Virus record (IMG/VR): IMGVR_UViG_2693429668_000006
Reading direction: 5' to 3' (one strand)
DNA length: 64,000 nucleotides
DNA from: a virus
Taxonomy: Duplodnaviria; Heunggongvirae; Uroviricota; Caudoviricetes
Part shown: piece after piece, positions 1 through 64,000 of the stretch
Layout: every line of letters begins with the position of its first letter
How positions within the stretch are numbered: position 1 is the stretch's first letter
Translations under genes and position numbers: made by a program
The notes under the pieces: generated by a model
Told to the model about the DNA's origin: nothing
What the model saw: the letters and a program-made list of their open reading frames with translations, nothing else
The model's database searches: none

Positions 1-42
1 CGAGTATTTTTAGTCATCCTGTTTACCTCTTTCTCAGGAAGT

Positions 43-198
43 TTAGTCTCCAGGATTCCCGGGGCGGTTCACTCTCTCAAATATGGAAACGTCTTCTATT
101 CCTCGAAGAATGGCTAACATTTTGACCAGTTCATTAGCATCCATTTCTTCGAATAAGGCGTTTTGTTCATCAGCTATCGCTTTGCATTTCTTGCACAT
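43..198 (-). CDS. small hypothetical protein (51 aa, CKKCK motif), below ORF-track size cutoff
   Basis: ATG at 198 preceded by the conserved translation-initiation context (GGAAAAACACATG) and class-B motif; stop at 43-45. Confidence 0.3.
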   Translation of the reverse strand: MCKKCKAIADEQNALFEEMDANELVKMLAILRGIEDVSIFERVNRPGNPGD

Positions 199-214
199 GT
201 GTTTTTCCTAATGC

Positions 215-235
215 TTAAACAAGTTGTTTTCTTAT
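215..235 (-). promoter_or_regulatory. class-B palindromic motif TTAAACAAGTTGTTTTCTTAT (candidate operator/promoter)
   Basis: one of 7 near-identical copies 20-45 nt upstream of minus-strand start codons. Confidence 0.4.
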
Positions 236-495
236 TGGCTTTATTGTGATGTGGCATAAAAGGGGAGCAAGCTAAACGTAAAGGTGCAAACTCTCTATTT
301 CGGTCAACGAAACACAAGGGCCATTTGGCCCTTGTCATTAACACGTTGCTTTACGGACTAGCGGATAAGCGAAGTAGATCGCCAGACCAATGAGGACGCC
401 ATCAGAAATGACAGACATCATCTTTCCCGTAAAATCCACCAACACCGCTATCACCAGAAGAGCAATGACGGTCACAAGCCGGAATCTCTCAAGCA

Positions 496-921
496 TTAGA
501 GATAAGCATCCAGTGACAACTGAAGCGCCTGGGCGATCTTTTTCAGCGCCTGCTCTTCTGGTTCATCAATGCCGTCCTGGTCGGCAATATCAAGGCACAG
601 ACACAGTACATCTACTGCATCATCAGTCCCGGCCACATCCGCCAGCTCACGTAAAGCCTGGGCATTAGCACGGCGCGGTGAGGCTTCGTATTGAGCGCGG
701 ATATTGGCGCTCATCTGGGCAATCTCACCAGCAAAAGGAGAAAATGCAGGCAGAGCTGCAATTGTTTTCTCAAGAATGGAAATTTCTTTTGCATCGCATG
801 TACCGTTGGCATAGGAGATCATGTACCCGCCCCACACGGTGGCTTCAACCGCATCACGGTTCTCCATTTTTTTGACTTCGATAACAGCTTTACGAGTTTT
901 CTTTTTGAAGAAACCTAACAT
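496..921 (-). CDS. hypothetical protein (141 aa); weak TerB-like resemblance in acidic C-terminal part
   Basis: ORF with conserved initiation context at 921; motif DQDGIDEPEE; class-B motif upstream. Confidence 0.45.
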   Translation of the reverse strand: MLGFFKKKTRKAVIEVKKMENRDAVEATVWGGYMISYANGTCDAKEISILEKTIAALPAFSPFAGEIAQMSANIRAQYEASPRRANAQALRELADVAGTDDAVDVLCLCLDIADQDGIDEPEEQALKKIAQALQLSLDAYL

Positions 922-945
922 GTGTTTTCCTTTTGCTATTTGTCA

Positions 946-961
946 AAACAAATTGTTTTCT
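946..961 (-). promoter_or_regulatory. class-B palindromic motif AAAACAAATTGTTTTCT
   Basis: AAACAA/TTGTTT inverted repeat upstream of start at 921. Confidence 0.4.
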
Positions 962-1014
962 GGTTACATAAATTGCTTACGCAAAGACGGTCAATGCATA
1001 TGCACTAACAACCG

Positions 1015-1203
1015 TCAGAAATAACCAAGTACCGAACCGACTGGAAAAATAAAAATCCCAACTACACGAGCCAAGGTCATGCCAGCCTGAAACTGGAGAT
1101 CACCTGAGCAAACGAGTTTTATAATGTTGGATACCCAACCGGCGGCCATGAGAGCCAGAATTGCCAGCCAAATTTTCCCAAAGTGATTTGAAAGCCAGTT
1201 CAT
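1015..1203 (-). CDS. small membrane protein (62 aa)
   Basis: hydrophobic ORF, two predicted TM segments. Confidence 0.4.
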   Translation of the reverse strand: MNWLSNHFGKIWLAILALMAAGWVSNIIKLVCSGDLQFQAGMTLARVVGIFIFPVGSVLGYF

Positions 1204-1212
1204 ACAACCACC

Positions 1213-1707
1213 TTAGTCACAACATGATCCTGAGTAACTGGATGAACTTGAGGTATCGCATCCACCGTCATCCCATCCAGAGTGACAGGACGCTCTACTG
1301 GAGTGGTGGTAATTGTCGTCGACGGAGGTGTGGTGATGGATGAACCCGGCATCAAAAGGCTCTGGCCGGCTGGAACGGCTACCGTCGCCAGTGAAACTAT
1401 AATGAGAACGTAGGCCATTGGTTTCAGCCTCTTTCTTTGAAAATTTTCCATTCGAACTGTCCTTGTTGTTTTTCTCCTTCACTAAAGGCCGTGTACTTTT
1501 CGCTTCGCGTGAAGAACCAGAGGCAACAATCGCCCCCACGTTCGCAACAACTGACGCTTGATTATCTAAACGTTCATTCAGCAACCGAACGGTAGTCTCT
1601 AGTTCATCAAGACGTGACATAACACGACCGCTAAACAATTCGGCCAAAATTTGACGTAAAGAACGAGGACGTTTAGTTGCAGAAGTGAAATAGGTTTGAC
1701 GTGCCAT
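1213..1707 (-). CDS. hypothetical protein; N-terminal ~100 aa look coding, 3-prime extent uncertain (overlaps alternative-frame ORF 1200-1451 with signal-peptide-like start)
   Basis: ORF track; basic/coiled N-terminus; low-complexity C-terminus suggests mis-extended frame. Confidence 0.35.
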   Translation of the reverse strand: MARQTYFTSATKRPRSLRQILAELFSGRVMSRLDELETTVRLLNERLDNQASVVANVGAIVASGSSREAKSTRPLVKEKNNKDSSNGKFSKKEAETNGLRSHYSFTGDGSRSSRPEPFDAGFIHHHTSVDDNYHHSSRASCHSGWDDGGCDTSSSSSYSGSCCD

Positions 1708-1855
1708 GTGGACTCCATCCAGTGTCAGAAAGAGTTGCGGCTGGCGATCGCCAGCCGCCTTTCTCGTTCCATCCTGGAACTGTGTCTTACCGACACATTG
1801 TCATCCTGACGCTGATAAGATACATGATTTAAAATGATAGGTAAACACTTACTTA

Positions 1856-2446
1856 CTACTTGTTATAAACAAAACCAATATCTTTCTTGTGAGGCATATC
1901 TGCTGCTGAAAAAGCTGCGATCTTCGCGAGTCGATCACATATTTCATTTTCACGATGCCCGGCGTGACCTTTAACCCACTTCCAGCGAACATTATGTCGA
2001 CTTGCGGCCTCATCCAGACGCTTCCACAGATCAACATTCTTTACCGGTTTTTTGTCAGAAGTCATCCATCCATTGCGTTTCCACCATTTCATCCACTGTG
2101 TCATGCCGTTTTTCAGATACTGGCTATCAGAGTACAAAATAACGTTGCATGGATATTTCAAACGCTCCAGCCCGATAAGTGCCCCCATCATCTCCATGCG
2201 GTTATTGGTGGTGCTATGAAAACCATCTGAGAACTCGCGTTCCTCACCACCATACTGGAGAACTATACCGTAACCGCCCGGGCCACCCGGATTTTTAAGG
2301 CAAGAGCCATCACTGAAGATTTTCACGGTTTTAAGCTGGGGATTGAACTCTACGACAGGCGTTGTGGAATTGGTGCGGGGAGAATTTTTGTTTTTGTCAT
2401 TTTTGCGAGTTTTTGCTTGCGATCGGGCTGGTGTCTTCGTCGTCAT
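1856..2446 (-). CDS. rnhA: ribonuclease HI
   Basis: RNase H domain motifs (FSDGSC..., ...[14 protein letters not shown]); ATG at 2446 with GGAG RBS; longer track ORF start rejected. Confidence 0.85.
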
Positions 2447-3031
2447 ATAAACTCCTGAATCAAGCGCCGCGCCGATTTTTTTTCCTCGCGCGTGCGCACA
2501 CGCGTGCGTGTTAATAATTATTAAAATAAACAAATTACTTCCCAGAACAGGTTTTTATAAACCTGAACTGAACGAACGAAGTGAGTGAAGTTCACCTCGA
2601 ACGAAGTGAGAGGTTGTCTTTTCAGGTAATACTCTCCCAGGGAGGTGAGTACAAAATTTCCTCACCAACCTGGTCGTTTCATAACCTGAAAAGTTATGAC
2701 CTAAGTCTACTGCCAGCTTAGGCTTGGGAAGTTATGGATGACAGCACCCCAGAACCGAGATCTTCCCACACTTTATGAAGGGGAGTACTGGATTCAACCT
2801 CTCGAAACACCCCAGACTCGACAATCATAAAGTGACCCTTGTCTCTGCTCACTTTGGTTCCCCCTTCCCCAACCCCTAAACGGTGCCGGTTCTACGCTGG
2901 TAGTGAGCTTTTTTAAACCTGACGCCAGTGACGCTTACCCCCACCCATCAGGTCGAGCCTCCAATCTACGACTGGAAACTATCAGATCTTAGCACTTACA
3001 ATTCACTTTATGAATAGTTTGTACTTATCTA

Positions 3032-3286
3032 TCATTTCGATTGATTATTTTTTCGACCATGTAGTTGAACATTCAAGGCAAACACCTCGTTGATCAACTC
3101 ACCTAAAAGCTGTTCAACAAGTTCGCGATGCTCCCCAAGATGCAAGCACTTAATTGCCCATTCGTACAAGTTGAAAGCCTGCTCACGATCTTTCATCATT
3201 TCACGAGCCTGGGCCAGAAAATCGCTCTCTACGAGCGCAACGACATTAGTCGGGTATGACATGTTGGTTTCCTTAAAGTGGTTCAT
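3032..3286 (-). CDS. hypothetical protein (84 aa)
   Basis: ORF track, same strand as neighbours. Confidence 0.4.
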   Translation of the reverse strand: MNHFKETNMSYPTNVVALVESDFLAQAREMMKDREQAFNLYEWAIKCLHLGEHRELVEQLLGELINEVFALNVQLHGRKNNQSK

Positions 3287-3368
3287 AAAATCGATTTTAA
3301 AGCGTCTGGGAAGGGGTTCTAGTGGATTCTGTAGTGGTGTTCAGGTCTGGGAGTCTCTGATATAAAAC

Positions 3369-3427
3369 AGCCTGCTTCCGTATATTAATAATTAATATGT
3401 AGTTATTTATATATACAGAAGCAGGCT
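3369..3427 (-). terminator. composite hairpin element: 10-bp GC stem (AGCCTGCTTC/GAAGCAGGCT) around 39-nt AT-rich loop, T-rich tail on minus strand
   Basis: perfect inverted repeat immediately downstream of the stop of gene 3449-4042; second copy at 53541-53599. Confidence 0.5.
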
Positions 3428-3448
3428 AATTACAGACGCCAGAACAAA

Positions 3449-4042
3449 CTAAGCAGCCTTCTTTGATGGTCTTTTTTTCCTGATCACATTCGCAGGATCA
3501 TACCCTCCCAGACTTTTCATGACGTCCAAAGGGATCTTGCTTATAGAGTGCCCAGCGTCCTGACAGAATCCTCGAAAAACAACGAGCATACTGCCACCTG
3601 GGTTGATGTTTACTTCTACCTGACCCAGATTTACGTCAGGCTCGACAAACGCTACGCGGCCACCAGACAGAATAATCGTCTCATTCGCACACTCTGTTGC
3701 ACGCTCATACCACTTTGTATCTAGGGATTGAGGAATTAGCATCACTGTTGTAACTCCACGAGCCTGCTCACGTATAGCCGCATCAATCCAGGGGGAGATT
3801 TTGGAGTAGGGTGGATTGAGGAAGGCAATTGTACCTGGCTGTCCCCATTCAGATTTCAAAGCATCACGCTCAACGCCTATGAAATTAGGCAGCTTTGCAT
3901 TGTCCTTGTTGCAGGCAACGTCAACATCAAATGTCACTCCAAGATAACGTTGAATGGCAGAAAACAGCCAGTCAGGTGTTCTCCAGAGGTCACGAAGAGA
4001 GTTGTCGCGCTTTCGCTGTTTGATTTTTTCGGCTGCAATCAT
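3449..4042 (-). CDS. DNA N6-adenine methyltransferase (phage Dam-like family)
   Basis: NPPY catalytic motif (FLNPPYS), WRTPDWLF N-terminal motif typical of phage N6A-MTases. Confidence 0.65.
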   Translation of the reverse strand: MIAAEKIKQRKRDNSLRDLWRTPDWLFSAIQRYLGVTFDVDVACNKDNAKLPNFIGVERDALKSEWGQPGTIAFLNPPYSKISPWIDAAIREQARGVTTVMLIPQSLDTKWYERATECANETIILSGGRVAFVEPDVNLGQVEVNINPGGSMLVVFRGFCQDAGHSISKIPLDVMKSLGGYDPANVIRKKRPSKKAA

Positions 4043-4052
4043 CTTCTTTCTC

Positions 4053-4073
4053 GATAGGTAAGTATATACCTAT
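4053..4073 (-). promoter_or_regulatory. class-A palindromic motif GATAGGTAAGTATATACCTAT
   Basis: recurrent motif family (13 copies) just upstream of minus-strand genes. Confidence 0.45.
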
Positions 4074-4225
4074 TTTTGCATTTGATTTTATGTCTGGCAA
4101 TCAAATAAAACGCGCCAGAAATGCAAACGAGAAGCTCTCTGGCGCGTTTTTGTGGTGCTGGGTATGTGATTGGCTTACCCAGTACTATAAAGCTCTCTAT
4201 GGGCTTTATTTTAAGTAGGGGAACG

Positions 4226-5035
4226 TCATCCAATAGTGTACTCCGCGACAAACTTCTTAACGATCGGTGATTCTTCGTTCAATGTTAGATTTCCACCGTC
4301 TCTAACGGCAATTCCTGTCGCTGGAAATACAGCCATCATTTGCCCAGCCTGAGTTGACGCAGTGTTAAGCGGATACGGTTTTTCTGGATTGCTCATTAAA
4401 GCAATCTTAATACTATTACTTGTAGCCTTCTTTTCTGTGAGAAGGTGTCTCATGGAAATTACCGTGTAAACACTAATATCTGGACCTCCGCTAAACCAAT
4501 TAAGAAGGTTTAATATCTTATCCTTTGCTTTGACAGGCGCGTTATCGTAAGCGTCTAAGAAAATATCTTTTTCTAAGCCCGCTTTATTGAAAAACGAATC
4601 ATCTTTATCACTTAAAGTAAAACGAGGACCTCTTGCAGTACGCGCTTTTTTATTTGTATTGCTATCATTTGACTGTTGAACTTTTAATTCATCATTAACC
4701 TCAACACACTCTTCAACCTCAATAAATCCCAATTGTTCTGGCTCGTTTTCGGCAGCTTCAACACTTTCAGCGTTAATTACGTTTATAGGCTCATGCGCTA
4801 ACTCCAACTCATTTAAAGCAGAGCTGAAATCACCTGCTTTTTCTTCATTGAACAGTTCTTCGGCAACATCATCAGAACTCATGGCTACGCCAGCATCTAG
4901 GCCGAGCAGCAGATCGTCAATATCATCAGTATTTTCAACCTGTGCAGCTTTTTTTACTGGTTCATCAAGTGATTGCAACATGGCTGTCAGCTCGTCCAGA
5001 TCATCATTTGTCATTACATTTTCAACCGAACTCAT
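4226..5035 (-). CDS. acidic hypothetical protein (269 aa)
   Basis: ORF track; Asp/Glu-rich N-terminal half. Confidence 0.5.
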   Translation of the reverse strand: MSSVENVMTNDDLDELTAMLQSLDEPVKKAAQVENTDDIDDLLLGLDAGVAMSSDDVAEELFNEEKAGDFSSALNELELAHEPINVINAESVEAAENEPEQLGFIEVEECVEVNDELKVQQSNDSNTNKKARTARGPRFTLSDKDDSFFNKAGLEKDIFLDAYDNAPVKAKDKILNLLNWFSGGPDISVYTVISMRHLLTEKKATSNSIKIALMSNPEKPYPLNTASTQAGQMMAVFPATGIAVRDGGNLTLNEESPIVKKFVAEYTIG

Positions 5036-5193
5036 GTAAGTCTCCTTCTGTTTGGTTACATTTGCGTTTCGATGGCTGCATTTTGACTAAACCTATCAGG
5101 CGGAAAAGTATTAAATACAGGCAGAAAATGATTGAAAGGCGACTGTTCTTTAAAAAAAAGCCTACTTTAAACTTTTTAAAGTAGGCTTTTGTT

Positions 5194-5751
5194 TTACACA
5201 ATTTCAGAGGGTAATTTAAAAAATCCGTACTTATTACGTGCCTTAAAGAAGCATTGCATCATTAAGTTTGTGTCATATAAGGCACTATGTGCTTTGGCAT
5301 GATCGTATATAAAGCCAAGAGAGAAGGCCAACTCTTCAAGGCGGGGACGTTTACCGTCTTCTGTGGCCCACAATCCCGATAACATAGTATCTATAACAGG
5401 AACTTCTGGCAGTCTTACTCCATACCCTGAAAACTCGTGTCGAATAAATGGTATATCAAATGCTTCGCCGTTATGAGCAACCCACACACTACATGCCCCC
5501 ATATAAGCGCCAATTTCGCTGGCATGATTTGACAACAAAGGTTCAGCTGCGAGCTGTTCCAATGAAATGCCATGAACGGCTTGAGCTTTCGGATCTATGT
5601 TTCTGCGAGGGTTAAAACGCATCTCCAGACTATCAATATGTCTCTGTGTCTCCAGTTCATAGCGGGTAATTGCGATTTCAATAATTTTATGACCAGCAAG
5701 GAAATCCAGTCCCGTAGACTCGATATCGATGCCTGCAACAATCGTTGTCAT
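5194..5751 (-). CDS. DEDDh 3-prime-5-prime exonuclease (DnaQ-like)
   Basis: Exo I GIDIESTGL, Exo II HNGEAFDIPF, Exo III HSALYDT motifs. Confidence 0.7.
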   Translation of the reverse strand: MTTIVAGIDIESTGLDFLAGHKIIEIAITRYELETQRHIDSLEMRFNPRRNIDPKAQAVHGISLEQLAAEPLLSNHASEIGAYMGACSVWVAHNGEAFDIPFIRHEFSGYGVRLPEVPVIDTMLSGLWATEDGKRPRLEELAFSLGFIYDHAKAHSALYDTNLMMQCFFKARNKYGFFKLPSEIV

Positions 5752-5760
5752 CAGAACTCC

Positions 5761-6180
5761 TTACAACTTCTTAGCGCCCTTAAGTAGTGCGCTACGTACA
5801 AATTGAGCCGCTTTTTTCAAAGTTTCTTCACTGGTTTCACAGACAATCGGATCTTTCCACTTACCTGACGCAGTGTTGAGAATATTGATTTGGTTGCTAT
5901 CCAGACAAACAGAGATATAAAGCACCGTGCCACCAGCCAGCATCAAATGCATAGGAAACAGAGGCTTTTTACTGCCTTCACTGAACTGAGACATGGCGAT
6001 GTTAATGGCTTCACCTACTTGTGCGCCAACAAGCCCCTGCGCAGTTTCGAATATGGCACGAATAGCCAGACGAGCCTCTCGATCGCTCATAAGCGACCGG
6101 GAATGTTCGTCCGCTACACGAATCAAAGCCTCTGTTGTTTTCCGATCCAGTTCATCTTCAAGCAACATTTCACTAAACAT
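5761..6180 (-). CDS. hypothetical protein (139 aa)
   Basis: ORF track. Confidence 0.45.
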   Translation of the reverse strand: MFSEMLLEDELDRKTTEALIRVADEHSRSLMSDREARLAIRAIFETAQGLVGAQVGEAINIAMSQFSEGSKKPLFPMHLMLAGGTVLYISVCLDSNQINILNTASGKWKDPIVCETSEETLKKAAQFVRSALLKGAKKL

Positions 6181-6241
6181 TTTTTATCCTTAACCCATTT
6201 TGAGAGTTTTATTGTCGCAATGTCGAAGAGGCGAACAATTT

Positions 6242-6886
6242 CTAATGAACGGTTACTCGGCCACAGAACCGGTTTTCTATCTTTTCTACAGCGTTATCTA
6301 GCATTCTCATCACTGATCTGGCTCTTGCTTCAACCGTGCGATATCGGTTGGAAACGACGAAGGTTTGCAGATCTCCCCTTTGCGGATGCAGGTGAATTTT
6401 TGTCAGTTCCCCGCACATCAACGCATCAATACGAGCGACATACAGACGGTCTAATGATGCTCGTTGTGATCGCAAGTAATCTCGCTCTGAGAGAGCGACC
6501 CCCGGGCGTAGGCCAGCAATGGCGTTAAAGTTTGAAATAGCAGTTTTGTGGCAAAACTTTTCGATATCGAGGGCTAACTCAATACACCGATCTTCATTTG
6601 TATGGCCGACCAAATCCAACGTGTAGGCCATAACATCAGCAGGTGTGCGATCGATAACAAAGCCTTCAACACCACGTGTAAGTAGCTCTATATGCTTTGC
6701 TATTTCCATTTGAATCTGAAGCCGCTCATATAGAGGCATAGACTCACCTACTCGAACACCGAGGCGGCTCATCAAACTTCCGACACCAGCATCCACGTAA
6801 GGGATTCCGTAATGTTTGTCGATATATTTAGCCAGGGTTGTTTTCCCACTGCCCTGAGCACCAGTGATCCCAATCCGGTAATCCAT
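6242..6886 (-). CDS. P-loop nucleotide kinase-like protein (possible dNMP kinase)
   Basis: Walker A GAQGSGKTT near N-terminus; sits in nucleotide-metabolism block. Confidence 0.5.
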   Translation of the reverse strand: MDYRIGITGAQGSGKTTLAKYIDKHYGIPYVDAGVGSLMSRLGVRVGESMPLYERLQIQMEIAKHIELLTRGVEGFVIDRTPADVMAYTLDLVGHTNEDRCIELALDIEKFCHKTAISNFNAIAGLRPGVALSERDYLRSQRASLDRLYVARIDALMCGELTKIHLHPQRGDLQTFVVSNRYRTVEARARSVMRMLDNAVEKIENRFCGRVTVH

Positions 6887-7362
6887 TACGACCTTCTGTA
6901 TACGATCTGCGAAAAGCCAGGCTCTTCCTCGCTGGCTCGTTGGGTATAAGCTGTTTCAACAGGCACAAAGCCTAAGTTACGCATCATGCTTGCCGGGAAG
7001 AATGCATCGGCGTTTGGTACATCAACGCCGATGTGGGAGAGCCAAATCTCTTCAACATGCGGCATGAATAGCGAGTAAATTTGTTCCCCGCCAATCACCC
7101 ACACAGGCTCTGGTAATCGCAACACATCATCCACACCAGCAGGGTAGAATCCATTTGGTACAAAGCCATGAGAGCGCGTCAAAACGAGGTTATGACGCTC
7201 TGGAAGAGGGCGTTTGAGACTTTCCATCGTTTTACGCCCCATAACGACAGTGGCGTTTTTGGTGAGTCTCTTAAATAGCTTCAGATCGGTAGAACAACGC
7301 CAGGGCAGTTCGTTCGCTATGCCGATCTCATAGTTACGGCCAACAGCAGCGATCATCTTCAT
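6886..7362 (-). CDS. folA: dihydrofolate reductase
   Basis: collinear with E. coli DHFR (IAAVGRN...LPW..DL..FK..T....VVMGRKT..S..RPLP.R.N.VLTR...VIGG..IY). Confidence 0.85.
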   Translation of the reverse strand: MKMIAAVGRNYEIGIANELPWRCSTDLKLFKRLTKNATVVMGRKTMESLKRPLPERHNLVLTRSHGFVPNGFYPAGVDDVLRLPEPVWVIGGEQIYSLFMPHVEEIWLSHIGVDVPNADAFFPASMMRNLGFVPVETAYTQRASEEEPGFSQIVYRRS

Positions 7363-7820
7363 TTGCTCACCTCATAGATGACCGGTCGATGGTGAGAGTC
7401 GGCTAAAGCGGCACGGAGTCGAGGATCGTGCACCAGCGCAGCGATAAGCAGATCGCCTTTATGCTCCGCTAATGTGCGCTTAATATGCTTCTCATAACTG
7501 GTGCCATTCGGTACGAGATGAAGCCAGTCATAATCAACGCCAAAATCTTTCAGCCATCGTTTAGTTGGCGCTTCAAGAGTTTCAGAGCGGCTACTGATAA
7601 GCACCACTTCAGCCCCTGAGCGAGCAAAACCACGCAACATACGGCTGGTGGGGAAAATGAGTTCATCACCGGCAATGAGCTGGCCTGCATCCGCGTCAGA
7701 TACTGATTTACGATGGCTGGCATTTGCCAGCACACCTTCAATTTCGCATAAGACATACATACCTCTTGCCATATCACACCGCCACTGGAACCTTGATCCA
7801 CGGTAGAGGGTCATAGCCAA
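7359..7820 (-). CDS. hypothetical protein; possible HAD-like fold (true start likely internal Met)
   Basis: ORF track; weak HAD-like motif spacing; not confirmed. Confidence 0.35.
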   Translation of the reverse strand: MAMTLYRGSRFQWRCDMARGMYVLCEIEGVLANASHRKSVSDADAGQLIAGDELIFPTSRMLRGFARSGAEVVLISSRSETLEAPTKRWLKDFGVDYDWLHLVPNGTSYEKHIKRTLAEHKGDLLIAALVHDPRLRAALADSHHRPVIYEVSK

Positions 7821-8877
7821 GAATTAAAACCTCGTCCCATTTGAAATCATCCAACTCTGACCATTCATGAGGGAAAATAACGACCGGATCTGAATGCTCT
7901 GGAGCCTGTCGTTTCATTAGCTCACACACACCTTCCATGTGGTTGTTGTACAAATGCACGTCAAAGCCAAAATGCACAAATGCACCGGCCATGTGACCCG
8001 TAATCTTCGCGAGAAAATGAGTGAGAATGCCATAGCCAGCAATATTGAATGGCATACCAACAAAAGTGTCTACGCTACGCTGTACGAGGCAGGAGTTGAG
8101 GATGCGTTTGGGGATTCCAAGTTCATCCAGTTCAGCTTCAGTAACACTGCCGTCCATCTCCAGATCGTATAGCATCTTGGTGTAGATAGACTCGTAACCG
8201 AGGCGACTGTGTTGAAGACCAATGTCAGTTGCCATCGTTAAACGGGTTTCAAAATCCAGCTCACGACTCCACAAAGAGAAGACAAAGTGGCAAGGTGGCA
8301 GTTTCATATCCTCAAGCTCGCCTACGTTCCATGCGTTAAGCATGATGCGACGATCGGTAGGGTTCGTGCGCAGTGTATCGACAATACGCTGTAGCTGATC
8401 GATTTCACGGGACAGCACTACGCGATCTTCACTGATACCCAGGTATCCCTCGACTTTGTACCCGCGTTCACGGAAAGTAGCGATCTTGCTCAGATATTCA
8501 CTATGGCTCACGATGCGGGTATCTTCCCATCGACGCCACTGCTTACCGTAAACCGGCCCCAAATCGCCATTCTCATCGGCCCATGCATCCCAAATCTTAA
8601 CGCCGTTATCCTTGAGAAATTGGATGTTGCCCGTGCCTTTCAGATACCACTCAAGTTCGACAAGTAGTGGCTTAAGATTTACCGCCTTTCCAGAAATAAG
8701 CGGCACAGTCCCACCAGTAAGCATGTAGTAAGAGGGAACGTAGCAGGTGCTTAAAGTACCAGTGCCTGTGCGATCATCAGCCTGCACGCCGCTTTTAAGC
8801 ACCGTCTCAATAACTTTTGCATACGATGCGTTTGTTACCTGACCGTTCGTATGCTCTCGATTCAAAAGGAGTGACAC
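7774..8877 (-). CDS. thyA: thymidylate synthase (GTG start, ~100-aa insertion relative to E. coli ThyA)
   Basis: DRTGTGT, GDLGPVYGKQWR, LPPCH active-site motifs; GAGG RBS before GTG at 8877. Confidence 0.85.
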   Translation of the reverse strand: MSLLLNREHTNGQVTNASYAKVIETVLKSGVQADDRTGTGTLSTCYVPSYYMLTGGTVPLISGKAVNLKPLLVELEWYLKGTGNIQFLKDNGVKIWDAWADENGDLGPVYGKQWRRWEDTRIVSHSEYLSKIATFRERGYKVEGYLGISEDRVVLSREIDQLQRIVDTLRTNPTDRRIMLNAWNVGELEDMKLPPCHFVFSLWSRELDFETRLTMATDIGLQHSRLGYESIYTKMLYDLEMDGSVTEAELDELGIPKRILNSCLVQRSVDTFVGMPFNIAGYGILTHFLAKITGHMAGAFVHFGFDVHLYNNHMEGVCELMKRQAPEHSDPVVIFPHEWSELDDFKWDEVLILGYDPLPWIKVPVAV

Positions 8878-8890
8878 AAAAACCTCACAA

Positions 8891-8913
8891 AGATAAGTAA
8901 TTACTTATTCATC
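8891..8913 (-). promoter_or_regulatory. class-A palindromic motif AGATAAGTAATTACTTATTCATC
   Basis: immediately upstream of thyA RBS. Confidence 0.45.
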
Positions 8914-8954
8914 GTGTGAGTTTACATTCATTGAGAGAACAAGACCAGACAGAT

Positions 8955-8980
8955 AAAAAAATGGTGGCCATAGGCCACCA
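8955..8980 (-). terminator. rho-independent terminator (minus strand)
   Basis: hairpin TGGTGGCC-ATA-GGCCACCA followed on minus strand by T7 run. Confidence 0.6.
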
Positions 8981-9047
8981 AAACGAATAGTCATTCCAGA
9001 GTTTTATTACGCATGTTAAATATACACAGATAGATAACTACCTACAA

Positions 9048-9917
9048 TTATTTTTTGATCATTCCGTACATTGCTGAGGCTTTAGCTTGCTCAACAAAGG
9101 AGGATAAATCGACATCACTATAGGTTGGAGACTTCAGAATCTTTCCATCGGAAATTCGAAAACCGATCATCTTATCGGTGCCATCAGCATGGCGGAATCC
9201 CAGATCTGAAGAGTCGTATTTGCAGTTGGCCACAGCCTGGCGACGTTCCTCAACATCAGCAGGCCATAATTTTGTCATGTTAGACCGATGAATTTCGCCA
9301 ACCAGCTCGACGACATTGATACCGAGGAAATCAGCCAGTCGATAAGTCATCATGCACGCCACATAGATTTTGTTCATTACACGGCGCAGTTCCTGAATCA
9401 GCTCAGAATCCTTAACAGTCTTCTTCTCAAGTTTATCTGCCAGCTCTTCGAGCATACATGACGCCTCACGAGCTTCCTGAAATGGCATTGCCATATCATC
9501 GAAAACAGTGTTACCGGGCACAAAAATTGTCTGCATAAAGCGATCAATGCTCTGTTCCTGCGTGTAATAGGTCATGCCGGTAGAAATACCACCTTTGATG
9601 GCGACCATCGTACCAACACCAACGTATAAAAAGTCGGCCATTGCATCCAGCAGTTGCTCAATATCCCCATTCATTGCGGCTGGAATACCTTCCACTACAG
9701 CTTCTTCATGAATCAGGCTTGCACGGAGACGAAGCAGCTCTGGTGTCGGCATAACGCGTCTCGGATGCTGGAAGAGTTCATGAAACTGATCGACCATCTT
9801 GTAAATACTTTCAGTAGCTACACCATGACCTTCATGCAACTCATATGGTTCTGGCTTAAATCCAATGAGTCGATCGGTGGCAAGTTTCAGGTGGTCAGTC
9901 AGTTTGGTAAAGTTCAT
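9048..9917 (-). CDS. hypothetical protein (289 aa), function unresolved
   Basis: ATG at 9917 (MNFTKL...) with RBS; longer track ORF overlaps nrdB and is rejected. Confidence 0.5.
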   Translation of the reverse strand: MNFTKLTDHLKLATDRLIGFKPEPYELHEGHGVATESIYKMVDQFHELFQHPRRVMPTPELLRLRASLIHEEAVVEGIPAAMNGDIEQLLDAMADFLYVGVGTMVAIKGGISTGMTYYTQEQSIDRFMQTIFVPGNTVFDDMAMPFQEAREASCMLEELADKLEKKTVKDSELIQELRRVMNKIYVACMMTYRLADFLGINVVELVGEIHRSNMTKLWPADVEERRQAVANCKYDSSDLGFRHADGTDKMIGFRISDGKILKSPTYSDVDLSSFVEQAKASAMYGMIKK

Positions 9918-9994
9918 GCTAGTTTTGTTCCTTCTTAATTCTTGTGATCCATTGTGGCCCAGCGTTGCCAGGCCACATAATGCTTTGTATCGGT

Positions 9995-11137
9995 TTACAG
10001 GTCTGCAAACTGGCTTAGAGAAGCCTTGTCCACGGTAGAATCGATCTGACCTACCAGATATGTGCTTTGCTCTGCCTCTTGTGGTGCAATTTGCAGTGTG
10101 TCGGTTAACAACCACTTGTTCATCCAGACCAGCGGATCTGTGGTAACTTCTGGAAATAAAGCCTTCAGGCCAAGACGATTCATAGCCAGATTGGTGCGGT
10201 ATTTTACATAGGTCTTCAGAATATCCGCGTTTAAACCAATCATCGAACCGTCTTTGAAGAGATAGTCTGCCCAGTTCATTTCTTGTTCGGCGACTGATTT
10301 CATGGTGTCGTAAATGACGTTTTCTTCATCAGCAGCAATCTCTTTCCACAATAAACCTTCGCGACCGGTACGCATGAAGCGGATCATGCGTTCAGTTCCT
10401 TCGCAATGCAGAGCTTCATCACGGGCAATAAAGCGCATAATTTTGGTGTTACCCTCAAGCAACTTCCGTTCGCCAAAGGCAAACGTACATGCAAAACTTA
10501 CATAGAAACGGATCGCCTCAAGCGCATTAATGGACACCAACGTGCGGAAAAGCTGACGGTGCAAAGGGTATGGCTCCCAGCCATATTCATTTACGTACAG
10601 ACGTTCAAACTCTTTCTCACCTAACGACTGGCGCTCGCAGGTCATCCTATAAAGCCTGTCATATTCAGCAGAGATACTGATCGCTCGGTTGATGATTTCT
10701 TCATCCGTAACAATACCGTCAAAAACAATACTCGGATCGTCCACCATGCCACGAATAATGTGGGTGTAGCTGCGGCTATGGATAGTCTCAGAGAAAGACC
10801 ATGTTTCAACCCACGTTTCCAGTTCAGGAATAGAGATAAGCGGCAGCAGCGTTGCATTTGGGCTACGTCCCTGAACTGAATCGAGTAACGTTTGATAACG
10901 GAGATTGCTCAGAAAAATGTGACGTTCGTGGTCCCGCAGCTTCGTGTTGAAGTCGATACGATCGCTCGAAATATCAACTTCTTCCGGCCGCCAGAAGAAA
11001 GACAATTGACGTTCAATCAACTTTTCAAAATCACGGTATTTTTGCTGATCGTAACGTGCCACGTTGACAGATTGTCCGAGGAACATAGGCTCTTTGGTTG
11101 CATCATTAGCACCCAAACGGAACGTTGAATATGACAT
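9995..11137 (-). CDS. nrdB: ribonucleotide reductase class Ia beta subunit
   Basis: di-iron/tyrosyl radical region [19 protein letters not shown]; RNR small-subunit length. Confidence 0.85.
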
Positions 11138-11165
11138 GTGTTTTTCCTTTTTCTTTTTTGGTGCG

Positions 11166-11187
11166 TTTAAACAAGTTGTTATCTTAT
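11166..11187 (-). promoter_or_regulatory. class-B palindromic motif TTTAAACAAGTTGTTATCTTAT (plus partial second copy 11191-11200)
   Basis: upstream of nrdB start. Confidence 0.4.
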
Positions 11188-11243
11188 GTGTTTAAACAAG
11201 GCTTACAAATCAAAGAGAAGGTGGGGATATCCCCCACCATATG

Positions 11244-13559
11244 TCAGATTTTGCAGGCTCCGTCGCACTCATCTTCTGGCTCGACGGCTACAGCTTGCGT
11301 CAGTGGATTCTGCGGTTCGTCGTCATCACGCTTTCCTGCCCCATCTCTGGTGTTGTGGTAGTAAAGCGTTTTAACTCCCATCTTGTAGGCGAGAAGCAAA
11401 TCTGACAGTAGCGTCATCATTGGGACTTTATCGCCTTCAAAGCGAGAAGGGTCATAGTTGGTATTGGCTGAAATAGCCTGGTCAAAGAACTTCTGGATGA
11501 TCGCCACCTTTGTCAGATAGCCGCGGTTGTCCGGCATATCCCACAGGTATTCATACTGTTCCTTCAGTTTTTCAAACTCAGGCACGACCATCTTAACGAT
11601 GCCGTCCTTAGAAGATTTCACCGACACCGGGCCACGAGGCGGTTCGATGCCGTTGGTGGAATTAGTGATCTGGCTGGAAGTCTCGCATGGCATTTGTGCC
11701 GTCAGTGTGGAGTTGCGAAGGCCGTATTTTGCAATACGTTCACGCAGTTCTTCCCACGGCATCTTTAACTCAAAGTTGGTTTCGCCACTTTCGTCTAATG
11801 AAGAACGGTAATGGTCGATCGGCAACTGACCAATTGCGTACTTGGTCTGCTCAAACCAGTCACACTCACCTTTTGCTTCAGCAAGTCGGCAGCTGGCATC
11901 AAGAAGGTAATACTGGATAGCTTCGAACGTTTCATGCACCAGTTTATTGCCAGCGGTATCAGAATAACGAACGCCATTCTTTGCCAGGTAATAAGCAAAG
12001 TTGGTTACACCAATTCCCAAGCTACGACGAGCTTTGGCAGGCACTTCGGCTGCCTCCATCGGATAGTCTTGATAATCCAGTAACGAATCCAGTGCAGCAA
12101 CGGCATAGAACGCCACCTCTTTAAGAGACTCCAGTGAACGGATGGCTCCGAGGTTAAAAGCGGATAAAGTGCATAGCGCGATCTCACCGTTCGGGTCGTC
12201 GGTAAATGCCAGTGGACGAGTGGGTAGAGTGATCTCCATGCACAGGTTTGACTGGCGGACAGGTGCAAGAGCAGGAATGAAAGCGCCATGCTCATTAATA
12301 TGATCGACGTTCGCAATATAAATTCGGCCCGTGGACGCTCGTTCCTGCATCAGAGATGAGAACAGCTCAATGGCAGGTACTGACTTCTTGCGAATTGAAT
12401 CATCGGCTTCGTATTTATGGTACAGCTTTTCAAACAGATCCTGGTCTGTGAAGAAGGCTTCGTACATATCAGGCACATCATGCGGGCTGAACAGAGTGAT
12501 GTTCTCGCTTCTGACGAGTCGACGGTACATTAGACGGTTACTCATGACGCCGTAATCAAGATGGCGAACGCGGTTTTCATCAATACCACGGTTATTTTTC
12601 ACCACCAGCAGACTTTCAACTTCAAGATGCCAGATCGGGTAAAACGCTGTTGCTGCGCCACCACGAACACCACCTTGCGAGCAAGATTTAACAGCAGTCT
12701 GGAAATGCTTCAGGAATGGAATAACTCCGGTATGGGTGGCTTCACCATTGCGGATCTCACTGCCCAGCGCACGGATACGGCCAAAACCAATACCAATTCC
12801 AGCACGACGTGAAACGTAGTCGATAATTGCGGCTGAAGCTGCACTAATCCCTTTCAGACTATCGCCAGACTCAATCAGCACACAACTGGAGAACTGACGG
12901 GTTGGAGTACGGACGCCAGCCATGATTGGTGTGGGCAGAGACAGTTTGAACGTACTTGTAACGTCATAGAAACCTTTGACCATCTCCATACGTGTTTTGC
13001 CCGCGCAGTCGTCTTCCCAATTCTGGAACAGACACATGCCCACCAGCATATAGATATGTTGCGGGCCTTCGTGAATCTCACCAGTAACACGGTTTTGAAC
13101 GAGGTATTTGCTTTGCAACTGCACCGTAGCTGCATAGCCAAAAAGATCGTCACGTTTCGGCTTAATGTAATTGCCGAGTTCTTCGATCTCTTCAAACGAA
13201 TAATGTGTCAGCAAATCCTTGTCATAAACGCCCTTGTTAACGTTCTTGACAATGTGTTGGTAGAAGTTCGGATAGTCGTAACGACCGAAGGCATCTTTGC
13301 GGATTTTAAAAATGTTCAGGCGGGCAGCCACCTGTGAGTAATTTGGTGCTTCTGGTGAGATCAAATCAGCGGCAGATTTAACCAAAGCCTCATGCAACTG
13401 GCTGGTGGTAATCCCATCAAAAATGCTGGCCGCAGCTCCCATTGCTACAGCGGATGCGCTTACACCACGAATGCCTTCTACGCCATACATTACGACGCGG
13501 TTGTATTTTTCTTCGGATAACGGCTCTGTTTGGCCGTTACGTTTTACGATGCTTATCAT
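11244..13559 (-). CDS. nrdA: ribonucleotide reductase class Ia alpha subunit
   Basis: 771 aa; C-terminal redox cysteine pair (...ECDGACKI); adjacent to nrdB. Confidence 0.9.
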   Translation of the reverse strand: MISIVKRNGQTEPLSEEKYNRVVMYGVEGIRGVSASAVAMGAAASIFDGITTSQLHEALVKSAADLISPEAPNYSQVAARLNIFKIRKDAFGRYDYPNFYQHIVKNVNKGVYDKDLLTHYSFEEIEELGNYIKPKRDDLFGYAATVQLQSKYLVQNRVTGEIHEGPQHIYMLVGMCLFQNWEDDCAGKTRMEMVKGFYDVTSTFKLSLPTPIMAGVRTPTRQFSSCVLIESGDSLKGISAASAAIIDYVSRRAGIGIGFGRIRALGSEIRNGEATHTGVIPFLKHFQTAVKSCSQGGVRGGAATAFYPIWHLEVESLLVVKNNRGIDENRVRHLDYGVMSNRLMYRRLVRSENITLFSPHDVPDMYEAFFTDQDLFEKLYHKYEADDSIRKKSVPAIELFSSLMQERASTGRIYIANVDHINEHGAFIPALAPVRQSNLCMEITLPTRPLAFTDDPNGEIALCTLSAFNLGAIRSLESLKEVAFYAVAALDSLLDYQDYPMEAAEVPAKARRSLGIGVTNFAYYLAKNGVRYSDTAGNKLVHETFEAIQYYLLDASCRLAEAKGECDWFEQTKYAIGQLPIDHYRSSLDESGETNFELKMPWEELRERIAKYGLRNSTLTAQMPCETSSQITNSTNGIEPPRGPVSVKSSKDGIVKMVVPEFEKLKEQYEYLWDMPDNRGYLTKVAIIQKFFDQAISANTNYDPSRFEGDKVPMMTLLSDLLLAYKMGVKTLYYHNTRDGAGKRDDDEPQNPLTQAVAVEPEDECDGACKI

Positions 13560-13605
13560 GTATCACCAAATAAAGAGGGCCACTAAATATAGTGGCTCAT
13601 GTTAA

Positions 13606-13625
13606 TAGATAAGTACTTACCTATC
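13606..13625 (-). promoter_or_regulatory. class-A palindromic motif TAGATAAGTACTTACCTATC
   Basis: upstream of nrdA. Confidence 0.45.
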
Positions 13626-13632
13626 AATGAAA

Positions 13633-14202
13633 TCAAATGAGAGACTTAAGAACATCGCGCACCTGGCGGAACTGATCTGTTTGCATACCGGTATGGATGG
13701 CAGCCACCGCATCAGCCAAATGTTCGTTTTTGTTCACGAGAACATCCTGTCCAGATTGCTTACGACGCAGCCACGGTGCTTTAGGGTGTTTTTTCGTAGC
13801 CCACTGGATAATCTCTTCTTTCGATGTAGTAAGTTTATTGCCGACAAAATGCTTGATTTCGTTTGGAGTAACCTGGATCAATGGCTTATCCACACACGCA
13901 AGTACACCGATACAAATACCGTAAGACGTCTGCGAACGAGAGTTTTGGCTCCCAACCGGTAGCTCACAAAAAACCATATTTGCCTTATCAATGATTGGCT
14001 TCGCAACACGCCATATTTCACTGGCGCGGCGCAGATCGTCACTGTTCACACGAACGGTCTTTTTGTTACTCCCCGCTTTAGTCTCAACAAGAGTAAGGCC
14101 GTGAATCTCAAGTTCGTCCGTTTCAAGGTCTAAAGTGCCCACAGCAAGCCCAAAGTTGCTCATAGAGGGATCAACACCAACTACGCTGATTTTTTTACTC
14201 AT
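13633..14202 (-). CDS. RuvC-like Holliday junction resolvase
   Basis: N-terminal VVGVDPS (cf. RuvC ILGIDPG), MVFCELPVG, C-terminal HLADAVAAIHTG (cf. RuvC ADAADALAIA). Confidence 0.55.
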   Translation of the reverse strand: MSKKISVVGVDPSMSNFGLAVGTLDLETDELEIHGLTLVETKAGSNKKTVRVNSDDLRRASEIWRVAKPIIDKANMVFCELPVGSQNSRSQTSYGICIGVLACVDKPLIQVTPNEIKHFVGNKLTTSKEEIIQWATKKHPKAPWLRRKQSGQDVLVNKNEHLADAVAAIHTGMQTDQFRQVRDVLKSLI

Positions 14203-14211
14203 ATAGTCTCC

Positions 14212-14955
14212 TTACCATGTTCCCCATATAGGGTTTTCCAATAATCTCGCCTCCAACGAATTGGCTACTATTGCCGTTTGCAACGTTGGTTGGGGATAGT
14301 TTGCAAAGTCTGAATACTCATTTTCCTGCGTGACACGTTTATCTGCGGCATGTTTAACACCACTTGCTATGAAATGACGCATGATGCCCAATAGCCTCCG
14401 ACTGTCTGCACTATCGTTTGCTAAAACATGAGGGAGCTGAAGTTCGATTTCTACCATTTCTCCATACTTACCAACAAACTGTAGTTTGTCCGCACTGTAC
14501 TTTTTATCCCTCCTTTGGATAAGGAAACCAGTAAAAGCATCACCTGGCGATGCCAAACTATCCACCCGCTTATTGGCAAGTCGAATAAGGTTCGTGAAAG
14601 CCATACAGTGATGCGCACCCATTCCCCCAAAGAACCCTTCGCTATTAATGTTAAGATCTTCAGTTTCATGGGATGCAATAAACCCAGGCCCGACGTTGGG
14701 AAGATATCCCCCCTCAACAAAAGGATTAATCAGGATCGGCGCAATACATCCAGGTGGTAGTGATTTCAAACTTTGCATCAATGGCGTCTCGGATATTAGA
14801 CCAAGCAACGCGGCGAATTGTACTCCGTCAATATTGTTGCTGCCCCACAGAATACGTGGAGCCGCACCATTGGAAGTATGCCCATTGATCAGTTTTATCG
14901 ACTGCATCACTGCAAATACCTGCAAAAACTGCGAGCGGCTTAATTTAAACGACAT
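14212..14955 (-). CDS. hypothetical protein (247 aa)
   Basis: ORF track; upstream of sbcC-like gene. Confidence 0.45.
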   Translation of the reverse strand: MSFKLSRSQFLQVFAVMQSIKLINGHTSNGAAPRILWGSNNIDGVQFAALLGLISETPLMQSLKSLPPGCIAPILINPFVEGGYLPNVGPGFIASHETEDLNINSEGFFGGMGAHHCMAFTNLIRLANKRVDSLASPGDAFTGFLIQRRDKKYSADKLQFVGKYGEMVEIELQLPHVLANDSADSRRLLGIMRHFIASGVKHAADKRVTQENEYSDFANYPQPTLQTAIVANSLEARLLENPIWGTW

Positions 14956-16861
14956 AGCTGCGCCCCTCTTTAACTTCCAGCGTAATAGTTTCCCGGAACC
15001 ATGACTTCATCTCTTTATGGGAGATAATCAGCACAGTACCTCGCTCGCGAGCTTTGGACTCCAGAATACCCATGAGGCGTTCAAGACCGGCTGTATCGAG
15101 TGCATCGTCAATTTCGTCGCCGATAAACAAATCGATGTTTTTACTCGCCCGGTTACTAACCAGATCCTGCAATGCCAAAGAACACGCAATGCGAACCTTC
15201 CGCTTCTCACCACCAGAGAGGGTCTGGAACGACTTACTTGAACCTTTCTTCTGCACACTAATGTTGAATTTGTCGCGATACTCACCTTTTTTAGTGACAT
15301 CCATCGTCGACCACTCAGCAGTAATATTCCCGTCAGACAACGTATTGAGATACTCGGCAGTGCGTGTATTCAGGAAAGGCGTAACAGACGTCAAAATATG
15401 AGAACGCACCCCGGCAGGAGAGTAGACCTGACGAGCTTTTTCCAATAGCAACGTTTGTTCCTGAATAGCCTTCAACTCATCTTTTAAGGACTTGAAGGTA
15501 GACTTACTGGATACCAAGTTATCTTCGTGTCTGGCGATAAGAGCAATAAACGGATTAATCTCTTTTGATATACGATCGACCTCAGTACGAGCACGAGTCA
15601 CAAGAGACTCAATAGCAACAACCTCCTTCTCACGATGACGCAAAGATGAGAGTTGTTTCGTAAGCTCTTCAATCCGGGCAATGATAGCCGTTACATCAGG
15701 TGTCGTTTTAACAAGGGCAGACTCAATGCTTAACGCTTTCTCAAGATTCGTTTTGTGTTTAGCCATTGCCTCTGCAAGTGTCTTCGCCTGACCAATTTCC
15801 TGACGTGCTTGTTCAATGAAATTCTCCTTCACCGTTGATAGATCTTCTTCGCAGTAGGCTTTGCCACAAGTAGGGCATGGTGATCCTACTTTAGTACCAA
15901 CCTCTTCTGCTTTGGTCTTAAAATTGCGCGCGCGGCTCATTGCATCAGCCTGACTATTTTCTGTAGCTTTGATGCTTGCCCGAATATCAGTTATCGCACC
16001 ACGAACTTTGAGCAACTTGGCGTCATGTTCTTCTTTTGAGGCTAACTTTTTGCGCTCACTTTCGATTGCCTTCTCGGTATCACGTATCTGTTCGGGAAGA
16101 GTGCGGATCTCAAGTTCAACTTCCGTTAACTCAACTTCGGCACTGGCCAGCCCAGCCAGGGCATCGTCATAACGTTTAGAACGCTCTTGCTCCCATGATT
16201 CAGAGGAGGCTTTCGCTGACTCAATTTCTGACTGTGTTGCCTCAATGGTCGAGATTGTCGACTCCAATTTGGTTTTAACCACATCCATACGTGCGGCAGC
16301 TGCATTAGCTCGCTCACGAGCAATAGCGTAGGCGCGTGTCAGTCTGTCAACGCCAGCGGCTTCTTCTACGATGGTTTTGAGGTTTTTGTCGGACATTCCA
16401 GGTAAATCTGGCATAGCTTCTTGGCTCGCATAGATGGAAGCCATGAAAACCTCTTTAGATGCACCGATCAGACGCTCGACGAACTCCTGCGTCAGCGCAT
16501 CTTTGCCTTTCGTCATATCGCCATCTTCACCACGAACGATAAGACGATTTTTGAACTCTTTGTGTTTACGGTGACGAATGATTGCGTATCTCTTGCCTTC
16601 ATCCTCGATGGTTACTGCAACACGACAGTTCTTTTCATGGTCGGTAGACAACACATCGTCACCCTTCACACCATGAGCTGTTTCGCCATAAAGACACCAC
16701 ATCAGGCTATTCATTAGAGTTGACTTTCCAGAGCCATTACTTGATGCGGAACTATCATCACTATTAACACCCTGAATAAGCACTAAACCACGCTGATCTA
16801 ACTCGACCTCCGCGCTGGCGATAGCCATAAAATTCTCAACCTGGAGCTTTAAAAACTTCAT
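14945..16861 (-). CDS. sbcC: SbcC/Rad50-like recombination ATPase
   Basis: Walker A ...NGSGKST, zinc hook CPTCG within coiled coil, signature LSGGEKRKV, Walker B DEIDDALD. Confidence 0.8.
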   Translation of the reverse strand: MKFLKLQVENFMAIASAEVELDQRGLVLIQGVNSDDSSASSNGSGKSTLMNSLMWCLYGETAHGVKGDDVLSTDHEKNCRVAVTIEDEGKRYAIIRHRKHKEFKNRLIVRGEDGDMTKGKDALTQEFVERLIGASKEVFMASIYASQEAMPDLPGMSDKNLKTIVEEAAGVDRLTRAYAIARERANAAAARMDVVKTKLESTISTIEATQSEIESAKASSESWEQERSKRYDDALAGLASAEVELTEVELEIRTLPEQIRDTEKAIESERKKLASKEEHDAKLLKVRGAITDIRASIKATENSQADAMSRARNFKTKAEEVGTKVGSPCPTCGKAYCEEDLSTVKENFIEQARQEIGQAKTLAEAMAKHKTNLEKALSIESALVKTTPDVTAIIARIEELTKQLSSLRHREKEVVAIESLVTRARTEVDRISKEINPFIALIARHEDNLVSSKSTFKSLKDELKAIQEQTLLLEKARQVYSPAGVRSHILTSVTPFLNTRTAEYLNTLSDGNITAEWSTMDVTKKGEYRDKFNISVQKKGSSKSFQTLSGGEKRKVRIACSLALQDLVSNRASKNIDLFIGDEIDDALDTAGLERLMGILESKARERGTVLIISHKEMKSWFRETITLEVKEGRSYVV

Positions 16862-17090
16862 ATAACACCTCTGATACCGTGTGTTAGCTTTTGGCCTTCT
16901 TTCAATCTGAACTCCGTATGCGCCGGGAAGGATCTGCGCCTCAATACGCCTTTTCTTGTTAACCTTCCAAGATAAAACGCTACGGGATTTCCTTGTGGCG
17001 GGGAGGGCTTGTGAAACATCACCGTCTGGCCTCGTTCAAGTCTTTTCATCGTGATGGCAAAGTCTCGAAAGCTCCCATAACGACTTTGCT

Positions 17091-18176
17091 TCACACAGCC
17101 TCCGAACTCTCCGCTTCGGTGAGGATTTCCTGACACAAAATATCCAATTTGCTCAGATCAAATCCGCCGTCAGTATCGTGGACAATCTTGCAATAAGCAG
17201 ATACCGACTCTCCCAGGCTATCGATTTTGCTGGTTTCAGTTGTGCTGGCTGTCCCTTCCATCATTGATGACTTACGGATGAAGTTGCACACGACACCTTT
17301 TGCACCCATTGTTTTGAGGATGTTCTGGTACTTAATGCCTTCTTCATCGTTCTCAATTACGGCGCGGAAACGCACGTAGTTGCCGCGAATTTGGTCATCA
17401 GCAACATCATCTTCCAGGTTAATGAATTTAGGCGCACTGGTTTCGTAGTGACTGAAACTGCCGTCCGGGTTTACGATCATGTAGCCAGCCAGAGATCCAA
17501 CATCTCCCCAATTTTGATGAGTCAGTGCACCGACACTGATAACTCCAGGAATGACCTCTTTGTGGTTGTGGTAATGCCCACTAAGCACGAGACGAAAGCC
17601 GATATCCTTTAACTCCTGCGCATCGATACCGACGTCAGGCATTGTTGGAATGGCTTTGTTAATGGATGTATGGATAACAACGTCATGATTATCACCTTCT
17701 ACGCTCTTACGTAATGCTTTCAGATCGCTGATAAGCTCCGCATGATTGTTACGCCAGCTAATCAGGTGGACAGTCACATCACCAATTTTTATTGAGTGTG
17801 GGCGCTTGCCACATACGATTACCACGCCGATAGAACTCAGCGATGCTGCTGCGTTGGCGCTATATACTGAATCGTTGGTTTCAAGATCGTGATTACCGGC
17901 CAGCATTACTACTGTCAGATCAAGCTCGTTGATAATCCACTTGTACGTTTCAGTTACGTAATGCAAAACAGAAGGGGACACAGTTCCTCGGACGTGAAAT
18001 GTATCACCGGCAACCAACATGTACTTACAACCGGCCTTCTTCATGGCGATGGCTGCTTCTTTCGTTGCTTCCAACTGTATTTCAAGTCTGGAGTTAAGCC
18101 CCTCAGCGTTCGTCGTGGAGAACGCATCCCATTTGTGGTAGTGGCAGTCAGAAATGACGCCGTATGGCAAAGTCAT
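17091..18176 (-). CDS. sbcD: SbcD/Mre11-like nuclease (calcineurin-like phosphoesterase)
   Basis: metallophosphatase motifs GDTFH, GNHD, GHYH; paired with sbcC. Confidence 0.8.
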   Translation of the reverse strand: MTLPYGVISDCHYHKWDAFSTTNAEGLNSRLEIQLEATKEAAIAMKKAGCKYMLVAGDTFHVRGTVSPSVLHYVTETYKWIINELDLTVVMLAGNHDLETNDSVYSANAAASLSSIGVVIVCGKRPHSIKIGDVTVHLISWRNNHAELISDLKALRKSVEGDNHDVVIHTSINKAIPTMPDVGIDAQELKDIGFRLVLSGHYHNHKEVIPGVISVGALTHQNWGDVGSLAGYMIVNPDGSFSHYETSAPKFINLEDDVADDQIRGNYVRFRAVIENDEEGIKYQNILKTMGAKGVVCNFIRKSSMMEGTASTTETSKIDSLGESVSAYCKIVHDTDGGFDLSKLDILCQEILTEAESSEAV

Positions 18177-18288
18177 GTATTTTTCCTTTGTGGTTATTTT
18201 GATACAAATTCTAAGAGCAATGAGGAGGTAAACAACTATGCATAACGGTATGTTAGGAATGAAACGAGCGCCTTAATATACAAAATTT

Positions 18289-18312
18289 ATAAGTAAGTAT
18301 ATACCTATTTAT
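18289..18312 (-). promoter_or_regulatory. class-A palindromic motif ATAAGTAAGTATATACCTATTTATC
   Basis: upstream of sbcD. Confidence 0.4.
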
Positions 18313-18430
18313 CGTGGCGCAACTTTGCTTGTCTGTATGACTAAAAATAAGACAGGATCACTGTAGAACGCTATGAGAGCTATTTTGAGGGGGCGTAGAT
18401 TCTATCTACGCCAATATACGATCTGGAGGG

Positions 18431-19075
18431 TTACAGCGCGTCAGTGGGCTTTTTACGCGCTGCGTTTATGCTTATGACGCCAGCTTTTGGACGTGGGTCA
18501 ACAAGGTTAAGCTCTTCTTCGCTGTGGTATTCGAGGTCGAACTCACGTTTTACATGTCTGATGTAGATTGCGGTGAGCAGGCTATCTTTGGTCAGAAAGT
18601 GTCCGTAGGATTTGCGGATCACTTCTTCTACTTTCTCGATTTTCTCACCACCCATACAGAGATGATTAAACCGGCTGTGTTTCCGCAACATTTCGTCTAC
18701 TGGGCCTGAGTAAACCTTGTCTACTTTCCCAAAACGGATGATTTTCCCTGTGTCTGCGGATACGAGGCAAATCAGCTTGTCTGGTGATAAACGATCTCGC
18801 CACGTCACACCTGAACGGAGTGTGTTGAAGTAGGGAGCATCCAATCCGATGATCGGTTTACGAAATGCGAGTAATGGAACGTACCTGATGCAACTGTTTA
18901 AATGAAAATTCACACCAGCCTTATCAAGTTTAATTCTGGTTTCGTAGATCGGGCACTTCGCCGCTATACCGCAGATGTCACAAAGCAACTTCTGCTTATT
19001 CAGGTTGGAATTTGATTCGATAGTGTAGGAGCCGTCTTCAAGACGACGAACCCAGCGCGTGCGTTTTAGATCCAT
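18431..19075 (-). CDS. hypothetical protein (214 aa)
   Basis: ORF track. Confidence 0.45.
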   Translation of the reverse strand: MDLKRTRWVRRLEDGSYTIESNSNLNKQKLLCDICGIAAKCPIYETRIKLDKAGVNFHLNSCIRYVPLLAFRKPIIGLDAPYFNTLRSGVTWRDRLSPDKLICLVSADTGKIIRFGKVDKVYSGPVDEMLRKHSRFNHLCMGGEKIEKVEEVIRKSYGHFLTKDSLLTAIYIRHVKREFDLEYHSEEELNLVDPRPKAGVISINAARKKPTDAL

Positions 19076-19274
19076 ATGTCATTTTTCTGTGATTGTTAGC
19101 CGAGGCAACGATAACCCACCAGGTGCGCCGAAGGTAGTAAATGCCTGTTTTAATTATTCACATATCCACAGGATAGATCCTAATAAAGAGATCCATAGAT
19201 AGATCCTTATATAGATCAAATAAGATCCCCGATCGCTGTAAGCCGCGCCACGACTGGTCTGAAGTCATGTTCAT

Positions 19275-19376
19275 GTATGCTGTCAGCGGTAATTGATAGT
19301 CTGTCAGCGGTTCACCGTATGCTGCCAACTGTTTTTGGTATTCTGTCAGCGGCAAATCAAGTATGCTGTCAGCGGT
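19275..19376. repeat. upstream iteron array: 5 copies of ~16-bp GTATGCTGTCAGCGGT (some degenerate)
   Basis: copies at 19275, 19295, 19317, 19338, 19361. Confidence 0.75.
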
Positions 19377-19396
19377 TGAATGACAAAGGTGTCCAC

Positions 19397-20491
19397 ATGT
19401 CCACAAAAAATAAAAAAGGTAAAAATAACAAAGAAGTAGAAGATAACATCGACAACTTTGAAGAAGGTTCCCTTGAATTGTACACAGGGGAACTTGTCCC
19501 TAATAGCAACAATACAGTCCAACCAATTGCGTTGATGCGACTGGGGTTGTTCGTCCCCACGCTTAAGGGAACAAAATACAGTAAACGTAACAAGCCAAAT
19601 GAGATCGATGCTTCAAAGGAGCTTGTCCAGCTCGAAGTAGCCCGTTCTGAAGGCTATTCCGATATCAAGATAACCGGTCCTCGCCTGGACATGGATCATG
19701 ATTTCAAAACGTGGGTGGGCGTTGTGCGTTCGCTGGCAGAATACGGCGAACCTAATGGTCGTGTCGAGTTAAGCATCACGAAATTTGCGAAGTTTTGTGG
19801 CTATCCATCGTCACAGATCCGCAAAACACTCCGCGACCGGCTTACAAACAGTCTTTTGAAGATCATGCGTACAACTCTGTCTTTCCAGAGAACGTATGAA
19901 GAAAAGAACGTCGACGGCTCTAACAAGATCTCGCTTCTGATGGTGCACCTCATCAATAGCGTGGACTACAACGAGCAGAAAGATACGGTGGTGTTCTATG
20001 CAGAACCGAAGCTGGCCGAACTATATCGCTTTGACCATAAGGTTCTTTTGCAGTTAAAGGTTATCAATAAGCTACCACGCAAAGAAACAGCACAGGCTCT
20101 GTACACCTTCATCGAAAGTCTTCCAACCAAGCCTGCGCCGGTATCGCTTGCTCGATTGCGTGCGCGACTCAATTTGAGTAGCAGGAATGTCAGCTCGCAG
20201 AATCAGACTATACGTAACGGCTTAAAAGCTCTCCAAGATTTGGGCTATCTCGAATACAGCGAGATTAAGCGTGGGCGGTCGATCTATATCCAGATTCACA
20301 GCCGCAATCCAAAACTCAAAGTCGCACCGCCAAAACCTGAAGACATCGAACCCAAAAAACCAGATGAGAAAGCCGGGGAAATTGATGCCAAACAGAACAT
20401 TATCAATAAGATAACCGAACTTTCGCAGAATTTGACGCCTGAAAATATCAAGATGATTGAGATCCTTTCCAATAGTCTCAAACTGCTTTGA
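19397..20491 (+). CDS. repA: iteron-associated replication initiator (RepA-like), 364 aa
   Basis: plus-strand gene bracketed by iterons; ATG at 19397 with RBS; longer track ORF starting inside iterons rejected. Confidence 0.6.
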   Translation: MSTKNKKGKNNKEVEDNIDNFEEGSLELYTGELVPNSNNTVQPIALMRLGLFVPTLKGTKYSKRNKPNEIDASKELVQLEVARSEGYSDIKITGPRLDMDHDFKTWVGVVRSLAEYGEPNGRVELSITKFAKFCGYPSSQIRKTLRDRLTNSLLKIMRTTLSFQRTYEEKNVDGSNKISLLMVHLINSVDYNEQKDTVVFYAEPKLAELYRFDHKVLLQLKVINKLPRKETAQALYTFIESLPTKPAPVSLARLRARLNLSSRNVSSQNQTIRNGLKALQDLGYLEYSEIKRGRSIYIQIHSRNPKLKVAPPKPEDIEPKKPDEKAGEIDAKQNIINKITELSQNLTPENIKMIEILSNSLKLL

Positions 20492-20608
20492 TATGCTGTC
20501 AGCGGTGAAATGTATGCTATCAGCGGCTATTTTTCTGAAAAGTATGCTGTGAACGGTTAAAGATATGCTACCAGCGGTATAGTGAGATAAACGTATGCTG
20601 TGAGCGGT
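20491..20608. repeat. downstream iteron cluster 1 (5 copies)
   Basis: copies at 20491, 20512, 20542, 20563, 20593 with alternating 21/30-bp spacing; first overlaps rep stop codon. Confidence 0.75.
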
Positions 20609-20768
20609 AAATCATCTATCACCACTCAATGCTCTTTTATACCTCCCCAGTGGTTACTAACCTCGAAGAGTGCATTCCATATAGGTTTGCGCTCACTAAC
20701 ATTCTATTCCCATTGCGCTGATTACTTGTAGTGAAAGGTATTTATTGCCTGCTGCTCCCTGATAGAAC

Positions 20769-21023
20769 GTATGCTGTCAGCGGTGTTTTATTGAGGAATT
20801 TTTGTTTGGATATGCTATCAGCGGTAATTAATGGCATATGTCAGACCTTCGTATGCTGCCAGCGGTAATTTTGTTCTGGTTATACCCATACCGGTACACA
20901 TTATTCATGCAATGTCTTAAGTATGCTGTCAGCGGTAAAAAATCGAGTAAAGTATGCTGTGAGCGGTGAGATAGACTCTCGATATGCTATCAGCGGCAGT
21001 TGATTGTGTATGCTGTCAGCGGT
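20769..21023. repeat. downstream iteron cluster 2 (7 copies)
   Basis: copies at 20769, 20810, 20851, 20921, 20952, 20982, 21008. Confidence 0.75.
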
Positions 21024-21070
21024 GACGACTATGAAATATGACTGCGGAACGTGCCGCAGTCAGTTTGCAT

Positions 21071-21283
21071 TTAGTGTATTTTCTTCAACAGACCCCAAAG
21101 TGTTCCGGCTTTTGTAGTCAGTTTTCCTGTTTCTGGATCGTACATACGCCATTCACGCCGCTGGTGGACGATATACCCATCTTCACGTTCCAGACGCTCA
21201 AGAATGCCAGGCTGCTTGAAACCCTTAGCACGCCAGTATCCGCTTGTTTTCTCGATTTCCAGACCTGCCAGTGTTAATGCCAT
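21071..21283 (-). CDS. hypothetical protein (70 aa)
   Basis: ORF track; ATGA-type overlap with upstream gene. Confidence 0.35.
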   Translation of the reverse strand: MALTLAGLEIEKTSGYWRAKGFKQPGILERLEREDGYIVHQRREWRMYDPETGKLTTKAGTLWGLLKKIH

Positions 21284-21618
21284 TATCCAACCTCCTTGCA
21301 GTCATCGAAAAGGTAGCTTTGCTGAGAAGCGTGAACGCCATAGAAGCCCTTGTATTTGTTGTATACGAAGTGGTCTTCTCCGACGCCGGTTAATTTGCCA
21401 TTACGATTTGTGAGATATGGGGATGACAACACTCGATCGTCACGCACAACATAGAACTGGTCGCCGCTGTCTACGACCATCGCTCCATATGGTGCTTTTA
21501 TGACGTCGGTAAGAGCGCCATTCTTAACGTCGGCTACAGACATTTCACACTGATAAACAGTGGTGTCGGCCACAACGATCGAAGAAAGGAACAACAGCGC
21601 GAATGGGATGGCCTTCAT
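21283..21618 (-). CDS. secreted hypothetical protein (signal peptide)
   Basis: N-terminal MKAIPFALLFLSSIVVA signal-like sequence. Confidence 0.45.
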   Translation of the reverse strand: MKAIPFALLFLSSIVVADTTVYQCEMSVADVKNGALTDVIKAPYGAMVVDSGDQFYVVRDDRVLSSPYLTNRNGKLTGVGEDHFVYNKYKGFYGVHASQQSYLFDDCKEVG

Positions 21619-21794
21619 GCTGCCACCTCTTTGATTACATCAAATGCTGAATTAAATACGAGCACGATAGCCAAAGCGTTTATGACTACGTCGTGCACCG
21701 GGGAAAAGACTTTACGAATGACACCAGTGAAAATGCAGTCGATGACAAAAGCTATTGAAACGATGAGTAACAAGTATTCAATAAAAATCTTCAT
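21615..21794 (-). CDS. small membrane protein (59 aa), below ORF-track cutoff
   Basis: hydrophobic ORF with stop/start overlap to downstream gene; class-A-like motif at 21795-21817 upstream. Confidence 0.35.
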   Translation of the reverse strand: MKIFIEYLLLIVSIAFVIDCIFTGVIRKVFSPVHDVVINALAIVLVFNSAFDVIKEVAA

Positions 21795-21833
21795 GATAGG
21801 TAGATACTAACTTATATAAATTTTACTGTAAAC

Positions 21834-22109
21834 TCACTCAAAAGTGCTGATGCTTAAAATACGCTCAAGATGTTCGGCATCTTCATCACTGATTTGTTGA
21901 GTCTCTTCTACGTACCAACAGTTGCCGTTATGCCAACAAACACCATCATCATCAACCATCACTGAATCAGCGTCATGACCTGTATATTCAACGAGAATAC
22001 GCTGGATCAGCGCGTCAGTTTCTTCGTCGTTAAGGCCATCGGCTTTGACCATAAAAAGCGGAAACACGTCATAGACAGTGCTGGTAACGATTCGAACTAA
22101 AACTCTCAT
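21834..22109 (-). CDS. hypothetical protein (91 aa)
   Basis: conserved initiation context at 22109. Confidence 0.45.
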   Translation of the reverse strand: MRVLVRIVTSTVYDVFPLFMVKADGLNDEETDALIQRILVEYTGHDADSVMVDDDGVCWHNGNCWYVEETQQISDEDAEHLERILSISTFE

Positions 22110-22164
22110 GTGTTTTTCCTTTTGTGGTTAGTGTTTACTTATTTTGTTAGTTATGAATAGGCGA

Positions 22165-22590
22165 TCAATCTTCTTGTTTAGGGAAAAACTGTTCAATAAC
22201 TCTGTCAACGGCTGTGTCTATATGGAGTAGATGCCACACAACCATATCTTTGCTTCCCATGCCTTGTGTGAATATCACGTCATACTTACGCCATGCGCAG
22301 TGGAACCAATATGCTGAGTCATCAATTGGTAAATCCTCTCCCGCCTCTTTGAAGTATTTCAGCAGCATTGCCTGCTCTGCCGTTGGCGTTGGACCTATTT
22401 CCTGAGCGTACATACGGATGAATCGCTGCCAGTCTGTCTCGTCGGGGGTTGGATCTGGTGGGGTCATTTCTGCGATAGCGTTTCGTAGCTGATGCGCCCA
22501 ATCAGGTTCAGGAAAGCCTTTTGCTACTTCATCATCAATAACATCCAGAGCCACGTTTGCGGCATCGTAGAGTTTCTTAATAGCTGCCAT
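22165..22590 (-). CDS. hypothetical protein (141 aa)
   Basis: ORF track; class-B motif upstream. Confidence 0.45.
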   Translation of the reverse strand: MAAIKKLYDAANVALDVIDDEVAKGFPEPDWAHQLRNAIAEMTPPDPTPDETDWQRFIRMYAQEIGPTPTAEQAMLLKYFKEAGEDLPIDDSAYWFHCAWRKYDVIFTQGMGSKDMVVWHLLHIDTAVDRVIEQFFPKQED

Positions 22591-22602
22591 GTTTTCTTAT
22601 CC

Positions 22603-22626
22603 TTTTAAACAAATTGTTTTCTTAAT
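22603..22626 (-). promoter_or_regulatory. class-B palindromic motif TTTTAAACAAATTGTTTTCTTAAT
   Basis: upstream of gene starting at 22590. Confidence 0.4.
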
Positions 22627-22681
22627 AAGATAATTGCGATAAAAAAGGCGTCCAACTGGACGCCTGAACTTTTTAGGGGAG

Positions 22682-23512
22682 TTATTTCACTGTAATGAAA
22701 GGAGTGTTAGCCCCTTGAGTCATGTACTGCGGTAACTGGCCATTCCATTTATTGATGGCTTCCAGTTCCATAACGTTCGGGTTTTGACGCAGAGCTTCAC
22801 CGCGCAGACGAATGGCGTCTGCTTCTGCTTGCGCACGAGCACGGATAGCATCAGCTTCACCATTAGCCTGTTCACGTAGCATATTCGCCTCAGCTTTACG
22901 TTGTTCAACTTCCTGCTGACGTTGCAGAGTACGCTGGTTAGCCGTTACTTTGGCGTTAATAGATTCAATGACAGTTTTTGGGTAATCAGGCTTTCCAACC
23001 CATGACAGGCTCAGTACCTCAATACCAACCGGAGACATCTCTTTCTGAATATCTTTCAGTGCGTTGTCCAGCAATTGTGCCTTACCACCGTCGATAAATG
23101 AGTCAGTGGTCATACGGCTGGCCAAACGGTTTAGAGAGTCGGCAATTTTCTGACGCAGATCTGATTCGGTGATATCGTCTACGCCTTTGCGATAGGTCTG
23201 GAACACCGTCGTTACCTTGTCACGATTAACCAGATACGCAACGCCAATTTTGTGACCAATAGCAGTACCGTCACTCATCTGGAATGTGAACGGCTCGTCG
23301 TAGGTCTTTATTTGTTTGAAGGTCGGGAATACGTAAAGTTCGGTGTTAAGACCTGTCCATTGGCGACCAACGCCAACCACTTCACCAATCCCTTTGTCTT
23401 CACCTAATTTGTTTACTTTGATGCCAACGTATCCAGGCTCCACGCGATCACAGCCAGTAAGACCCATTGTGCAAATAGCCGCCAGAGCAACTGCAAGTAA
23501 ACCTTTCTTCAT
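22682..23512 (-). CDS. SPFH/band-7 domain lipoprotein
   Basis: lipobox LTGC after signal peptide; SPFH-like core; C-terminal Ala/Glu/Arg/Gln-rich coiled coil. Confidence 0.55.
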   Translation of the reverse strand: MKKGLLAVALAAICTMGLTGCDRVEPGYVGIKVNKLGEDKGIGEVVGVGRQWTGLNTELYVFPTFKQIKTYDEPFTFQMSDGTAIGHKIGVAYLVNRDKVTTVFQTYRKGVDDITESDLRQKIADSLNRLASRMTTDSFIDGGKAQLLDNALKDIQKEMSPVGIEVLSLSWVGKPDYPKTVIESINAKVTANQRTLQRQQEVEQRKAEANMLREQANGEADAIRARAQAEADAIRLRGEALRQNPNVMELEAINKWNGQLPQYMTQGANTPFITVK

Positions 23513-23515
23513 TAC

Positions 23516-23716
23516 TTATTTCCCCTTTGCTTTGATTAATGAGTTGATAAACTTACGACCAGCAATAAGACCGATTACAGGAGCACCAAAACCAACGACA
23601 ACTCCAAACATGACGGCTAAATCACTCTTGGTAGAAATCAGCGACGGAACCAGTAAACCGTAGATGAGAGCCACTGAAAGGCCTGTGGCTACTGCCAATA
23701 GATAGATTTTGATCAT
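23516..23716 (-). CDS. small membrane protein (66 aa)
   Basis: two hydrophobic segments; immediately upstream of SPFH gene. Confidence 0.4.
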   Translation of the reverse strand: MIKIYLLAVATGLSVALIYGLLVPSLISTKSDLAVMFGVVVGFGAPVIGLIAGRKFINSLIKAKGK

Positions 23717-23745
23717 GTGTTTTCCTATGTGGTTGTTATGTGAAA

Positions 23746-23768
23746 ATAATAAGTAAGTACTTATATAT
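23746..23768 (-). promoter_or_regulatory. class-A palindromic motif AATAATAAGTAAGTACTTATATAT
   Basis: upstream of 23716 start. Confidence 0.45.
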
Positions 23769-23807
23769 TTTCAAGAGATAAAAAGGCGTCCTGTGGACGC
23801 CTTGTGT

Positions 23808-26147
23808 TTACTCTTCTACTGACTCGGTGGGGTTGTCTTTTGCTCTTCGGTCGTCGATTGCCTGCAAAGCCGCAATGATTTCAGCCAGTGGCTTCTCCCG
23901 ATACATCTCGACGATCTGCGATTTGGTGTATTTCTTGTCACCAATTTCAACTCGCCCGCTGGCGTTCTTTGGCAGGTATCCTTCTTCCAGCATGTACTCG
24001 ACGAGCGATTCGATAACGTCGAGGCCACGAGTAGGATCGAAGTAGAATTTCCAGGTGCATTTGCCATACGGTGGTGCAACTTTGTTTTTGATGCATTCTG
24101 CGCCTACGTCCTGGCCGATCTTCTCTTTACCATCCTTCATCACCGATGCACCAAGACGGATACGTACAGAAGCGTAGAACTTCGGTGAATCTCCACCTGG
24201 CGACGTAGTAGGGTCGCCAAACATTACACCGATTTTTGTGCGAACCTGATTCAAGAAGATGATGCAGGCGTTGTATTTGCGTGCCCACAAAGCCAGAGTA
24301 GGGAAGTTCGCACTCGTCGCACGAGCCAGTGCCGTATTGTCGTTCATGTTTAGCTGATCTTTGTCTTTGGCTGTGCCTTCAGCCATCTTTTCGAACTTCT
24401 CGGCTTTGGAGTTCGGAACCATAGACGCAAGAGAGTCAGCCACGATACAGATAGGTGCTGATTCGGGGATAAGCTCTTCATCACGAACCAATTTAAGTAT
24501 TGTGCCGATCAACTCTACAGAGTCTTCGAAGGTATCTGGCTGCTTGTATACCCACTGACCGTCATCCTCATCTGCGTTCAGGCCATTGGCTACAGCCAGG
24601 CCAACGTCAAAACTGTTTTCATGATCGAGGAATACCGCCAGACCATCTTGTTTTTGAGCGGAGATCATCGCTGCTGTTGCAAGGAATGTGTTGTGGCTGA
24701 TAATCCCGTTAGACCAGAAAGAGTGTGTTTCCGGCATCGCTACGTCGAACGTTGGTGCTTCACCTTCCTCAATAGCCACGACTTCGTCGTAGAACAAGTT
24801 AGAGCCAATTACCGCTGCCAGTTGTGCAAACAGATGCTCGTTAAAACGATTCTTTCTGCCAATGAAGGAGACATAGATTTCTCGCAGTTTGTCTATTCCG
24901 ACACGATCGCCGCGGCCAATAACGTGGTCTACCAGAGCGTAGTCTTCACGGGTGGTCTTGGTGAGCGACTCGTAGAGTGATTTCACTAAGCCGCTGATGT
25001 GCGGAACATAGCCTGAGTAAGTGCGGTCAAAACCAATGTCCCGTTTGGTTGCCACTGATAAACGTGCCGGAGATTCGAAACCAATCGTTGACAGAAAAAG
25101 GTCGTAATTAGAGCCACTGAATGACAGCCGGTAATATGTATTTTCATAACCCGCGACGTGTTTTTCAGAGATAGTTGACGTAATCCCCAGATTCAGGAGC
25201 ATGAGGCGAATTTGCTGTAGCAGCAGCCCACTCGCGCTCACAACCTCAATGCAGCGACCATCATTGACGTGGCATTCCAGCTCAAAGTAGCCGCGAAGGA
25301 ATGCAATTTGAGCCTCGCTATTGGCGCGACGCACACTCAACGGAACCTGCTTGCCAGCAGCTTTCTCATACTCCAGACCATATTCTTTAAAAAGCAGCGA
25401 ACGCACCTCTTTGCTAAACAGCACATGGTCTTCCGAGCCGTTATGTTTTCTCGTAACTGGCATCTTGTCTGATACCAGCGAAATGAGGCGGTAGTACTCA
25501 TCCTTGATGAAAGGATCTGTGTTAGAAAAATTCACTGAATTTTCAGAGGCCACGTATCCGTCAGCAATTAAATAGCCCATCAGTTTTGCGATATTGGCAT
25601 CCAGGTGCTGATCGCCGAATTGATGTGTGCCAACCATTGAAGGAATCGTGTCGCCTACACTGATTTTTTCAGCATGTCGCCAGACGACATTACCTAAGTC
25701 GTCAACCACACGGATTGGGTGACGGAACGTAGCCTCGATATAACCGCCTGATGCCAGCTTAATACGCTTGAATTTGCGACGGTTGTTCCATGTCAGGTGT
25801 GAGGTCTTCTCTATCACGCCATTTTCATTGATGAGTCCAACGTTATGCTCTACATCGCGAGTAGTGCATGTCGCTTTGTACCCTTCAATCTCAAACAACT
25901 CTTTCACTGTTACCATTCCACGCTCCGTCAGCAGCATGGTGTCTGCGGTAACACATTTCCCCGCGCTTGGTGGCCCGAATACTTCTACGATACGACCACA
26001 TGGGAAACCGCCATCGTAACGACCGGAAATAGCTTTGTTTAACGGAGGAAAGCCTGTGTCAATCCAATGAGTTACTTTCTGAATTTCGTCGTTGCTACCG
26101 ATTTTCTTTTTCAGAGCAAGTGCCAGTGCGGATTTTCCTTTTGCCAT
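23808..26147 (-). CDS. recA: RecA-like recombinase precursor interrupted by an intein
   Basis: exteins (64 + 293 aa) carry RecA motifs GRIVEVFGPPSAGK|TF, FLDHENSFD, IIFLNQVR; insertion inside Walker A. Confidence 0.8.
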   Translation of the reverse strand: MAKGKSALALALKKKIGSNDEIQKVTHWIDTGFPPLNKAISGRYDGGFPCGRIVEVFGPPSAGKCVTADTMLLTERGMVTVKELFEIEGYKATCTTRDVEHNVGLINENGVIEKTSHLTWNNRRKFKRIKLASGGYIEATFRHPIRVVDDLGNVVWRHAEKISVGDTIPSMVGTHQFGDQHLDANIAKLMGYLIADGYVASENSVNFSNTDPFIKDEYYRLISLVSDKMPVTRKHNGSEDHVLFSKEVRSLLFKEYGLEYEKAAGKQVPLSVRRANSEAQIAFLRGYFELECHVNDGRCIEVVSASGLLLQQIRLMLLNLGITSTISEKHVAGYENTYYRLSFSGSNYDLFLSTIGFESPARLSVATKRDIGFDRTYSGYVPHISGLVKSLYESLTKTTREDYALVDHVIGRGDRVGIDKLREIYVSFIGRKNRFNEHLFAQLAAVIGSNLFYDEVVAIEEGEAPTFDVAMPETHSFWSNGIISHNTFLATAAMISAQKQDGLAVFLDHENSFDVGLAVANGLNADEDDGQWVYKQPDTFEDSVELIGTILKLVRDEELIPESAPICIVADSLASMVPNSKAEKFEKMAEGTAKDKDQLNMNDNTALARATSANFPTLALWARKYNACIIFLNQVRTKIGVMFGDPTTSPGGDSPKFYASVRIRLGASVMKDGKEKIGQDVGAECIKNKVAPPYGKCTWKFYFDPTRGLDVIESLVEYMLEEGYLPKNASGRVEIGDKKYTKSQIVEMYREKPLAEIIAALQAIDDRRAKDNPTESVEE
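24690..25955 (-). mobile_element. intein (422 aa) with LAGLIDADG homing-endonuclease domain
   Basis: starts Cys (CVTADTML...), ends ...SHN followed by Thr; LAGLIDADG-type motifs LMGYLIADGYV and AFLRGYFELE. Confidence 0.8.
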
Positions 26148-26149
26148 GA

Positions 26150-26422
26150 TCAGGCTCCTTTTGTTTCGTTGATTCGTTTTAAAGCGGCGGATTCGTCTAA
26201 TACAATCGCATCGTGATTAAGGAGTCTGGATACACGAGCGAGGATTTTTACGACCTGCTCGCTGACTAATCCAAACTCGCGATCTGTCGCTTTCATTCCG
26301 GCAGCGCCTAGAATTGACGGCAGTGCGATGACAGCGTACTCACCGTGATAAAAGACAATCTCTTTTGCCAGTTGGGTGGGGGTGGTTGTAGCGCCATTAA
26401 TAATCGATTTAAGCATTAGCAA
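26150..26422 (-). CDS. hypothetical protein (90 aa)
   Basis: ORF track. Confidence 0.4.
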   Translation of the reverse strand: MLMLKSIINGATTTPTQLAKEIVFYHGEYAVIALPSILGAAGMKATDREFGLVSEQVVKILARVSRLLNHDAIVLDESAALKRINETKGA

Positions 26423-27411
26423 TACCTTTCGAATGGAAGAACAAACACTTCAAGGTCTTCAAGGAACGAACGGAAATTCAGCTCGTAGCACAGTTGCTCG
26501 AATGCTTTCACGTCACGATTGCCTTTGATTGTTTCGATTTCGGTAGGCGGAAACTTCGTCTCAATCAGGTTCATTAGCGTGATGTTTCTCTTGAACGCTT
26601 CGAGCATTCGACAGCCTGTTTTCTCGTTGAAGGCATTCTTCGCTAGTTTGTTGAAGGCGGTCTTATGACGCCCTTTATTAACCACGATTGAGCCGTCGTT
26701 GATGCCGCGTACCATCGTTGCGACACTTCCCCATTCATGCAGCAGCTCTTTCGCACCGCCAGCACCAATGCCTCCAACACCGCTAATGTTGTCCGAGTTA
26801 TCGCCTTGTAATGCTTTTGCTTCCAAAAATGCGCGAGGCGTGGCGAATCCTGTCAGCTCCGCAAATTGCTCAAAATTAACCTGCTTGTTTTTGGCGTCTT
26901 CACGCAGGCTTACCCAGCTTACGTTTTCACGAACTAACTGAAGCCAGTCGCTATCGCCTGTTAACAGATAGATGTGTTCAACGGTTGGCTGCGGTGCCAT
27001 GCGGGATACCAGCAGCCCGGCCAGATCATCCGCTTCTGCATCTTTTGCAATGAGTTGGGTAACTCCAAGCGCGGTCATCATTTTGAGGATGTATGGCTTC
27101 TGGATAGCAAAGCCTTCCTTCATCTTTTTCATATCAGGATCGTCGTCGCGATTTGCTTTGTAGTCCGGGTAAAAGTCGCGACGCTTGTCACTAAATCCAT
27201 CCCAAAGAATCATAGGTCGGGCATGGAGGATGGAGGCATAACGACGGACGTTCTTAACAAAGCCGAAAGCAGCCTGTACTTCCATTTCGCCGTTGTGCAA
27301 TTTGTCAGATTGTTGGTGGTAATAACCCAGGCTATTGCCATCTACGAAGAGATAATTCACCGGTACATTCCTTCCAAAAAGTAAGGCGTCCGTAGACGCC
27401 TTACTGGTCAC
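26416..27411 (-). CDS. 5-prime-3-prime exonuclease / flap endonuclease (FEN family)
   Basis: N-terminal YLFVDGNSLGY, acidic cluster DAEADDLAG, H3TH-like C-terminal region. Confidence 0.75.
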   Translation of the reverse strand: MTSKASTDALLFGRNVPVNYLFVDGNSLGYYHQQSDKLHNGEMEVQAAFGFVKNVRRYASILHARPMILWDGFSDKRRDFYPDYKANRDDDPDMKKMKEGFAIQKPYILKMMTALGVTQLIAKDAEADDLAGLLVSRMAPQPTVEHIYLLTGDSDWLQLVRENVSWVSLREDAKNKQVNFEQFAELTGFATPRAFLEAKALQGDNSDNISGVGGIGAGGAKELLHEWGSVATMVRGINDGSIVVNKGRHKTAFNKLAKNAFNEKTGCRMLEAFKRNITLMNLIETKFPPTEIETIKGNRDVKAFEQLCYELNFRSFLEDLEVFVLPFERYC

Positions 27412-27420
27412 GTAATGGGA

Positions 27421-28449
27421 TTACAGAGAGTCCAGCTCTCTCAGTAGGTCATCCAGACCTTCATCTTCCGTCGCAGATGCGGCTGCTACAGATGTCGCTG
27501 CGACTGCTTCAGACTCTTTGACTGATACTGCAACGGCAGCGGAACTTGCTTCTGGTTTAAATTCAGTTTCAACGGCACGGAGGATTTCTTCATCAACCAG
27601 ACTGGTTGGTTCAGAAGCCGGTGTGTGCGCGGTTGCTACAGCCGTCGCTCCTTCTGTATGACCAGTGACAGAGCCAAATCCAGGTAGTGCCGCAGCCGAT
27701 GTTTTCGCGGTTGAGGAAATTGCTGGTGCAGATGCTGCGGCAGTTGGTGCAGCGATGCCAATCAGACGACCCATAGTGCGAACTGTCGACAGAAGACGAG
27801 TTTCATCAGCCTGATTTGCGTATGCGATCAGATCATGCTGGGTGTTCCAGAATTTATCTTCGATATCGCCTTTGTAGACTTTACGCTTAGGCGAGACGTC
27901 ATATTTGGTATCGCGACCAGAGCCAGTACGTTTAATCAGGAATGCGTAGCCTTCCTCTTTGCTCAGTGGATTGCCGATATCATCAGCGATGTCTTCGGTG
28001 ATTGCTTTGCAGATATCATCGAATACAGTAGACGGCAGCTCGATTAACTGGCATTTCTCAGCATCTGCGAAATCCTCACGAGCAGAAAGAATGCCGTTGA
28101 CCAGGTAGCGAGGAGTGGCACGCATTTGACCGATGCGTTCTTCCATTGCTTTGTTACCCTTGTGACGAGCGCGACCTTCCATAACCATTTCGCATAGCTG
28201 ACAAGCGCGACCGTGAGTATGTTGCTCACAAATATAAGCGTTGGTTGCTTCTTTACCTTCCTCGTTCTGATACTTAACGTAGTGCATACCGAAAGTCTGG
28301 AAGAACTTACCGTTTGGGTCGTCTTTATTCGGGAAGATGCGGATATAGTTGACGCCGTCTTTTAAGCGAGTCAGATCAACGTTGTTGCCACGTTTGGCGG
28401 CAATGTCTTCACGAGTTTTGTTAAGCAAATCAAGTAATGTCTTAGACAT
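27421..28449 (-). CDS. single-stranded DNA-binding protein, T4 gp32-like
   Basis: VNYIRIFPNKDD... collinear with gp32 core; H/C zinc-ligand cluster (CEQHTHGRACQLC); acidic C-terminal tail (DEGLDDLLRELDSL). Confidence 0.6.
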   Translation of the reverse strand: MSKTLLDLLNKTREDIAAKRGNNVDLTRLKDGVNYIRIFPNKDDPNGKFFQTFGMHYVKYQNEEGKEATNAYICEQHTHGRACQLCEMVMEGRARHKGNKAMEERIGQMRATPRYLVNGILSAREDFADAEKCQLIELPSTVFDDICKAITEDIADDIGNPLSKEEGYAFLIKRTGSGRDTKYDVSPKRKVYKGDIEDKFWNTQHDLIAYANQADETRLLSTVRTMGRLIGIAAPTAAASAPAISSTAKTSAAALPGFGSVTGHTEGATAVATAHTPASEPTSLVDEEILRAVETEFKPEASSAAVAVSVKESEAVAATSVAAASATEDEGLDDLLRELDSL

Positions 28450-28532
28450 GTGTTTCTCCTTGTTGTGATTTGGCCGATGGCGCTATGCGCGTTGGGCTTT
28501 CGTTCATTCGTGGCTCTTTCGAGCTGTTAAAT

Positions 28533-28560
28533 GATAGATCAGTACTTACTTATTATCTAT
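28533..28560 (-). promoter_or_regulatory. class-A palindromic motif GATAGATCAGTACTTACTTATTATCTAT
   Basis: upstream of SSB gene. Confidence 0.45.
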
Positions 28561-28566
28561 CAAAAA

Positions 28567-28998
28567 TCAACGGGGAGTAATAAAGCGTTCAGAGCCTAAT
28601 CGCTCTAATTCAACGATGGCCATCTTTGACGCCTGAACGATCATGTCTCGGCGATGCGAAAAGGCGGCGACAGCATGTTTGTATATGTCTGCGATGTGCC
28701 GTGCTTCATCCAACTTCTGCCGTTTAGACAGATACTGTGGGTTTGTTTTAACCTTAGCGTCCAGTACAGACTCGTTGAACTTAATGCCGTTCATACTCAA
28801 GTTCTTACGCTCTGTGTCGTATAGCTTTGCTTCAACAGCTTCAAGGTTAAGTTTTGCCTCTGCGACATCTCGATCTGCCTGCGCTAGTTTTGACCCATAC
28901 TCCATTAAAAGCCGTGGCTGTTTACGCCATACTTCCTCAAGGTTGTCGCGGTCGAACTCCAGATCGGCCATGATTTTAGAAAAAATATCAGTGTTCAC
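28567..28998 (-). CDS. hypothetical coiled-coil protein (143 aa); possible UvsY-like mediator
   Basis: size and position next to SSB/recombinase genes only. Confidence 0.35.
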   Translation of the reverse strand: MNTDIFSKIMADLEFDRDNLEEVWRKQPRLLMEYGSKLAQADRDVAEAKLNLEAVEAKLYDTERKNLSMNGIKFNESVLDAKVKTNPQYLSKRQKLDEARHIADIYKHAVAAFSHRRDMIVQASKMAIVELERLGSERFITPR

Positions 28999-29253
28999 TC
29001 TAATAGGTTCCTACTTATAAAATCTGTATCAATTATATCAAACAGAGAACGGGTTTATGGCGTCATGTCAACTTTGTTCAGGGGAAAAATATTGAGATCA
29101 CCGAAGATAATTAGTTGTCTTATTTTGGTAAGCTGTGCTGACCATCTTTAGGTCACATACATGAGATGGATGGGGGTGTGGCATGAACGGATGAAATTCA
29201 GTCGCCGTTGACAGATGTCAACACTGTGAATAGAATACTATTATCGGAGGCGA

Positions 29254-29478
29254 ATGAAGCAACATCCGAATAAGCATATTCAAGCAGCCATTGACTATGC
29301 ATTAAGTAAAGGCTGGATCTGGGTAGCAGCTGGTGGTGCTGCACATTGTTTTTGCAGACTGCGATGCGGTAATCCAGAAGGTGAACACAAAACTCACCAA
29401 ATGAGCGTATGGTCGACTCCGGGTAATCCCGAAAACCATGCCAAACAGATCAAACGAATGGTTGATCGTTGTAAATGA
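29254..29478 (+). CDS. small hypothetical protein (74 aa); possible HicA-like toxin
   Basis: plus-strand island; His/Cys-containing basic protein; weak pattern only. Confidence 0.3.
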   Translation: MKQHPNKHIQAAIDYALSKGWIWVAAGGAAHCFCRLRCGNPEGEHKTHQMSVWSTPGNPENHAKQIKRMVDRCK

Positions 29479-29538
29479 TTTCAAGGCGGCATTAGCCGCC
29501 TTTTGCAGAAACTGTCCAACTATCTTCAAAGGAAAACT

Positions 29539-30102
29539 ATGGCGCTTTATAACTTCACTCTGACGCTCTCAGGCGTATCGTATGAGACGGAAGGACTGGA
29601 AGACGCGCTGTACCAAAACGGCTGTGACGATGCGCTAATTTGCGCATATGGAAACTCCGTCTATGTAGAATTTGACCGCGAAGCACAATCACTTGATGCA
29701 GCTATCGCATCTGCGGTCGACAATATTGAATCAGCCGGTATCGGTGCAATTGTTGAATCCGTCGACTCGGCTCTTGTGGGCTTAAGCGATATCGCGGAAC
29801 TGACAGACCTGTCTCGCCAGGCAGTGGCGTTGCTCAAAGACGGTAAGCGCGGAAGCGGCGACTTCCCTTGCCCTGTACAACGCATAAAAGGCCAGTCTCC
29901 TCTCTGGGATTGGGCTGATGTGGCTGAATGGCTCATGAATAACGGACGACTTAAAGAGGGCGATCAAATTGTCCAAAATGCCCGAACTTTGAGTAAATGG
30001 AATCTGGCGCTTCGAAACAGCGTCTCGAAAGATTTCAACGAAATAGAGCAAATTGCGGAGAAACTGATTAAACGCCGCAAAGATATTGCGAAATGCGCAT
30101 AA
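29539..30102 (+). CDS. hypothetical protein with C-terminal HTH-like segment; possible HicB-like antitoxin
   Basis: ATG at 29539 with RBS; C-terminal ...LSRQAVALLKDG...WADVAEWL helix-turn-helix-like pattern. Confidence 0.35.
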   Translation: MALYNFTLTLSGVSYETEGLEDALYQNGCDDALICAYGNSVYVEFDREAQSLDAAIASAVDNIESAGIGAIVESVDSALVGLSDIAELTDLSRQAVALLKDGKRGSGDFPCPVQRIKGQSPLWDWADVAEWLMNNGRLKEGDQIVQNARTLSKWNLALRNSVSKDFNEIEQIAEKLIKRRKDIAKCA

Positions 30103-30431
30103 TGATGCCCGCCAATTGGCGGGCATCTGTTCTCTGTAAAGGTGTCTGGCATCGTCTGGTTCGTTAACGTTTACTAAACCAATGGTGACAAAAATTAGTT
30201 ATCTTTGAAAAATAAAGGTTGCATGAAAAGAAGGGGTATGCGTTAATAGCATCGTTGGTTTGCAAGACAGACCTTATGTAAGCAGTTTTAGTAAAGCAGT
30301 CTCAGTTCAGTGTTATCTTCTGATTTCCCTTCTTCGTGAGTCTCCTCCTTAAGTGCCTAAGTAAGTCCCAATCTATACAGATCAAATTCTCGCCGCACTA
30401 TGTGGCTCACAAAATTAAGAAGGTAATATCT

Positions 30432-30647
30432 ATGTCTAATAAAATGACTGGTTTAGTAAAATGGTTTAACTCTGATAAAGGCTTTGGCTTTATTTCTCCT
30501 GCTGATGGCAGTAAAGATGTTTTTGTACATTTTTCGGCAATTCAGAGTAATAATTTCCGCACTTTGGAAGAAGGCCAGCAGGTCGAATTCTCTATCGAGA
30601 ATGGGGCTAAAGGCCCAGCAGCAGCAAATGTCGTTGCTCTAAGCTGA
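30432..30647 (+). CDS. cold-shock protein (CspA family, 71 aa)
   Basis: RNP1/RNP2 motifs KGFGFI and VFVHF; GLVKWFN start; ~190-nt leader upstream. Confidence 0.85.
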
Positions 30648-30925
30648 TTCAACGCTGATGATCCTCATTTCTACAATAACGAAGACGGTGTAAGCCTGAG
30701 TGGATAGATTTGTAGGATTGTACAAGTTGAATAAATTAGCATGGTAAGGCCATGCTAATTAAATCGACACAACGGCCAGTTTATTCCATAAAAGTGAATT
30801 GCCCATTGTGGCGAAATGCGGGGTTGCCGCATGAATAGTCAAAGGCAGAAGCTAACTGCCGGCATGGCAAAACAAAGTGCGTAAGAGGAGTGACTTCCTC
30901 AACAAGCGCCATAATTCTTTATAAA

Positions 30926-30950
30926 CCCGCCAACAGGCGGGTTTTCTTTA
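30926..30950 (+). terminator. rho-independent terminator
   Basis: hairpin CCCGCC-AACA-GGCGGG followed by TTTTCTTT; between convergent csp and dnaE. Confidence 0.6.
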
Positions 30951-33900
30951 TTACTTATTTATTGTCTCCGCGATATCAGCCAGAATGGCCTCCAGTCGCT
31001 CTCCTTCTTCCGGTCGGAAGTACAGGATATTCGGGTTAAATCCGTAGAAGACGGTTGCATCAAGCTCTGGGAAGTACTCCTTACGACCAATCAGATCTGA
31101 TGGTTTACTCTTATTGTTAAATAGTGCGGTTGAACGACTACCACACGTCAAAATGTAGGTTGGTCGTACAAGATTAATTTCTTCCCGCATAAAGTCTGTG
31201 AACTGGCCTATCTCGTCTTTGGTATAGTCTTTCTCTTTGTCCTTAACCTTCTTACAAACACCCGTGACATAAAGATCGCCCATGCGCAGATCTCCAACTG
31301 TCAGTAGTTTTGCCTTAAAGTCGTCGTATCCGTTCTCCATGAAGTAGCCGGTACGAGCGTCATTGCCGTTCGCATTGTCCAGAATGATCATGATTTTGGG
31401 TTTAATACCAATAGTCGGGCGTATCAACTCCTCACCCAAGCCCATTTCAGCCGCCATACGTGTCATGAGTACGTTGATTTCGGCAGAACGCTTAGGATTC
31501 ATTTCGAACGGACGTGATGCTTTAACAGCGTCAATGATGAGATTGCCCATCAGCTCAGCCTGGTCGCGCAGTCGTTCAGGATCAGTTGCTGGCAGACTGC
31601 CTGGCTCAATTGACGCAAAAGCCCCTACTTTATGAAGCGACTCGCGTACACGACTGTTACATGCACGCTTCTCGACCGCTTCATCGAATTGTGCCACTGA
31701 CTCGAATTTGCCACCAACTTTCTCACGCGCACGCATAATTGCCTGACAACCATTTTCAGAACAGCCTTTCACAGCAGAGAATGGCGCATACAGTGCCTGA
31801 CTGCCGTCTTCGAGTGTGCGGATCTCAATTCGGTTAGATGACACATTAACGTCTGGTGGCAATACGCGAATGCCATAGGTCAGCGCATCCTTCACCAGCC
31901 CCTGATGCTTATCCTCGCCCAGAATGGTGAGCGCAGCTGCGAAGAACTCAGCAGGGTAGTGCGTCTTTAGCCACATAGACTGATAACTGATTAAAGAATA
32001 AGAAACGGAGTGTGATTTATTGAACTGATAGGCTCCGTTTTTCTCAAATGCGGTCCAGATCTCCTTCGCTTTCATCTCTGATAGCCCTGGATGTGACGCT
32101 GTAACGCGTACTGCGTTTATAGGTAGTTTTGCGCCGTGCTCAAGTGCCTCTTCGACAGTTTTCAGAGTTCCGTCTTCGCATTTAAAATGTTCCGCACGGT
32201 GAATGCGCTGTGTAGTGCCATCTTCCAGCTCAACGTCTATCCAGCCAGCTTGAGCCTGAACGATGAACTTCTCGCCCATGCTCTTCATTTTTTCCATGTT
32301 CTTCTTACCGATTGCGGAACGCACAGCGTCAGCTTCAGCCATTGTGAAGCCGGCAAGCAATCGAGTCGCGTTCATCGTCTGTTCCTGATAGAGAATCACG
32401 CCATTTGTTTCCGCGGTAAGTTCATCAAGAACGGGGTGTAATGATTCCGGCGTCATAAAGCCTTTGGCGACAGAAACATAGTCATCCAACATGCCTGATT
32501 GAATTGGCCCCGGCCGGAAGAGCGCAGTTGTAGCGACGACCGTTTTAAAGCTCATTGGCTCAATTCCACCACCTAAATCTTTAAGCAGCTTGCGCATTGG
32601 GCCTGATTCAAGCTGGAAAACACCTTGAGTGTACCCAGCAGCAAAACCATCCAGCACCTTGCGATCTTCAAGAGAAATGGCATCAAGATTGATATCTTCA
32701 CCTGTGTTCTCTTTTATGTAGCGTTTTGCACTATCGAGCAAATCGAGAGTTGCCAGGCCAAGCACGTCCAGCTTAATTAGGCCCATAGCCTCGCAGTAAC
32801 GCTTGTCAAATGCGATACAACGCGCGTCACCACGGCGCTCAACCGGTGTACGTTCTGTCAGAGGAACACCTGCTACGATCATCCCTGCCGCATGTCTACC
32901 AAAGCCACGCATAAGGCTTTGTAACTTGCAGGCTGCATTGAATGCATCAGGATATTTTGTTGCGTATTTGTCGAGACTTGCCAGTTGTTCGCGCAGTTCT
33001 TCCAATGGAAGGCTATCATCCTCAGCGTTCTTCAGTTCTTTTGATACCGCCATATCTGCGGACTCCACACCATAAATACGAGCGGTGTCACGTAGTGCAG
33101 AGGCTGCGCCCAGGTAGGTGAAGTTCGGAATGCCTGCAACGTAATCTTCGCCGTAGCGTTCATTCAGATACTCGATCACCTCATGGCGACGTGCCTGGCT
33201 GAAGTCCAAATCCGCATCTGGCAAGTCGAGACGCTCAGGGTTGATGAAACGTTCAAACAGAAGACCGTGACGGATAGGGTCGACGTTGGTTATGCCTATG
33301 CACCATGCCACCAAAGAGCCAGCGGAGGAACCACGACCAGGCCCGACAGGAATGCCAGTTTCACGGCTGTGATTCATCAGATCGCGTACCATCAGGAAGT
33401 AACCACAAAATCCCAGGCGAGTAAGCGTGTCCATTTCGTACTTAAGTCGCTCAACATAAACCCTGTTCTCAGAAGCCGGTGGTGTGTATCCAAACTCTTT
33501 TGTGGTAAGACGTTTACGCAGCCCTGCAACAGCCAGTTTCATCAGCGTTGCAGGTTCGTCGTCTGCCATCTTGGGCAGTGCTGGTGGCAATTCATGCCAG
33601 CGCCATGTACAGGCTTCGATAATGGAGTCCTGCGTTGTTGAGGCCATTGCAGCTGTTACCGGCACATCCATGCGAACGGAGAAGGCTTTAAGCGCCTCAA
33701 GGAGATGGCGGCGACCATTGACGGCGTTATCTCGCTGGTGGGGTATACGCAGACGATGCGGCTGGTCGATTTTTATGTTGTTCGTAACCATGTGCGCAAT
33801 GTCTTTAATGTCTGCATCGTCGATCGATTCGTAATAAGCGGGATAGAACGCTACTGGCTCTATTTTCAGTGCGCTGGCTACTTTCATCGCTCGGACGTTA

Positions 33901-34469
33901 ATCTGGTCGTAGAATGGGGTAGGGTGCGGATAAACCACGCTATAGAAGTTGTCTTTCCCGCCCGCTGTAATCAGTGAGCTTATGATTTTTGCAAAATCGT
34001 TGCGTTGGAACACGCTACCGATGTCGGAAGTGAGCAGGATGATGTTGCCTTTGGCATATGTAGAAACCAACTGTTCGAGCGAGAGACGCGGTACAAAGTA
34101 GAACTGTTCTCGTGTGTTGGCCACCGTCATTAGTTCGCAGATGTCGCGATATCCTTGCTCATTTTTAATTAGAGCGGTAAACGAGTAGTTACGTCCCCGC
34201 TCTAATGATTCCATACATCTCATAGATTCTTTAGCAAGTTTAGCCCGGTGCTCGTATGTGGGATCATCAACGATATTTAGTTTCACACCACAAATAACCG
34301 CCATGTCGTCACCAGCGGCACGTTGTAGTGGAATAACACTCGCAATATTCATGCTATCTGCTGAAATTACAGCGGTGTAGCCAGCTTCTCTGGCAATCTT
34401 CACCGCGTTTTCTGCTTTTAGAGCCGACTCCCCAAGTGAGAAGTCAGTTCGAACCATCAGTGCTTTCAT
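30951..34469 (-). CDS. dnaE: DNA polymerase III alpha subunit (DnaE-type, PHP domain N-terminus)
   Basis: 1172 aa; Pol III alpha core (GPGRGSSAGSLVAWCIGITNVDP), degenerate PHP N-terminus; ATG at 34467-34469. Confidence 0.8.
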   Translation of the reverse strand: MKALMVRTDFSLGESALKAENAVKIAREAGYTAVISADSMNIASVIPLQRAAGDDMAVICGVKLNIVDDPTYEHRAKLAKESMRCMESLERGRNYSFTALIKNEQGYRDICELMTVANTREQFYFVPRLSLEQLVSTYAKGNIILLTSDIGSVFQRNDFAKIISSLITAGGKDNFYSVVYPHPTPFYDQINVRAMKVASALKIEPVAFYPAYYESIDDADIKDIAHMVTNNIKIDQPHRLRIPHQRDNAVNGRRHLLEALKAFSVRMDVPVTAAMASTTQDSIIEACTWRWHELPPALPKMADDEPATLMKLAVAGLRKRLTTKEFGYTPPASENRVYVERLKYEMDTLTRLGFCGYFLMVRDLMNHSRETGIPVGPGRGSSAGSLVAWCIGITNVDPIRHGLLFERFINPERLDLPDADLDFSQARRHEVIEYLNERYGEDYVAGIPNFTYLGAASALRDTARIYGVESADMAVSKELKNAEDDSLPLEELREQLASLDKYATKYPDAFNAACKLQSLMRGFGRHAAGMIVAGVPLTERTPVERRGDARCIAFDKRYCEAMGLIKLDVLGLATLDLLDSAKRYIKENTGEDINLDAISLEDRKVLDGFAAGYTQGVFQLESGPMRKLLKDLGGGIEPMSFKTVVATTALFRPGPIQSGMLDDYVSVAKGFMTPESLHPVLDELTAETNGVILYQEQTMNATRLLAGFTMAEADAVRSAIGKKNMEKMKSMGEKFIVQAQAGWIDVELEDGTTQRIHRAEHFKCEDGTLKTVEEALEHGAKLPINAVRVTASHPGLSEMKAKEIWTAFEKNGAYQFNKSHSVSYSLISYQSMWLKTHYPAEFFAAALTILGEDKHQGLVKDALTYGIRVLPPDVNVSSNRIEIRTLEDGSQALYAPFSAVKGCSENGCQAIMRAREKVGGKFESVAQFDEAVEKRACNSRVRESLHKVGAFASIEPGSLPATDPERLRDQAELMGNLIIDAVKASRPFEMNPKRSAEINVLMTRMAAEMGLGEELIRPTIGIKPKIMIILDNANGNDARTGYFMENGYDDFKAKLLTVGDLRMGDLYVTGVCKKVKDKEKDYTKDEIGQFTDFMREEINLVRPTYILTCGSRSTALFNNKSKPSDLIGRKEYFPELDATVFYGFNPNILYFRPEEGERLEAILADIAETINK

Positions 34470-34653
34470 GTGTTTTTACCTTTATGGTTTTTTTGATTTT
34501 GTCATTGGGGAAGCCTACGAACTTCCCATACATCGAAATCGCAACTTCTTTTGCTGATTGGTGACAATCGGGCTTGTCTGGACATACCAGACAAGCCTTA
34601 CCAGTTTCAGAAGCAGCGATAAGAGAGCCGAAACATCCTTTACGCACGATCAA
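34444..34653 (-). CDS. small Cys-rich hypothetical protein (69 aa)
   Basis: ORF track; CLVCPDKPDC cluster; overlaps dnaE start by 26 nt. Confidence 0.3.
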   Translation of the reverse strand: MIVRKGCFGSLIAASETGKACLVCPDKPDCHQSAKEVAISMYGKFVGFPNDKIKKTIKVKTHESTDGSN

Positions 34654-35885
34654 CCAAATATTTTTTGAACAACTTCACGAGCCGCTTGTGCAGAAGCTGA
34701 AGGGAGTTTGTTAATGAAAGAACGCTCAATACCTGTCACAAAGTCGCCTCGCATCATTCCAATCTTGGCCGACAACAAAAGTTCACGAGGGCCAATTGGC
34801 TGACTGATAAGGTGTTCTTCGTATCCATCGCGAACGATACCGGCAAACTTAACCATCTTTTCTGCGTATTCATCCACGATACCGGCATTTATCAACATGT
34901 TGATCTCTGCCTCTTTGCTCATGTATTTCACATTCGAAACGATGCCAAAACGCGAAAAGTTCGCGGCGTTCTGGATGTTTGTACCCTGGTACAAGCCGGT
35001 TTCATCACCAGATCCGTTCGTGTTGCCAGTGCCAATGAAAGCAAACCGTTCATGCGGAGTAATGCGACGCCATTCTGGAGTCGCCTCTTTGATGACCAAC
35101 GCTTCACCTTCCAGCACTGGCTGATACACGCCAAGAATCTGTGGAAACGCAAAGTCGTATTCATCCGCGAGGTAAACCCAGCCATGCTTCATTGCGAGCG
35201 CAAGCAAGCCAGGCTCGAAATACGTAGAGCCATCACGCGCCAGAATTTGCCCCGTAACATGTGCCTCTTCCATTGATGCTGTATGTTGGGCACGGATCAA
35301 CGGACGATTGAGCAAAGCACATAGTTGTGTAGGCAATGACGATTTGCCTGTTCCTGCATGACCCCACAAATAGCCAGGTATGCCAAGTTCAAGCATCATG
35401 AAAATGTCTTTGATCAGTTCGAAGTCGCCATATACGTAGCCCTTCTTCACTTCTGGAACGAACTCTGGAAACGGCGTATTGACGTTGACGCTAACCATGA
35501 GCGGCGTCCCACGTTTTGTTCCGAGTTCTTTCACCGTTACATTTAGCAGTTCGTGAGCTGCGACCAGATCTGTCTTGTACTCAACTGTGCCTGTGTAGCC
35601 TGGGCTACTGGTCACGCCAGATGATTTGGCCATTTCGCTTTTTTGCTCGGCACGTTTAGCTTGAATTGCATCAAGTGCCTTTTTCGATAGCGTTGGTTCA
35701 TCTGGAAACTGCGTTGTGTACATTTTCAGTACGGTGTCAGGATCGGCATCTTTTACTGACTCAGGAATGCCCTCGCAATTACCATTGGCTACATGGGACT
35801 TAAAATAGTGAAATGATTTGCCGCACCACTTGCAAACAAGGTAATCAGAAGGATTTTTATCATTTTGCAGTGCAGTAGTAGTCAT
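34650..35885 (-). CDS. AAA+ ATPase (MoxR/CobS-like) with N-terminal zinc-finger-like segment
   Basis: Walker A GHAGTGKSS, Walker B-like VYLADEYD; N-terminal CKWCG...C. Confidence 0.65.
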   Translation of the reverse strand: MTTTALQNDKNPSDYLVCKWCGKSFHYFKSHVANGNCEGIPESVKDADPDTVLKMYTTQFPDEPTLSKKALDAIQAKRAEQKSEMAKSSGVTSSPGYTGTVEYKTDLVAAHELLNVTVKELGTKRGTPLMVSVNVNTPFPEFVPEVKKGYVYGDFELIKDIFMMLELGIPGYLWGHAGTGKSSLPTQLCALLNRPLIRAQHTASMEEAHVTGQILARDGSTYFEPGLLALAMKHGWVYLADEYDFAFPQILGVYQPVLEGEALVIKEATPEWRRITPHERFAFIGTGNTNGSGDETGLYQGTNIQNAANFSRFGIVSNVKYMSKEAEINMLINAGIVDEYAEKMVKFAGIVRDGYEEHLISQPIGPRELLLSAKIGMMRGDFVTGIERSFINKLPSASAQAAREVVQKIFG

Positions 35886-35942
35886 GCGCTTTTCCTTTGT
35901 TCTCTAATGAGCGTTCAAGTTCTTATATAAATATACCATTAA

Positions 35943-35964
35943 CTATGGTAAGTAGTTACTTATC
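35943..35964 (-). promoter_or_regulatory. class-A palindromic motif CTATGGTAAGTAGTTACTTATC
   Basis: upstream of AAA+ gene. Confidence 0.45.
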
Positions 35965-35980
35965 ATTAAGGCTGTTTTAA

Positions 35981-38089
35981 TTACTTCAAAATGATACGAG
36001 ATAGTTCAGTAACTACAGATGAACCAAGACTATCAACACTAGTTACCAGGGCATGATTTGCGTAAAATCTCTCCGGTGCATCAGTCATGATGCCAATTGC
36101 CATCAAATCAATGTCAGTCTGCGTTTCAATTTGCTTCGTAACCGAACGCAAATGGGCGTCAAAACCTCTCCCAACAGCCCACGGCGCGCCATCACTCAGA
36201 ACAAGCATGATCTTCCTGTCCTCCAAGCGACCGGAAAATAACGATGCAAGGCTGGCTATGCTTTCACCATCCACGTTATTAAGAAGTGGGAATGTGTAGC
36301 CTACGCACCCCATACGTGAGCGAACTTCGCGAGAATTTGCTTTTTCATTCCAATTTTTGATGATAGGTAGCATTAAAGATTCAAAGCGAGAGAACTCATA
36401 TTTGATAGCCTTAAGTTCTCCTGCTGCCATATGACTGCCAAATGTAGTGAAGCCGGTGATAATGTTGGGAACATTTATTCGATCAAGTGCATCGGCGATG
36501 GTATATGCACTTGCAAGAGCTAGTTTTATCGTTTCGCCACTCATTGAACCCGATAAATCAATCACTTGTTGAACACAGGCGTTAACGGCTTTAGATTCTT
36601 CTTTTTTACGAAACACGCGATCATCATTCATTGTTAATCTGTAGATACTTGAACCATGAATGCGCCCCCGACGCTGGCCAGGTATAAACTGAACTCTGTT
36701 TCTGCTTGCTATTGCACGTTCCAGGTCTTTTGCCAGCGTCGACGAAACACCTGACGAAAGGTGCTTTTCAATATATTTGTCGAAGAGCTGGTTGCCTTCA
36801 GGAACGATGCGATAACGGCTGATTGGATATCCACCTAAATCAATATCGGAGAATGTTTTAATAAGCCGTTTGATATGGGCTTCTGCCTGATCAATCGAGC
36901 CGATGAAGTCGTATGAGCGATTGTATGGCCTGTATTCGCTTTTCGAGCTTTCTGTTAACTCGCTTTTAATCGTTTCGGATAGCGCATCTTCTGTCATGCC
37001 TCCGACTTCATCTTCCATGCTATCCAACTCCTCTAAAGCCTCTTCCAGACTCATTTTTGACGGAGTTGGAATGTCTGAAGAGCCGTCTTCTGTCGATTTT
37101 CTTTTTTCGTGGTCAGTGGTAAATGATTCTGACGCCGCGTTATCAGAAGCACCAGAATCTGATACCTCTTTATCATTTTCTGTATCATCGAATATTGTTT
37201 CTGATGATTCAGAATTATCTGAATCATCACTGTCGTTATTATCATGTTTGTACTTACTGTGTGATTCTGATTTGATAGATTTGTGATTATCTAACGCTGA
37301 GGGTGTCTCATGATCTTCGTTGTCTTCATTGTTTTCTCCAGAGGCATCCGTCTGGTCAGCGTCTGAAGGATCGGAAGTTTTTCCCGGAGCTGACTCCTTA
37401 CCTTTGCTTTCACTTTCAGTGTCTTTGAGGATCTTAGCTATGGTCGCAGCCACCTTTACACAATCCTCGGTGCAAGACATGTTACGCACGGCCACATCGA
37501 TACCATGTTCTTTTAATAATGAAATTGGTTTCTCAATGACAGGCCAATATTCATCCATGAAATCTACGAACGGTGCTTGGCCATCCCAGGCTCTTACAAC
37601 CGGACAGAGAAAGAAGTTTAGAAAAAGCGCGCGCTGATCTTTGCCACAATAAGCAATAGCCTCTGAAGCCTTTGTTTTAAAGACTTTTTCGATTATAAGG
37701 CGCTGAGTTGCCATCAGATTACGTCTTGTTCCGTTAAAGACCTGACCCATTTTTCGCTCGATGAACACGTCTTCTAAGGCATTCCATAGCGACCAGGAAG
37801 GAACGCGTCCTTTTTCTCTCATTTTGTTGGACACACGAATATCGGTAAACAAAATGTGAGCAACCTCATGATCGAGAAATCCGCGCACAGCATTCATCAA
37901 TGCCGGTGTTGCGTTATCCGGGATTGATGGGATGTTTACGAGAATTGGCTCTCCATCATCGTTATAGCGTACATAAGCGTCGTCCCCTCGTTCTGCAACA
38001 GGGATGTTTTTACCTGAAAGGAGAGCGACTACTCGTTTTACACTGTCACGGAAGTCCTGAACCTCTTTGATGGAACGTTTTTTAGACAT
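35981..38089 (-). CDS. von Willebrand factor A (VWA) domain protein (CobT-like partner of AAA+ ATPase)
   Basis: C-terminal MIDAS motif DLSGSMSG; long acidic Ser/Asp-rich linker. Confidence 0.6.
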   Translation of the reverse strand: MSKKRSIKEVQDFRDSVKRVVALLSGKNIPVAERGDDAYVRYNDDGEPILVNIPSIPDNATPALMNAVRGFLDHEVAHILFTDIRVSNKMREKGRVPSWSLWNALEDVFIERKMGQVFNGTRRNLMATQRLIIEKVFKTKASEAIAYCGKDQRALFLNFFLCPVVRAWDGQAPFVDFMDEYWPVIEKPISLLKEHGIDVAVRNMSCTEDCVKVAATIAKILKDTESESKGKESAPGKTSDPSDADQTDASGENNEDNEDHETPSALDNHKSIKSESHSKYKHDNNDSDDSDNSESSETIFDDTENDKEVSDSGASDNAASESFTTDHEKRKSTEDGSSDIPTPSKMSLEEALEELDSMEDEVGGMTEDALSETIKSELTESSKSEYRPYNRSYDFIGSIDQAEAHIKRLIKTFSDIDLGGYPISRYRIVPEGNQLFDKYIEKHLSSGVSSTLAKDLERAIASRNRVQFIPGQRRGRIHGSSIYRLTMNDDRVFRKKEESKAVNACVQQVIDLSGSMSGETIKLALASAYTIADALDRINVPNIITGFTTFGSHMAAGELKAIKYEFSRFESLMLPIIKNWNEKANSREVRSRMGCVGYTFPLLNNVDGESIASLASLFSGRLEDRKIMLVLSDGAPWAVGRGFDAHLRSVTKQIETQTDIDLMAIGIMTDAPERFYANHALVTSVDSLGSSVVTELSRIILK

Positions 38090-38106
38090 GGCTAATCCTT
38101 TGTTAT

Positions 38107-38124
38107 GAAAACAAATTATTTACT
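38107..38124 (-). promoter_or_regulatory. class-B-like motif GAAAACAAATTATTTACT (degenerate)
   Basis: upstream of VWA gene start. Confidence 0.3.
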
Positions 38125-38187
38125 AGTGTGTTTAATGTAGCACTGCGCGAACAGGGAACTAAGCCATTCGCGCAGGGAGAAGAGGGG

Positions 38188-38400
38188 TTAACAGATTCTG
38201 ACGGCTAAAGACCCGGAGCCGGTATTGAGAAGCGTGAAGCGTTTGTTGTTAAGTTCGAATATAAAGCCAGTTGTGTCATTCACACCAACCTGAATCTGCT
38301 CATTCGGTAGATCGGTGAGGATGTCAGCTACACACTCATCAGCTAATTTCTGTACGTGTCCGATCTCAAGAGCGATTAGGCTGGAAATAGTGGTGTTCAT
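38188..38400 (-). CDS. hypothetical protein (70 aa)
   Basis: ORF track. Confidence 0.35.
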   Translation of the reverse strand: MNTTISSLIALEIGHVQKLADECVADILTDLPNEQIQVGVNDTTGFIFELNNKRFTLLNTGSGSLAVRIC

Positions 38401-38651
38401 TCAATCAATCCATTCTAACTTATACTATGGTAAGGAATACTACTAAAATCTATATCAATACTGAATACATTCATATCATATGCAAGTTGATTTTCTTACC
38501 TGTTTTGGGCTAATTTTTCTCCGTGCAATGGCCTTTAACCGGTCTTTTAAGTGCCTATCGAAAAAAATGATAATAGCTTTACAACCCTAACCTTTGATGT
38601 AATATCGGTAAGCACTTACCAGAGAGAATTGAACGCGCAAAGGTTGTAACC

Positions 38652-39038
38652 ATGTCTGATAACAAGATTGAATTTATAGAAAGTCGCTACGCTGCTTTTA
38701 TCGCAGGGTTGATTGAATCCTCACCTATGAGCCAGGCCCAGATAGCCAAAACAATTGGGTATAAAAACGCCAACAACCTTTCTTTAATTAAAAGCGGCAA
38801 AATTCCTTTGCCTATCGATAAGGTTCGTCCGCTGGCGCTGGCACTGGGCATTGAGCCAAGTCGTCTTATGATGATGGTGCTGGAAGAACGCCAACCCGAA
38901 CTCGCAGCATTTTTATACAAAGAAGGCACTGCTCCTCTTAACGAGGACGAAAAACAGGTTCTTGCTGCATATAACGAGCGATTCGGTAAAGAGAAAGGCG
39001 CATCACAAAAGGTTGTTGAGGCCATAAAGTCTCTATGA
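38652..39038 (+). CDS. HTH DNA-binding regulator (XRE-like)
   Basis: helix-turn-helix segment SQAQIAKTIGYKNANNLSLIKSGK. Confidence 0.5.
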   Translation: MSDNKIEFIESRYAAFIAGLIESSPMSQAQIAKTIGYKNANNLSLIKSGKIPLPIDKVRPLALALGIEPSRLMMMVLEERQPELAAFLYKEGTAPLNEDEKQVLAAYNERFGKEKGASQKVVEAIKSL

Positions 39039-40136
39039 AAAATTTACACGAATAAGCTCTGTTGATAGACGATCTCCCTTAAATTTGTGGTCAATTTCGT
39101 CTAAATCCGGTTGCTCTACGATTGATGCGATGTACGTCGAGAAACTTTCTAAGGCGTCTCGCATCTCGTCCATATAATCGTGCCGGTCGTAGACCCGATC
39201 TATCCCCTCAAGACTGTGGTTCATGATTTTACGTGATACCTCCTGGCTTATGCCTAATGCTGGGAAGTAACTACGCGCAGTACGGCGCAAATCTCGGGGT
39301 GTAAATGGCTCAAGCTCCATCAGTTCTGGTCGTTCCAGAATACGACGTAATGCCTGGGCTATTGCCACTTTAGACATAGGAAGGTCTTTCCCGATTTTTT
39401 TATTCGAAGGCACGAGCCACTGGCTGTCTTTACCATATTCGAACAACTCTTCAATACAAGTGCGCATTAATGAGCTTAAAGGCAGAGAATGCTCACGGGC
39501 AGATTTGTTCCTCTTGCCTTGATTCCAAACCCCACGCTTAAGATTGAACTCACTTTTTTTAGCCCGCAGTACTTCGTCAGGTCGTCTTGCGGATACAAGA
39601 CATAGCCTGGCCGCCCATTTTGTACCAGCGCACACATTGAAGTAGTCCCATATATTCCAGAACACCCATACCTCTGCGTCGGTCAGCTTCCGCTCGCGAG
39701 GTGTGGGCTTTGCGCCACCGGCAACTTTGTTAAGTGACATATCGTTTAACGGTGACACGTCTATCATCCCCTGGAAGGCGCACCAGCTAAGGAACTGCTT
39801 CATCAGAGAGAAAACGCGGCGGCCCATAACAATTTTGCCATCCAGTATTAGTGGGTTGACCAGTTGGTTCACCATGAACCTATTAATGTCACTTACTTTT
39901 ACATCGGCAATGTGCGGCAAAACATGTATCAAAATACAATGAACAGCGATCTCTGGCCGACGTCTGGTTATCAGCAGAGATAAGCGAGTGAATAACATGA
40001 ATGCGTCCGAGAATCTCATGTCATTGCTGACCTGGGAGATCATAACGGCCTGCATTTGAGATGCTCTTTCGAGATACTCTATCGCCTCTTTTGAGGTGTT
40101 CTCCGCAGCGCGTGCTCTGTCAAAGCTATTTTTCAT
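39033..40136 (-). CDS. tyrosine recombinase / integrase family protein
   Basis: C-terminal catalytic region TPRDLRRTARSY (box II) and NHSLEGIDRVYDRH (His...Tyr); ARRPDEV box I-like. Confidence 0.65.
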   Translation of the reverse strand: MKNSFDRARAAENTSKEAIEYLERASQMQAVMISQVSNDMRFSDAFMLFTRLSLLITRRRPEIAVHCILIHVLPHIADVKVSDINRFMVNQLVNPLILDGKIVMGRRVFSLMKQFLSWCAFQGMIDVSPLNDMSLNKVAGGAKPTPRERKLTDAEVWVFWNIWDYFNVCAGTKWAARLCLVSARRPDEVLRAKKSEFNLKRGVWNQGKRNKSAREHSLPLSSLMRTCIEELFEYGKDSQWLVPSNKKIGKDLPMSKVAIAQALRRILERPELMELEPFTPRDLRRTARSYFPALGISQEVSRKIMNHSLEGIDRVYDRHDYMDEMRDALESFSTYIASIVEQPDLDEIDHKFKGDRLSTELIRVNFS

Positions 40137-40346
40137 ATGACAATCACCGAGTTACGCCGATGCACTGTATAAGTAAACAGTATATTAGGCATAGATTCTT
40201 ATAGGATCAAGAGTAAAAGTAACTCATTTTCAGCAATGATTCCATACATAGTAGGTATGGAATCATTTAGCCGTTGTTTTTTGAATTTTAAGGGAACCAA
40301 GCGTGAGTTTGGTGGGAACAAAAACGGCTCCTGTGAGCCGTTAAAA

Positions 40347-40592
40347 TTAGAGAGTGGTGACGTATGCAGCCAGTTCTGTGTATCCGCCAATCGGTTGGCC
40401 ATCGATCAGTACCTGGGGGATAGTCTCTACCGGTTTGCCAACAATTTCGCTAAGTTTTTCCTTATCGATACCGGCAGTGGTGATGTCGATGTACTCATAA
40501 TCACCATAGCCGTGTCCCTTTAGTTGTTTCGCCAGCTCGACCGCACGTTTGCAATATGAGCAGTTATCTCGTCCGTAGATAACGATAGTCAT
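40347..40592 (-). CDS. glutaredoxin-like protein (NrdC/NrdH-like)
   Basis: IYGRDNCSYC redox motif, thioredoxin-fold length, ...DGQPIGGY. Confidence 0.7.
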   Translation of the reverse strand: MTIVIYGRDNCSYCKRAVELAKQLKGHGYGDYEYIDITTAGIDKEKLSEIVGKPVETIPQVLIDGQPIGGYTELAAYVTTL

Positions 40593-40648
40593 GTTTACCT
40601 CATAATAATTATGTGTTACTTAACCAGAAAATAAATATTACTATAAAA

Positions 40649-40670
40649 GATAGGTAAGTAAAAACCTATT
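40649..40670 (-). promoter_or_regulatory. class-A palindromic motif GATAGGTAAGTAAAAACCTATT
   Basis: upstream of glutaredoxin gene. Confidence 0.45.
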
Positions 40671-40731
40671 TAATGTCTGCAATACATCGTAAACTTGCCT
40701 GTTAATCACAACTTAATTTAGTTAATATTTA

Positions 40732-42060
40732 ATGCAACTAACAATGGTAAGTACGAGAGCATACATGCCTGTTTTTATTTCTGTTGCAATTCTAATGTTT
40801 TCCATAATAATTTTGTTTTTAGGTTTACTACTTGAGCCATTTCAAGATTGGAAGGTTACAGACCAAATTGCTGTATTGAGTAGTTTTATAACGACAGCGG
40901 CTTTTTGTGCAACAGCGTGGAACGCCTATGAAGCAAGAAAAAGTGCAAAGGCAGCACTGGAGGCCGTTAGGATAACTACCGATTCATTGATTGAGATGAG
41001 AAAAAATTCTTTCAAAGAATGGTTTGACACTTTATTAAATCAGCATGATGAGTTGTACAATAATGTCATACCAATCATTGAACAGACAAAAAAACAATTT
41101 AATAAAAATGAAATGCATTCGTTTTTTTATCCATTGGTAAGAAAGCATGAGGTTATTCAGTACATAAAACATATTACCAATATATTAGTCTATGTAGATA
41201 ACCGATTTTACATAGATGGAAATTGTTTTGATGAAAAAATGGAATATATTATTCAATTGAGTGGAAAAATACCACCGCAAATGAAGTTGGTTATTGCAGT
41301 TTTTGGATTGGACATCGATTCTCGTGAACCGCTGGATTCAAAAAAACTGTATGCTTTATTAAATAAATATGATTTTTTCAAAGATGAAATATTCTTTGAT
41401 GATGCTTATTCAAGCATGCCTGAAGTAGAGCTATTTATAAAGGATAGATTTGATAAAATATTTAAAACCAAGATGTTAAAATACTTTTGGAACGTGATTA
41501 AGGAATATTATTCTCAAGTTGAAGTCAAAGAAATCTGGGTGGTTCGTCGTCCGCAAGTTGCTTCATCGGTATTAATGAACTACCAAACACCATTATCTGG
41601 TTTAATTGATGATTATTTTAAAAATTTGCCAAATGAGGTAAAGAGCATTTTTGATGAAGCACTAAAAAAAGCTAATGATAGTGTTACGTCTATTGATGAC
41701 TATATTCATCGTTTGATCGGTTGCAGAGTCGCGTCGATTTCAGAGCATGTCCATTTCGAAAGTGAAATACTGAGTAGTGAAAAGGATGTGAAGGATATGA
41801 TTAAAAATTACATAGAGCAAAGAAAAACTGGAAAAAATGCGGTAAATCTTGGGCAGTTATATTTCTCGAGTGAGTCAGATGTAATTACAGGTGATCAGTT
41901 GAGTGATGCGATCGATGAATATGAGAAAAAGTTGGCACTTATGGCAATAAACGATAATGATGATAGTGATAACCTATTGTGCCATATCTATATTAAATCA
42001 TGTGAGATAGTTGATGAATATAAGCGTGAAACATTAAAATTGGGCGAGTACGCACAATAG
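40732..42060 (+). CDS. AT-rich membrane-anchored hypothetical protein (442 aa)
   Basis: N-terminal TM helix (and possible second), large K/E/D-rich soluble domain, markedly AT-rich codon usage, opposite strand to backbone. Confidence 0.55.
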   Translation: MQLTMVSTRAYMPVFISVAILMFSIIILFLGLLLEPFQDWKVTDQIAVLSSFITTAAFCATAWNAYEARKSAKAALEAVRITTDSLIEMRKNSFKEWFDTLLNQHDELYNNVIPIIEQTKKQFNKNEMHSFFYPLVRKHEVIQYIKHITNILVYVDNRFYIDGNCFDEKMEYIIQLSGKIPPQMKLVIAVFGLDIDSREPLDSKKLYALLNKYDFFKDEIFFDDAYSSMPEVELFIKDRFDKIFKTKMLKYFWNVIKEYYSQVEVKEIWVVRRPQVASSVLMNYQTPLSGLIDDYFKNLPNEVKSIFDEALKKANDSVTSIDDYIHRLIGCRVASISEHVHFESEILSSEKDVKDMIKNYIEQRKTGKNAVNLGQLYFSSESDVITGDQLSDAIDEYEKKLALMAINDNDDSDNLLCHIYIKSCEIVDEYKRETLKLGEYAQ

Positions 42061-42311
42061 GTTGTGCAGATTCGAAGCCTCTTTAAATTTTGCGCTGAAA
42101 ATTGTTATTTTACGGTAAGTAACGCTGTTTTCAGCGCATAAATGTCAGTGAATAATTTGATGCTTGCTGTAACGATGGTACGCTACGTAAAATCCGATAT
42201 TTATGAGACTGATTGCAGGTAAGGACTTACATAGCGCACAAAAATTGCTGATACCAGATGCAATATATGTTTAATGTCAAATTTTAGATAGGGGCGTATA
42301 CGCCCCTGTCA

Positions 42312-42866
42312 TTATTTTATTTTATCTTCTTCTAAACGAGAAAATTTAAATTGTTTATCGGTGATGGTGAGTAGTGTTACACCTTCCTTTTCGTGTAAAA
42401 GACCGGCACCGTTTGACACCATAATCAATCTATCCTTCCCTCGAAAGATTTCATAATATTTACCAGCTCCACAAGTTTTAGTTTCAATACAGTCCATGCC
42501 AGATACTGCTTCTCTGTTAAAAACACGATCTTTTGTAGCAACGGGTTTTCCGTACTCCTTTGTCAGCATTTCACTTATCTGGATGAATGTATACTTACCA
42601 ACATTACTGGTTAATGACATTTCGACTTTTCCGTCGATCAGGTTGCCATTCGTATGCGGTTCTTTTTCAGTCGGACTATTTTTATCTTGAAGAATAAACA
42701 CTTCAACATTTTGTGTTAGCTTCTTGAATTGGGCTTTATAATTTTGTTCAAGTTCACTTTTATCTTTGCCTATTAACGTTAATTCATCTATTTCAGATTC
42801 GTTACACCCTGTTAGTGTTAACGCAATTATTAGAGATGCGAAAATATTGAGATGGCACTTCTTCAT
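42312..42866 (-). CDS. lipoprotein (184 aa)
   Basis: signal peptide with lipobox LTGC; AT-rich. Confidence 0.55.
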   Translation of the reverse strand: MKKCHLNIFASLIIALTLTGCNESEIDELTLIGKDKSELEQNYKAQFKKLTQNVEVFILQDKNSPTEKEPHTNGNLIDGKVEMSLTSNVGKYTFIQISEMLTKEYGKPVATKDRVFNREAVSGMDCIETKTCGAGKYYEIFRGKDRLIMVSNGAGLLHEKEGVTLLTITDKQFKFSRLEEDKIK

Positions 42867-42982
42867 TAATTTGTCTCCATGTTTAACTGCTGCGATCTAA
42901 TCAGGAACATGAAGGCAGTCTAACGCTGCCTCGGATCAAAGCGATAAAACGATACGTGAATATAACTAAGTGTCAACAAATC

Positions 42983-43005
42983 AAAAAAGGGGCCGAAGCC
43001 CCTTT
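42983..43005 (-). terminator. rho-independent terminator downstream of tRNA cluster
   Basis: hairpin GGGGC-CGAA-GCCCC with A6 on plus strand (T6 on minus strand). Confidence 0.6.
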
Positions 43006-43159
43006 GAATTTTGCGCTGAAAAAAGTGTTGCTAGGATGTTAGCAAGCTATGGTTAAGAACGTCTGCCGTAATTGTCTATCACAGCGTTGAGCGGTCTGGT
43101 TTATGTTAGCGGAGTCTTAATCTGGTTGATTAAAAGGCCAAACCGCTCAACGCTGTGTC

Positions 43160-43246
43160 TGGCGGAGAGTAATGGAATCGAACCATCATCGTTTGCACAA
43201 TGGGACGGTTTTCAAGACCGCTTGAGCACCATGCTCCCTACTCTCC
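43160..43246 (-). tRNA. tRNA-Ser (anticodon UGA)
   Basis: 87-nt cloverleaf with encoded CCA, anticodon loop CUUGAAA, long variable arm, T-loop TTCGATT. Confidence 0.8.
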
Positions 43247-43540
43247 AATTGTGTTGTGTGCTCCGTTTCGTGGAGCTAACGGCGGGTGATCAGACCGCAC
43301 CAGGTTGGACGTATTTCAGCGTTATGCTGTTGCAAGAGAGCCAAATTGTGATGGCCGGTGCTGATCTCCGGCATTGCCTACGTTAGCGGCCTTCAGGCAG
43401 TTCATCCGCTTGCTTCTACGTCGCACATCAGCCTGTGCATTCACCACAATGTTGAGAACACTGGTTGTCACGCTGCAACGCAACATTATATTCATAAATT
43501 GGGATATGAACCCGTTACGCCAATGTTCTCAATATTATGT

Positions 43541-43616
43541 TGGTGCCGGTTAACGGACTTGAACCGCTGGCCATTTGCTTACAAAGCGACTGCTCTACCA
43601 ACTGAGCTAAACCGGC
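43541..43616 (-). tRNA. tRNA-Thr (anticodon UGU), two mismatches in anticodon stem
   Basis: 76 nt; acceptor/D/T arms canonical; loop TTTGTAA; possibly pseudo-tRNA. Confidence 0.6.
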
Positions 43617-43620
43617 AATT

Positions 43621-43707
43621 TGGTGGGGAGTGATGGAGTCGAACCACCCGAGTCGCAATGACAGTAGATTTACAGTCTACACCGCTACCTCTACGGACTA
43701 ACTCCCC
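43621..43707 (-). tRNA. tRNA-Tyr (anticodon GUA)
   Basis: 87 nt; anticodon arm GTAGA-CTGTAAA-TCTAC; long variable arm. Confidence 0.8.
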
Positions 43708-43712
43708 TAAAT

Positions 43713-43787
43713 TGGCGATGGTGGGTGGATTCGAACCACCGATCAGTTGGTTAACAGCCAACTGCTCTACCGCTGAGCTACACCATC
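43713..43787 (-). tRNA. tRNA-Asn (anticodon GUU)
   Basis: 75 nt; anticodon arm GTTGG-CTGTTAA-CCAAC; T-arm GGTGG-TTCGAAT-CCACC. Confidence 0.85.
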
Positions 43788-44545
43788 AATTCAGCACTGC
43801 CAGTATTTATTACTCAGCAGTGCCAATCGCGGCGGTGTTAGTTTTTGCCAATAAACGCACCGCTACTTGCACTTTTCGTTAGTGCCAGACGTTTTCGACT
43901 TCGCTCAATAGAAGGCAAAATCTTTAAGTAGATGATGTTTCTGAGGACAGCACCTACTTTGTAATTTACATAATGCGGTGTATGGAATCATTTGTTGTGA
44001 AAACAGGCACCAATGGCAACAGTGGTTAAACCTACACAACAATCCTGTCTTCACAACGTTGAGGCCACTACCCCGATTGAATGTTTGCCCAACATGTTAC
44101 ATATCAACGTTCGCCAGTATCTCTGTGAATAGAACCTTAGAATTGATAAAAATGTAATGGCCTCAACGTTGTGTGCTGGCTAACCATACCAGCCGGGCTA
44201 CGTCGCCGCTTTTTAACCCAGTATAAACGACATAATTGAACAAAATGACGTAACAGGATGGGCGGTCAGTGGCTAAGAATCCGGGAGTGATATGGAGTTG
44301 GAAATATACCGACCGCCCATTCTGTTACTTCATCGGAGAGGGCATGGGTGGTGCCGTATCATGCCCTCTCCTGCGTTCTGCAATCACACTCGCTCAGTGT
44401 GTCCCATTTCGGTAACGAGGCTGGAAACTGACCTCGCTGGTGTTTGGCTTATTAGGCTACTGCCAGATAGACTTCTTCGTTTGCACTTGTATTTAAGTTC
44501 AAACAGTCGCGTCTCAACGAAAACAAAGCCATCTTATACATAAAA

Positions 44546-44567
44546 GATAAGTAAGTAAATACTTATC
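44546..44567 (-). promoter_or_regulatory. class-A palindromic motif GATAAGTAAGTAAATACTTATC
   Basis: upstream (minus-strand sense) of the structured noncoding region and tRNA cluster. Confidence 0.4.
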
Positions 44568-44576
44568 GTGATGTTT

Positions 44577-44867
44577 TTATTCGGTTGTGACTTTTTTGAT
44601 CATGGCCACTCTACGATCAGGTGTTCTTGTGATGGTTGCAGTGAATCGTTTCGCTTGGATAGTAATGGTTTCGTTCTCCTTAAGTTGCCCGTAGCGAGTT
44701 TCCACCAGGGTGCCAAGACGCCACAGGCAATCATCGATACGTTTATGACTGGCAAATTTAATCAGCAGCAGTTTTACGACTAACTGACCTACGTAAAAGG
44801 CGAATCCGACTCCAGTCGCGATGAAATAGTGTACCAACCACCAGTCCCAAGAAGTTAAATTGCTCAT
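44577..44867 (-). CDS. membrane protein (96 aa)
   Basis: N-terminal hydrophobic helices. Confidence 0.4.
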   Translation of the reverse strand: MSNLTSWDWWLVHYFIATGVGFAFYVGQLVVKLLLIKFASHKRIDDCLWRLGTLVETRYGQLKENETITIQAKRFTATITRTPDRRVAMIKKVTTE

Positions 44868-45012
44868 TTTCTCACCTTTGTTTCATGAATTACCCGATAC
44901 ACACGCTTTCCGATGCACAGTGTTTTGGTTTTAAGTTCCTGCTTAATTAAGTCACGACAGATGCCGAAGCCGATAAGGAAACCAGCCATAAAAGCTAATG
45001 AGATGTATGGAA

Positions 45013-45228
45013 TCATTCTAACGCTCCTGATTCTACTAATTGCTGTAGCAATACTTTCCCTTTATCAGTTAACTGGTAGTTGGCCGAGCACCACGTTTCA
45101 GAAACGTTTGCAACCAACCCTAACCGCTCTAACTTAGCCCGCGTTTTAGGCTTCCAGTACTCAGGGAACTCCGGCCACTTACTGATTTCATGAAGCGTTT
45201 CCTTCTCCCGCTTACTTAATACGATCAT
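45013..45228 (-). CDS. hypothetical protein (71 aa)
   Basis: ORF track. Confidence 0.4.
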   Translation of the reverse strand: MIVLSKREKETLHEISKWPEFPEYWKPKTRAKLERLGLVANVSETWCSANYQLTDKGKVLLQQLVESGALE

Positions 45229-45387
45229 CCTTAATCTCCTTCACTGTGTGGGTTATTTCTACAATGCGATAAATACGACCGCGTCGTTCTATAACACCGC
45301 TTTTAATGTAGTCATTGATGCAACTGGACATCACCACAATACCGATTAAAAAACCAACCGCTAAAAATGCAATCATCCAGCCGAGCA

Positions 45388-46710
45388 TCATTCTTTATCT
45401 CCGATTCGATCTTCTGTATCGCGTAAGCAACGCGGCCATTTCAGTCGTGGGTGGCGTAAGCTGCCGTCCGGTGTTTTCTCGTGACAATGAACCTCAACAA
45501 TACGACCACGGTACTTCTCTTTGTTGTTCCAGATCTCGTCCAGATATTTATGCTTAATGCCGCTCGCACGAACAATCACACCGTTTTCAAGGCGAATAAC
45601 AATTTTTCCAAGCGTGTTGGCAAAACCAGAGTCCGGGTCGCCCGACTCAAAGTCGATAATTTCACCATCTTCTGAATCTTCGTCTTTTAACTTCCACCAG
45701 CTGCGGGTACGTTTAAACTCGTAAACAGAGTTCGGATCTTTGCCCATCTCCCCTTCTTCGTTATCGTCAAGGCGTTTCATGAAGCGTTCGATGAAGTCTT
45801 CGTGGCTATGGATGATATAGAACGGATGCAGGTGAATGTCTTGTGTGTAGCCTTCACTGCGATCGTTTTTGAACAACGCCACGAGAATAGCCAGGCGCTC
45901 TTTCAGCTTCATACCTGTCTTTGCATACTCTTTGGATTTAGCCTGTGCCCGCCATTCCGGTAGGAAGAAGTCGAAAACATGATAAATAGCGCCAATTGCC
46001 TGCACGTTCTTTTTGCGCAATGCAGATACGGACTGGTTAAATGAACCGGCTGTTCCTTCACCATCGAAGAAGATGTGTTTGTGGCCTGAAAGTTTGCCTA
46101 ATTCGAGCATTGCTGGCTTTAGGTGATCGAGAGACGTGATTGGATTACCAGTACGAGAAAGGAAGTTAACCTCTTCCTCGTCAACAATAACCTCGCAAAT
46201 TACTCGCAAACCATCGAGCTTAAGACTGCCAATCATCGGCCATTTTGCTTTAGGGTTTGGCTTGAAGGGGTATTTGTCGCCTTTTTCTTTATACGGTGAC
46301 GCCAGCTGCACCTCGAATTTCGGAATGGGATTTTCAAAAACCTTGTTGCATAGGCTAATCCCAACACCCGCTTTCGGGTCTTTTAAGAGGAAACGACGGA
46401 ACACGTCCTGCCCATCGGCGCACATTGACGCCACGATAGACTCAACAGCAGCTATTGCTGCGTTCCCCGTCAGCTCGCGAGAGGCCAGCTTATTCAGTAC
46501 ATCAATGGCTTTTTCGTCACTTGGGACGGACTCACTAAGCGGCTCTGCCACTTTGTATTTCTTTACCCCAAAACGGATGAAAGGGTTGAGCATCAATGAA
46601 ACCATGCTTTGTTCAAAGTCATCCATGTTGGCCAATGCCTCTTTTTTTGCATTGGTTCCCATAGCTTTCATTTCGTCCAGCTTATGCTTAAGTGCGATCA
46701 ACTTTTTCAT
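45388..46710 (-). CDS. ATP-dependent DNA ligase
   Basis: adenylation motif I KLDGLR; 440 aa. Confidence 0.8.
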   Translation of the reverse strand: MKKLIALKHKLDEMKAMGTNAKKEALANMDDFEQSMVSLMLNPFIRFGVKKYKVAEPLSESVPSDEKAIDVLNKLASRELTGNAAIAAVESIVASMCADGQDVFRRFLLKDPKAGVGISLCNKVFENPIPKFEVQLASPYKEKGDKYPFKPNPKAKWPMIGSLKLDGLRVICEVIVDEEEVNFLSRTGNPITSLDHLKPAMLELGKLSGHKHIFFDGEGTAGSFNQSVSALRKKNVQAIGAIYHVFDFFLPEWRAQAKSKEYAKTGMKLKERLAILVALFKNDRSEGYTQDIHLHPFYIIHSHEDFIERFMKRLDDNEEGEMGKDPNSVYEFKRTRSWWKLKDEDSEDGEIIDFESGDPDSGFANTLGKIVIRLENGVIVRASGIKHKYLDEIWNNKEKYRGRIVEVHCHEKTPDGSLRHPRLKWPRCLRDTEDRIGDKE

Positions 46711-47177
46711 TGTTGTTTTGCCTCCATATGTTGATCGATTTGCTCATGTGTTTCTTTTGTTGTTTCTTCAATCAACGCCGCATACACGTCAGTGATCGCT
46801 GTTTGTGATGTGGCGCTCTTCTTAACCATGCTATTAATCATTACACTGTCACGTTTTCGTTTTATAGTTCTGGCTTGTTTATTCCGTTCTTCAACCTCCT
46901 TAATGAGTGCGGTCATATCTTCGAAATACAGAGATTCTCCTTTACGAATCTCTTCAACCATCATTTTTAACGCCTTGCATTTGCCTGCTTTAATAGCGGT
47001 TGCGCACGACTGGAAAGACGTTCGAGGAAGACGGTTTTCTTTGAAGGCAAGAATGGTGTGCTGGCAAACGGAGTAGCTGCAATATGCCGACTCACCGTTT
47101 ATCTTTACTTCCTCACAACGAAGTGAATAACCGTTATTTCCTGAAATAGAAGGGACTTTTGACAAATCAGCTTTCAC
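46707..47177 (-). CDS. hypothetical protein (156 aa), Cys-containing N-terminal region
   Basis: ORF track. Confidence 0.45.
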   Translation of the reverse strand: MKADLSKVPSISGNNGYSLRCEEVKINGESAYCSYSVCQHTILAFKENRLPRTSFQSCATAIKAGKCKALKMMVEEIRKGESLYFEDMTALIKEVEERNKQARTIKRKRDSVMINSMVKKSATSQTAITDVYAALIEETTKETHEQIDQHMEAKQQ

Positions 47178-47244
47178 AATTACCGCCAGAAATAATCTTG
47201 TGCTTACCTATCATTATTTGCGTAAAAAACGACACACAGAGAGC

Positions 47245-48027
47245 TTACCAACTTCCCCAGCTAATCATCTTGCGCTGATCGCTTTCTAAGCGATAGGGGG
47301 CAAGAAGCTCTGTGACATGATTGGTGGCGTATGATTTGGCCTCTTGCTCTATCATCGGTAATTCGTTAGCAATCCTGACCATCTTCCCAGCAAATTCCGC
47401 CATTACGCCATCACACGCCTTACCCGCATCAACAATGATATGCACAAGATCCAACTGGCTTTTGCACATGTCCCAAAGAGTCGAATATTCGCTCTCCCTG
47501 ATTAGGTTTACAGCATCATTAGCCCCTTTATTAATCAAAACCTCCAACAGATTTGTCGGGGTGACGAAATCGGCTTTCAGAGACAATGTTGGTTCAGCTT
47601 TTACCGACAGCAAGTAATCTTCAAAGTTTTGCTTGTCTTCCAGCAAAGCTAAACTACGCATAGCTCGAATTGATTCTCGAATAACGGCTTCAATATGTTC
47701 GTCACCTGGAGGACAGATAATGGTATCTGTATAGATGACTCTGCCATCAAACCACGCCCCAACCTGCACTTTTAGAGTTCGTAAGTTTTCTTTGCGTACA
47801 AAAACAACTAATGCAGAACGTCGTGCATGTGCAGGTTCGCCCCATACGCACAACTTAACCTTCAGATAAGGTAGCCCCGGTAGAGGGATCTCGACCAAAC
47901 GAGTGGCGATATGATCCATTGCCGTATTGACGGCTTTTTCAATGATGTCTAGCCGATTGCTCTCGCTGATTTCTAAACCAGTTTTATCAATGATGTTGCA
48001 GGCTAATCTCTTAATTTCTTCTTTCAT
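47245..48027 (-). CDS. hypothetical protein (260 aa)
   Basis: ORF track; class-A motif upstream. Confidence 0.5.
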   Translation of the reverse strand: MKEEIKRLACNIIDKTGLEISESNRLDIIEKAVNTAMDHIATRLVEIPLPGLPYLKVKLCVWGEPAHARRSALVVFVRKENLRTLKVQVGAWFDGRVIYTDTIICPPGDEHIEAVIRESIRAMRSLALLEDKQNFEDYLLSVKAEPTLSLKADFVTPTNLLEVLINKGANDAVNLIRESEYSTLWDMCKSQLDLVHIIVDAGKACDGVMAEFAGKMVRIANELPMIEQEAKSYATNHVTELLAPYRLESDQRKMISWGSW

Positions 48028-48068
48028 ACCAACTCCTAGCTAACGGATGAAAGTATTCTTACAAAAAC

Positions 48069-48089
48069 TTAAGTATGTATCTACTTATC
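48069..48089 (-). promoter_or_regulatory. class-A palindromic motif TTAAGTATGTATCTACTTATC
   Basis: upstream of gene starting at 48027. Confidence 0.4.
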
Positions 48090-48152
48090 ATTTTAGGTGC
48101 AATAGTTCTTTATACTAAGATGCCGGGCATATCCTCAGCCCAGCATTCACCT

Positions 48153-48566
48153 TTAATGAGCTACAGCCTCACTGTTGCACATCTTTCTGTAGACCTGCTT
48201 ATAACGCTGTAAATCATGAGGATCATTAGGTGCCAACGACTTCGATAGGATTTTGTATACCACCCCTTTTGAAAACATGCCCTTTGGCTTCATTTCGAGT
48301 TCAACAACATATGAGTGATAGCCCACGTATGCACCAAAGCCATTTTTGGCGTTTAATTCACCACACACAAAGCCTGTCACACTCCCATCATCATGATCAG
48401 TCCTGACAAACTTATCTTTCCTAAACATCACCGACGTGGGATCTTTCATATCATCCGCAATTGCCTGTTGGCCCAGAGTAATAGCCTTCTCGTCTGTAGG
48501 CTTACACCCAACTAATGCAAACAACGACAATAAAGCACCTGTTAAAATCAACTTCTTTTTGCGCAT
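48153..48566 (-). CDS. lipoprotein (137 aa)
   Basis: signal peptide with lipobox LVGC. Confidence 0.5.
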   Translation of the reverse strand: MRKKKLILTGALLSLFALVGCKPTDEKAITLGQQAIADDMKDPTSVMFRKDKFVRTDHDDGSVTGFVCGELNAKNGFGAYVGYHSYVVELEMKPKGMFSKGVVYKILSKSLAPNDPHDLQRYKQVYRKMCNSEAVAH

Positions 48567-48793
48567 TTTGACTTCCCTTTATTTATATTTATCGTAGGTA
48601 TTAGTTAACCAAAACACGAGCCGTGTCACAATAATTCCATAGCTCATTATTTCCATCAGTGATTAATATCACATCAACTTTACAGTTCATAAATTATCAA
48701 AGCTGACAGATTAACTAAATTTAAGTACCCTTTTCGCACACTTGACGCTTGCCGCGTCTAAACTGTTCATCCTATATCAACAGAACATAAAAT

Positions 48794-50047
48794 ATGAAAC
48801 TCATAAAACCTTCATCGTTGCTGGCATTAGCTTTGCTTTTCGGCCCTGGATACGTTAACGCAGATAATAAACAAACGCTGATCGACGCCGCCACCGCAGG
48901 AGATACCACAGCACAAAGTGCGTTAGGGACAAATTATTTGGATGGGGCTAATGGCTTTGATGAGGATTTAGTAGAGGCCAAGAAGTGGATCGATCTCGCC
49001 GCAGAAAAGGGAGATAAAGTAGCATATTATGCGCTTGGGGTTATGTACACAATTGGGAAGGGAGTAGATAAAGATCTAAATAAGGCCGTTGAGTACTACA
49101 AACTAGCAGGAAATGCTCGCAACGGCAGTGCTTACCATAATCTTGCCGTTATATACGAACGAGGTTGGACTGGAAAGGAGGACCCAGAAGCTGCTTTAAA
49201 ATATCACAAACTAGCAGTAGAAGCTGGTGATATACCTTCGCTTGCCTATATGGGATATTTATATCAATACGGTAAGGGAGTTCCGAAAGATTACAAGAAA
49301 GCATTTAAATCTTATAAAAAGGCTGCGGATAGTGGAAATGCCGCAGGAATGTATGGGCTAGGCTCTATGTACGACGATGGTGTTGCTGTTAAGCGCAACA
49401 ATAAAGAGGCAATTAAGTGGTACTTGAAAGCAGCTGAATTAGGAAATAATAACGCCATGAGCGCGCTTGGATACAAGTTGATGCATGGAGAAGGTATAAA
49501 AAAAGACTATTCGAAGGCCAGAAGTCTTTTAGAACAAGCAATCAGCTTAGGAAATGATTATGCCATGAACCACCTTGGTTACATGTATCTTAAGGGATTG
49601 GGCGTCAAACAGGATTATCGGAAAGCATCAGAGCTTTACCAAGCTGCTTGCGATAAAGATGACGAAACGGGCTGCGAAAACGTTGCTGCAATGAAAGCAA
49701 AAGGTACGTTCCGTTCGCCTTCAAAACAGCAAAATGCCAAATCTGACACTCAGCGACTTATTGCTAAATCCATTGATAAAGGCGTTAACGCAACATTTAC
49801 CTGGCAGGGTGATGATGCCGTCTTCACCGCTAATGATGGCAAAGTTGACTGCACCTTCTTGAAGGATTTTTCAGAGAAAGGAGGCAATCTGGCTACCTCG
49901 TTTGTTTGCACCGATAACGTTCAAATCATCCTGAAGCAATTCAGAGATACCAAGAATGCCTACCTCGCGGTAATGACTGACAACTTCAACACAGAAGTTA
50001 AATCATTTTCGGTCAATGTTTACGTGACTAATACTGGTTCAAACTAA
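48794..50047 (+). CDS. secreted Sel1-repeat (TPR-like) protein
   Basis: signal peptide; tandem ~36-aa Sel1-like repeats (A..LG.MY..G.GV.KD...A..WY.KAA). Confidence 0.65.
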   Translation: MKLIKPSSLLALALLFGPGYVNADNKQTLIDAATAGDTTAQSALGTNYLDGANGFDEDLVEAKKWIDLAAEKGDKVAYYALGVMYTIGKGVDKDLNKAVEYYKLAGNARNGSAYHNLAVIYERGWTGKEDPEAALKYHKLAVEAGDIPSLAYMGYLYQYGKGVPKDYKKAFKSYKKAADSGNAAGMYGLGSMYDDGVAVKRNNKEAIKWYLKAAELGNNNAMSALGYKLMHGEGIKKDYSKARSLLEQAISLGNDYAMNHLGYMYLKGLGVKQDYRKASELYQAACDKDDETGCENVAAMKAKGTFRSPSKQQNAKSDTQRLIAKSIDKGVNATFTWQGDDAVFTANDGKVDCTFLKDFSEKGGNLATSFVCTDNVQIILKQFRDTKNAYLAVMTDNFNTEVKSFSVNVYVTNTGSN

Positions 50048-51220
50048 TGCTGCTATACCTTTTACCTTGCTTAAAAGTTCAAGCTGTCGTGAGTAAGGTT
50101 TTGCGCAATAGTAGGCTTTGATAATCTGCCCCGGTGTCGCATCGCCGGGGTCGAGTCCTTCCTCGCCCAAACACGCAACTTTGACATTAAGACCAATACT
50201 GGTCAGTCGCCTGGCTGCGGCCATCGTGTTTCGTATAGCTTGCTTTTCACTATCCCACATCATGATCACATTACGTAATCCACGCGCCTTGAGCGTCAGG
50301 AACGCGCCCAACTGATCTTCTGCATCCTGAGTGGTGTTGCCAGATAGATGCATCCCGAACGTTCCTATTGGCTCCACGTAATCACGTAATGTTTCTTCGT
50401 CGAAAATAGCTCGTTTGACCCCCATAACATCGAACGCACCCTCACAGACAACTACAGTCTGTTTGCCGACTGCATTATGGCCGTTGTAGAGAAATTTACC
50501 TGAAGCTGGAAGCTGCATAGGAAAGAGGTAGCGGCGTTCTGCTGTACCGGTAATGTCTCGTCCCTGAAATGTCTTCATTACCCCATCCAGATCGTAAACC
50601 GGTATCAGTATTCGCATATCGAATATCTGCCCTTTTACCTGATCTGTATACGGATCTACATAAGCGTGCTTGCCTTCGACGCAGTATCGTAGGTCAAAAT
50701 ACTTTGCCATTTCAGGTGATATGTTTCGTTCAACCAGATAGTCTGGAAGACGGCCATCTATAGGAAGCTCGTAATGACGAGGGAGTGCAACTGGCCCCTC
50801 TAACTCGACTGTGCTTGCAAGCACTAGCTCTTCTTTCTTTGGTGTCCACCCCTGGGAAAGAAGAGCGTTCTGCACATATTCCTCGAACTGTCGTCGTGAT
50901 TTACCGCTGTAGTGCTTGAGGAAGACCAGCTTATTGAACTGAATCTCTTCGGGATGATCACCAGCGAAGCATTTGCCGACGCCACTGGTCAGATTGAAAT
51001 ATACCTTCCAGTTGGAGCTGCCGCATACCGGACACTCTTTGATATTCACTTCACGACCGCGAGCACTCACGCCTCCACGTCGATAAACGATACCTTCAGT
51101 ATCCAACCATTGTTCAAAATCTAATTCGGCAATTAGCTCTTTCAGCTCGCTCACGATAATTCCACTTTTAACAGGCAATATTGTGACCAACCTAAATGTT
51201 GATATAACATAAAGGCTCAT
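50039..51220 (-). CDS. DnaG-like DNA primase (zinc finger + TOPRIM)
   Basis: zinc-binding CPVCGSSNW...GKCFAGDH; TOPRIM VVVCEGAFDVMG / MWDSEK; ATG at 51220 with conserved initiation context. Confidence 0.7.
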   Translation of the reverse strand: MSLYVISTFRLVTILPVKSGIIVSELKELIAELDFEQWLDTEGIVYRRGGVSARGREVNIKECPVCGSSNWKVYFNLTSGVGKCFAGDHPEEIQFNKLVFLKHYSGKSRRQFEEYVQNALLSQGWTPKKEELVLASTVELEGPVALPRHYELPIDGRLPDYLVERNISPEMAKYFDLRYCVEGKHAYVDPYTDQVKGQIFDMRILIPVYDLDGVMKTFQGRDITGTAERRYLFPMQLPASGKFLYNGHNAVGKQTVVVCEGAFDVMGVKRAIFDEETLRDYVEPIGTFGMHLSGNTTQDAEDQLGAFLTLKARGLRNVIMMWDSEKQAIRNTMAAARRLTSIGLNVKVACLGEEGLDPGDATPGQIIKAYYCAKPYSRQLELLSKVKGIAALV

Positions 51221-51301
51221 GTGTTTTTCTTTTGTGGTTTGGCAAAAGAAAAGTTGTTTCACCAATGAATCAAGCGTGGAGGTGTTCTCCACGCTTATTT
51301 T

Positions 51302-52642
51302 TTAGGTAACGTCTAAGATTCGCTCAATGAAGCGCATTTGTTCGAGGTTTTGTTTAACGCGAATGCTGATCCCTCCCTGCTGGTTACGTGAACCGGCAAA
51401 GTAGAGACGAGCCTCTCCTTTCGCTTCTTCTTCTTCGGTTTTGTTGATCGTTATTACCAGGTCAGCAATACGTACTTTTTCGATGTTGTCGGCAGCGTGC
51501 ATCATTGTGGCAACTTCTGACGCGCCACCTTCACGGTTTGTCTGCGATGCCGTGATCCCAGCAACGTTATGCTTGTCATAAAGAGCACGTAAATCGGTGT
51601 AGATACTACGAATGTTGGCGCGATCATCACGAAGGTCATAACTGGCACGCATCAAATCTGCGTAGTCGACAACAACCATGTCAGGCACCATGCCGTTGGC
51701 TTTCATGCTGTTAAGCATACGGTCCAGATCTGCCGGTGACATACTTCCTGACGGACGCTCAACAACCCACAAACTACCAATCCCCTTAGAGGCTCCCAAC
51801 TCTGCCAACTTACGATGAACTTCATCGCGCCGTTCCACCAACTTGGACATTTCCGTCTCCGACAATCTTGCATCAAAACGGTCGGACAAAATGTTGGTGT
51901 GAACCTCCAGCGAGAGATACAGAACATTGTAGCCAGCAAGCGTTGCGTTTATGGAAAACTCGCCCATTGCGGTCGATTTACCGGATTTAGCGAACCCCAT
52001 GAAGAGCACCATTTCGCGCTTTGCCCAGCCTTTTTGGTACAGCAACCTATCGAGAAGAGGGAGTCCAGTTGTAATACTGTTTGGTACATACTCCTCTGAA
52101 GCCTCATATTCACGCGCTTTCAATCGCTCACTTGCGGAGGTGTAGTAGTCATAGATTCCGGTCGCTTCGTTCGATCCAATCTGCTGAACCTTGGCCATGA
52201 TTGCCATCGCCCCCTGAAAGTCGCCCTTCTCTTTCAGTTCAGCAGCCTTAATCAGAGCATCATCAAACGCTACGCTTTTTGCGAAGGTTGATACCTGGTC
52301 AACCATGTACGAGGTATCGGACAATTTTTCTGCAAGGATGCGCTTAAACGCAACAACAACATCGGCGAATAGTTCCTCACGGATAGTCTTATCGCGTTTC
52401 GCACGCTTAAGCATATCCAGAATTGCAGATGAAGAGGGCGCGCTCTTGTACATACGGTAATAGCCCGAAACCATATTAACCAATATGGCATTGGCCGCAT
52501 TGGCAAATTGGCTAGGCACAACCAGATCTCCCGCACGAGTAAGAAACTCGTGATCACGACAAAAATATGCCGTCAGTCTGTTCTGGAAATCTTCATCAAA
52601 CTCTTCGGACAGCCCGCGTCCTGTATGGCAAAGTTCGGTCAT
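51302..52642 (-). CDS. DnaB-family replicative helicase
   Basis: Walker A GFAKSGKST, RecA-like C-terminal domain, 446 aa. Confidence 0.75.
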   Translation of the reverse strand: MTELCHTGRGLSEEFDEDFQNRLTAYFCRDHEFLTRAGDLVVPSQFANAANAILVNMVSGYYRMYKSAPSSSAILDMLKRAKRDKTIREELFADVVVAFKRILAEKLSDTSYMVDQVSTFAKSVAFDDALIKAAELKEKGDFQGAMAIMAKVQQIGSNEATGIYDYYTSASERLKAREYEASEEYVPNSITTGLPLLDRLLYQKGWAKREMVLFMGFAKSGKSTAMGEFSINATLAGYNVLYLSLEVHTNILSDRFDARLSETEMSKLVERRDEVHRKLAELGASKGIGSLWVVERPSGSMSPADLDRMLNSMKANGMVPDMVVVDYADLMRASYDLRDDRANIRSIYTDLRALYDKHNVAGITASQTNREGGASEVATMMHAADNIEKVRIADLVITINKTEEEEAKGEARLYFAGSRNQQGGISIRVKQNLEQMRFIERILDVT

Positions 52643-52655
52643 GTGCTTTCCTTTG

Positions 52656-52680
52656 TTTTTTAAACAAATTGTTTTCTAGT
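52656..52680 (-). promoter_or_regulatory. class-B palindromic motif TTTTTTAAACAAATTGTTTTCTAGT
   Basis: upstream of helicase start. Confidence 0.4.
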
Positions 52681-52685
52681 ATTAG

Positions 52686-53426
52686 TTAATTAGATAGGGG
52701 ATCAATAAACCGCCGTGCTTCTTCCAGTTCTTCTGGAAAGTGGGCGGAAATAAGGCGCTCTGGAACGATTTCCATTAGCCAGATAGCGGAGAAAATTGCG
52801 CGTATGCGCTTACTGCGAGGGATGGTGCGCAAACGCTCCAGAATCCACTCAAAATAGCTTTCCTGAATCGGGTTGAACTGCATGTCTCCCATATGCTTAA
52901 AGCTAACCAGAGAGTCATCCAGACGGGTTGTTGCGCGTCTGGCTAATTTCTCTTCAAATATCTCAATCAGTTCTGGCTGCCACAAATGCTGTGGGCGAGG
53001 CAGCTTGTCCCACAGACGTCGTGCAGCTGCGGAAAGAACAGTGGAGATAAAGTAGTCGTATGAGCAGCAATAGCGATCCGCAAACTGGCGTGCTTTCCAT
53101 AGCGACGTTTTATTAGCAGTCGACAACTCCTGATAAGGCAAGCGTTTTAACCCGGTGGTGAACGGAGCTGTTTCAAAGTGTTCACGACCGTGCGTCAGCA
53201 TGATATTTGAGTACTGACGTTTGTATGCCTCCGTAAACAGACAGGTGGCCATGAGAGGATGCATATCGCGGTAATCAAACCACTTCGTCTCAAACAGTTC
53301 AGCCTCGTCTTTGCAGCGCGACAAACCAATGTTTTCAGCAACCCACTTGTCCATAACAGCGGTATTCCACTCTGTCATGAAGTCGTACTGGTCGTTGTCG
53401 ATGGTATCGAAAAAGATTTGGCTCAT
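52686..53426 (-). CDS. hypothetical protein (246 aa)
   Basis: ATG at 53426 with AGGTGA RBS (track GTG start at 53435 rejected). Confidence 0.5.
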   Translation of the reverse strand: MSQIFFDTIDNDQYDFMTEWNTAVMDKWVAENIGLSRCKDEAELFETKWFDYRDMHPLMATCLFTEAYKRQYSNIMLTHGREHFETAPFTTGLKRLPYQELSTANKTSLWKARQFADRYCCSYDYFISTVLSAAARRLWDKLPRPQHLWQPELIEIFEEKLARRATTRLDDSLVSFKHMGDMQFNPIQESYFEWILERLRTIPRSKRIRAIFSAIWLMEIVPERLISAHFPEELEEARRFIDPLSN

Positions 53427-53437
53427 GTGGCTCACCT

Positions 53438-53459
53438 GGTAGGTAGTTACTTACTTATC
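53438..53459 (-). promoter_or_regulatory. class-A palindromic motif GGTAGGTAGTTACTTACTTATC
   Basis: immediately upstream of 53426 start. Confidence 0.45.
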
Positions 53460-53540
53460 ACAATGAGCGGATGATAGCGACTGGTGGCAGTTTTTGGAAG
53501 TGGAAACGGAAGGGACTTGTTCTGGTGGGTGTCTTTAAAA

Positions 53541-53599
53541 GACCTGCTTCTGTATATACAAATAATAAGTAACTTATTAAATACATACGGAAGCAGGTC
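53541..53599 (-). terminator. composite hairpin element: 10-bp stem GACCTGCTTC/GAAGCAGGTC around 39-nt AT-rich loop
   Basis: second copy of the element at 3369-3427; directly downstream of KAP-like NTPase stop. Confidence 0.5.
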
Positions 53600-53607
53600 A
53601 TAATCTA

Positions 53608-55314
53608 TTAATGATTGAGTATTTTATTAACACGCAGCTTATTAAGTGTTGATTTTGAAGCAACTTCCTCCAAAGCTTCTATTGCTTTATCAGTGATGCT
53701 CTTCTGTTCGTCTGTCGGGTGTTGCATACCCTTGAACTTGAGCATAGTCTCTTCTACTAAATTCAAAGCATCCTGATCACAGGATAATATCCAGTTTACG
53801 TAATCATCTTTAGAAAAACTGTTAAGAATATTCACATCACTATGGTTAAATCTTCCACCAGCTATTTTTTTTATAATTTTATCTAAGTTATAGTCATCTG
53901 GATTTCTATCTTTCAATTTTTTTTCAATTCTGAAACCTAATTCTTCATTTCCGAAGATCTCTACTCGCAAAGAATTAAATGTAGCATACGCATTGTCTTT
54001 ATTAACAAAAGCATCTGCATATGCCTCTATAATATTATTACAATCTCTATCCAATTTGATTAGGACATTTATTAAACCTACGAACTGTCCAATTGGTATA
54101 CGCAACAGACTATCGTTAATTACGCGCTCAATTTGAAAAATAAACTCTGATTCATTATCTTTAAAAGAGTTTCTAAAAACATCCCAAATTTTATAAACCT
54201 CACATAAAACCCTATTATCTCTATATTGTTCATTTTTTTCTTTTATTATATTTAGAATATTGCTTTCAGAAGACACATAACCGTTCTTAAGGTAAAAATC
54301 TATATCATCATCGAAAGCACTTTCTGCTCGTTCATAAATAATATCAAGGCTATTAACAAATGAATATACAGAGTTAACTTCTTCCTTTTCATCTTTATCA
54401 TCTAACATATAGTCGAATGCATGTATATTTTTGATTGACTCCTTAAATGAAGCATAATCAACGCTAGGAACACCAAAATAGTAAACCACTGAAAATAAGA
54501 CCAATCTATTAATAAAACTTTCTCTAACCTTATCCTCTGCTAACTTTAGCACATCTCTAAATATAACTAGAGATGATTTTATTTTATTTAATATTCTAAT
54601 GTTTTTGATGTTTAAATCATTTGCTAGGTTTTTTAACAAAAGAAAATCAGGGTCAGTCTCATAAAAAACTTTTCTTAAGTTTTTCTCAGGCGTGGGATCG
54701 TATTTTATTTCCACATCAATTATTTTTTCTCTATACTCTAAAAACTGTTGTTGTGCAGTTTCTTCATGTAAGTTATCTTCATTTAATATTAGAACAACCT
54801 TGCAATTTTTTCTTCTTGCCAACTCATCAATTACCCCCATAATCTCTTTAATTTCTAGCGCACTACCTTTTCGTTCAATATCATCAATGCAAACCAAATA
54901 ATTATTAACAAATTTATACTCAAGAGATGACAGCAGATTATCAGTTTTGAACCCAAAAAAATCGTTCTTTCCAAAATGTATTAAAAATTTTGACAAGGAG
55001 TTGTATTTCAACCATCCCCAAAACCCATTTCTATAACGAATCATAGTTCGATCCGTTTCAGATAAAATCAGTTCTTTATATTTCTTTTCATTAATTGGTG
55101 TGGCACAATGATAAAGAGCTTTTTTAATGTCTCCAATAGAATTTATTCCAAACAAAGAAACATATGAATATGCATTAAAATCTAATTTTTTAGAATGTTT
55201 AGTATAAAAGCTATTCCAATAATGCGTTTTACCTACTCCCCAATTTCCTTTTATGACAGCAACCCGATGATCTGAGTCCAAAAAATTTTTTAAAAATACT
55301 TCTATCGATTCCAT
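53608..55314 (-). CDS. KAP-family-like P-loop NTPase (568 aa), AT-rich accessory gene
   Basis: Walker A GNWGVGKT (GxWGxGK[ST]), Walker B LVCIDDIERK (hhhhDD[LI][DE]R); strongly AT-rich. Confidence 0.55.
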   Translation of the reverse strand: MESIEVFLKNFLDSDHRVAVIKGNWGVGKTHYWNSFYTKHSKKLDFNAYSYVSLFGINSIGDIKKALYHCATPINEKKYKELILSETDRTMIRYRNGFWGWLKYNSLSKFLIHFGKNDFFGFKTDNLLSSLEYKFVNNYLVCIDDIERKGSALEIKEIMGVIDELARRKNCKVVLILNEDNLHEETAQQQFLEYREKIIDVEIKYDPTPEKNLRKVFYETDPDFLLLKNLANDLNIKNIRILNKIKSSLVIFRDVLKLAEDKVRESFINRLVLFSVVYYFGVPSVDYASFKESIKNIHAFDYMLDDKDEKEEVNSVYSFVNSLDIIYERAESAFDDDIDFYLKNGYVSSESNILNIIKEKNEQYRDNRVLCEVYKIWDVFRNSFKDNESEFIFQIERVINDSLLRIPIGQFVGLINVLIKLDRDCNNIIEAYADAFVNKDNAYATFNSLRVEIFGNEELGFRIEKKLKDRNPDDYNLDKIIKKIAGGRFNHSDVNILNSFSKDDYVNWILSCDQDALNLVEETMLKFKGMQHPTDEQKSITDKAIEALEEVASKSTLNKLRVNKILNH

Positions 55315-55365
55315 TGGTGTCTATCCTTCAACTCATATATTGGGCGTAACAAACGCCCAATATAA

Positions 55366-55725
55366 TCACCCTTTCTTCATCAACTCGCGTTTAATTTCAT
55401 CGGTACGCATCGTGACATCGGCAGCTGTGATCGCCTCGTTAAGTTTCACGATGTCCTCGATTTCCTGCGGTGTCTTCTCCGCAAGATGGAAAATAGCAGC
55501 ACGAATCACGTCAGAACGAGTGAACTTCTCGAAGCGAGGGATGAACTTCATCATCTCCAGCAGTTCGAAGTATTCGTCCTCCAGTGACATTGTGCGGCTT
55601 TTAATTTTCTCTTTGCCACGAGTCGGGCGTCCCTGTGGTCTGACTGGTTGGCGCAAAGGAGTTGTGTTCTTAGCCGGTGCATCAGGCTCTTTGCGCTTTG
55701 CTAGGTCACCCATTTTCATGGACAT
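55366..55725 (-). CDS. small partition partner protein (ParG/ParB-like candidate, 119 aa)
   Basis: translationally coupled downstream of parA; basic N-terminus. Confidence 0.4.
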   Translation of the reverse strand: MSMKMGDLAKRKEPDAPAKNTTPLRQPVRPQGRPTRGKEKIKSRTMSLEDEYFELLEMMKFIPRFEKFTRSDVIRAAIFHLAEKTPQEIEDIVKLNEAITAADVTMRTDEIKRELMKKG

Positions 55726-56393
55726 TATTCTTCTTCCTCCAGACTCAACAGATAATCTACAAATTCTTCAAACTCGGCTTCCGCCTTTTTGTCGCGCTCG
55801 CTACCGGTCATTTCAAAGATAGAACGACCAGACTCTTCCGCATCATCATAGACGTTGCGGTTATATAGATTGACTGGCGCAGACTCGATGCCAAACGTCT
55901 CAACAATCTCTTTAGCCGCCAGAATGCGAGACACTTGTGATGGCAAAGCCGGGCACTGGTTCATGACCGCGCGGACCTTCACTTTATCGTTTACATTACG
56001 AACATTGTCGATAATAGGATCGATGTCACGCAGAGATTTCAAATCACGACGCTTAGGACGAAGCGGGATAATGATAACGTCGGCCATCAGCATCGCTTGT
56101 CGCTGAATTTCGGAGTCAAAGCCACCAGCATCTACCACTACAAACTCAGCTCTACCCTGAAGCGATTTTAGGTGCTTAATGATGTCATCCTGAACGTATG
56201 CAAAAGGAATCAGCTCAAGGTCTTCGTTCTGTCGACGGTCTTCACACCAGCTTGTTGTCGTGCGCTGAATATCTATATCAGTGATATAAACCTTCTTCTT
56301 CTTTTTGACTTTCAGGCAAACGGCAATTTGCTGGGCAACGGTGGATTTGCCAGGCCCGCCCTTTGTGCCGCCAACCACAAAGATCTTGGTCAT
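55725..56393 (-). CDS. parA: ParA-family partition ATPase
   Basis: deviant Walker A VVGGTKGGPGKST; 222 aa small-ParA size. Confidence 0.8.
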   Translation of the reverse strand: MTKIFVVGGTKGGPGKSTVAQQIAVCLKVKKKKKVYITDIDIQRTTTSWCEDRRQNEDLELIPFAYVQDDIIKHLKSLQGRAEFVVVDAGGFDSEIQRQAMLMADVIIIPLRPKRRDLKSLRDIDPIIDNVRNVNDKVKVRAVMNQCPALPSQVSRILAAKEIVETFGIESAPVNLYNRNVYDDAEESGRSIFEMTGSERDKKAEAEFEEFVDYLLSLEEEE

Positions 56394-56425
56394 TGGAGAG
56401 TTCCCTTTGCGTCTATTATTATCGT

Positions 56426-56450
56426 CTGAAACAACTTGTTTTCTTATATG
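56426..56450 (-). promoter_or_regulatory. class-B palindromic motif CTGAAACAACTTGTTTTCTTATATG
   Basis: upstream of parA. Confidence 0.4.
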
Positions 56451-56711
56451 TGATATAGCCTAAATGCCTACGGCTACGGTGTAAAGGTTAAATGGTAGGT
56501 TGTGGTTAACAATTGGCAATCATAGCTTGTATTTGTCTGTTGAAAAAAGTAACAATGACCTCTATATTACAAGTACGGTGATATGCCGTACACAATTTGA
56601 TAATGCACACGTAATGGGCTATAGCCTTTTAAAGTAATTTTTGAGTCGAAAACTCAGTTTGAACAGAGGAGATTGATGGCCTTCCTACATCACGGCCATC
56701 AGGAGGAATAC

Positions 56712-56981
56712 ATGTCAGCACTAAAAAAGCAGCGCATCGATTTGAGATTAACCGATGACGATAAAAGCATCATCGAGGAAGCTGCCGCAATGTCTAACCA
56801 GAGCATTACTCAGTTTATGGTTAGCAGTGCATCTGAACGTGCCGTGAAAGTTATAGAGCAACACCGTAGACTAGTTCTGAATGAAGAATCCTGGAATCTG
56901 GTTATGGACGCTATAAGCAATCCTCCGGCACCGAACGACAAGCTGAAACGAGCTGCTGATCGTCTGAAAAGCATGGAGTAG
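56712..56981 (+). CDS. tacA: TacA-like antitoxin (DUF1778, RHH)
   Basis: ATG at 56712 after AGGAGG RBS; typical TacA N-terminus MSALKKQRIDLRLTDDDKSIIEEAAA. Confidence 0.7.
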   Translation: MSALKKQRIDLRLTDDDKSIIEEAAAMSNQSITQFMVSSASERAVKVIEQHRRLVLNEESWNLVMDAISNPPAPNDKLKRAADRLKSME

Positions 56982-56988
56982 TTTACTC

Positions 56989-57510
56989 GTGAGCAATACA
57001 ACGATAGAGATTTTCTCTGGAGAGAAAGATTATGATCTAAACGGTTTTGATTGCGGCGAAGAGTCACTAAACGCCTTTTTAGCCAACCACTTAAAAAGGC
57101 AGCATGAGGGAAAAATTCTTCGTGCTTATGTGCTTTGCACTCAAGAAGAAAGGCCAAAAGTGTTAGGATATTACACTTTGTCAGGTAGTTGTTTTGAAAA
57201 GGAGTCCTTACCTTCAAGAAGCAAACAAAAGAAGGTTCCTTATCGGAATGTTCCAAGTGTTACTTTGGGTAGGCTGGCTTTGGACAAGTCCCTTCAAGGT
57301 CAAGGATTTGGCTCAATGCTTGTAACACATGCAATGCGCGTTGTGTACAATGCATCTCTTGCTGTAGGCATTCATGGACTTTTCGTTGAGGCGTTAAATG
57401 ACAAAGCCAAGGCGTTTTATAAAAGTTTAGGCTTTATCCAGCTGGTTGGTAACAACGAGCGTTCTTTGTTCTATCCTACAAAATCTATCGAAAAATTGTT
57501 CGAAGAATAA
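56989..57510 (+). CDS. tacT: GNAT acetyltransferase toxin (TacT-like)
   Basis: GTG start 8 nt after tacA stop; GNAT acetyl-CoA motif (RLALDKSLQGQGFGSMLV). Confidence 0.7.
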   Translation: MSNTTIEIFSGEKDYDLNGFDCGEESLNAFLANHLKRQHEGKILRAYVLCTQEERPKVLGYYTLSGSCFEKESLPSRSKQKKVPYRNVPSVTLGRLALDKSLQGQGFGSMLVTHAMRVVYNASLAVGIHGLFVEALNDKAKAFYKSLGFIQLVGNNERSLFYPTKSIEKLFEE

Positions 57511-57542
57511 TGTGTTCCCCTCATTTGAGGGGAACTTCGACA

Positions 57543-57758
57543 TCACCAACCACAAACCCTCTCTCCCATCGTATTGTGAAAAAGGATTTGGCGTTCGGTT
57601 TCTTCAGTCATTACATCATTATTGCTGATATAGATAGGCTCAGCCCCATCGCAGAACAACACGCTGGCTGTTTGTGGTTTAATGACGCACCCACTTATCA
57701 TACAACTCACGATGAACGGCAGAAGCATCTTTCTGACGTATTTTACTGCTCGTCTCAT
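57543..57758 (-). CDS. o-spanin (Rz1-like lipoprotein), embedded out of frame in i-spanin gene
   Basis: signal + lipobox MISGC; overlaps 57679-57930 in another frame. Confidence 0.45.
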   Translation of the reverse strand: MRRAVKYVRKMLLPFIVSCMISGCVIKPQTASVLFCDGAEPIYISNNDVMTEETERQILFHNTMGERVCGW

Positions 57759-57930
57759 TCACCACTTTCACTGTGTTTTGAAGTCGTTTTCTGTCTTCCT
57801 GTTTTGCCTTCTCTTCCATTGCTCGTCGCGCCGCATTCCCGCCCATCGTGTAAGCGCCGACAAGAACGAAAAGAACGGCAGCCAGCGTAATCAAAGCAAC
57901 TTTTAGCTTTGTCATCAGGCTGCCTAGCAT
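57679..57930 (-). CDS. i-spanin (Rz-like)
   Basis: N-terminal TM helix then charged coiled-coil. Confidence 0.5.
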   Translation of the reverse strand: MLGSLMTKLKVALITLAAVLFVLVGAYTMGGNAARRAMEEKAKQEDRKRLQNTVKVVNETSSKIRQKDASAVHRELYDKWVRH

Positions 57931-57931
57931 A

Positions 57932-58651
57932 TTAGACCATCCCTTTCTGGTGTTTTCTTACCTGCGACCAGGCAATGAATCCTGCCACAACAATAGTGGC
58001 AATACCGAAGATGATGCGTACTGTATCCCCGCTAGAGATATGACCTTGTGCTTTATCCATAGCAGCGGAAACCTGCGGCATAACATCGGCCAGCTGCGCC
58101 AGACCAATACCTGCTGTAACAGTTGCGCCTGCGGTTTCTTTAGTTACAGGAACAGCCTTCACGGTTTTCACCGGCTTAACAACGCCAGCTCGACGCAGAC
58201 CTTCCTCAATAACTTCTGCCGCATACCAGGTGTTCAGCGTTTTTAGCGGGCCTCGGCCATTCTCGTGGCGAATGATTGCCTCAACCAAAGGTCGAAGGAT
58301 GTCGTAATCATGCAGATCGATGATCATGTCTGCGGTTACACCAACGGCTTTAGACACCTCATTAATGTAGGCGTCAGTATTGTTTTCATTCGGCGGTGCC
58401 CAGCGTTCAATAACTTCACGAATGGTATCGATACTTGTGCCGTCTTTTGCGCGACGTTTATCGTGGTAGGTAATTAGAGTCACCGCCAGCGCACGAATCC
58501 CCCAAACAGGGTCTTTAAACGTGCAAAAGCGCGGTTCGTCTGGATTCGCAACCAGACCTTGCCACGGTGATCCTTTATCAAGATTACCGGGGTTATTATT
58601 ACGAATGCCTCTCGGAGTCTTCATCCTTGATCTCCTGTTATTGCAGTCCAT
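57932..58651 (-). CDS. putative lysin (peptidoglycan hydrolase candidate) with C-terminal hydrophobic segment
   Basis: position between holin-like and spanin genes; IRNNNPGNL motif; call is contextual. Confidence 0.4.
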   Translation of the reverse strand: MDCNNRRSRMKTPRGIRNNNPGNLDKGSPWQGLVANPDEPRFCTFKDPVWGIRALAVTLITYHDKRRAKDGTSIDTIREVIERWAPPNENNTDAYINEVSKAVGVTADMIIDLHDYDILRPLVEAIIRHENGRGPLKTLNTWYAAEVIEEGLRRAGVVKPVKTVKAVPVTKETAGATVTAGIGLAQLADVMPQVSAAMDKAQGHISSGDTVRIIFGIATIVVAGFIAWSQVRKHQKGMV

Positions 58652-58961
58652 TTTTTACGCCATACGCGGCTAACCCCAAAAGCAGTGCAGTAATAATGAA
58701 CGACGTTATTTTAGAAACAATGCCGCCAAAGAACCCACTGGAGATGGAATCTAACCGGTTAAGGAGCTTGTCCAGGTTGGAGTGTTGAATACTATGTTGC
58801 GCCGGGGTCATATCACCAAAGTAGGTTTTCAGCTGATCATTGACCTCCTGGCCAATTTCTTCACGTAGCTCTTTGCCTAATTTGCCAACAACCTCCCGAG
58901 CAACGATCGCGGCAATACGCTCAACTTGCTCTGTTGTAACGCCCGCCATCTCGTTCGACAT
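58638..58961 (-). CDS. holin-like small membrane protein
   Basis: 107 aa, C-terminal TM helix; first gene of lysis cassette. Confidence 0.4.
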   Translation of the reverse strand: MSNEMAGVTTEQVERIAAIVAREVVGKLGKELREEIGQEVNDQLKTYFGDMTPAQHSIQHSNLDKLLNRLDSISSGFFGGIVSKITSFIITALLLGLAAYGVKNGLQ

Positions 58962-59022
58962 GTTTTCCTCCGTGAAAAGTCAAATCGGGATGGCGGATTT
59001 ATATCACACTTCTCCTTTTAAT

Positions 59023-59047
59023 TGTAGGTATATACTTACCTACCTAT
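59023..59047 (-). promoter_or_regulatory. class-A palindromic motif TGTAGGTATATACTTACCTACCTAT
   Basis: upstream of lysis cassette. Confidence 0.45.
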
Positions 59048-59164
59048 ACATATACCGTTTAACGGTTGTTCATATTCGCATCTAGTAACTCACTAATATA
59101 TCCCTATGATTGCGGCTGTGAAATCGCATTTTTAAACCACACAGCCATATAAATAATGTCTAAA

Positions 59165-62100
59165 TCAGTTACTTGTTGCCCCAACAGTACCTGCAAATTT
59201 CAGCCATTGACCTGACGGACTTCTATTACTACGGTAGTGATAAACGAGGATTGCGTTTGTAATCCCACCATAGTCAGCTTTGTGTGACGTCGTTAAACGA
59301 ATTGTATAATCACCGTTAGGTAGATTAAAAACTTCGATTATAGATTCTGCTAATTCTACAGCACCAAATCCCGTTATATTGTTGATACTGCCAGCATTGA
59401 ATCCCATAGCATCGCCAAAGCCAATCCAATAACTTTTGCTAAACGCCCCATTTGATTTTAGGTGGCTAATGAATGCGGACAAGCTCATGCCCATATCCCC
59501 ACCTGAAACAGAGGAAGTTCGCACAGTCATACTTGGAAGAGCACTGCTCTTCACATAGGAACTTAGAAGGTTTGTTACCTCTGTTTTCGTGTAAGCATTA
59601 AGGTTAGCCGCAGTCAAAGTTATATCGGCAGAGCCATCAAACGCCACACCAGCAATTTTCCTTGCTGTCTGCAATTTTGTGGCGGTTGCGGCATTACCAG
59701 TAGTGTTCTGGTTCCCATCTGCATTCACACCTGGAATGCTGTCTTTTTTAGTATATATCTGAGTCCAGTCCTCTTCGAACCCATAGCCATCACGTGATGA
59801 ACGGTAATACAATCCACCATTTTTATAATGCGCTCGGATTTGGAGAGTCCGACAACTACCTACGCCTATATAAAAATTTGCAACGATATAAGAATCCCCG
59901 GAGCGTGTAACATTATACGCACCTGATTCGGCATTCCACGGGACCGCACCACTAGCATCGGCATAAGTTCCAGTAGCGCGTCGAGCAAAAGCAGATACAT
60001 TTGCAGCTGTTAGTGTTATATCAGCAGAACCATCAAAAGACACGCCGCTTATTTTTCTAGCAGTTTGCAACTTCGTAGCTGTTGAAGCATTACCGTTCAA
60101 ACTACCATTTACGCCACCAGTAACATTTAGTCCATTACCAATGGACACAGCACCGCTGGTATTATTAATTGTAATAGGTCGCAAACCGTTCCATGAACCT
60201 AATGTGTCTCCTGATGCTGTTAGCATGAAATATGTGTTCGATCCATCATTACGGATAAAGAACCCAAAGCTACCGTAAGCAATGCGGAAACCATTTGCAT
60301 ATTTTGAAACGATCTCACCAGAAGACGTTAATCCGCCAGTTAACGCTCCTCCAGATAGTGGTAAAGCTCCGACATCAGCCGCAGTAGGCTTGTTTTTAGT
60401 GTTATACGCTCTGCGCCATCCTGGTGAATAGCTCGTCCCGTTAAATACATAGATAAACTCCGCATTAGTGAGAGCACCAGAGACACTCGCCGTTGTGGCC
60501 GTTGTTATACGGATCGTATAATTGTTTGAGCTACTACCGTTATTAAATACCTCTATAACAGCTCCTGCTAATGGAATAACGCCACAACCAGTTTCACTAT
60601 TTGGTATGGTTGCACTATTGGCATAGGCCCACGCACATCGAGCAATCCATGACTTTGTGTTAAATGCTCCATTATTTTGCAATAACGTCACTAACTGTGC
60701 TGTTGTTATTGCTCCGCCATTACTTCCTGTAGTTAACCAACCAGTAGGAGATGCCGGGCAACCTATATTTGCTGGCGACAAGGAAATATTTGCCGAGCCG
60801 TCAAACGACACCCCATTGATAGTACGCGCAGTCTGCAACTTCGTAGCAGTAGCCGCGTTGCCCGTTGTATTCTGATTACCAGTCGTATTAACACCTGGCA
60901 AATTAATATTCGCAGTACCATCAAAGCTCACGCCGCCGATAGTTCTTGCCGTCTGAAGTTTTGTAGCAGTTGCAGCATTACCAGTGGTGTTCTGATTACC
61001 CGTAGTGTTTACACCTGGAAGGTTAATATTTGCAGAACCGTCGAAAACAACTCCACCGATAGATCTTGCCGTCTGCAATTTCGTGGCTGTACTTGCATTA
61101 CCATTCAATGAACCAGTTAATCCACCTGTAACAGACAACGGACCTGAAACTGTTCCTCCGGTTGTTGGCAGTGCTCCAATATCTGATGGTGTAGGTTTCT
61201 GATGTGAGCTATACATCGTATAAACAACACCATCGGTAACGCTGGAAGGCTTACTCGCTGAATATGTTGGCGAGGTATAAATAGAAACTGTCGCATTTGC
61301 AGTACAATCCCAATGGATATTTACACGAGTCGCATAATTGCCAATCTCAACGTAAATATCATATGTATCGCCGGATGTGTTGATCCAGGCGAAATTCGTT
61401 AATCCGACAGCTGTACGCTTCCACAAAGCACCTGTAATCCCTTTGGGGTTTCCATTGCCTGCTCGTAGAACCAGTTCTGAAATGCCTGCCTGATGTGGGG
61501 AGCCGACGTTGTAACCAGCGCCACCAATCAATGCGATGTAAACGATGGAACTCGCTTGTGGCATGGTAACCGTAGCCAGTTTGAACCACCCTGCCCCGCC
61601 AGAGAAAGACATCGTTACTGAATTTAAAGTACCAATATCTTTCGGCGTTAATGTGATATCCGCAGTCAGTGCTTTACCGTTAACTTTTCGGTTAGATGGC
61701 ACCCTGCTATTCGCATTGTCATTGGCTGCTTTAACTGCTTTTGGCGTTGCGGCCAGCGATTCACTGGTGCTGTCGACAGCACTGCTAAGTTTCACAACAC
61801 CTTTAGTTGTAAGGCTTGCGTCTTCCATCGCAACTGCACCGGCAATCTCTTCAGCACGATCAGCAGCAGCTTCCGCACGGGTCGCAGCGGATTCAGCAGC
61901 AGTTTTGCTCTGAGATGCTGCCGTCGCACTGCCTGCCGCCTCTGTTGCTTTCGTGGATGCCGTCGTGGCACTGCCCTTCGCTGCTGACGCCTGTCTGGTC
62001 GCCTCATCTTTTGAAGCAGACGCAGATGATGCCGATGACGCCGCCGAACTGGCGGACGATGCGGCAGCCGTTTTTGAGGATTCTGCGCTGGTTTCCGACG

Positions 62101-63190
62101 CTTTCGCGTTCGTTTCGGATGTCTTCGCTGCGGAAGCAGACCTCGCTGCTGCGCTAGCCTGTTCAGTGGCTTCGCCAGCCTTCGTTGTGGCTGTTGAAGC
62201 AGACGATGCGGCACTTTCTGCCGATTTTCCGGCGGCGGTGGCACTGGCTGAGGCCTGCCCGGCACTTGTTGACGCGGCACTGGCAGACGACGCAGCCGCT
62301 GTTTTTGAGCCTGCCGCAGCTGAGGCACTCTGTGCTGCTGCCGTCTCAGAAGACTTAGCGTTCGTCTCGGACGTTTTTGCCGCCTTCGCGGAATTGCCTG
62401 CCGCTGTTGCCGAGGAGGCTGCACTACTGGCGCTCAAGGATGCGTTCGTTTCTGATGATTTCGCTGCCTCTTTTGAGGCCGCCGCATCCCGGGCTGAGGT
62501 GGCAGCTTCTGACGCTTTCGTGGTCGCGGTGGATGCAGAAGTGGCTGCTGATTGTTGTGACGCTGCGGCATTCGTTTCAGATTTTTTCGCAGCAGTTGCA
62601 CTCGCACTTGCGGCACTTTGTGAGGATGCCGCAGCGGATGCACTTTGAGACGCTTGAGAGGCTTTTTCTCCAGCGGTATTGGCGCTTTCTGCTGCTGCGG
62701 CAGCACTGGCCGCTGCCTCACGAGCTTTGTCGCCAGCAGCATCAATCGCGTCAGTGTTATTTTTATACCACTCAACGTTTTCGTTGTGCTCGTTGACGAT
62801 CTGCATTAGCGGCTTAACGGTTACTTCTGTACCGTCTTCACGCTCGATTGTCACCTCATCCAGAGCAGTCAACCAACTGCGCATAGACTTGGAATCAGCC
62901 GACATACGCGACATTAGTGCTGTAAAGCGCGCGCTAAACTGTGTTAAGTCGCCTTCATAGGTCGTAATGATTCGGCACGGAACCTCAGACTGAGTTTCGC
63001 CGGTATAAGGTTCTGAGAGAACAATATTCGTATCGCTTATTACGCGCTTGATCTCATACAGCTTATTGTCGGGGCCAATGACGATCATCCCCGGCAACAC
63101 ACCATTAGCTGTTACGTTCCAGGCTGTCCCTGCCCCAACCAGAGTATTGCTACCCTGTGTAAATGTGATAGTACCTTCCCTGTACCACAT
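59165..63190 (-). CDS. tail fiber protein (1341 aa) with Ala/Ser-rich coiled region and T4 gp34/gp37-type fiber repeats
   Basis: ~200-aa Ala/Ser/Thr/Lys low-complexity segment; repeated GNASTATKLQTAR.I.GV.FDGSA.I.L units (>=5). Confidence 0.8.
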   Translation of the reverse strand: MWYREGTITFTQGSNTLVGAGTAWNVTANGVLPGMIVIGPDNKLYEIKRVISDTNIVLSEPYTGETQSEVPCRIITTYEGDLTQFSARFTALMSRMSADSKSMRSWLTALDEVTIEREDGTEVTVKPLMQIVNEHNENVEWYKNNTDAIDAAGDKAREAAASAAAAAESANTAGEKASQASQSASAAASSQSAASASATAAKKSETNAAASQQSAATSASTATTKASEAATSARDAAASKEAAKSSETNASLSASSAASSATAAGNSAKAAKTSETNAKSSETAAAQSASAAAGSKTAAASSASAASTSAGQASASATAAGKSAESAASSASTATTKAGEATEQASAAARSASAAKTSETNAKASETSAESSKTAAASSASSAASSASSASASKDEATRQASAAKGSATTASTKATEAAGSATAASQSKTAAESAATRAEAAADRAEEIAGAVAMEDASLTTKGVVKLSSAVDSTSESLAATPKAVKAANDNANSRVPSNRKVNGKALTADITLTPKDIGTLNSVTMSFSGGAGWFKLATVTMPQASSIVYIALIGGAGYNVGSPHQAGISELVLRAGNGNPKGITGALWKRTAVGLTNFAWINTSGDTYDIYVEIGNYATRVNIHWDCTANATVSIYTSPTYSASKPSSVTDGVVYTMYSSHQKPTPSDIGALPTTGGTVSGPLSVTGGLTGSLNGNASTATKLQTARSIGGVVFDGSANINLPGVNTTGNQNTTGNAATATKLQTARTIGGVSFDGTANINLPGVNTTGNQNTTGNAATATKLQTARTINGVSFDGSANISLSPANIGCPASPTGWLTTGSNGGAITTAQLVTLLQNNGAFNTKSWIARCAWAYANSATIPNSETGCGVIPLAGAVIEVFNNGSSSNNYTIRITTATTASVSGALTNAEFIYVFNGTSYSPGWRRAYNTKNKPTAADVGALPLSGGALTGGLTSSGEIVSKYANGFRIAYGSFGFFIRNDGSNTYFMLTASGDTLGSWNGLRPITINNTSGAVSIGNGLNVTGGVNGSLNGNASTATKLQTARKISGVSFDGSADITLTAANVSAFARRATGTYADASGAVPWNAESGAYNVTRSGDSYIVANFYIGVGSCRTLQIRAHYKNGGLYYRSSRDGYGFEEDWTQIYTKKDSIPGVNADGNQNTTGNAATATKLQTARKIAGVAFDGSADITLTAANLNAYTKTEVTNLLSSYVKSSALPSMTVRTSSVSGGDMGMSLSAFISHLKSNGAFSKSYWIGFGDAMGFNAGSINNITGFGAVELAESIIEVFNLPNGDYTIRLTTSHKADYGGITNAILVYHYRSNRSPSGQWLKFAGTVGATSN

Positions 63191-63232
63191 GTTGAATATG
63201 CTCCTTGATTTGGCGGGTTATCCTTGCCCGCC

Positions 63233-63253
63233 ATTAAGTAAATACTTACCTAT
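63233..63253 (-). promoter_or_regulatory. class-A palindromic motif ATTAAGTAAATACTTACCTAT
   Basis: upstream of tail-fiber gene, followed by 5-prime-UTR hairpin and AAGGAG RBS. Confidence 0.45.
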
Positions 63254-63283
63254 TTTTACCGATATAAAATTTTTTTTCCACCA

Positions 63284-63994
63284 TCACAGACGGCCAATTC
63301 TTACTCGTAGGACGTTGTTATCGTCATAAACGTCAATCCGCTGACCATTTATAACCAATCTCCCATTGCCGCCGCTATTACCGTTGATCTCAAGCGTTCC
63401 ATTTTTGCCGAACCGCCATCCAGATCTACCGCTAACAAAATTGGTAGATTGCAGATCGCCTACTTTTGCATTGGTGATTGTGCCATCCTTGATATACGCT
63501 CCATTCATATAGGCGATACTGTTTTCGATAACAAATGGCGTTGTGATCTTCCCGTTAACAGAGTTGACCAAACCAAACCTGTCCGCCTGAACCAAAAACT
63601 GAGATAGCCCAGTGGTGTCAATACCAAGCGCAATACCGGCAACATACTTCTGCCCTCCGCTCGTTGAAGTCTCCATTTTCAACGTCCACGCGGTTGATAC
63701 TTTTTTGTTGGTATCAGCAATAGCTGTTGCCTGCTGTTGAATTGTCGCGGTATTTCCATCCACCTCTGCTTTCAGAGTATCGATTCGCCCACTCAGAGCA
63801 TTATCTGCCTGCGTTCTCGCTGTCGTTTCAGTTGTGACCGCCGCAGAAATGTTGGCTGCTGTTTGAGACTCTAAGTTTGTGATTTGAGTCGCCAATGCAG
63901 CATCTTGCTCTGTACGCGTTTTCGTTTCGGTTGCTACAGCCGCTTTAATATCCTCTTTGTATTGAGAGGTCAGCTTGGTGATCTGAGACGACAA
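63284..63994 (-). CDS. tail fiber/tail tip protein, C-terminal part (gene probably continues beyond window end)
   Basis: coiled Thr/Ala/Gln-rich segment then beta-rich C-terminus; only 6 nt remain upstream. Confidence 0.5.
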   Translation of the reverse strand: MSSQITKLTSQYKEDIKAAVATETKTRTEQDAALATQITNLESQTAANISAAVTTETTARTQADNALSGRIDTLKAEVDGNTATIQQQATAIADTNKKVSTAWTLKMETSTSGGQKYVAGIALGIDTTGLSQFLVQADRFGLVNSVNGKITTPFVIENSIAYMNGAYIKDGTITNAKVGDLQSTNFVSGRSGWRFGKNGTLEINGNSGGNGRLVINGQRIDVYDDNNVLRVRIGRL

Positions 63995-64000
63995 CGCCGA

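Follow-up and report, generated by a model that had tools for sequence, protein, structure and literature searches.

In the 64,000-nucleotide stretch of DNA analysed here (the window), which belongs to an SSU5-like phage-plasmid, two adjacent genes encoding an SPFH lipoprotein and a small two-TM membrane protein appear to constitute a real, self-contained module, with its own promoter and with terminator hairpins built on the same stem on both sides. To judge from sequence comparisons, the same pair is found in hundreds of unrelated phages, coliphage N4 (gp19-gp20) among them. We propose that the two products may join in one membrane complex, composed of a cage and a fence, which would act in inner-membrane integrity and quality control by sequestering a client; we give this proposal as a whole a probability of about 0.45. 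Its structural part taken alone, i.e. the existence of a single cage-and-fence complex, is likely; the physiological role of the complex is a more tentative suggestion, with somewhat less than an even chance of being correct.

Organization of the two-gene cassette

The open reading frames of 276 and 66 aa reported in the first-pass annotation of this DNA were recovered exactly, and neither is a chance reading frame. They form an insulated unit flanked by a RecA-like gene and a DUF7238 gene. The features of the cassette, in the direction of transcription, are as follows:

23783..23803, minus strand: upstream hairpin AAGGCGTCC-aca-GGACGCCTT, then a T-run (terminator scan)
23746..23774, minus strand: sigma-70-like promoter TTGAAA-17 nt-TATTAT, after the upstream hairpin and ahead of the partner start codon (promoter scan, 10/12 matches to the consensus)
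23516..23716, minus strand: partner gene, 66-aa two-TM inner-membrane protein, location predicted (open reading frame, PHROG 1130, hydropathy and charge)
23707-23645, minus strand: partner TM1, residues 4-24 (hydropathy)
~23647-23621, minus strand: conserved periplasmic loop P-S-L-I-S-T-K-S-D of the partner, side predicted (family alignment)
23620-23558, minus strand: partner TM2, residues 33-53 (hydropathy)
23557-23519, minus strand: basic cytoplasmic tail of the partner, 5 K/R, side predicted (charge distribution)
22682-23512, minus strand: SPFH lipoprotein gene, 276 aa, N-terminus MKKGLLAVALAAICTMGLTGC followed by DR (open reading frame)
23450..23512, minus strand: signal peptide and lipobox LTGC, Cys21 codon 23452-23450, +2 residue Asp (read from the sequence)
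22886..23446, minus strand: SPFH (Band_7) core, residues 23-209 (Pfam PF01145, AlphaFold, Foldseek)
22784..22978, minus strand: CC1, one 65-residue Ala/Glu/Arg/Gln-rich helix, residues 179-243, predicted cage wall (AlphaFold secondary structure, composition)
22685..22777, minus strand: CC2 helix (residues 246-254) and family-specific C-terminal motif ELEAINKWNGQLPQY...PFITVK, predicted cage cap or beta-strand (homologue conservation)
22646..22665, minus strand: downstream hairpin AGGCGTCC-agtt-GGACGCCT, then TTTTTT (terminator scan)

The two genes are in the same frame, TAA plus 3 nt apart. The upstream hairpin most probably serves the preceding RecA-like gene as its intrinsic terminator and, at the same time, marks the upstream boundary of the cassette, while the downstream one appears to be the cassette terminator and could be active in both directions. 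Their common stem, GGCGTCC/GGACGCC, is present in only two copies in the 64 kb, one at each end of the cassette, with none expected by chance. In related elements the stem is kept and the loop is variable, and pMT1 carries a compensatory double change. A scan of positions 21000-27000 against Rfam gave no match.

A protein predicted to be exported, with the layout of SPFH cages

The SPFH-like core suggested by the first-pass annotation was decisively confirmed by an HMM search: Pfam Band_7 (PF01145) matches the 276-aa protein with E=2.2e-30 and 106.4 bits (gathering threshold 23.6) over profile positions 2-176 of 176. PHROG 200, described as 'lipoprotein', matches over the full length (E=6.9e-108). 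The N-terminus, MKK-GLLAVALAAICTMG-LTGC, consists of a KK n-region, a hydrophobic h-region and the lipobox L18-T-G-C21, and thus has the sequence features of a signal peptidase II substrate (tested as the pattern [LVI][ASTVI][GAS]C preceded by a positive n-region and a hydrophobic h-region). The lipobox, also noted previously, has a Cys that is invariant in 11/11 diverse phage homologues, and is present in 109/144 full-length cluster representatives. This putative lipid anchor is of another kind than the TM helix or hairpin usual in the SPFH superfamily.

In E. coli, Asp at position +2 predicts retention of lipoproteins in the inner membrane. We propose an inner-membrane site for the window protein because it carries Asp at +2, because its partner is an integral membrane protein, and because homologues annotated as lipoproteins are also known from phages of Bacillus, a host that lacks an outer membrane. 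The residue following the Cys varies across the family (S/T in 46, D in 14, G in 13 and E in 8 of 109 proteins), and many members would be directed to the outer membrane if the E. coli +2 rule were applied to them. In the window protein, Arg occupies position +3, beside the Asp.

The Ala/Glu/Arg/Gln-rich coiled-coil tail described earlier proved to be equally well founded, since these residues make up 58% of positions 179-243 against 28% of the whole protein, and AlphaFold models the segment as one 65-residue helix. The model (pLDDT 79 overall, ~90 in the core and <50 over the C-terminal 30 residues) places strands at 20-95 and 164-176, and helices at 97-162, 179-243 and 246-254. All of 11 diverse phage homologues share K255, W256, G258 and P261, and the motif [KR]WxGxxP is found in 113/144 full-length cluster representatives. 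With Foldseek, prohibitin, HflK/C, erlin and stomatin could be aligned over the full length (260-316 columns). Prohibitin 8rrh (7e-14) and HflK/HflC 7vhq, 7wi3 and 9cz2 (8e-14 to 6e-12) were the top matches; flotillin, QmcA-YbbJ (8z5g, 2e-7) and the vault protein also matched. According to this model, the protein has the full layout of cage-forming SPFH proteins and is closest to prohibitin and HflK/C; such likeness is generic for SPFH proteins and names no client. HflK is also the best, and at the sequence level the only, match among solved structures (E=0.007), but the scores with the NCBIfam equivalog HMMs fall far short of their cut-offs (HflC TIGR01932, 30.2 bits vs 134.4; HflK TIGR01933, 19.2 vs 159.4). 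A published regression for SPFH cages (subunits = 0.178 x CC1 length + 10.2; PMC12624060) gives, by extrapolation, ~22 subunits for a CC1 of 65 aa. The role of the phage SPFH lipoprotein was termed unclear in a 2026 paper (PMC13239085).

The small partner and its fusions with the SPFH protein

The description of the 66-aa product as a two-helix membrane protein agrees with its two hydrophobic segments (~4-24 and 33-53) and with a full-length match to PHROG 1130, 'membrane protein' (E=4e-25). When 38 family representatives (70% identity) are aligned, a loop Ser (~80%) and a TM2 Gly (~90%) stand out, and the most conserved part of the protein is the predicted periplasmic loop rather than the TM helices. 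An NfeD search had been recommended previously, but neither NfeD nor any OB-fold domain matched the partner in Pfam at E<=1, where a sub-threshold DUF1427 hit was the sole result, and NCBIfam gave no match. An NfeD identity was rejected, the 66 aa also leaving no room for such a domain; the partner appears to represent a separate phage family, PHROG 1130, distinct from NfeD. The initial idea of an SPFH protein with a small membrane partner thus stands, on the grounds of synteny, translational coupling and natural gene fusions, all of which mark the 66-aa protein as a genuine conserved partner, while the implied analogy with SPFH-NfeD pairs does not.

Among elements whose flanking SPFH and RecA genes are 96-100% identical, the partner shows only 71-74% aa identity and is a gene-sized mosaic hot spot. 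Positive selection was considered as the cause of this divergence and rejected, because dS of 0.63 and dN/dS of ~0.23 indicate a gene-sized allele replacement.

Fusions of the partner with the SPFH protein were found in at least 18 of the best 150 cluster representatives at 50% identity; these proteins come from a library that holds no DNA or context, so that gene-calling or assembly artefacts may be included among them. Their layout is [two-TM partner]-[linker]-[hydrophobic segment + Cys]-[SPFH], the segment corresponding to the lipobox signal peptide being a third hydrophobic helix. The AlphaFold model of one of them shows three N-terminal helices followed by the SPFH part. The loop Ser of the partner and the Cys of the lipobox are retained in 18/18 fusions, and at least 18 fused lineages appear to be independent. 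The layout implies a topology in which the C-terminus of the partner is cytoplasmic and the SPFH part lies outside; one representative (P0172), with a partner-like domain at its C-terminus, is a misfit with this topology.

Distribution of the pair

SPFH homologues were found in 412 phage records, both virulent and temperate, spread over phages of Pseudomonadota, Bacteroidota, Myxococcus and Bacillus. Homologous protein clusters numbered 357 at E<=1e-30. The dN/dS of the gene (~0.03) points to strong purifying selection. A tblastn search with the partner, a short and hydrophobic query, retrieved only 6 phage records, and its presence was followed with an HMM built on ORFs of the fetched loci. 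In the window clade, 78/78 IMG/VR loci have the partner gene immediately before the SPFH gene and in the same orientation, and so do 66/69 loci of a Pseudomonas clade. The HMM was positive in 48/77 crAss-like/Bacteroides loci, and 3/3 inspected HMM-negative loci of the Bacteroides type carry a two-TM ORF of 70-76 aa in the same position. The pair is also adjacent in Burkholderia phages, and in phiE125 a two-TM ORF overlaps the SPFH start. All-against-all clustering of 25 representative loci revealed that the SPFH and partner genes are the only ones that different clades have in common; no conserved third gene (e.g. P22 gp17-like) was found in this set.

The closest counterparts of the window pair are direct orthologues, alike in gene order, size and overlap: N4 gp19-gp20 (gp20 64% and gp19 39% identical), CYRAN_56/57 of the element Cyrano, and YPO_RS00785/YPO_RS00780 of the Yersinia pestis plasmid pMT1, in a region of ~79% nucleotide identity with the same synteny. 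The older tags of the pMT1 genes are probably YPMT1.49Ac/49c, considering an annotation note in phiE125 and their adjacency. In N4 the pair lies in a middle-gene block adjoining gp18, whereas in the window it is insulated between the RecA-like and DUF7238 genes. The annotations of these orthologues offer only 'lipoprotein', 'SPFH' or 'stomatin-like' (and membrane protein for N4 gp19). Among complete E. coli genomes, ~3.6% carry the cassette on an SSU5-like phage-plasmid. A profile search with a diverse SPFH alignment returned mostly the same Enterobacterales proteins (>=66% identity).

Condition-dependent expression in a close relative

The near-consensus promoter and flanking terminators could be read as a sign of constitutive 'moron' expression. 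This is contradicted by RNA-seq data for Cyrano, a 96%-identical element of E. coli strain LF82: CYRAN_56/57 are not among the 13 genes transcribed in LB at 5-fold above background, the pair being at floor or background level (2.3-4.3 log2(fpkm+5)) in this medium (PMC9928086, S1 Table). The silence of the pair in the LB-grown lysogen shows that its genes are not of the constitutive lysogenic-conversion type. After six hours in macrophages the pair reaches 7.3-7.7 log2(fpkm+5), i.e. a level ~10-40-fold higher, with both flanking genes near 4, and is thus transcribed independently of its neighbours (S1 Table of the same study; two replicates, a relative of 96% identity, and a partner gene of 66 codons). 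Several scattered late Cyrano genes also rise in macrophages, and the authors report no lytic induction (PMC9928086). The transcriptome of this near-identical relative shows that expression of the pair is condition-dependent. According to a passage in a review, a multi-omic study listed YPMT1.49c and YPMT1.49Ac among the pMT1 genes with potential roles in virulence (PMC3521224).

Proposed function and alternatives

We propose that the two genes act as one mobile, self-contained module. The 276-aa protein would be exported, lipid-modified at Cys21, and would oligomerise through its SPFH domains, the 65-residue CC1, CC2 and the C-terminal strand into a closed dome of perhaps 20-24 subunits (an extrapolation from the CC1-length regression). 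The dome would rest on the inner membrane from the periplasmic side, sharing this side and its general architecture with HflK/C. The partner, predicted to be N-in/C-in with its conserved loop in the periplasm, may be present at ~1:1, dock to the membrane-proximal SPFH1 domain via this loop, and supply the transmembrane 'fence' that cellular SPFH proteins form with their own N-terminal helix. Such a cage could wall off a patch of inner membrane during infection or stress, and in this way preserve or re-organise membrane integrity and protein quality control in the infected or envelope-stressed cell; it would act by sequestering a conserved client in the inner membrane of the host, not through recognition of other phages. 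A generic rather than phage-specific target is suggested because the SPFH gene is spread over 412 records of many phyla and 357 clusters with dN/dS of ~0.03; autonomous, stress-linked expression is suggested by the promoter, the flanking terminators and the macrophage RNA-seq data.

The complex might instead serve superinfection exclusion, blocking DNA entry or the periplasmic steps of secondary phages or conjugative DNA, as in the case of T4 Imm/Sp, T5 Llp and TP-J34 Ltp. Most known exclusion proteins are either lipoproteins or small proteins of the inner membrane. With T4 Imm/Sp, T5 Llp and P22 SieA the cassette shares this type of product, the predicted envelope site at the membrane and periplasm, and a position in early or accessory regions, occupied by the pair in virulent and temperate phages alike; the mosaic nature of the partner gene would also fit. 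Moreover, in N4 and Moo19 the gene immediately preceding the pair (gp18 and gp29, respectively) is annotated as 'superinfection exclusion, similar to P22 gp17', and the SPFH gene of the Vi01-like phage PhiSH19 is ~200 bp from a gene for a 106-aa 'superinfection exclusion protein' (PMC3220722). We nevertheless consider this role unlikely, if by no means far-fetched. There is no sequence or fold kinship with T4 Imm/Sp, T5 Llp or P22 SieA, and exclusion proteins evolve fast and have a narrow distribution, whereas the SPFH protein is broadly and strongly conserved, from Enterobacterales to crAss-like phages, and the divergence of the partner reflects an allele swap instead of positive selection. 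The gp17-like gene is not shared between the clades, nor is any other third gene, and none of this kind lies near the pair in the window element; PADLOC-DB contained no match to the SPFH protein, the partner or the downstream DUF7238 protein at E<=1, and a literature search gave no report of the pair as a defence or exclusion system. Silence in the LB-grown Cyrano lysogen is likewise ill-suited to a prophage exclusion gene. A phage mimic of HflK/C, which would replace or join the host cage and alter the access of FtsH to CII-like regulators, LpxC, sigma-32 or SecY, seems quite improbable. It agrees with the HflK and weak HflC matches, with the fact that the top structural neighbours, prohibitin and HflK/C, both partner FtsH-family proteases, with the predicted location on the HflK/C side of the inner membrane, and with the universality of FtsH, which would suit so widespread a family. 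The pair of lambdoid Klebsiella prophages is located in the early-left operon, downstream of a cI-like repressor, and the corresponding region of lambda holds cIII, an FtsH inhibitor. However, the equivalog scores are far too low (19-30 bits vs 134-159), and erlin, stomatin, flotillin and the vault protein are about equally similar, so that the fold gives no particular pointer to FtsH; HflK/C have an N-terminal TM helix that the phage protein lacks, and virulent phages, which make no lysogeny decision, also carry the pair.

Lysis timing, named in the first-pass annotation as a phenotype to check, would involve a holin- or antiholin-like partner, with the SPFH cage corralling it or the real holin, and so delaying or sharpening lysis. 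Class II holins measure ~65-85 aa, cross the membrane twice and end in a basic tail, all gross features of the partner, and N4 is known for its very delayed lysis; still, we regard this possibility as very improbable, because the pair is never found in a lysis cassette (in Cyrano the holin-endolysin-Rz/Rz1 block is formed by other genes, CYRAN_22-25) but adjoins recombination and replication genes or sits in early operons, because no holin match was found for the partner in Pfam or PHROG, and because its loop is better conserved than its TM helices. A spanin pair was also considered. Spanins lie in the lysis cassette and comprise a type II inner-membrane protein with a periplasmic coiled coil and a small proline-rich outer-membrane lipoprotein; this identity was rejected, as the pair is placed between recombination genes, Cyrano encodes a separate Rz/Rz1 (CYRAN_24/25), and the coiled coil is on the lipoprotein rather than on the inner-membrane protein. 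An SPFH-NfeD type pair or a 'serine protease' has virtually no chance of being the correct reading. Some records do name homologues 'putative serine protease' or 'SPFH serine protease', and bacterial SPFH genes are often paired with NfeD, but Band_7 is the only domain found and no peptidase domain was detected in Pfam or NCBIfam, by which this reading is, at the level of predicted domain content, refuted.

Relation to cellular SPFH systems and implications

The cage-and-fence complex proposed here would resemble the E. coli HflK/HflC cage (7vhq, 7wi3, 9cz2) in its SPFH1/2 core, long CC1, CC2 and C-terminal segment, and in the predicted periplasmic location of most of the protein, at the inner membrane. 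It differs in its predicted anchoring by a lipobox Cys in place of an N-terminal TM helix, in having one SPFH gene instead of a K/C pair, with the transmembrane part encoded separately as the 66-aa two-TM protein, and in being phage-borne and horizontally mobile. With the SPFH-NfeD operons (E. coli QmcA-YbbJ, 8z5g; YqiK-YqiJ) the cassette has in common the combination of a gene for an SPFH scaffold with one for a small membrane protein. The phage partner, however, belongs to PHROG 1130 and contains no NfeD/OB-fold domain, and its gene comes first. QmcA faces the cytoplasm, unlike the phage SPFH protein, whose signal peptide predicts export.

The function and client choice of bacterial SPFH cages are largely open despite several solved structures, and the cassette is a two-gene, non-essential and mobile version of such a system. 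It is present in N4 (gp19-gp20), a model phage amenable to experiment, and on pMT1, the virulence plasmid of Y. pestis, and the natural fusions together with the conserved partner loop provide mutable predictions for the contact between the cage and its membrane component. If the induction in macrophages observed for LF82 reflects function, the cassette could be a phage-borne aid to the envelope stress tolerance of a pathogen. If it is an exclusion gene after all, its function would be ordinary and its breadth unusual.

A broader conjecture, which we consider speculative and rather unlikely, is that of a portable viral 'membrane organelle', i.e. a split, minimal cage of the HflK/C type, made of a lipoprotein dome and a detachable two-TM fence (in some lineages one polyprotein, cut by signal peptidase II at the internal lipobox). 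Phages of many bacterial phyla would place it in the inner membrane of their hosts, where it would seize a machine that all hosts possess, for instance FtsH or a site of DNA or protein translocation, and protect the infected or stressed cell, with the exclusion of rival DNA as one of the consequences. Were this true, no virus-encoded SPFH system would have been functionally defined before this one, and the cassette would also be a minimal genetic model of SPFH client choice.

Anatomy of the two-gene cassette

The gene for an SPFH-domain lipoprotein and that for its small membrane partner, found side by side in this SSU5-like phage-plasmid, constitute a conserved, mobile two-gene module. The cassette is arranged as follows.

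23808-26147, minus strand: RecA-like recombinase with a LAGLIDADG intein, upstream neighbour of the cassette
23803-23783, minus strand: upstream terminator, hairpin (stem GGCGTCC/GGACGCC) and T-run
23774-23746, minus strand: promoter TTGAAA-17-TATTAT, between the two terminators
23516-23716, minus strand: partner gene, ORF of 66 aa
22682-23512, minus strand: SPFH gene, ORF of 276 aa
22665-22646, minus strand: downstream terminator, hairpin (stem GGCGTCC/GGACGCC) and T-run
22165-22590, minus strand: gene for a DUF7238 / PHROG 1451 protein (141 aa), directly downstream of the cassette

Both open reading frames had been recognised in the first-pass annotation, and its description of their products holds. 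The large protein is a predicted lipoprotein with a signal peptide of the classical type (N-terminus MKKGLLAVALAAICTMGLTGC followed by DR; lipobox LTGC, Cys21) and an Ala/Glu/Arg/Gln-rich tail (58% of residues 179-243), while the small one is a two-helix membrane protein with hydrophobic segments at approximately 4-24 and 33-53. The proposed SPFH core is supported by a Pfam Band_7/SPFH match (E=2.2e-30; 106 bits versus a gathering score of 23.6), and the protein also matches PHROG 200 'lipoprotein' (E=7e-108). The partner, with PSLISTKSD as its short loop and five K/R in its basic tail, is predicted by the positive-inside rule to be oriented N-in/C-in. It matches PHROG 1130 'membrane protein' (E=4e-25) and no Pfam or NCBIfam family; an NfeD search had been proposed for the pair, and the domain content refutes an NfeD or 'serine protease' reading. 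The two genes share one frame with only TAA and three bases between them, an arrangement suggestive of translational coupling.

The 7-bp stem GGCGTCC/GGACGCC occurs only twice in the 64-kb window (0 expected by chance), in hairpins at 22647-22664 and 23785-23801, the exact ends of the cassette. The stems are kept in all SSU5-like relatives and the loops vary. Since the hairpin of Yersinia pestis pMT1 carries a compensatory double substitution (GGCGCCC...GGGCGCC), comparison of these sequences indicates that the structure is under selection. The two hairpins behave as terminators, and the shared stem might, in addition, delimit a mobile cassette.

Distribution and conservation of the pair

The cassette lies a few kb from a plasmid RepA gene. 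It is present in 196 of 5426 complete E. coli genomes, where 198 of its 199 occurrences are on plasmids of approximately 100-114 kb, and in 241 plasmids of PLSDB, including 62 Yersinia records (about 79% identity). In Y. pestis CO92 pMT1 the gene order (recombinase, 201-bp ORF, SPFH gene) is that of the window. The cassette appears to have been deleted or rearranged in Y. pestis Angola pMT (NZ_CP009934.1, 54741-61910), in which only the last 170 query bases, i.e. the recombinase end, are matched; its PLSDB gene table, which is incomplete and may omit pseudogenes, lists the recombinase without an adjacent SPFH gene or partner.

The RecA/UvsX-like recombinase (779 aa) contains Pfam Intein_splicing (73-486), LAGLIDADG_3 (279-356) and RecA (484-703) domains, and its pMT1 orthologue (358 aa) has no intein. 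E. coli copies are named either 'recombinase RecA' or 'LAGLIDADG family homing endonuclease' in RefSeq, which suggests an intein presence/absence polymorphism among SSU5-like elements. The DUF7238 protein (73-99% identity between relatives) is more variable than the SPFH protein.

With tblastn, the SPFH lipoprotein was recovered from 412 phage records (404 full length) of both virulent and temperate phages: phiP27, Stx2a phages, P2-like P88, N4-like phages, Vequintavirinae, Myxococcus Mx1, Pseudomonas, Burkholderia, Erwinia, Caulobacter, crAss-like and Lak phages, and some Bacillus phages. In an alignment of 11 diverse members the lipobox Cys is invariant, as is the C-terminal K255-W256-x-G258-x-x-P261, within ELxAIxKWxGxLPxY...PFIxVK. 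Every annotated example examined has an often unannotated ORF of about 50-85 aa with two TM segments, directly upstream or at most two genes away; in phiE125 it overlaps the SPFH start. A partner HMM, trained on eight of these ORFs, iterated and applied to IMG/VR loci, found the partner as the next gene upstream, in the same orientation, in 78/78 loci of the window clade, 66/69 of the Pseudomonas clade and 48/77 of the crAss-like/Bacteroides group. All three HMM-negative Bacteroides-type loci examined have a two-TM ORF of 70-76 aa in this position. The conserved part of the partner is the periplasmic loop and start of TM2, [LM][ILV]-S-x-x-[DNS]-[ST]-x4-5-G, with Ser in about 80% and Gly in about 90% of 38 representatives at 70% identity. 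All-against-all ORF clustering of 25 representative loci found no third gene common to the clades. The orthologues in coliphage N4 are gp20 ('lipoprotein, similar to Yersinia pestis protein'), with 64% identity to the SPFH protein of the window, and gp19 ('membrane protein'), with 39% identity to its partner. The partner ORF is unannotated or mis-annotated in phiP27 (locus L003, 2316-2501), crAss cr128_1 (L012, 1808-2008) and phiEa104 (L009, 1372-1578), and the pairing is therefore invisible in their gene tables.

Mosaicism of the partner and fused proteins

Comparison of the window with Cyrano (a phage-plasmid of E. coli LF82), PhiR41_1 or the related locus L043 revealed 98.6-99.6% identity of the SPFH protein and 96.5-100% of the RecA C-terminus, but merely 71-74% of the partner. 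The mosaic block is gene-sized (23516-23716, versus Cyrano and the relatives' loci L002, L029 and L043) with flanking genes 96-100% identical. The divergent DNA coincides with the partner gene (dS 0.63, dN 0.15; SPFH gene dS about 0-0.04), and and the divergence is an allele replacement by recombination and not point-mutational positive selection on the partner. This shows that different partner alleles, both retaining the conserved loop, function with one SPFH protein. The dN/dS ratios (SPFH about 0.03, partner about 0.13-0.23) reflect strong purifying selection.

When 1.84 billion cluster representatives were searched with a profile, 357 clusters passed E<=1e-30, 1503 passed E<=1e-10 and 4222 passed E<=1e-3. 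The best 150 representatives include at least 18 single proteins of about 320-390 aa in which partner and SPFH protein are fused, with 31-57% identity to the reference sequence of the alignment. Their layout is a two-TM partner domain with the loop motif, a basic linker of 10-60 aa, a hydrophobic segment with a lipobox-like Cys end, and SPFH...KWxGxLP; the partner-loop Ser and lipobox Cys are both invariant. In an AlphaFold model of one fusion (pLDDT 82), three N-terminal helices precede the SPFH body. Because such fusions occur in many lineages, they are strong evidence, albeit from a library of proteins without DNA or context, that partner and SPFH protein act as one complex at about 1:1. 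Their layout also fixes the topology: the partner has its C-terminus in the cytoplasm, the hydrophobic segment that follows spans the membrane outward, and the SPFH body lies on the outer side. Given the retained Cys, we infer that lipidation of the fusions, and their cleavage by signal peptidase II, may persist. One further representative, P0172 (344 aa), has a partner-like two-TM domain (FGLVVPTLISSSATFWVALGF) at the SPFH C-terminus instead of the N-terminus, at odds with the topology from the other 18; possible explanations are an artefact or read-through into the next cassette.

Expression

The cassette is an insulated transcription unit, in agreement with published RNA-seq of Cyrano, whose CYRAN_56/57 are the corresponding pair.

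Expression of the Cyrano cassette and its flanks in LF82, log2(fpkm+5), two replicates (PMC9928086, S1 Table); stationary LB, then THP-1 macrophages 6 h post infection
CYRAN_56: 2.32 / 2.32 (floor); 7.61 / 7.70
CYRAN_57: 4.30 / 3.02; 7.25 / 7.42
Upstream flank (RecA): 3.56 / 3.12; about 4.05
Downstream flank (CYRAN_58): 2.69 / 2.32; about 4.0

CYRAN_56/57 are absent from the 13 Cyrano 'morons' that the authors recognised in LB, and no lytic induction was found in macrophages (PMC9928086). The pair is thus no constitutive lysogenic-conversion gene; low in LB and high in macrophages, it is inducible in the plasmid state under host-imposed stress, as judged from two replicates of a relative in which several scattered late genes rise too.

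CYRAN_60-62 (including a 'P1 Cra'-like gene), located between the DUF7238 block and RepA, rise from 2.3-3.8 to 8.3-9.0 in macrophages (PMC9928086) and are a second condition-induced unit close to the cassette; in the window they correspond to ORFs at approximately 21283-21794 and to the small ORF that follows toward RepA. YPMT1.49c and YPMT1.49Ac, probably the pMT1 pair, are among the pMT1 genes with potential virulence roles in a multi-omic Y. pestis study, as relayed in a review (PMC3521224). The phiE125 annotation equates its own SPFH lipoprotein with YPMT1.49c.

Predicted structure and possible function

The AlphaFold model of the SPFH protein (25-sequence alignment, pLDDT 79) comprises an SPFH core followed by a single helix of 65 residues (179-243), a second, short helix (246-254) and a tail of low confidence, i.e. 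the canonical SPFH1-SPFH2-CC1-CC2-CT layout of cage-forming SPFH proteins. Full-length Foldseek matches in the PDB include prohibitin (7e-14), HflK/HflC (8e-14 to 6e-12), QmcA-YbbJ (2e-7), erlin, stomatin, flotillin and major vault protein, and the fusion model gave the same list; by sequence, only HflK is matched (E=0.007), and the protein falls far short of the HflK/HflC equivalog HMMs. If it oligomerises, approximately 22 subunits would be predicted by extrapolating a published regression that relates subunit number to CC1 length (PMC12624060).

We propose that the SPFH protein would form a lipid-anchored dome at the periplasmic side of the inner membrane and the two-TM partner a transmembrane fence, with the conserved periplasmic loop as the putative contact point, so that both would enclose a membrane patch. 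The fence, provided in cis in cellular SPFH homologues, would in the phage system be a separate partner. An inner-membrane site is favoured because the +2 residue is Asp, the Lol-avoidance signal of E. coli, because the partner, joined to SPFH in some lineages, is itself an integral membrane protein, and because Bacillus phages, which infect hosts lacking an outer membrane, carry homologues; variation of the +2 residue across the family weakens the argument.

The breadth of the family, the strong purifying selection and the stress-linked expression in the lysogen favour a conserved host target or a generic role of the proposed cage in membrane integrity and quality control, to which we assign a probability of roughly 0.4-0.45. 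Known exclusion proteins offer an analogy for a role in superinfection exclusion, and P22-gp17-like genes adjoin the pair in N4, in Moo19 and probably also in Vi01-like phages; we nevertheless hold this reading to be unlikely. Take-over of FtsH seems rather improbable, and control of lysis timing very improbable.

The large protein is already labelled 'SPFH domain-containing' or 'lipoprotein' in databases, and annotators of N4-like phages have noted the gp19/gp20 similarity. Our literature search found no paper describing the pair as conserved, its fused forms or what it does, and a 2026 paper states that the reason for the gene in phage genomes 'remains unclear' (PMC13239085). What sets the cassette apart is a phage-borne, lipid-anchored SPFH scaffold that has its own non-NfeD partner; its anatomy is well defined, and N4 offers a direct test system.

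Follow-up and report, generated by a model that had tools for sequence, protein, structure and literature searches.

When the Walker A motif of a recombinase gene is split by several hundred codons of additional sequence, the question arises what the inserted segment is, whether it still moves, and what kind of genetic element carries it. Such a gene lies on the minus strand of the 64,000-nt stretch of viral DNA analysed here (hereafter, the window). The initial annotation had described it as a RecA-like 779-aa reading frame with a 422-aa insert at 24690-25955; the coordinates and counts proved exact, and the strand, previously unstated, can now be added (Table 1). Also present in the sequence are the boundary residues that had been pointed out, i.e. 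an N-extein ending in GPPSAGK and an insert that starts with Cys and ends with His-Asn followed by Thr: GPPSAGK corresponds to residues 58-64, the Cys65 codon occupies 25955..25953, and the Asn486 codon (24692..24690) is followed by Thr487. Within the Walker A motif, GPPSAGK|T, the insert separates Lys64 from Thr487, and Thr487 doubles as the Walker A Thr and the +1 splice nucleophile.

Joining the exteins without the insert gives a protein of 357 aa and 39.0 kDa, with the predicted ligated junction ...GPPSAGK-TFLATAAMISAQK (...SAGK-TFLATAAM...). GPPSAGKT aligns with GPESSGKT of E. coli RecA, Walker A residues 66-73 of that protein, and in RecA numbering the insertion point would therefore follow Lys72 and precede Thr73. 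The C-extein holds the FLDHENSF sequence and a Walker B-like ICIVADS. A Shine-Dalgarno sequence, AAGGAG, is found about 8 nt 5' of the precursor ATG, and the 90-aa reading frame located upstream stops 2 nt short of the same ATG. A tblastn search with the intein against the whole 64,000-nt window revealed neither a second copy nor a close relative.

Table 1. Features of the split recombinase gene and of the genes upstream of it (positions in the window)
Feature	Position	Strand	Remarks
Precursor gene, predicted RecA/UvsX-family recombinase split by intein	23808..26147	minus	779 aa, 86.5 kDa
N-extein, aa 1-64	25956..26147	minus	GPPSAGK end (Walker A) at 25956..25976
Predicted intein, aa 65-486	24690..25955	minus	422 aa, 47.5 kDa; HINT splicing domain split by LAGLIDADG homing-endonuclease domain
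C-extein, aa 487-779 and stop codon	23808..24689	minus	RecA core; first residue Thr487
Block A, CVTADTMLLTERG	25917..25955	minus	starts CVTADT; Cys65 is intein Cys1, predicted first nucleophile
Block B, GGYIEATFRHPIRV	25707..25748	minus	ATFRHPIRV; TxxH motif is TFRH
LAGLIDADG motif 1, LMGYLIADGY, aa 189-198	25554..25583	minus	Asp at catalytic acidic position
LAGLIDADG motif 2, FLRGYFELECHV, aa 283-294	25266..25301	minus	LRGYFELEC; Glu at catalytic acidic position
Blocks F and G, PTFDVAMPETHSFWSNG-IISHN	24690..24755	minus	penultimate His485, terminal Asn486; IISHN|T
90-aa ORF, upstream recombination-module gene	26150..26422	minus	ORF call
5'-3' exonuclease, upstream	26416..27411	minus	name from annotation of closely related elements
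T4 gp32-like SSB, upstream	27421..28449	minus	name from annotation of closely related elements

The insert contains the full set of residues of a class-1 intein, namely Cys1, the TxxH motif, block F, and the terminal His-Asn followed by Thr. Cys1 is conserved across all aligned relatives, in which block B takes the form AT-x-x-HP. A search with intein profiles, of the kind proposed as a check, gave scores above the cut-offs: Pfam Intein_splicing (PF14890) at 46.6 bits vs 35.8 (E 4e-12), NCBIfam TIGR01445 for the N-terminal part at 35.5 vs 24.5, and TIGR01443 for the C-terminal part at 17.8 vs 15.6. The two LAGLIDADG-type motifs reported earlier are likewise present, and the insert is matched by Pfam LAGLIDADG_3 (PF14528; E 4e-18). 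Profile matches of this strength, like that of the joined exteins to RecA given below, are well outside what chance would produce. An AlphaFold2 model of the intein (mean pLDDT 80.3, pTM 0.85) finds its best Foldseek match in the TliVMA intein (7qss; E 8e-21, TM 0.70), with the endonuclease-containing inteins PI-PfuI, PI-PkoII and PI-SceI matched as well. In particular, the central endonuclease domain of the model matches I-DmoI (E ~4e-4), its LAGLIDADG fold is also found in the corresponding domains of the TliVMA intein, PI-PfuI and PI-PkoII, and among the matches to the splicing domain are mini-inteins, such as that of Pho RadA, and the Hedgehog autoprocessing domain. Boundary residues, sequence blocks, the predicted HINT and LAGLIDADG folds and the precise empty-site alleles described below all agree with a LAGLIDADG intein in the P-loop, as originally proposed, and support its assignment to the canonical class 1, with splicing as the predicted outcome. 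Judging by motifs and fold, the endonuclease would be of the monomeric double-motif LAGLIDADG type and is probably active.

The identity of the interrupted protein required some revision. Its membership in the RecA superfamily was upheld: the joined exteins, which as claimed are RecA-sized, match Pfam RecA (PF00154) with E 2e-42, and match better after removal of the insert. The designation "RecA-like" does not extend to the housekeeping RecA, since the joined exteins score 153.7 bits with the equivalog model TIGR02012, vs a cut-off of 325.3. The model NF007072 ("intein-containing recombinase RecA"), which we take to represent the mycobacterial type of RecA intein, gives 100.8 bits vs a cut-off of 1024. 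The host protein falls into phrog_97, "UvsX-like recombinase" (E 1e-91), and this assignment, together with the score below the RecA equivalog cut-off, suggests that it is best named a phage RecA/UvsX-family recombinase rather than a bacterial housekeeping RecA. In the public annotation most copies bear only the PGAP label "LAGLIDADG family homing endonuclease", and some orthologous plasmid copies are called "intein-containing recombinase RecA" despite the score of the present protein below the cut-off of NF007072.

The window belongs to an SSU5-type phage-plasmid. Its recombinase gene shares 98-99% identity with the copies in the Escherichia phages PhiR41_1 and Cyrano, the latter being the pLF82 phage-plasmid (PMC9928086), and many E. 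coli plasmids carry a gene listed as 100.0% identical (rounded). It is surrounded by a T4-like recombination module, which comprises, in addition to the upstream genes of Table 1, a mediator that the Cyrano annotation calls UvsY-like. One of the related elements, NZ_CP103659.1, has the gene listed as 100.0% identical (rounded) and elsewhere differs from the window by indels and cargo.

Comparison with intein-less alleles of relatives, another check proposed at the outset, revealed deletion boundaries exactly as predicted. The phage CMS-2020a carries an uninterrupted allele whose protein is identical to the predicted spliced product in 357 of 357 residues, and the 18 DNA differences between this allele and the exteins of the window are all synonymous. 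The gene is present in 250 of 5,426 complete E. coli genomes, plasmid-borne every time. Intein DNA occurs in 120 of these 250 genomes (near full length in about 115) and the uninterrupted junction in 124, hence an occupancy of about 48%. In PLSDB the intein was found in 248 plasmids, with a full-length reading frame in 240, and the hosts belong to Escherichia, Klebsiella, Enterobacter, Citrobacter, Shigella, Cronobacter, Kluyvera and Salmonella. Two partial intein matches (H99 and H100), considered as degenerating mini-inteins, were rejected: they are IS-truncated gene remnants beside transposases and are therefore uninformative on the homing cycle.

The intein and the gene that it interrupts appear to have different histories. 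Between the window and the Klebsiella and Enterobacter elements the intein DNA is 97% identical, vs 80-86% for the exteins. The dS of the intein is 0.09, whereas that of the C-extein is about 1.5 in all three Klebsiella/Enterobacter comparisons; the N-extein dS amounts to 1.0 in the Enterobacter comparison and is saturated, hence uncomputable, in the two with Klebsiella. These values suggest that, across genera, the age of the flanks exceeds that of the intein more than 10-fold. The converse is seen in an E. albertii plasmid, where the exteins are near identical (dS 0.02-0.08) and the intein is more diverged (dS 0.225). The extein of the window differs by 8 nt from an intein-less allele and by 34 nt from the intein-bearing allele of Cyrano, and thus the presence of the intein does not track the extein tree. 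Purifying selection acts on the endonuclease region (dN/dS 0.11-0.18); the corresponding values are 0.03-0.08 for the N-terminal splicing region and 0.01-0.02 for the exteins.

The insertion site itself seems to bear traces of transfer. The junction reads GCG GGG AAA|ACA in all five intein-bearing alleles, and the Thr+1 codon is ACG or ACC in all six intein-less ones, an association that comprises 11 alleles from about three lineages. In the intein-less p503025_100 the wobble base of the Thr+1 codon is the sole difference from the flanks of the window over the first 680 nt, and the sequence expected from precise excision over ±60 nt is absent from all intein-less E. coli alleles. The co-transferred flank spans about 3-16 nt, a length typical of gene conversion initiated by a break rather than of long-tract recombination. 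Taken together, the discordant divergence, the selection values and the junction codons fit such conversion with short co-converted tracts, and are not in themselves proof of endonuclease activity. The polymorphism of the site, the apparent youth of the intein relative to its host gene and the purifying selection together point to recent, probably ongoing, homing.

Only 13 matches emerged from a word-indexed search for proteins similar to the intein; they served to assess the conservation of the site and are too few for a phylogeny. The closest non-enterobacterial proteins (37-45% identity) are inteins that likewise interrupt RecA proteins at GK|C...HN|T(T); one of them, on a 550-kb contig, directly adjoins canonical RecA sequence. 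Among these RecA P-loop inteins the stretch of LAGLIDADG motif 1 is missing in P0007 and P0012 and degenerate in P0013. A Cys at intein position 30 is shared by the endonuclease-retaining relatives and P0007, and is not found in P0012 and P0013.

We estimate at roughly 85% the probability that the locus harbors what these data collectively suggest: a class-1 intein of the canonical kind that houses a double-motif LAGLIDADG endonuclease, probably active, and that separates Lys from Thr in the Walker A motif of an SSU5-type phage-plasmid recombinase. The loss of motif 1 in the three relatives mentioned above demonstrates that the family does degenerate, and one may ask if the present copy is a splicing-competent intein with a dead or dying endonuclease, inherited vertically and owing any movement between phage-plasmids to general homologous recombination. 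Recombination among SSU5-like elements is extensive, as is evident from the mosaic distribution of extein differences, and in principle the intein could be transferred between them by ordinary homologous recombination, with no help from the endonuclease. However, this explanation appears unlikely given that the window copy keeps both acidic residues at the LAGLIDADG catalytic positions, that its endonuclease region is under selective constraint, that the intein seems much younger than its flanks across genera, and that the short co-transferred flank is typical of break-initiated gene conversion.

Alternatively, the fact that most copies are known to PGAP only as homing endonucleases could be taken to mean that the precursor no longer splices, and that the resulting non-functional recombinase is tolerated since the host RecA substitutes for it. 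This is very improbable: the splicing residues are all intact, the N-terminal splicing half is strongly constrained and the exteins even more so, and the full-length reading frame persists in about 115 E. coli genomes and 240 PLSDB plasmids. A further reading, in which the insert would be an accessory domain native to the recombinase and no mobile intein at all, is practically inconceivable. Its being in frame is all that speaks for such a domain; on the other hand, the insert splits the Walker A motif, exhibits the motifs and the fold of an intein, and is missing, with precise boundaries, from alleles as common as the occupied ones. One of the two outcomes that had been named as fatal to the intein interpretation, a native domain present in all homologs and devoid of intein blocks, is not what was found, and the empty-site alleles rule out the accessory domain. 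Finally, it is tantalizing to consider the intein as more than a passenger. Given its position in the P-loop of the element's own recombinase, conditional (e.g. redox-sensitive) splicing could gate the activity of that enzyme to a particular state, e.g. lytic growth or stress, and in parallel the endonuclease could be turned by one SSU5-type phage-plasmid against an incompatible one with which it competes in the same cell. The redox route could involve Cys1 and the Cys at position 30. The one observation in favor of such roles is conservation, and we consider them improbable.

Returning to the canonical intein with its probably active endonuclease, we infer the steps of splicing, the activity and target of the endonuclease and the place of homing as follows. 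The 86.5-kDa precursor, which has no continuous P-loop, would be inactive as an ATPase. The HINT domain would promote an N-S acyl shift at Cys65, the thioester would be passed to the hydroxyl of Thr487, and Asn486 would cyclize with the assistance of His485, after which an O-N shift would restore the Lys64-Thr487 bond, so that GPPSAGKT is made whole in a recombinase of 39 kDa and the intein, of 47.5 kDa, is set free. These steps follow the established chemistry of inteins. The free intein would then cut uninterrupted alleles in co-resident or co-infecting related phage-plasmids, and repair off the occupied allele would copy in the intein together with a few flanking nucleotides. A consideration against this reading is that the bacterial host does not depend on the recombinase, so that a precursor that splices slowly or not at all might be tolerated.

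The closest known system is the element itself. Topilina et al. (2015) listed in their Table 1 a RecA "c2" intein at aa 65-486 in nine enterobacterial strains, E. coli MS 145-7 (E1IXC8) among them, besides two Enterobacter entries (PMC4513877). The insertion point and the coordinates 65-486 are those of the window intein, and there is no sequence difference; for the MS 145-7 plasmid (NZ_CP146657.1) the listed identities are 100.0% (rounded) across the 2340 nt of the gene and 100.0% across the 1266 nt of the intein. Thus, the window intein is the RecA c2 intein, known since 2015, and its detection here carries little weight as a discovery: what the element is, where it sits and which residues it spans had all been published. 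Phages are nowhere mentioned in that work (PMC4513877), whereas here the c2 intein was found solely on SSU5-type phage-plasmids, in a protein that scores under the RecA equivalog cut-off. Our literature searches found no splicing or DNA-cleavage experiment on this intein, and those that combined SSU5 or phage-plasmids with inteins found nothing relevant. What is new is the setting on phage-plasmids, the figure for occupancy and the signs of recent spread. The first of these corrects the usual description, as the "E. coli RecA intein" rides on SSU5-type phage-plasmids and not on the chromosome, and identifies these elements as the vehicle that spreads it across Enterobacteriaceae. With about half of the alleles occupied and clear signs of recent transfer, the locus offers a tractable natural system of intein homing in E. 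coli. The misnaming of most database copies hides a recombinase gene.

The insertion of an intein into a P-loop is in itself not unusual: the literature bears out the earlier remark that this is a typical site in ATPases, and indeed the commonest intein site (PMC4513877, PMC4760082). Among phages of the Herelleviridae, inteins of the same size and architecture, about 32-34% identical over the full length, interrupt the P-loop of RecA in Bacillus phage fHSPT3 (GGGK|C...HN|S) and that of a UvsW-like helicase in Staphylococcus Twort-like phages (NGGK|C...HN|T; annotated in Twillingate, MH321491). They differ from the window intein in the Firmicutes hosts of their phages and in their divergent sequence and, in the Twort-like case, by residing in another ATPase family. 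The Pyrococcus horikoshii RadA intein (point c1, PDB 4e2t) shares the insertion point, Cys1 and Thr+1 (PMC4513877), and its splicing domain is structurally akin to that of the window intein (Foldseek E 8e-5). On the other hand, it is a 172-aa mini-intein without an endonuclease, unrelated in sequence and from a hyperthermophile, and it exhibits extein-dependent conditional splicing; an independent invasion has been argued for (PMC4513877). The RecA inteins of Mycobacterium tuberculosis and M. leprae are likewise LAGLIDADG inteins in a RecA protein, but they occupy sites a and b at the monomer-monomer interface (aa 252 and 206) rather than the P-loop (PMC4513877). With the structurally characterized endonuclease-containing inteins, TliVMA (7qss), PI-PfuI (1dq3), PI-PkoII (2cw7) and PI-SceI (1vde), the window intein shares the combined HINT and LAGLIDADG architecture (TM up to 0.70) and a sequence match in the endonuclease domain (E ~1e-7), while identity is only 11-21% and the host proteins and the insertion sites differ.

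In most RefSeq copies of the recombinase gene (23808..26147 in the window) the recombinase is concealed, since the names given to them, "LAGLIDADG family homing endonuclease" or "hint domain-containing protein", refer only to the endonuclease or the hint domain. In the record of the Escherichia phage Cyrano the gene is labelled "RecA" and the intein is unmentioned, while in that of PhiR41_1, another Escherichia phage, the orthologous gene is labelled hypothetical. Several intein-bearing copies are truncated by IS elements (IS911, IS30, IS3); PGAP names the remnants at two such loci, L007 and L008, "recombinase" or "hypothetical protein", and for the remnant in the E. albertii plasmid the PLSDB gene table shows no gene across it.

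Features of the accessory regions and of one truncated gene copy
Feature	Coordinates	Strand	Remarks
Tyrosine integrase	39033..40136	-	adjoins 442-aa ORF
Glutaredoxin-like gene	40347..40592	-	adjoins 442-aa ORF
Low-GC ORF, 442 aa	40732..42060	+	hydrophobic N-terminus
Four-tRNA gene cluster (Ser-TGA, Thr-TGT, Tyr-GTA, Asn-GTT)	43160..43787	-	borne by phage-plasmid
Sel1-repeat protein, 417 aa, seven Sel1 repeats	48794..50047	+	Pfam E 5e-56
KAP-family P-loop NTPase, 568 aa	53608..55314	-	Pfam E 6.6e-6
IS-truncated gene copy (L006), E. albertii plasmid NZ_CP034165.1	1309..3079

The window diverges from the related plasmid NZ_CP103659.1 beginning roughly at the 442-aa ORF, for which searches of Pfam and PADLOC returned no matches. 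The KAP-family NTPase gene, with a low GC content of about 0.35, looks like variable cargo. In roughly the corresponding region of NZ_CP103659.1 a LEM-3-like GIY-YIG gene is annotated, placed between the genes of a DnaB-like helicase and MipZ. Among the candidate defence families of PADLOC, the NTPase hits PDC-S49 at E 2e-21. The Sel1-repeat gene, placed amid replication genes, is a probable moron or accessory gene, and the N-terminus of its product resembles a signal peptide.

Within the intein (24690..25955, minus strand), residue 30, counted from the first splice nucleophile Cys1, is a Cys (Cys94 of the ORF). This residue is a candidate partner of Cys1 in a possible redox switch. Among the related RecA P-loop inteins, those that retain LAGLIDADG motif 1 have a Cys at about this position, as does P0007, which lacks the stretch of that motif; two others, P0012 and P0013, have none there. 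The intein of the Bacillus phage fHSPT3 likewise possesses a Cys about 30 residues in.

Follow-up and report, generated by a model that had tools for sequence, protein, structure and literature searches.

HicAB toxin–antitoxin (TA) loci of classes 1, 3 and 4 (Gerdes 2024, PMC10865869) offer the nearest described design to the gene pair considered here. In these loci, the gene of a small protein comes first and that of a larger partner second, the two are tightly linked or overlapping, and a palindromic operator lies within the promoter. [quoted passage not shown] A second point of reference is PDC-M06, a gene pair catalogued in PADLOC-DB v2.0.0. PADLOC PDC entries are computational defence candidates without experimental support (PMC12409345), and our literature search found no paper mentioning PDC-M06 and no published phage-protection test of it. 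Among cold-shock genes, cspA, cspB, cspG and cspI of E. coli combine a cold-shock domain (CSD) protein with a cspA-like promoter and a long 5′ untranslated region matching the full Rfam RF01766 model.

Here we analyzed a locus within a 64,000-nucleotide stretch of DNA (the window) that is 99.8% identical to Escherichia phage Cyrano; the source element is an SSU5-type phage-plasmid of E. coli. The locus carries a gene pair, A and B, followed by a cold-shock gene, csp. The pair belongs to the catalogued PDC-M06 pair and follows the HicAB design in gene order, linkage, partner layout and promoter-embedded palindrome. It departs from HicAB in having no detectable sequence homology to HicA or HicB, in a ferredoxin-like rather than partial RNase H partner domain, in an excisionase/AlpA-type winged helix in place of the HicB DNA-binding domains, and in a conserved Cys/His insert and N-terminal HPNK motif in A, for which toxicity or an RNase role is putative here. 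We put at about 0.5 the probability that the locus joins an autonomous, self-regulated and TA-like two-gene module of an uncharacterized family to a separate, cold-inducible cspA-family unit.

Results

Two independent cassettes share one variable slot

Three plus-strand genes interrupt a minus-strand backbone, as an earlier note on this DNA had reported, and all of their reading frames are present (Table 1). The minus-strand flanks comprise a UvsY-like gene (28567–28998) and a gp32-like SSB gene on one side and the gene for the DNA polymerase III alpha subunit (dnaE, 30951–34469) on the other. The interval from the UvsY-like gene to dnaE is a variable slot, which contains both the A/B pair and csp in this element.

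This slot carries two independent cassettes, the pair (29207–30127) and the csp unit (30188–30950). In SSU5 the pair is syntenic and csp is absent; a Klebsiella pKpn-type plasmid has csp and lacks the pair in the same slot; and Cyrano has both. The pair ends in a terminator-like hairpin of its own, and the three genes therefore do not form one operon. Only the csp cassette deviates in GC content, at 0.38–0.42 compared with 0.45–0.52 for the pair and the backbone.

The earlier note had instead read all three genes as one acquired module for stress or addiction. The idea of one island, in which the cold-shock protein cooperates with the pair, draws on the adjacency of the genes, on their common orientation against the minus-strand backbone and on the csp region being at least 99% identical in 63 E. 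coli plasmid records. However, the pair and csp each have a promoter and a terminator of their own, differ in GC content and occur one without the other in this very slot. Moreover, the immediate neighbors of the pair are unrelated between 80 genomes, with CSD not among the recurrent families, and csp instead accompanies lambdoid prophages, in which its cassette lies between Q and S. Taken together, these observations make a joint island very improbable, and we treat the pair and csp as separate cassettes.

Table 1. Features of the A/B and csp cassettes (window coordinates).
Feature	Position	Strand	Evidence or proposed role
Perfect palindrome GTTGACA-GA-TGTCAAC, including the −35 hexamer	29207..29222		Putative operator bound by the winged helix of B
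Promoter (sigma-70) of A/B: TTGACA and TAGAAT, 17 nt apart	29208..29236	+	Promoter scan, 11/12 matches
Ribosome-binding site of gene A, GGAGG	29246–29250	+	Sequence
Gene A, 74 aa, putative toxic/effector component	29254..29478	+	PADLOC PDC-M06A and PHROG 5923 matches
Hairpin between A and B: AAGGCGGC-ATTA-GCCGCCTT, then TTTG	29483..29502	+	
Gene B, 187 aa, putative neutralizer and autorepressor	29539..30102	+	PADLOC PDC-M06B and PHROG 2620 matches
Terminator-like hairpin closing the pair's unit; 10-bp stem (8 GC), weak T tail	30104..30127	+	
csp promoter region: AT-rich UP-like stretch, −35 TTGCAT (30219–30224), extended −10 TGcGTTAAT (30239–30247)	30188..30247	+	
csp 5′ untranslated region, ~178 nt, cspA thermoregulator family	30254..30431	+	Rfam RF01766
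csp, 71-aa CspA-family cold-shock protein	30432..30647	+	Pfam CSD, NCBIfam CspG
Structured non-coding 3′ element with terminator	30804..30950	+	Conservation, predicted pairing

A and B travel together as a mobile pair

Relatives of A numbered 698 in a search of 1.84 billion cluster representatives, and 307 stretches encoding such a relative were found in a species-level genome collection; members occur in Proteobacteria, Planctomycetes, Verrucomicrobia and Balneolales. In 78 of 80 genomes, which range from Enterobacterales to Planctomycetes, a same-strand B homolog comes next after A, as expected of two tightly linked genes that are always kept together. The pair is also present on a 108-kb Y. 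pestis contig and in 313 plasmid records, 295 of them non-mobilizable and, among the matches listed, mostly of ~110 kb. Elsewhere it occurs in phage-plasmids, a P4-like island, a P2-like prophage and the chromosomes of several phyla. Its 106 immediate neighbors carried 130 Pfam families, none of which was seen more than twice. Such a patchy spread among unrelated neighbors is that of a mobile cassette.

The adjacent genes A and B match the PADLOC models PDC-M06A (1.2 × 10⁻¹⁹) and PDC-M06B (1.3 × 10⁻³²), which places them in that catalogued pair. In contrast to the defence label of PDC-M06, only 4 of the 106 immediate neighbors in our sample match PADLOC defence proteins. At two loci inspected by hand, in the P4-like island and the P2-like prophage, the pair adjoins TA genes of the RelE and YoeB/YefM types.

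The two genes also decay unequally. Nonsense or frameshift mutations in A with an intact B were found at five loci (L027, L055, L069, L073 and L078), two of them in metagenome-assembled genomes, where assembly errors are possible, and truncated A variants exist in E. coli as well (P0031 and P0054). No locus with an inactivated B beside an intact A was found among those examined. Thus, comparative genomics supports a TA-like design of the pair, with A as its putative toxin.

Protein A and the HicAB comparison

A is small and His/Cys-rich, in agreement with its first description as a 74-aa His/Cys-containing product. Its AlphaFold2 model (pLDDT 87) has an alpha-beta-beta-(short helix)-beta-alpha topology, with H31 directly before strand 2 (a placement from secondary structure only) and an insert with Cys and His between strands 2 and 3. 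In a 66-member alignment, H4, K7, W21, H31, C38, T55, P56, A63 and C73 are at least 90% conserved; A also has an HPNK motif at its N-terminus. A would thus be a small alpha-beta-beta-beta-alpha protein; judging from conservation, it is probably stabilized by zinc through C38, H45/H48 and C73, and H4, K7 and H31 would be its candidate catalytic residues. A Foldseek search of the PDB with the model gave nothing significant (best E = 0.64). Weak matches to the RuBisCO small subunit, as weak as the likeness to HicA, were seen in 21 of 27 close and 6 of 66 diverse A-family members.

The GenBank record of Cyrano labels A and B as HicA and HicB, and the earlier note had also seen a weak resemblance to that family in the order and sizes of the genes. 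The pair might then be a genuine, highly diverged HicAB system, with A an mRNA interferase and B its antitoxin. Besides the annotation, this reading can point to the alpha-beta-beta-beta-alpha topology of A, with H31 at the place of the catalytic His of HicA as far as secondary structure tells, and to a gene order and B layout resembling those of class 3 and 4 hicAB, the short B forms resembling class 1 (PMC10865869). HicA proteins have also diverged so far that the E. coli HicA profile misses other solved HicA structures. Against it, no HicA or HicB model of Pfam or NCBIfam, an HMM check that the earlier note had itself suggested, matched any of 93 A-family entries or 32 B-family members. The A entries were 27 close and 66 diverse ones, the window protein being counted in both sets; all were scanned with Pfam (E ≤ 1–10), and NCBIfam was applied to the window protein and to the 66 diverse entries, while the 32 B-family members were scanned with Pfam. 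Phmmer and profile searches of the PDB for HicA and HicB likewise found nothing, and Foldseek recovered no HicA. An hhalign comparison of A with an E. coli-type HicA profile aligned only 23 columns, out of order, at 67% probability, a test of low power given the structures that this profile misses. Finally, the Cys/His insert between strands 2 and 3 of A is extra to HicA, which lacks the zinc site that it is predicted to form. We therefore did not assign A to the HicA family (PF07927), whose model it does not match, nor B, with its ferredoxin-like N-terminal domain, to the HicB antitoxins. A diverged HicAB system is improbable in our judgment, whereas the TA-like order and sizes of the genes stand, joined by a TA-like regulation.

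Protein B and its putative operator

B comprises an N-terminal ferredoxin-like domain (~1–75), an excisionase/AlpA-type winged helix (~79–135) and two C-terminal helices. The length of 187 aa first given for B is correct; its DNA-binding segment, formerly placed at the C-terminus, is central and is followed by the two long helices. In the structure model, the N-terminal domain has the beta-alpha-beta-beta-alpha-beta topology of ferredoxin-like folds, and the winged helix is of the terminase/excisionase type. The N-terminal domain of ~75 aa is the conserved portion of the family, and 14 loci encode a short B (ORFs of 81–158 aa) without the winged helix.

The −35 hexamer of the strong sigma-70 promoter of the pair is embedded in a GTTGACA-NN-TGTCAAC palindrome with 7-bp arms, which was found by script. 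Among loci whose B has the winged helix, 59 of 64 have an operator-like site (≤3 mismatches) upstream of A, mostly ~45–55 nt ahead of its start. All 14 short-B loci gave only background-level matches to the palindrome, with 5–7 mismatches (the commonest background value being 6). From this comparison we infer that DNA-binding B autoregulates the pair through a palindromic promoter operator, with GTTGACAGATGTCAAC as its putative binding site.

The tie between operator and winged helix also fits a non-toxic regulatory module, in which B would be a transcription factor that regulates itself and perhaps controls other genes. Its ferredoxin-like domain, which is ACT/RAM-like, would sense a ligand or A, and A would be a co-regulator or a metal-binding accessory. 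The conserved Cys and His residues of A suit metal binding, and NCBI names B merely a "DNA-binding protein" or "helix-turn-helix transcriptional regulator". Yet what the family conserves is A together with B's N-terminal domain, and since the 14 short-B loci have no DNA-binding domain, regulation cannot be the ancestral function. The scattered, cassette-like distribution among unrelated neighbors and the other TA genes beside the pair in mobile elements also speak against a regulatory module, and the selective loss of A with B kept fits a toxin, not a co-regulator. We accordingly consider a purely regulatory pair unlikely and retain the TA-like module as the preferred reading.

The spacer between the genes holds a further feature. 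Most Enterobacterales-type loci whose spacer measures ~45 nt or more have a GC-rich hairpin immediately past the stop codon of A, with sequences that differ between loci; a further 16 loci instead show a 4-nt overlap of the two genes. The hairpin of the window may bring about partial termination or stabilize the mRNA. A U-run hairpin between A and B, as in Enterobacterales, would reduce the level of B compared with that of A, and this sits uneasily with an antitoxin role of B.

The csp cassette is ordinary and ends in a structured element

The csp product is the clear cold-shock protein that had been recognized earlier, with matches to Pfam CSD (1.4 × 10⁻³³) and NCBIfam CspG (146.6 bits, cut-off 144) and with the RNP1 and RNP2 motifs (KGFGFI and VFVHF). 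It is closest to CspG and CspB; the gene lacks annotation in the Cyrano GenBank record, and plasmid copies are named CspG by PGAP. Its leader is of the conserved cspA regulatory type, as had been supposed. RF01766 matched positions 30254–30672 over model positions 1–428 with 185.7 bits (E = 9 × 10⁻⁵¹, gathering score 78), a cold-box-like sequence, UGCAAGACAGA, lies at 30261–30271, and the leader is ~88% identical to that of the Klebsiella plasmid, where the promoter region is conserved too. The leader is long, as first noticed; from the start of the Rfam match to the ATG it measures ~178 nt rather than ~190 nt. The promoter layout is that of E. coli cspA.

The stability of the csp leader is unexceptional (minimum free energy z = −0.39), and equilibrium folding from 10 to 42 °C did not open the ribosome-binding site. 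The known cspA switch is kinetic, and equilibrium folding of the leader is therefore uninformative about temperature-dependent control of translation. With its cspA-like promoter and thermoregulator leader, the cassette would be cold-inducible and would supply an RNA chaperone at low temperature. Lambdoid and Qin prophages carry a homologous cspB cassette, the Qin cspB locus corresponding to the whole csp cassette, 3′ element included. The csp cassette lies between replication and recombination genes of an SSU5-type phage-plasmid here and between Q and S in lambdoid phages. The cassette itself is thus ordinary.

A strong terminator after csp, also described before, is indeed present, as an intrinsic terminator at 30923–30944 that is apparently usable from both strands. 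It lies 275 nt beyond the csp stop codon, with a conserved structured RNA in between. There, a 9-bp closing stem (30805–30813 with 30908–30916), upstream of the terminator, encloses several hairpins and an invariant single-stranded stretch, GCAAAACAAAGUGCGUAAG, at 30867–30885. Compensatory changes occur at five of the 39 predicted pairs, and a pair is broken in one sequence only. The element likewise follows cspB in the Qin prophage of E. coli K-12 and occurs in 1,715 of 5,426 complete E. coli genomes, K-12 included, with no annotation under any listed match. A conserved ORF in this region was rejected; stop codons break all frames on both strands in the Klebsiella and lambdoid copies. Searches of the region for tRNAs and Rfam families gave no match. 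By conservation and covariation of its predicted pairs, the element is a previously undescribed structured RNA. It may be a new structured RNA in its own right or a 3′-UTR-derived small regulatory RNA.

Discussion

The earlier note had named a lack of TA-family homology, together with a lack of toxicity, as evidence against its TA proposal. Strictly, the pair shows no such homology, yet context, operator and gene decay still favor a TA-like mechanism. In such a mechanism, the ferredoxin-like domain of B would bind and neutralize A, and the winged helices of B dimers would contact the palindrome, repressing the operon. Once released from B, A would damage the cell, perhaps through HicA-like RNA cleavage. 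The winged helix of B would have been a later gain of some lineages, acquired together with the GTTGAC-N4-GTCAAC operator. On a phage-plasmid, the pair would penalize plasmid loss (addiction), exclude other phages, or both.

A more specific proposal, to which we give somewhat less than even odds, is that A and B found a widespread TA family with a zinc-stabilized, dsRBD-like toxin A and a ferredoxin-domain neutralizer B. SSU5/pMT1/Cyrano-type phage-plasmids would carry the module for addiction and/or phage exclusion, and the csp 3′ element would separately be, perhaps, a novel structured RNA or a 3′-UTR-derived small RNA.

The pair is now mislabelled as HicAB in GenBank or goes by "hypothetical protein" or "DNA-binding protein". 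The link between winged helix and operator and the selective decay of A yield predictions that can be tested directly across a family of hundreds of members. Phage-plasmids of the SSU5, pHCM2 and pMT1 types are common among E. coli, Shigella, Salmonella Typhi and Yersinia pestis, and the basis of their stable inheritance is poorly defined; a conserved TA-like module in their backbone, under its own putative control, is a concrete candidate for it.

Two independent cassettes share a variable slot

The three plus-strand open reading frames, with minus-strand genes on both sides, lie where the earlier note had placed them. They encode a 74-aa protein (A) and a 187-aa protein (B), together the pair, and a 71-aa cold-shock protein (csp). 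Positions 28900–31300 of the window match Escherichia phage Cyrano (OV696614.1, 108 kb) at 99.8% identity, and the record of that phage includes an integrase, a repressor, a P1 Cra-like protein, CobS/CobT-like proteins, a gp32-like SSB, UvsY and DNA polymerase III alpha. Salmonella phage SSU5 carries the pair at the same position. Plasmid records with the pair numbered 313, 295 of them typed as non-mobilizable; those among the best matches listed were mostly ~110-kb E. coli plasmids, and the genera represented were Escherichia, Enterobacter, Yersinia, Citrobacter and Klebsiella. This plasmid distribution agrees with the SSU5 supergroup of phage-plasmids (PMC7969092).

Flanked by the UvsY-like gene and dnaE, the slot holds the pair without csp in SSU5, csp without the pair in a Klebsiella pKpn-type plasmid and phage pJN2-26, and both in Cyrano and many E. 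coli plasmids. It is therefore a variable slot that gathers independent plus-strand cassettes. The pair has a near-consensus promoter, a terminator-like hairpin of its own and a backbone-like GC content (0.45–0.51), and csp has a separate cspA-like promoter and leader within an AT-rich cassette (0.38–0.42). With each cassette also found alone, the single three-gene island proposed earlier is abandoned: the pair and csp are not one module.

Elsewhere in the window, three tRNA genes form a cluster (Rfam tRNA 75.4, 63.8 and 41.6 bits). The Cyrano CDS annotated as RecA, at 2,340 nt, exceeds twice the length usual for RecA; the Klebsiella counterpart at that position bears the annotation LAGLIDADG homing endonuclease, and the Klebsiella dnaE region has an HNH endonuclease, which together suggests inteins or homing endonucleases in replication and recombination genes.

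Coordinates of features in the window and in compared stretches
Feature	Position	Strand	Details
Cyrano 'RecA' CDS	~23808-26147	-	L001 (Cyrano) 2909-5248
LAGLIDADG annotation	L007 (Klebsiella) 1-1039		
HNH endonuclease	L007 6382-7077		
Palindrome	29207-29222		perfect
Promoter of the pair	29208-29236		TTGACA, 17 nt, TAGAAT
A	29254-29478	+	74 aa
Hairpin 3' of A	29483-29502		
B	29539-30102	+	187 aa
Terminator-like hairpin of the pair	30104-30127		
csp promoter region	upstream of 30254	+	AT-rich stretch, TTGCAT, TGcGTTAAT
Rfam cspA thermoregulator match	30254-30672		full model
csp	30432-30647	+	71 aa
Perfect 9-bp hairpin	30736-30758	+	TTAGCATGG-TAAGG-CCATGCTAA
3' element	30804-30950	+	copies: L211 1501-1637; L007 ~4600-4750; L008 ~1880-2024
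Invariant 19-mer	30867-30885		
Terminator	30923-30944		
tRNA cluster	43544-43787	-	three genes

The csp gene is ordinary and is followed by a conserved 3' element

The csp product is, as first described, an unambiguous CspA-family protein; PGAP names identical plasmid copies cspG. The gene is absent from the annotation of the Cyrano record, which has no feature between its 'HicB' and DNA polymerase III alpha. The promoter region has the layout of the E. coli cspA promoter, and the leader measures ~178 nt rather than the ~190 nt first given. The Rfam match scored 185.7 bits (gathering score 78), and the leader is ~88% identical to that of the Klebsiella plasmid, more conserved than third codon positions of the coding region. 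Equilibrium folding revealed neither unusual stability (z = −0.39) nor any response of the ribosome-binding site to temperature, but it is uninformative here because the known cspA switch is kinetic. The proposed CspA-type regulated leader is supported by conservation and the full Rfam match; gene and leader together are ordinary and already known.

The strong terminator reported after csp is present, but 275 nt past the stop codon. It closes a 3' element that is ~93% identical between Cyrano and the Klebsiella plasmid, more conserved than the csp coding region. In the lambdoid phages Tritos, HannyBb and 2H10 the element likewise follows csp, at a site between genes Q and S, and in the E. coli K-12 prophage Qin it lies 3' of cspB. 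Of 5,426 complete E. coli genomes, 1,715 contain it, and none of the 30 matches listed overlies an annotated feature. The 3' region yielded no conserved ORF on either strand, no tRNA and no Rfam match, and no description of the element was found. RNAalifold predicted 39 pairs, which form a 9-bp closing stem, the internal hairpins and the terminator. In 5 of the 39 both partners have changed in a compensatory way, and a pair is broken in one sequence only. This covariation, drawn from three lineages and not statistically strong, is suggestive of a conserved structure. With its invariant, single-stranded 19-mer and, after that, a U-tailed terminator, the element fits a 3'-UTR-derived small regulatory RNA or a stabilising 3' domain. 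Upstream of it lies a perfect 9-bp hairpin that is conserved in neither the Klebsiella nor the lambdoid copies; a weak Rfam mir-2187 match there was dismissed as spurious.

The pair represents an uncharacterised family, and its HicAB label is rejected

The pair belongs to an uncharacterised family already catalogued in PADLOC, where both proteins match candidate system PDC-M06. No mention of PDC-M06 was found in the literature, and according to PMC12409345 PDC entries have never been verified. The exact proteins are listed at NCBI as 'hypothetical protein' and 'DNA-binding protein', each on at least 1000 contigs. The structure model of B (pLDDT 91) has three parts: an N-terminal ferredoxin-like domain, a winged helix that resembles the domains through which small terminase subunits and excisionase/AlpA proteins bind DNA, and two long C-terminal helices; the helix-turn-helix earlier assigned to the C terminus is central in this model. 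The A family comprises 698 cluster representatives (E ≤ 1e-3) with the signature HPNKxI...A..YA...GW....G...H.(W/F)G.L.C(P/G).....(C/H)..SV.STP..PE.HA..I.R.VD.C. In A, C38, position 48 (His in the window protein, Cys in most family members) and C73 look like a putative zinc site.

The earlier note had likened the pair to HicA/HicB, and the Cyrano GenBank record labels A 'HicA toxin protein' and B 'putative antitoxin HicB'. Neither window protein matched a HicA/HicB model in Pfam or NCBIfam. Nor did such a model match any A-family member searched (27 close and 66 diverse in Pfam, 66 in NCBIfam), 32 B-family members gave no HicB match in Pfam, and PDB sequence and profile searches were empty. 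Besides these missing matches, HicAB membership is rejected because B has no HicB-type partner domain. The pair resembles HicAB classes 1, 3 and 4 (PMC10865869) in architecture, not by homology; A may have a distant fold-level kinship with HicA. In Pfam, 21 of the 27 close A-family members gave weak hits below threshold to the small subunit of RuBisCO (best E = 1e-4), and one Shewanella homologue carries that name at NCBI; the likeness is probably chance or analogy.

A and B travel as a two-gene cassette

In a scan limited to one genome per species, 307 stretches encoded a relative, and 80 of these were analysed. A B homologue lay directly 3' of A on the same strand in 78; one exception was at a contig end and the other had a B-like ORF too divergent for the profile. 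Conservation of B centres on its first ~75 residues. In 14 loci, from Planctomycetes, Verrucomicrobia, Latescibacterota and Cardiobacteriaceae, B is a short ORF (81–158 aa) without the winged helix, and only its first 70–80 residues match; in Pasteurellaceae, Acinetobacter and Neisseria it is ~150 aa and lacks the C-terminal helices. The 106 immediate neighbours fell into 130 Pfam families, each occurring at most twice, and four of the neighbours matched PADLOC models. Among loci inspected by hand, the pair adjoins a RelE/HTH pair in a P4-like island and YefM/YoeB in a P2-like prophage.

Five loci (L027, L055, L069, L073 and L078, two of them metagenome-assembled genomes) have A broken by nonsense or frameshift mutations and B intact; the mutations differ and are therefore independent events. 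The converse decay was not seen among the 80 loci.

In Enterobacterales a GC-rich hairpin, often with a U-run, directly follows the A stop codon. Its structure is kept while its sequence differs in most Enterobacterales-type loci with a spacer of at least ~45 nt (intergenic regions of L011–L064); other lineages have a 4-nt A/B overlap instead, found in 16 loci. If transcription ends at this hairpin, the balance would tip towards A and away from B, an odd arrangement for an antitoxin and an awkward one for a toxin-first operon. Alternatively, the hairpin may make the A transcript more stable, or a separate promoter may drive B.

A palindrome, GTTGACA-NN-TGTCAAC, encloses the -35 hexamer of the pair. 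A site with at most 3 mismatches in 14 positions lies upstream of A in 59 of the 64 loci with a winged-helix B, mostly ~45–55 nt from the A start, whereas all 14 short-B loci have background-level matches only (5–7 mismatches; the commonest background value is 6), which ties the winged helix to the palindrome. This distribution implies a predicted autorepression of the pair by B. In the Y. pestis NCTC5923 copy (L022, a 108-kb contig), A and B are both intact and one operator half, ~47 nt upstream of A, has degenerated (GTTGACACGCGCTCAC, 4 mismatches); this copy may no longer regulate itself.

Judged from their sequences, A/B loci behave as a selfish two-gene toxin-antitoxin cassette with A as the putative harmful partner, and a toxin-antitoxin-like mechanism, to which we assign a probability of about one half, is the best-supported reading of the pair.

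Follow-up and report, generated by a model that had tools for sequence, protein, structure and literature searches.

The polymerase analyzed here belongs to an architecture published in 2014, DnaE-UDG, in which PHP, Pol3 and (HhH)2 domains are followed by an archaeal-type (family-4) uracil-DNA glycosylase (UDG) that stands where the OB fold and C-terminal domain (CTD) would be (PMC3919608). SSU5_052, the Cyrano protein and RHEph10 gp048 share family and architecture with the protein encoded in our window (the whole stretch of viral DNA analyzed, 64,000 nucleotides), with no essential difference, and the annotation of RHEph10 already carries the term 'uracil-DNA glycosylase-like'. Both the polymerase family and its DnaE-UDG layout are already known, the lineage being present in literature and public annotation; the literature that we searched gives the architecture one sentence, and we found nothing in it on loss of PHP ligands, changes in UDG motifs, the fingers insertion or split-gene relatives. 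A UDG fold attached to the replicative polymerase of a clamp-less virus is likewise found in SPO1/T5-type family-A polymerases and in the D4 (UDG)-A20 processivity factor of vaccinia virus, though in the SPO1/T5-type enzymes the UDG-like domain is N-terminal, whereas here it is C-terminal. In the SPO1 and T5 polymerases, the UDG-like domain was hypothesised in 2011 to have a role in processivity (PMC3201878).

The polymerase gene of the window shares 100% DNA identity with E. coli plasmids, 96% with the phage-plasmid Cyrano and 84% with Salmonella phage SSU5; on the identities to E. coli plasmids and SSU5, we assign the element to the SSU5-like phage-plasmids of E. coli and not to the T4- or T5-type phages. 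Its gene order is that of SSU5-like relatives, 745 PLSDB plasmids have a match, the window holds a plasmid Rep gene, and tail genes occur in both window and plasmid. Cyrano is maintained as a ~5-copy plasmid that produces virions (PMC9928086). The annotated dnaE genes of NZ_CP103659.1 and MF554642.1 are 100% identical to the window gene, and on a plasmid with 100% identical DNA PGAP calls dnaE at the same coordinates. The gene and its parts are as follows.

30951..34469, (-) strand: dnaE-type polymerase gene, 1172 aa, stop codon counted in, ATG start, 0 internal stops
33600..34469, (-) strand: degenerate PHP domain, aa 1 to ~290
32757..33545, (-) strand: polymerase core (palm and thumb), aa 309-571, with catalytic D418, D420 and D568
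32250..32750, (-) strand: first part of the fingers, aa 574-740
32091..32249, (-) strand: lineage-specific fingers insertion of 52-53 aa, aa 741-793, a small beta-rich module
31605..31874, (-) strand: (HhH)2 / beta-binding domain, aa 866-955, aligning to E. coli alpha 736-896
31539..31580, (-) strand: conserved helix, aa 964-977, R966..D969-Q970-A-E-L973-M974-G, candidate beta-clamp-binding motif or inter-domain anchor
30954..31508, (-) strand: family-4 UDG-like domain, aa 988-1172, modeled where DnaE has its OB fold and tau-binding CTD

The earlier note on this DNA had read the product as a DnaE-type (Pol III alpha-like) polymerase with a PHP domain, and the HMM search agreed: gathering scores were exceeded by Pfam PHP (aa 6-175, 49.8 bits), DNA_pol3_alpha (aa 309-571, E=9e-74, 248.8 bits), DNA_pol3_finger (aa 574-740, E=8.5e-44, 149.3 bits) and HHH_6 (aa 866-955, E=3.3e-16, 59.7 bits), and the Pol III alpha superfamily model TIGR00594 was passed (625.1 bits, cut-off 434.35). 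Membership of family A or B, which that note had named as contrary to its reading, was not found, and we classify the ORF as a C-family (DnaE-type) polymerase of a phage-specific branch, matched end to end by phrog_405 'DNA polymerase'. The description of the 1172-aa protein as Pol III alpha-like holds for aa 1-955 but not for the last ~215 aa: sequence matches in the PDB to the DnaE of Taq (1e-120), E. coli (5e-108) and M. tuberculosis span aa 7-953 only, DnaE homology ends at ~aa 955, and the remainder is UDG-like instead of comprising OB and tau-binding domains. The same note had missed this UDG-like C-terminus, the loss of PHP ligands, the co-occurring DnaQ-like exonuclease and the fingers insertion.

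In common with DnaE1 of E. coli, T. aquaticus and M. tuberculosis, the protein has the order PHP, palm/thumb/fingers and (HhH)2, the last predicted to be duplex-binding, and the palm Asp triad (D418, D420 and D568, aligned with Taq D463, D465 and D618), which is invariant in 40/40 sequences of an alignment of the window protein and 39 relatives, all full-length. Unlike DnaE1, it lacks the OB fold, the tau-binding CTD and the PHP ligands, has an extra 52-aa fingers insertion, and fails the equivalog HMM: NF004226 for DnaE1 gave 673.5 bits, below its cut-off of 1002, and the remaining DnaE equivalog models likewise fell below theirs. PolC was rejected, as NF001688 gave 61.7 bits (cut-off 873) and the PHP domain has no exonuclease insert. 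The PGAP label (dnaE / DNA polymerase III subunit alpha) would suit a recently captured or decaying copy of a host chromosomal dnaE, yet there is next to no chance of this; it is refuted by the failure of every bacterial equivalog model, the different C-terminus, the integrity of the 1172-aa ORF, the invariance of its active site, and conservation both over 138 clusters formed at 50% identity and among phages from several genera.

Aligned to M. tuberculosis DnaE1, the PHP domain of the window protein keeps 0/9 metal ligands: H14, H16, D23, H48 and E73 are replaced by M5, R7, E14, S39 and K63, H107 falls in a gap, and C158, D226 and H228 correspond to S148, P210 and Y212. Across the 40 aligned sequences, only 0-2/9 are kept per sequence. 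With all nine ligands lost, the polymerase would be unable to proofread by itself. A candidate trans-acting proofreader is encoded elsewhere in the window.

5194..5751, (-) strand: DnaQ-like DEDDh 3'-5' exonuclease, 185 aa (Pfam RNase_T, E=6e-22)

In the PDB it most closely matches the exonuclease domain of E. coli epsilon (E=8e-11), the catalytic DEDDh residues of the two being aligned, and it also matches phrog_192 'DNA polymerase exonuclease subunit' (E=3.9e-51). The exonuclease co-occurs with DnaE-UDG in 24/24 phage records. The 185-aa protein has no equivalent of the C-terminal tail with which E. coli epsilon attaches to the PHP domain.

The fingers are interrupted by the 52-53-aa module, restart at aa 792 and reach the YQFNKSH motif at aa 814. 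Taq DnaE has no counterpart of the insertion, residue 788 being directly joined to 789, and among 44 fused relatives only P0011 carries it. An AF2 model places strands at 743-748, 753-757, 762-764, 767-769 and 786-793 (pLDDT 62-88). In some relatives dnaE is divided into two ORFs, the break lying inside the fingers near the FNKSH motif, and the insertion is homologous to the tails of the N-terminal halves and the heads of the C-terminal halves of split dnaE in L003, L009 and L011; relative P0144 has an intein close to the same motif. Cyanobacterial DnaE is interrupted by a split intein near FNKSH, and gp43 is naturally split in some T4-like phages. Compared to these systems, the window gene is a fused form with a ~55-aa junction module that lacks intein splicing residues. 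Identity as an intein, judged by an N-terminal Cys/Ser in block A, TxxH in block B, HN with a downstream nucleophile in block G and a length of at least ~130 aa, was rejected, the module having only ~55 aa and no splicing residues; hhalign gave a probability of 36% for the Npu DnaE intein (E=3.8e-4) and 0.6% for the P0144 mini-intein.

Where DnaE has its OB fold and tau-binding CTD, the protein instead ends, as modeled, in a domain with a family-4 UDG fold. The AF2 model of this domain is confident (pLDDT 92, pTM 0.89), and the best Foldseek matches are family-4 UDGs, led by 4zbx (E=1.7e-11; TM 0.73 by query, 0.80 by target). A family profile of the domain likewise matched the family-4 enzymes of S. 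tokodaii (4zbx, 4.3e-23), T. maritima (1l9g, 1e-19) and T. thermophilus (1ui0, 2.6e-17), a fold also shared with UdgX, while UDG-like domains from many family-A polymerases of phages are among the domain's structural neighbors in BFVD. Unlike family-4 UDGs, the domain scored below the thresholds of Pfam UDG PF03167 (15.8 bits, threshold 24.3) and the family-4 model TIGR00758 (29.6 bits, cut-off 125.3). The key residues of family-4 UDGs are motif A (GEAPG), a uracil-reading Asn in (T)N and the motif-B His (HPS). In the window protein, motif A has become LDNAN (L-D1031-N-A-N, with Pro replaced by Ala), the Asn of TN is Gly (T1069-G1070) and the HP of motif B is N1145-P1146, leaving acidic D1031 as the only catalytic or recognition residue kept. 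The Fe-S cysteines are also lost (E1008 and F1090 occupy two positions and CxxC is absent), whereas ~45% of relatives retain C...C, H and C, and distant ones the CxxC...H...C ligands typical of a family-4 Fe-S cluster.

These features bear on whether the domain is an active or sensing glycosylase that excises or detects uracil or modified bases near the polymerase and so couples replication to base surveillance, by analogy with archaeal family-B polymerases and their read-ahead uracil pocket. The true family-4 fold and the ligand pattern of distant relatives are consistent with such a role, as are the acidic residue at the motif-A Glu position in 36/40 aligned sequences and the invariant or near-invariant E1097, Y1067, T1069 and K1073. 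MUG/TDG enzymes function with Asn in motif B, and this precedent, together with the retention of D1031, makes residual or altered glycosylase activity conceivable. Yet the uracil-reading Asn is replaced by A, S, G or T in all sequences and the motif-B His in 40/40 (N, S or T in 39, Ile in one), and the window protein, without the motif-A Pro and the Fe-S ligands, lies far below the TIGR00758 cut-off, so that we regard an active or sensing glycosylase as unlikely.

The earlier note had suggested looking for tau, clamp-loader and beta-clamp homologs elsewhere in the genome. Neither the scanned window ORFs nor the genes annotated by PGAP on a 109.6-kb plasmid whose dnaE is identical included any; the element beyond the 64-kb window was judged from that related plasmid. 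A possible point of contact with a host clamp lies in the helix at aa 964-977, where the conserved Q-x-E-L-[ML] occupies the position of DnaE clamp-binding motifs, directly after (HhH)2 (PMC3919608), making use of the host beta clamp by the polymerase conceivable. The replicase might depend on that clamp, with Q970-A-E-L-M binding E. coli DnaN loaded by the host loader and the UDG-like domain serving some other role. Across 95 sequences the helix keeps Q in 84, L in 74 and M/L in 77, with Q970 present in 38/40 full-length sequences; positions 1, 4 and 5 agree with the QL[SD]LF consensus and are similar to those of E. coli QADMF; and no clamp is encoded by the element itself. On the other hand, position 5 has M or L where the consensus has F, and R966 (90 of the 95) and D969 are conserved equally with helical spacing. 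The helix is predicted to be ordered (pLDDT ~88 in the full-length AF2 model) and not a free linear peptide, which suits an inter-domain anchor. The tau-binding domain that would couple the enzyme to the host loader is absent, and a clamp is typically missing in phages of 40-140 kb (PMC3201878). We therefore hold dependence on the host clamp to be possible but doubtful.

The polymerase is accompanied by replication and recombination genes, among which every neighbor that the earlier note had listed is present (gp32-like SSB, RecA, SbcCD, FEN, DnaB-type helicase and DnaG-type primase).

51302..52642, (-) strand: DnaB-like replicative helicase (Pfam DnaB_C E=3.4e-13; NCBIfam phage_DnaB E=7e-14, below cut-off)
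50039..51292, (-) strand: DnaG-like (Toprim) primase (weak Pfam DNAG_N and Toprim_2; TIGR01391 E=5e-9; PGAP 'DNA primase')
45388..46710, (-) strand: ATP-dependent DNA ligase (Pfam DNA_ligase_A_M E=3.2e-13)
35981..38089, (-) strand: CobT-like VWA protein, partner of the CobS-like ATPase (Pfam CobT_C E=5.7e-83)
34650..35885, (-) strand: CobS-like AAA_5 (MoxR-type) ATPase, directly upstream of dnaE (Pfam AAA_5)
27421..28449, (-) strand: T4 gp32-like SSB (Pfam gp32 PF08804 E=1.7e-66)
26416..27411, (-) strand: 5'-3' exonuclease / flap endonuclease (FEN) (Pfam 5_3_exonuc_N and 5_3_exonuc)
23808-26147: RecA, intein-bearing
19277-20491: Rep3-type RepA
17091-18176: SbcD
14945-16861: SbcC

The CobS-like ATPase is no true CobS (TIGR01650 84.8 bits, cut-off 558), and its CobT-like partner also fell below cut-off (TIGR01651 74.4 bits, cut-off 759). 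A CobS-like gene lies upstream of dnaE in L003 (61% identity), L006 (41% identity), L009, L011, SSU5, nickie and RHEph10. The element resembles T4 in its replisome (gp32-family SSB, DnaB-class helicase, Toprim primase and 5'-3' exonuclease) and in its recombination set (SbcCD-like analogues of gp46/47, a recombinase and a weak UvsY-like match near the polymerase). In contrast to T4 with its family-B gp43, its only polymerase is of the C family, and a gp45-type clamp and gp44/62 loader were not detected in the ORFs scanned or the plasmid annotation. Pseudomonas phage nickie and Rhizobium phage RHEph10 carry the module CobT-CobS-DnaE-SSB-FEN-RecA-SbcCD in synteny, which bears out the proposal that the DnaE-type enzyme marks a distinct replisome lineage, and the synteny is also kept in metagenomic relatives.

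The gene context further bears on whether the enzyme might be an accessory polymerase, error-prone and DnaE2-like or engaged in plasmid maintenance or repair, instead of a lytic replicase. In DnaE2, too, the PHP is degenerate and the CTD lost (PMC3919608), and the element is kept as a plasmid with its own RepA. An accessory role nevertheless appears very improbable: the DnaE2 model NF004225 (404.8 bits, cut-off 939) scored lower than that of DnaE1, imuA and imuB are absent among the window ORFs scanned and the plasmid annotation, this is the sole polymerase gene in the annotation of the element, and the helicase-primase-SSB-ligase-FEN module is kept in nickie and RHEph10, which are linear and have no Rep in the module stretches examined. 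Identity as DnaE2/ImuC was itself rejected on the subfamily HMM score and the lack of imuA-imuB neighbors.

Taken together, we consider it likely that the gene encodes the lytic-phase DnaE-branch polymerase of an SSU5-like phage-plasmid, proofread in trans, uncoupled from a loader and carrying a non-catalytic, UDG-like DNA-binding module; the terms 'replicative' and 'lytic-phase' are inferred from gene context. During lytic growth, the polymerase would team with proteins that the element itself encodes, namely a DnaB-like helicase, a DnaG-like primase, a gp32-like SSB, a FEN/RNase H and an ATP ligase, with proofreading putatively provided by the DnaQ-like exonuclease of the element. Given that the tau-binding domain is absent and the element encodes neither clamp nor loader, the enzyme would, unlike E. 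coli Pol III, be uncoupled from a clamp-loader complex, and the UDG-like domain would most likely act as a non-catalytic DNA-binding module, serving processivity or template sensing. In the plasmid state, replication would probably be initiated by the Rep3-type RepA and executed by the host replisome.

The ORF that the earlier note had read as a DnaE-type (Pol III alpha) polymerase is uninterrupted, starts with ATG and encodes 1172 aa (window 30951-34469, (-) strand), and the HMM check upheld that reading: four Pfam domains were matched, and NCBIfam's superfamily model for Pol III alpha scored 625 bits, above its cut-off of 434.

Pfam domains of the polymerase, all over gathering score
aa 6-175, PHP
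aa 309-571, DNA_pol3_alpha, E=9e-74
aa 574-740, DNA_pol3_finger, E=8.5e-44
aa 866-955, HHH_6, E=3.3e-16

The closest solved structures are the DnaE enzymes of T. aquaticus (1.8e-120), M. tuberculosis (1.8e-113) and E. coli (5e-108), whereas PolC matched far more weakly, and alignment pairs D418, D420 and D568 with D463, D465 and D618 of the Taq enzyme. This catalytic Asp triad is unchanged in 40/40 aligned full-length sequences. Given the C-family domains, the DnaE structure matches and the invariant triad, the protein is not a family A or B polymerase. DnaE-UDG, named here for its uracil-DNA glycosylase (UDG)-like C-terminal domain, is a member of the Pol III alpha superfamily, and membership tests with curated HMMs ruled out an equivalog of DnaE1, DnaE2 or PolC. 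It matches end to end the PHROGs family phrog_405, which represents full-length DnaE-UDG, and its full-length AlphaFold model reached a pLDDT of 89.9 and a pTM of 0.84.

Homology to DnaE ends at aa ~955, and comparison with DnaE structures found neither the OB fold nor the tau-binding C-terminal domain in DnaE-UDG. The region from aa 960 to 1172 was modelled by AlphaFold at pLDDT 92 and pTM 0.89, and its best structural matches are family-4 UDGs (4zbx, E=1.7e-11, TM 0.73/0.80), followed in order by UdgX, family 5 and TDG/MUG; a profile of the C-terminal domain alone matched 4zbx at 4.3e-23 and 1ui0 at 2.6e-17. The glycosylase motifs are altered: motif A (GEAPG) reads L-D1031-N-A-N in the window protein, and 36/40 sequences retain an acidic residue at the D1031 position; the Asn of 'TN' that reads uracil is G1070 (A, S, G or T across the family), and the motif-B His is N1145. 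The window protein and the rest of the SSU5 lineage have lost the Fe-S cysteines, which ~45% of relatives retain; in an alignment of distant relatives, C-x2-C, His and Cys occupy the family-4 Fe-S cluster positions (window aa 1008, 1015, 1090). Curated UDG HMMs scored the domain below their cut-offs, and the tail failed the membership tests for a bona fide family-4 UDG. With its motifs changed and the curated models not reached, the domain is a family-4 UDG fold but not a canonical uracil glycosylase. That it nonetheless works as an active or uracil-sensing glycosylase, as its fold might suggest, appears rather unlikely given these changes, and is a weaker rival than the use of a host clamp.

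The genes for tau, a clamp loader and a beta clamp, which the earlier note had suggested looking for elsewhere in the genome, were found neither in those window ORFs that were run against Pfam nor among the PGAP-annotated genes of the complete plasmid that carries an identical dnaE (NZ_CP103659.1). The main rival explanation is that DnaE-UDG uses the host beta clamp through a motif around Q970. A helix at aa 964-977, with the pattern R966..D969-Q970-x-E-L973-[ML], immediately follows (HhH)2, the usual site of the DnaE clamp-binding motif (PMC3919608), and could bind the host clamp. However, the segment is modelled as ordered (pLDDT ~88) with its conserved residues on one helical face, a spacing that a predicted inter-domain anchor fits equally, and we consider host clamp use possible but doubtful. 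As an alternative, QAELMG may be what is left of EKExLGxY, a motif found ahead of the OB fold in DnaE1.

All nine PHP metal ligands of M. tuberculosis DnaE1 are replaced in DnaE-UDG (M5, R7, E14, S39, K63, a gap, S148, P210 and Y212), and relatives retain 0-2/9, a loss that excludes proofreading by the PHP domain. The window also encodes a separate exonuclease.

5194-5751 (-), DnaQ-like DEDDh exonuclease of 185 aa; best PDB match E. coli epsilon; DEDDh residues present

This exonuclease is found in 24/24 phage records with DnaE-UDG and in 13 other phage records, most of them ~106-122 kb and a few 24-61 kb. Unlike E. coli epsilon, it has no C-terminal alpha-binding tail; its likeness to epsilon, its DEDDh residues and its presence in every DnaE-UDG record make it likely to be a trans-acting proofreader of the polymerase. 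Outside the window, the plasmid carries a homologue of 'DNA polymerase III subunit theta' (HolE/Hot-like; NZ_CP103659.1 81571-81822, L004:46572-46823 in our locus set), which adjoins an S24 peptidase gene, resembles Hot of phage P1 and hints at interplay with host epsilon.

The polymerase further carries an insertion in its fingers region, which forms a small beta-rich module in the full-length AlphaFold model and gave only noise when the isolated stretch of aa ~725-868 was searched with Pfam.

32091-32249 (-), fingers insertion, aa 741-793, 52 aa, no counterpart in Taq DnaE

Syntenic relatives carry dnaE as two separate genes, and the break falls exactly at the insertion site of the window protein.

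Loci of split relatives
L009 (3558-7161), 790 aa, 70-nt spacer, 386 aa
L003 (1295-5407), 790 aa, 184-aa ORF, 385 aa
L011 (2314-7191), 778 aa, six small ORFs, 396 aa
L010 (3-1741), HNH endonuclease gene abutting the C-half

The tails of the N-halves and the heads of the C-halves align with window aa 741-793, and the insertion is missing from fused relatives with no history of a split; it therefore appears to be the scar left when a split gene was rejoined. Of 37 representative clusters of ~370-460 aa, ~30 are C-halves that start with MK[IV]..[IV], and the C-half forms a PHROGs family of its own, phrog_4335, of 'unknown function'; a scan of viral contigs with one split C-half (P0026) retrieved only the fused relatives L006 and L008. 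Classification of the insertion as an intein relic was rejected (hhalign probability 36% and 0.6%, splicing residues absent), and intein ancestry of the module is only weakly suggested. True inteins occur in the same fingers region of two relatives, P0048 (after LRK/C) and P0144 (inside FNR/C...N/SH), the latter at the position where the DnaE intein of cyanobacteria sits. Mobile elements have a hot spot for insertion in this part of dnaE.

The dnaE DNA is 100% identical to that of E. coli plasmid pMB5646_2 (NZ_CP103659.1, 109.6 kb) and MF554642.1, 96% identical to that of Escherichia phage Cyrano and 84% to that of Salmonella phage SSU5. It finds a match in 745 PLSDB plasmids from Klebsiella, Escherichia, Enterobacter, Yersinia and Salmonella, and SSU5-type genes matched 63 Yersinia and 49 Salmonella plasmid records, presumably the pMT1 and pHCM2 plasmids. 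As the gene order of the window also agrees with that of SSU5, the window is part of an SSU5-like phage-plasmid. Cyrano persists as a ~5.5-copy plasmid that genotoxic stress induces, and it makes siphovirus particles (PMC9928086). The recombination and replication neighbours listed in the earlier note were all recovered, and a gene for a Rep3-type RepA lies among them.

14945-16861, SbcC
17091-18176, SbcD
19277-20491, Rep3-type RepA
23808-26147 (-), RecA-like recombinase, 779 aa, interrupted by a LAGLIDADG homing endonuclease intein
26416-27411, FEN
27421-28449, gp32-family SSB
50039-51292, DnaG-like primase
51302-52642, DnaB-like helicase

The RecA homologue of SSU5, in contrast, has 358 aa and no intein. 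Further genes encode an ATP ligase, RNase HI, a RuvC-like resolvase, NrdAB, ThyA and DHFR, and a UvsY-like match was weak. A cspA-type cold-shock gene (30254-30672, (+)), whose 5' leader is a thermoregulator (Rfam RF01766, 185.7 bits), runs convergently towards the 3' end of dnaE, and the two genes share a G+C-rich terminator-like hairpin between them (30923-30944). A cluster of four tRNA genes (43160-43787, (-); Ser-TGA, Thr-TGT, Tyr-GTA and Asn-GTT) separates the integrase region from the ligase gene. Two low-GC islands (~35%) encode a 442-aa ORF with no family match (40732-42060, (+)) and a KAP-family P-loop NTPase (53608-55314, (-)), respectively, and a Sel1-repeat protein (48794-50047, (+)) is encoded next to the primase on the opposite strand. 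The islands and the Sel1 gene are absent or different in pMB5646_2 and SSU5 and look like variable cargo, possibly defence genes.

Searched exhaustively with HMMER, the last 213 aa of DnaE-UDG yielded 138 clusters at 50% identity, essentially all of them C-termini of DnaE proteins of ~1080-1170 aa or (HhH)2 + UDG proteins of ~385-400 aa. Among sequenced phages, the UDG-like domain occurs in the SSU5 group, Pseudomonas Nickievirus and Rhizobium RHEph10-like phages, all ~105-120 kb, which share a syntenic ligase-CobT-CobS-DnaE-SSB-FEN-RecA-SbcDC module. In the window, the CobS/CobT-like genes lie upstream of dnaE.

34650-35885 (-), CobS-like AAA_5 ATPase, directly upstream of dnaE
35981-38089 (-), CobT-like VWA protein

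The pair is found upstream of dnaE in every relative examined (including L003, L006, L008, L009, L011, L012 and L013), with 41-61% identity, and is a conserved accessory pair linked to the polymerase. Both proteins score far under the cut-offs for true cobaltochelatase subunits.

The element thus described encodes its own helicase, primase, SSB, primer-removal enzymes, ligase and epsilon-like exonuclease, together with a C-family polymerase whose active site is intact, whose PHP domain is dead and whose C-terminus has a UDG fold. We propose that DnaE-UDG would be the lytic-phase replicase, proofread by the DnaQ-like exonuclease and uncoupled from any clamp-loader complex, and that its UDG-like domain is probably a DNA-binding module for processivity or template sensing. 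Kazlauskas and Venclovas hypothesised the same role for the UDG-like domains of SPO1/T5 polymerases by analogy with vaccinia D4/A20 (PMC3201878), and those domains are structural neighbours of the window domain. In the plasmid state, replication would probably depend on the Rep3-type RepA and the host replisome. Taken jointly, DnaE-UDG, the exonuclease and the CobS/CobT-like pair might form a self-contained C-family replicase for which clamp and loader are dispensable, in which the catalytically disabled UDG fold would grip DNA as a processivity element and the MoxR-type ATPase pair would be a dedicated assembly or loading factor. The fingers module, as the scar of a split, would then mark a polymerase that works as two polypeptides in many relatives, where a small beta module, perhaps of Hint descent, would zip the two halves together at a junction repeatedly invaded by homing endonucleases and inteins. 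We judge this joint reading to be quite improbable.

The DnaE-UDG architecture was already described by Timinskas et al. (2014 survey, PMC3919608), who cite Aravind & Koonin 2000 for the archaeal-type UDG domain, and the RefSeq note on RHEph10 gp048 already says 'uracil-DNA glycosylase-like'. C-family polymerases, present in 28/808 dsDNA virus genomes, are a known minority among phages (PMC3201878), and a literature search for experimental work on the DnaE-UDG enzyme found only the 2014 survey. The earlier note was therefore correct on a point already known, and as a sequence observation it adds nothing beyond that survey and existing annotation. Clinical Enterobacteriaceae very commonly carry SSU5-like phage-plasmids, as the 745 PLSDB matches to dnaE indicate. 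They spread resistance genes, and their mode of replication is thus of practical interest. DnaE-UDG is a naturally occurring bacterial-type polymerase that has been shorn of PHP proofreading, the OB fold and the clamp-loader link and has acquired a UDG fold. Should this fold turn out to confer processivity or template sensing intrinsically, it would represent a second, independent solution beside the SPO1/T5 family-A enzymes and vaccinia D4/A20.
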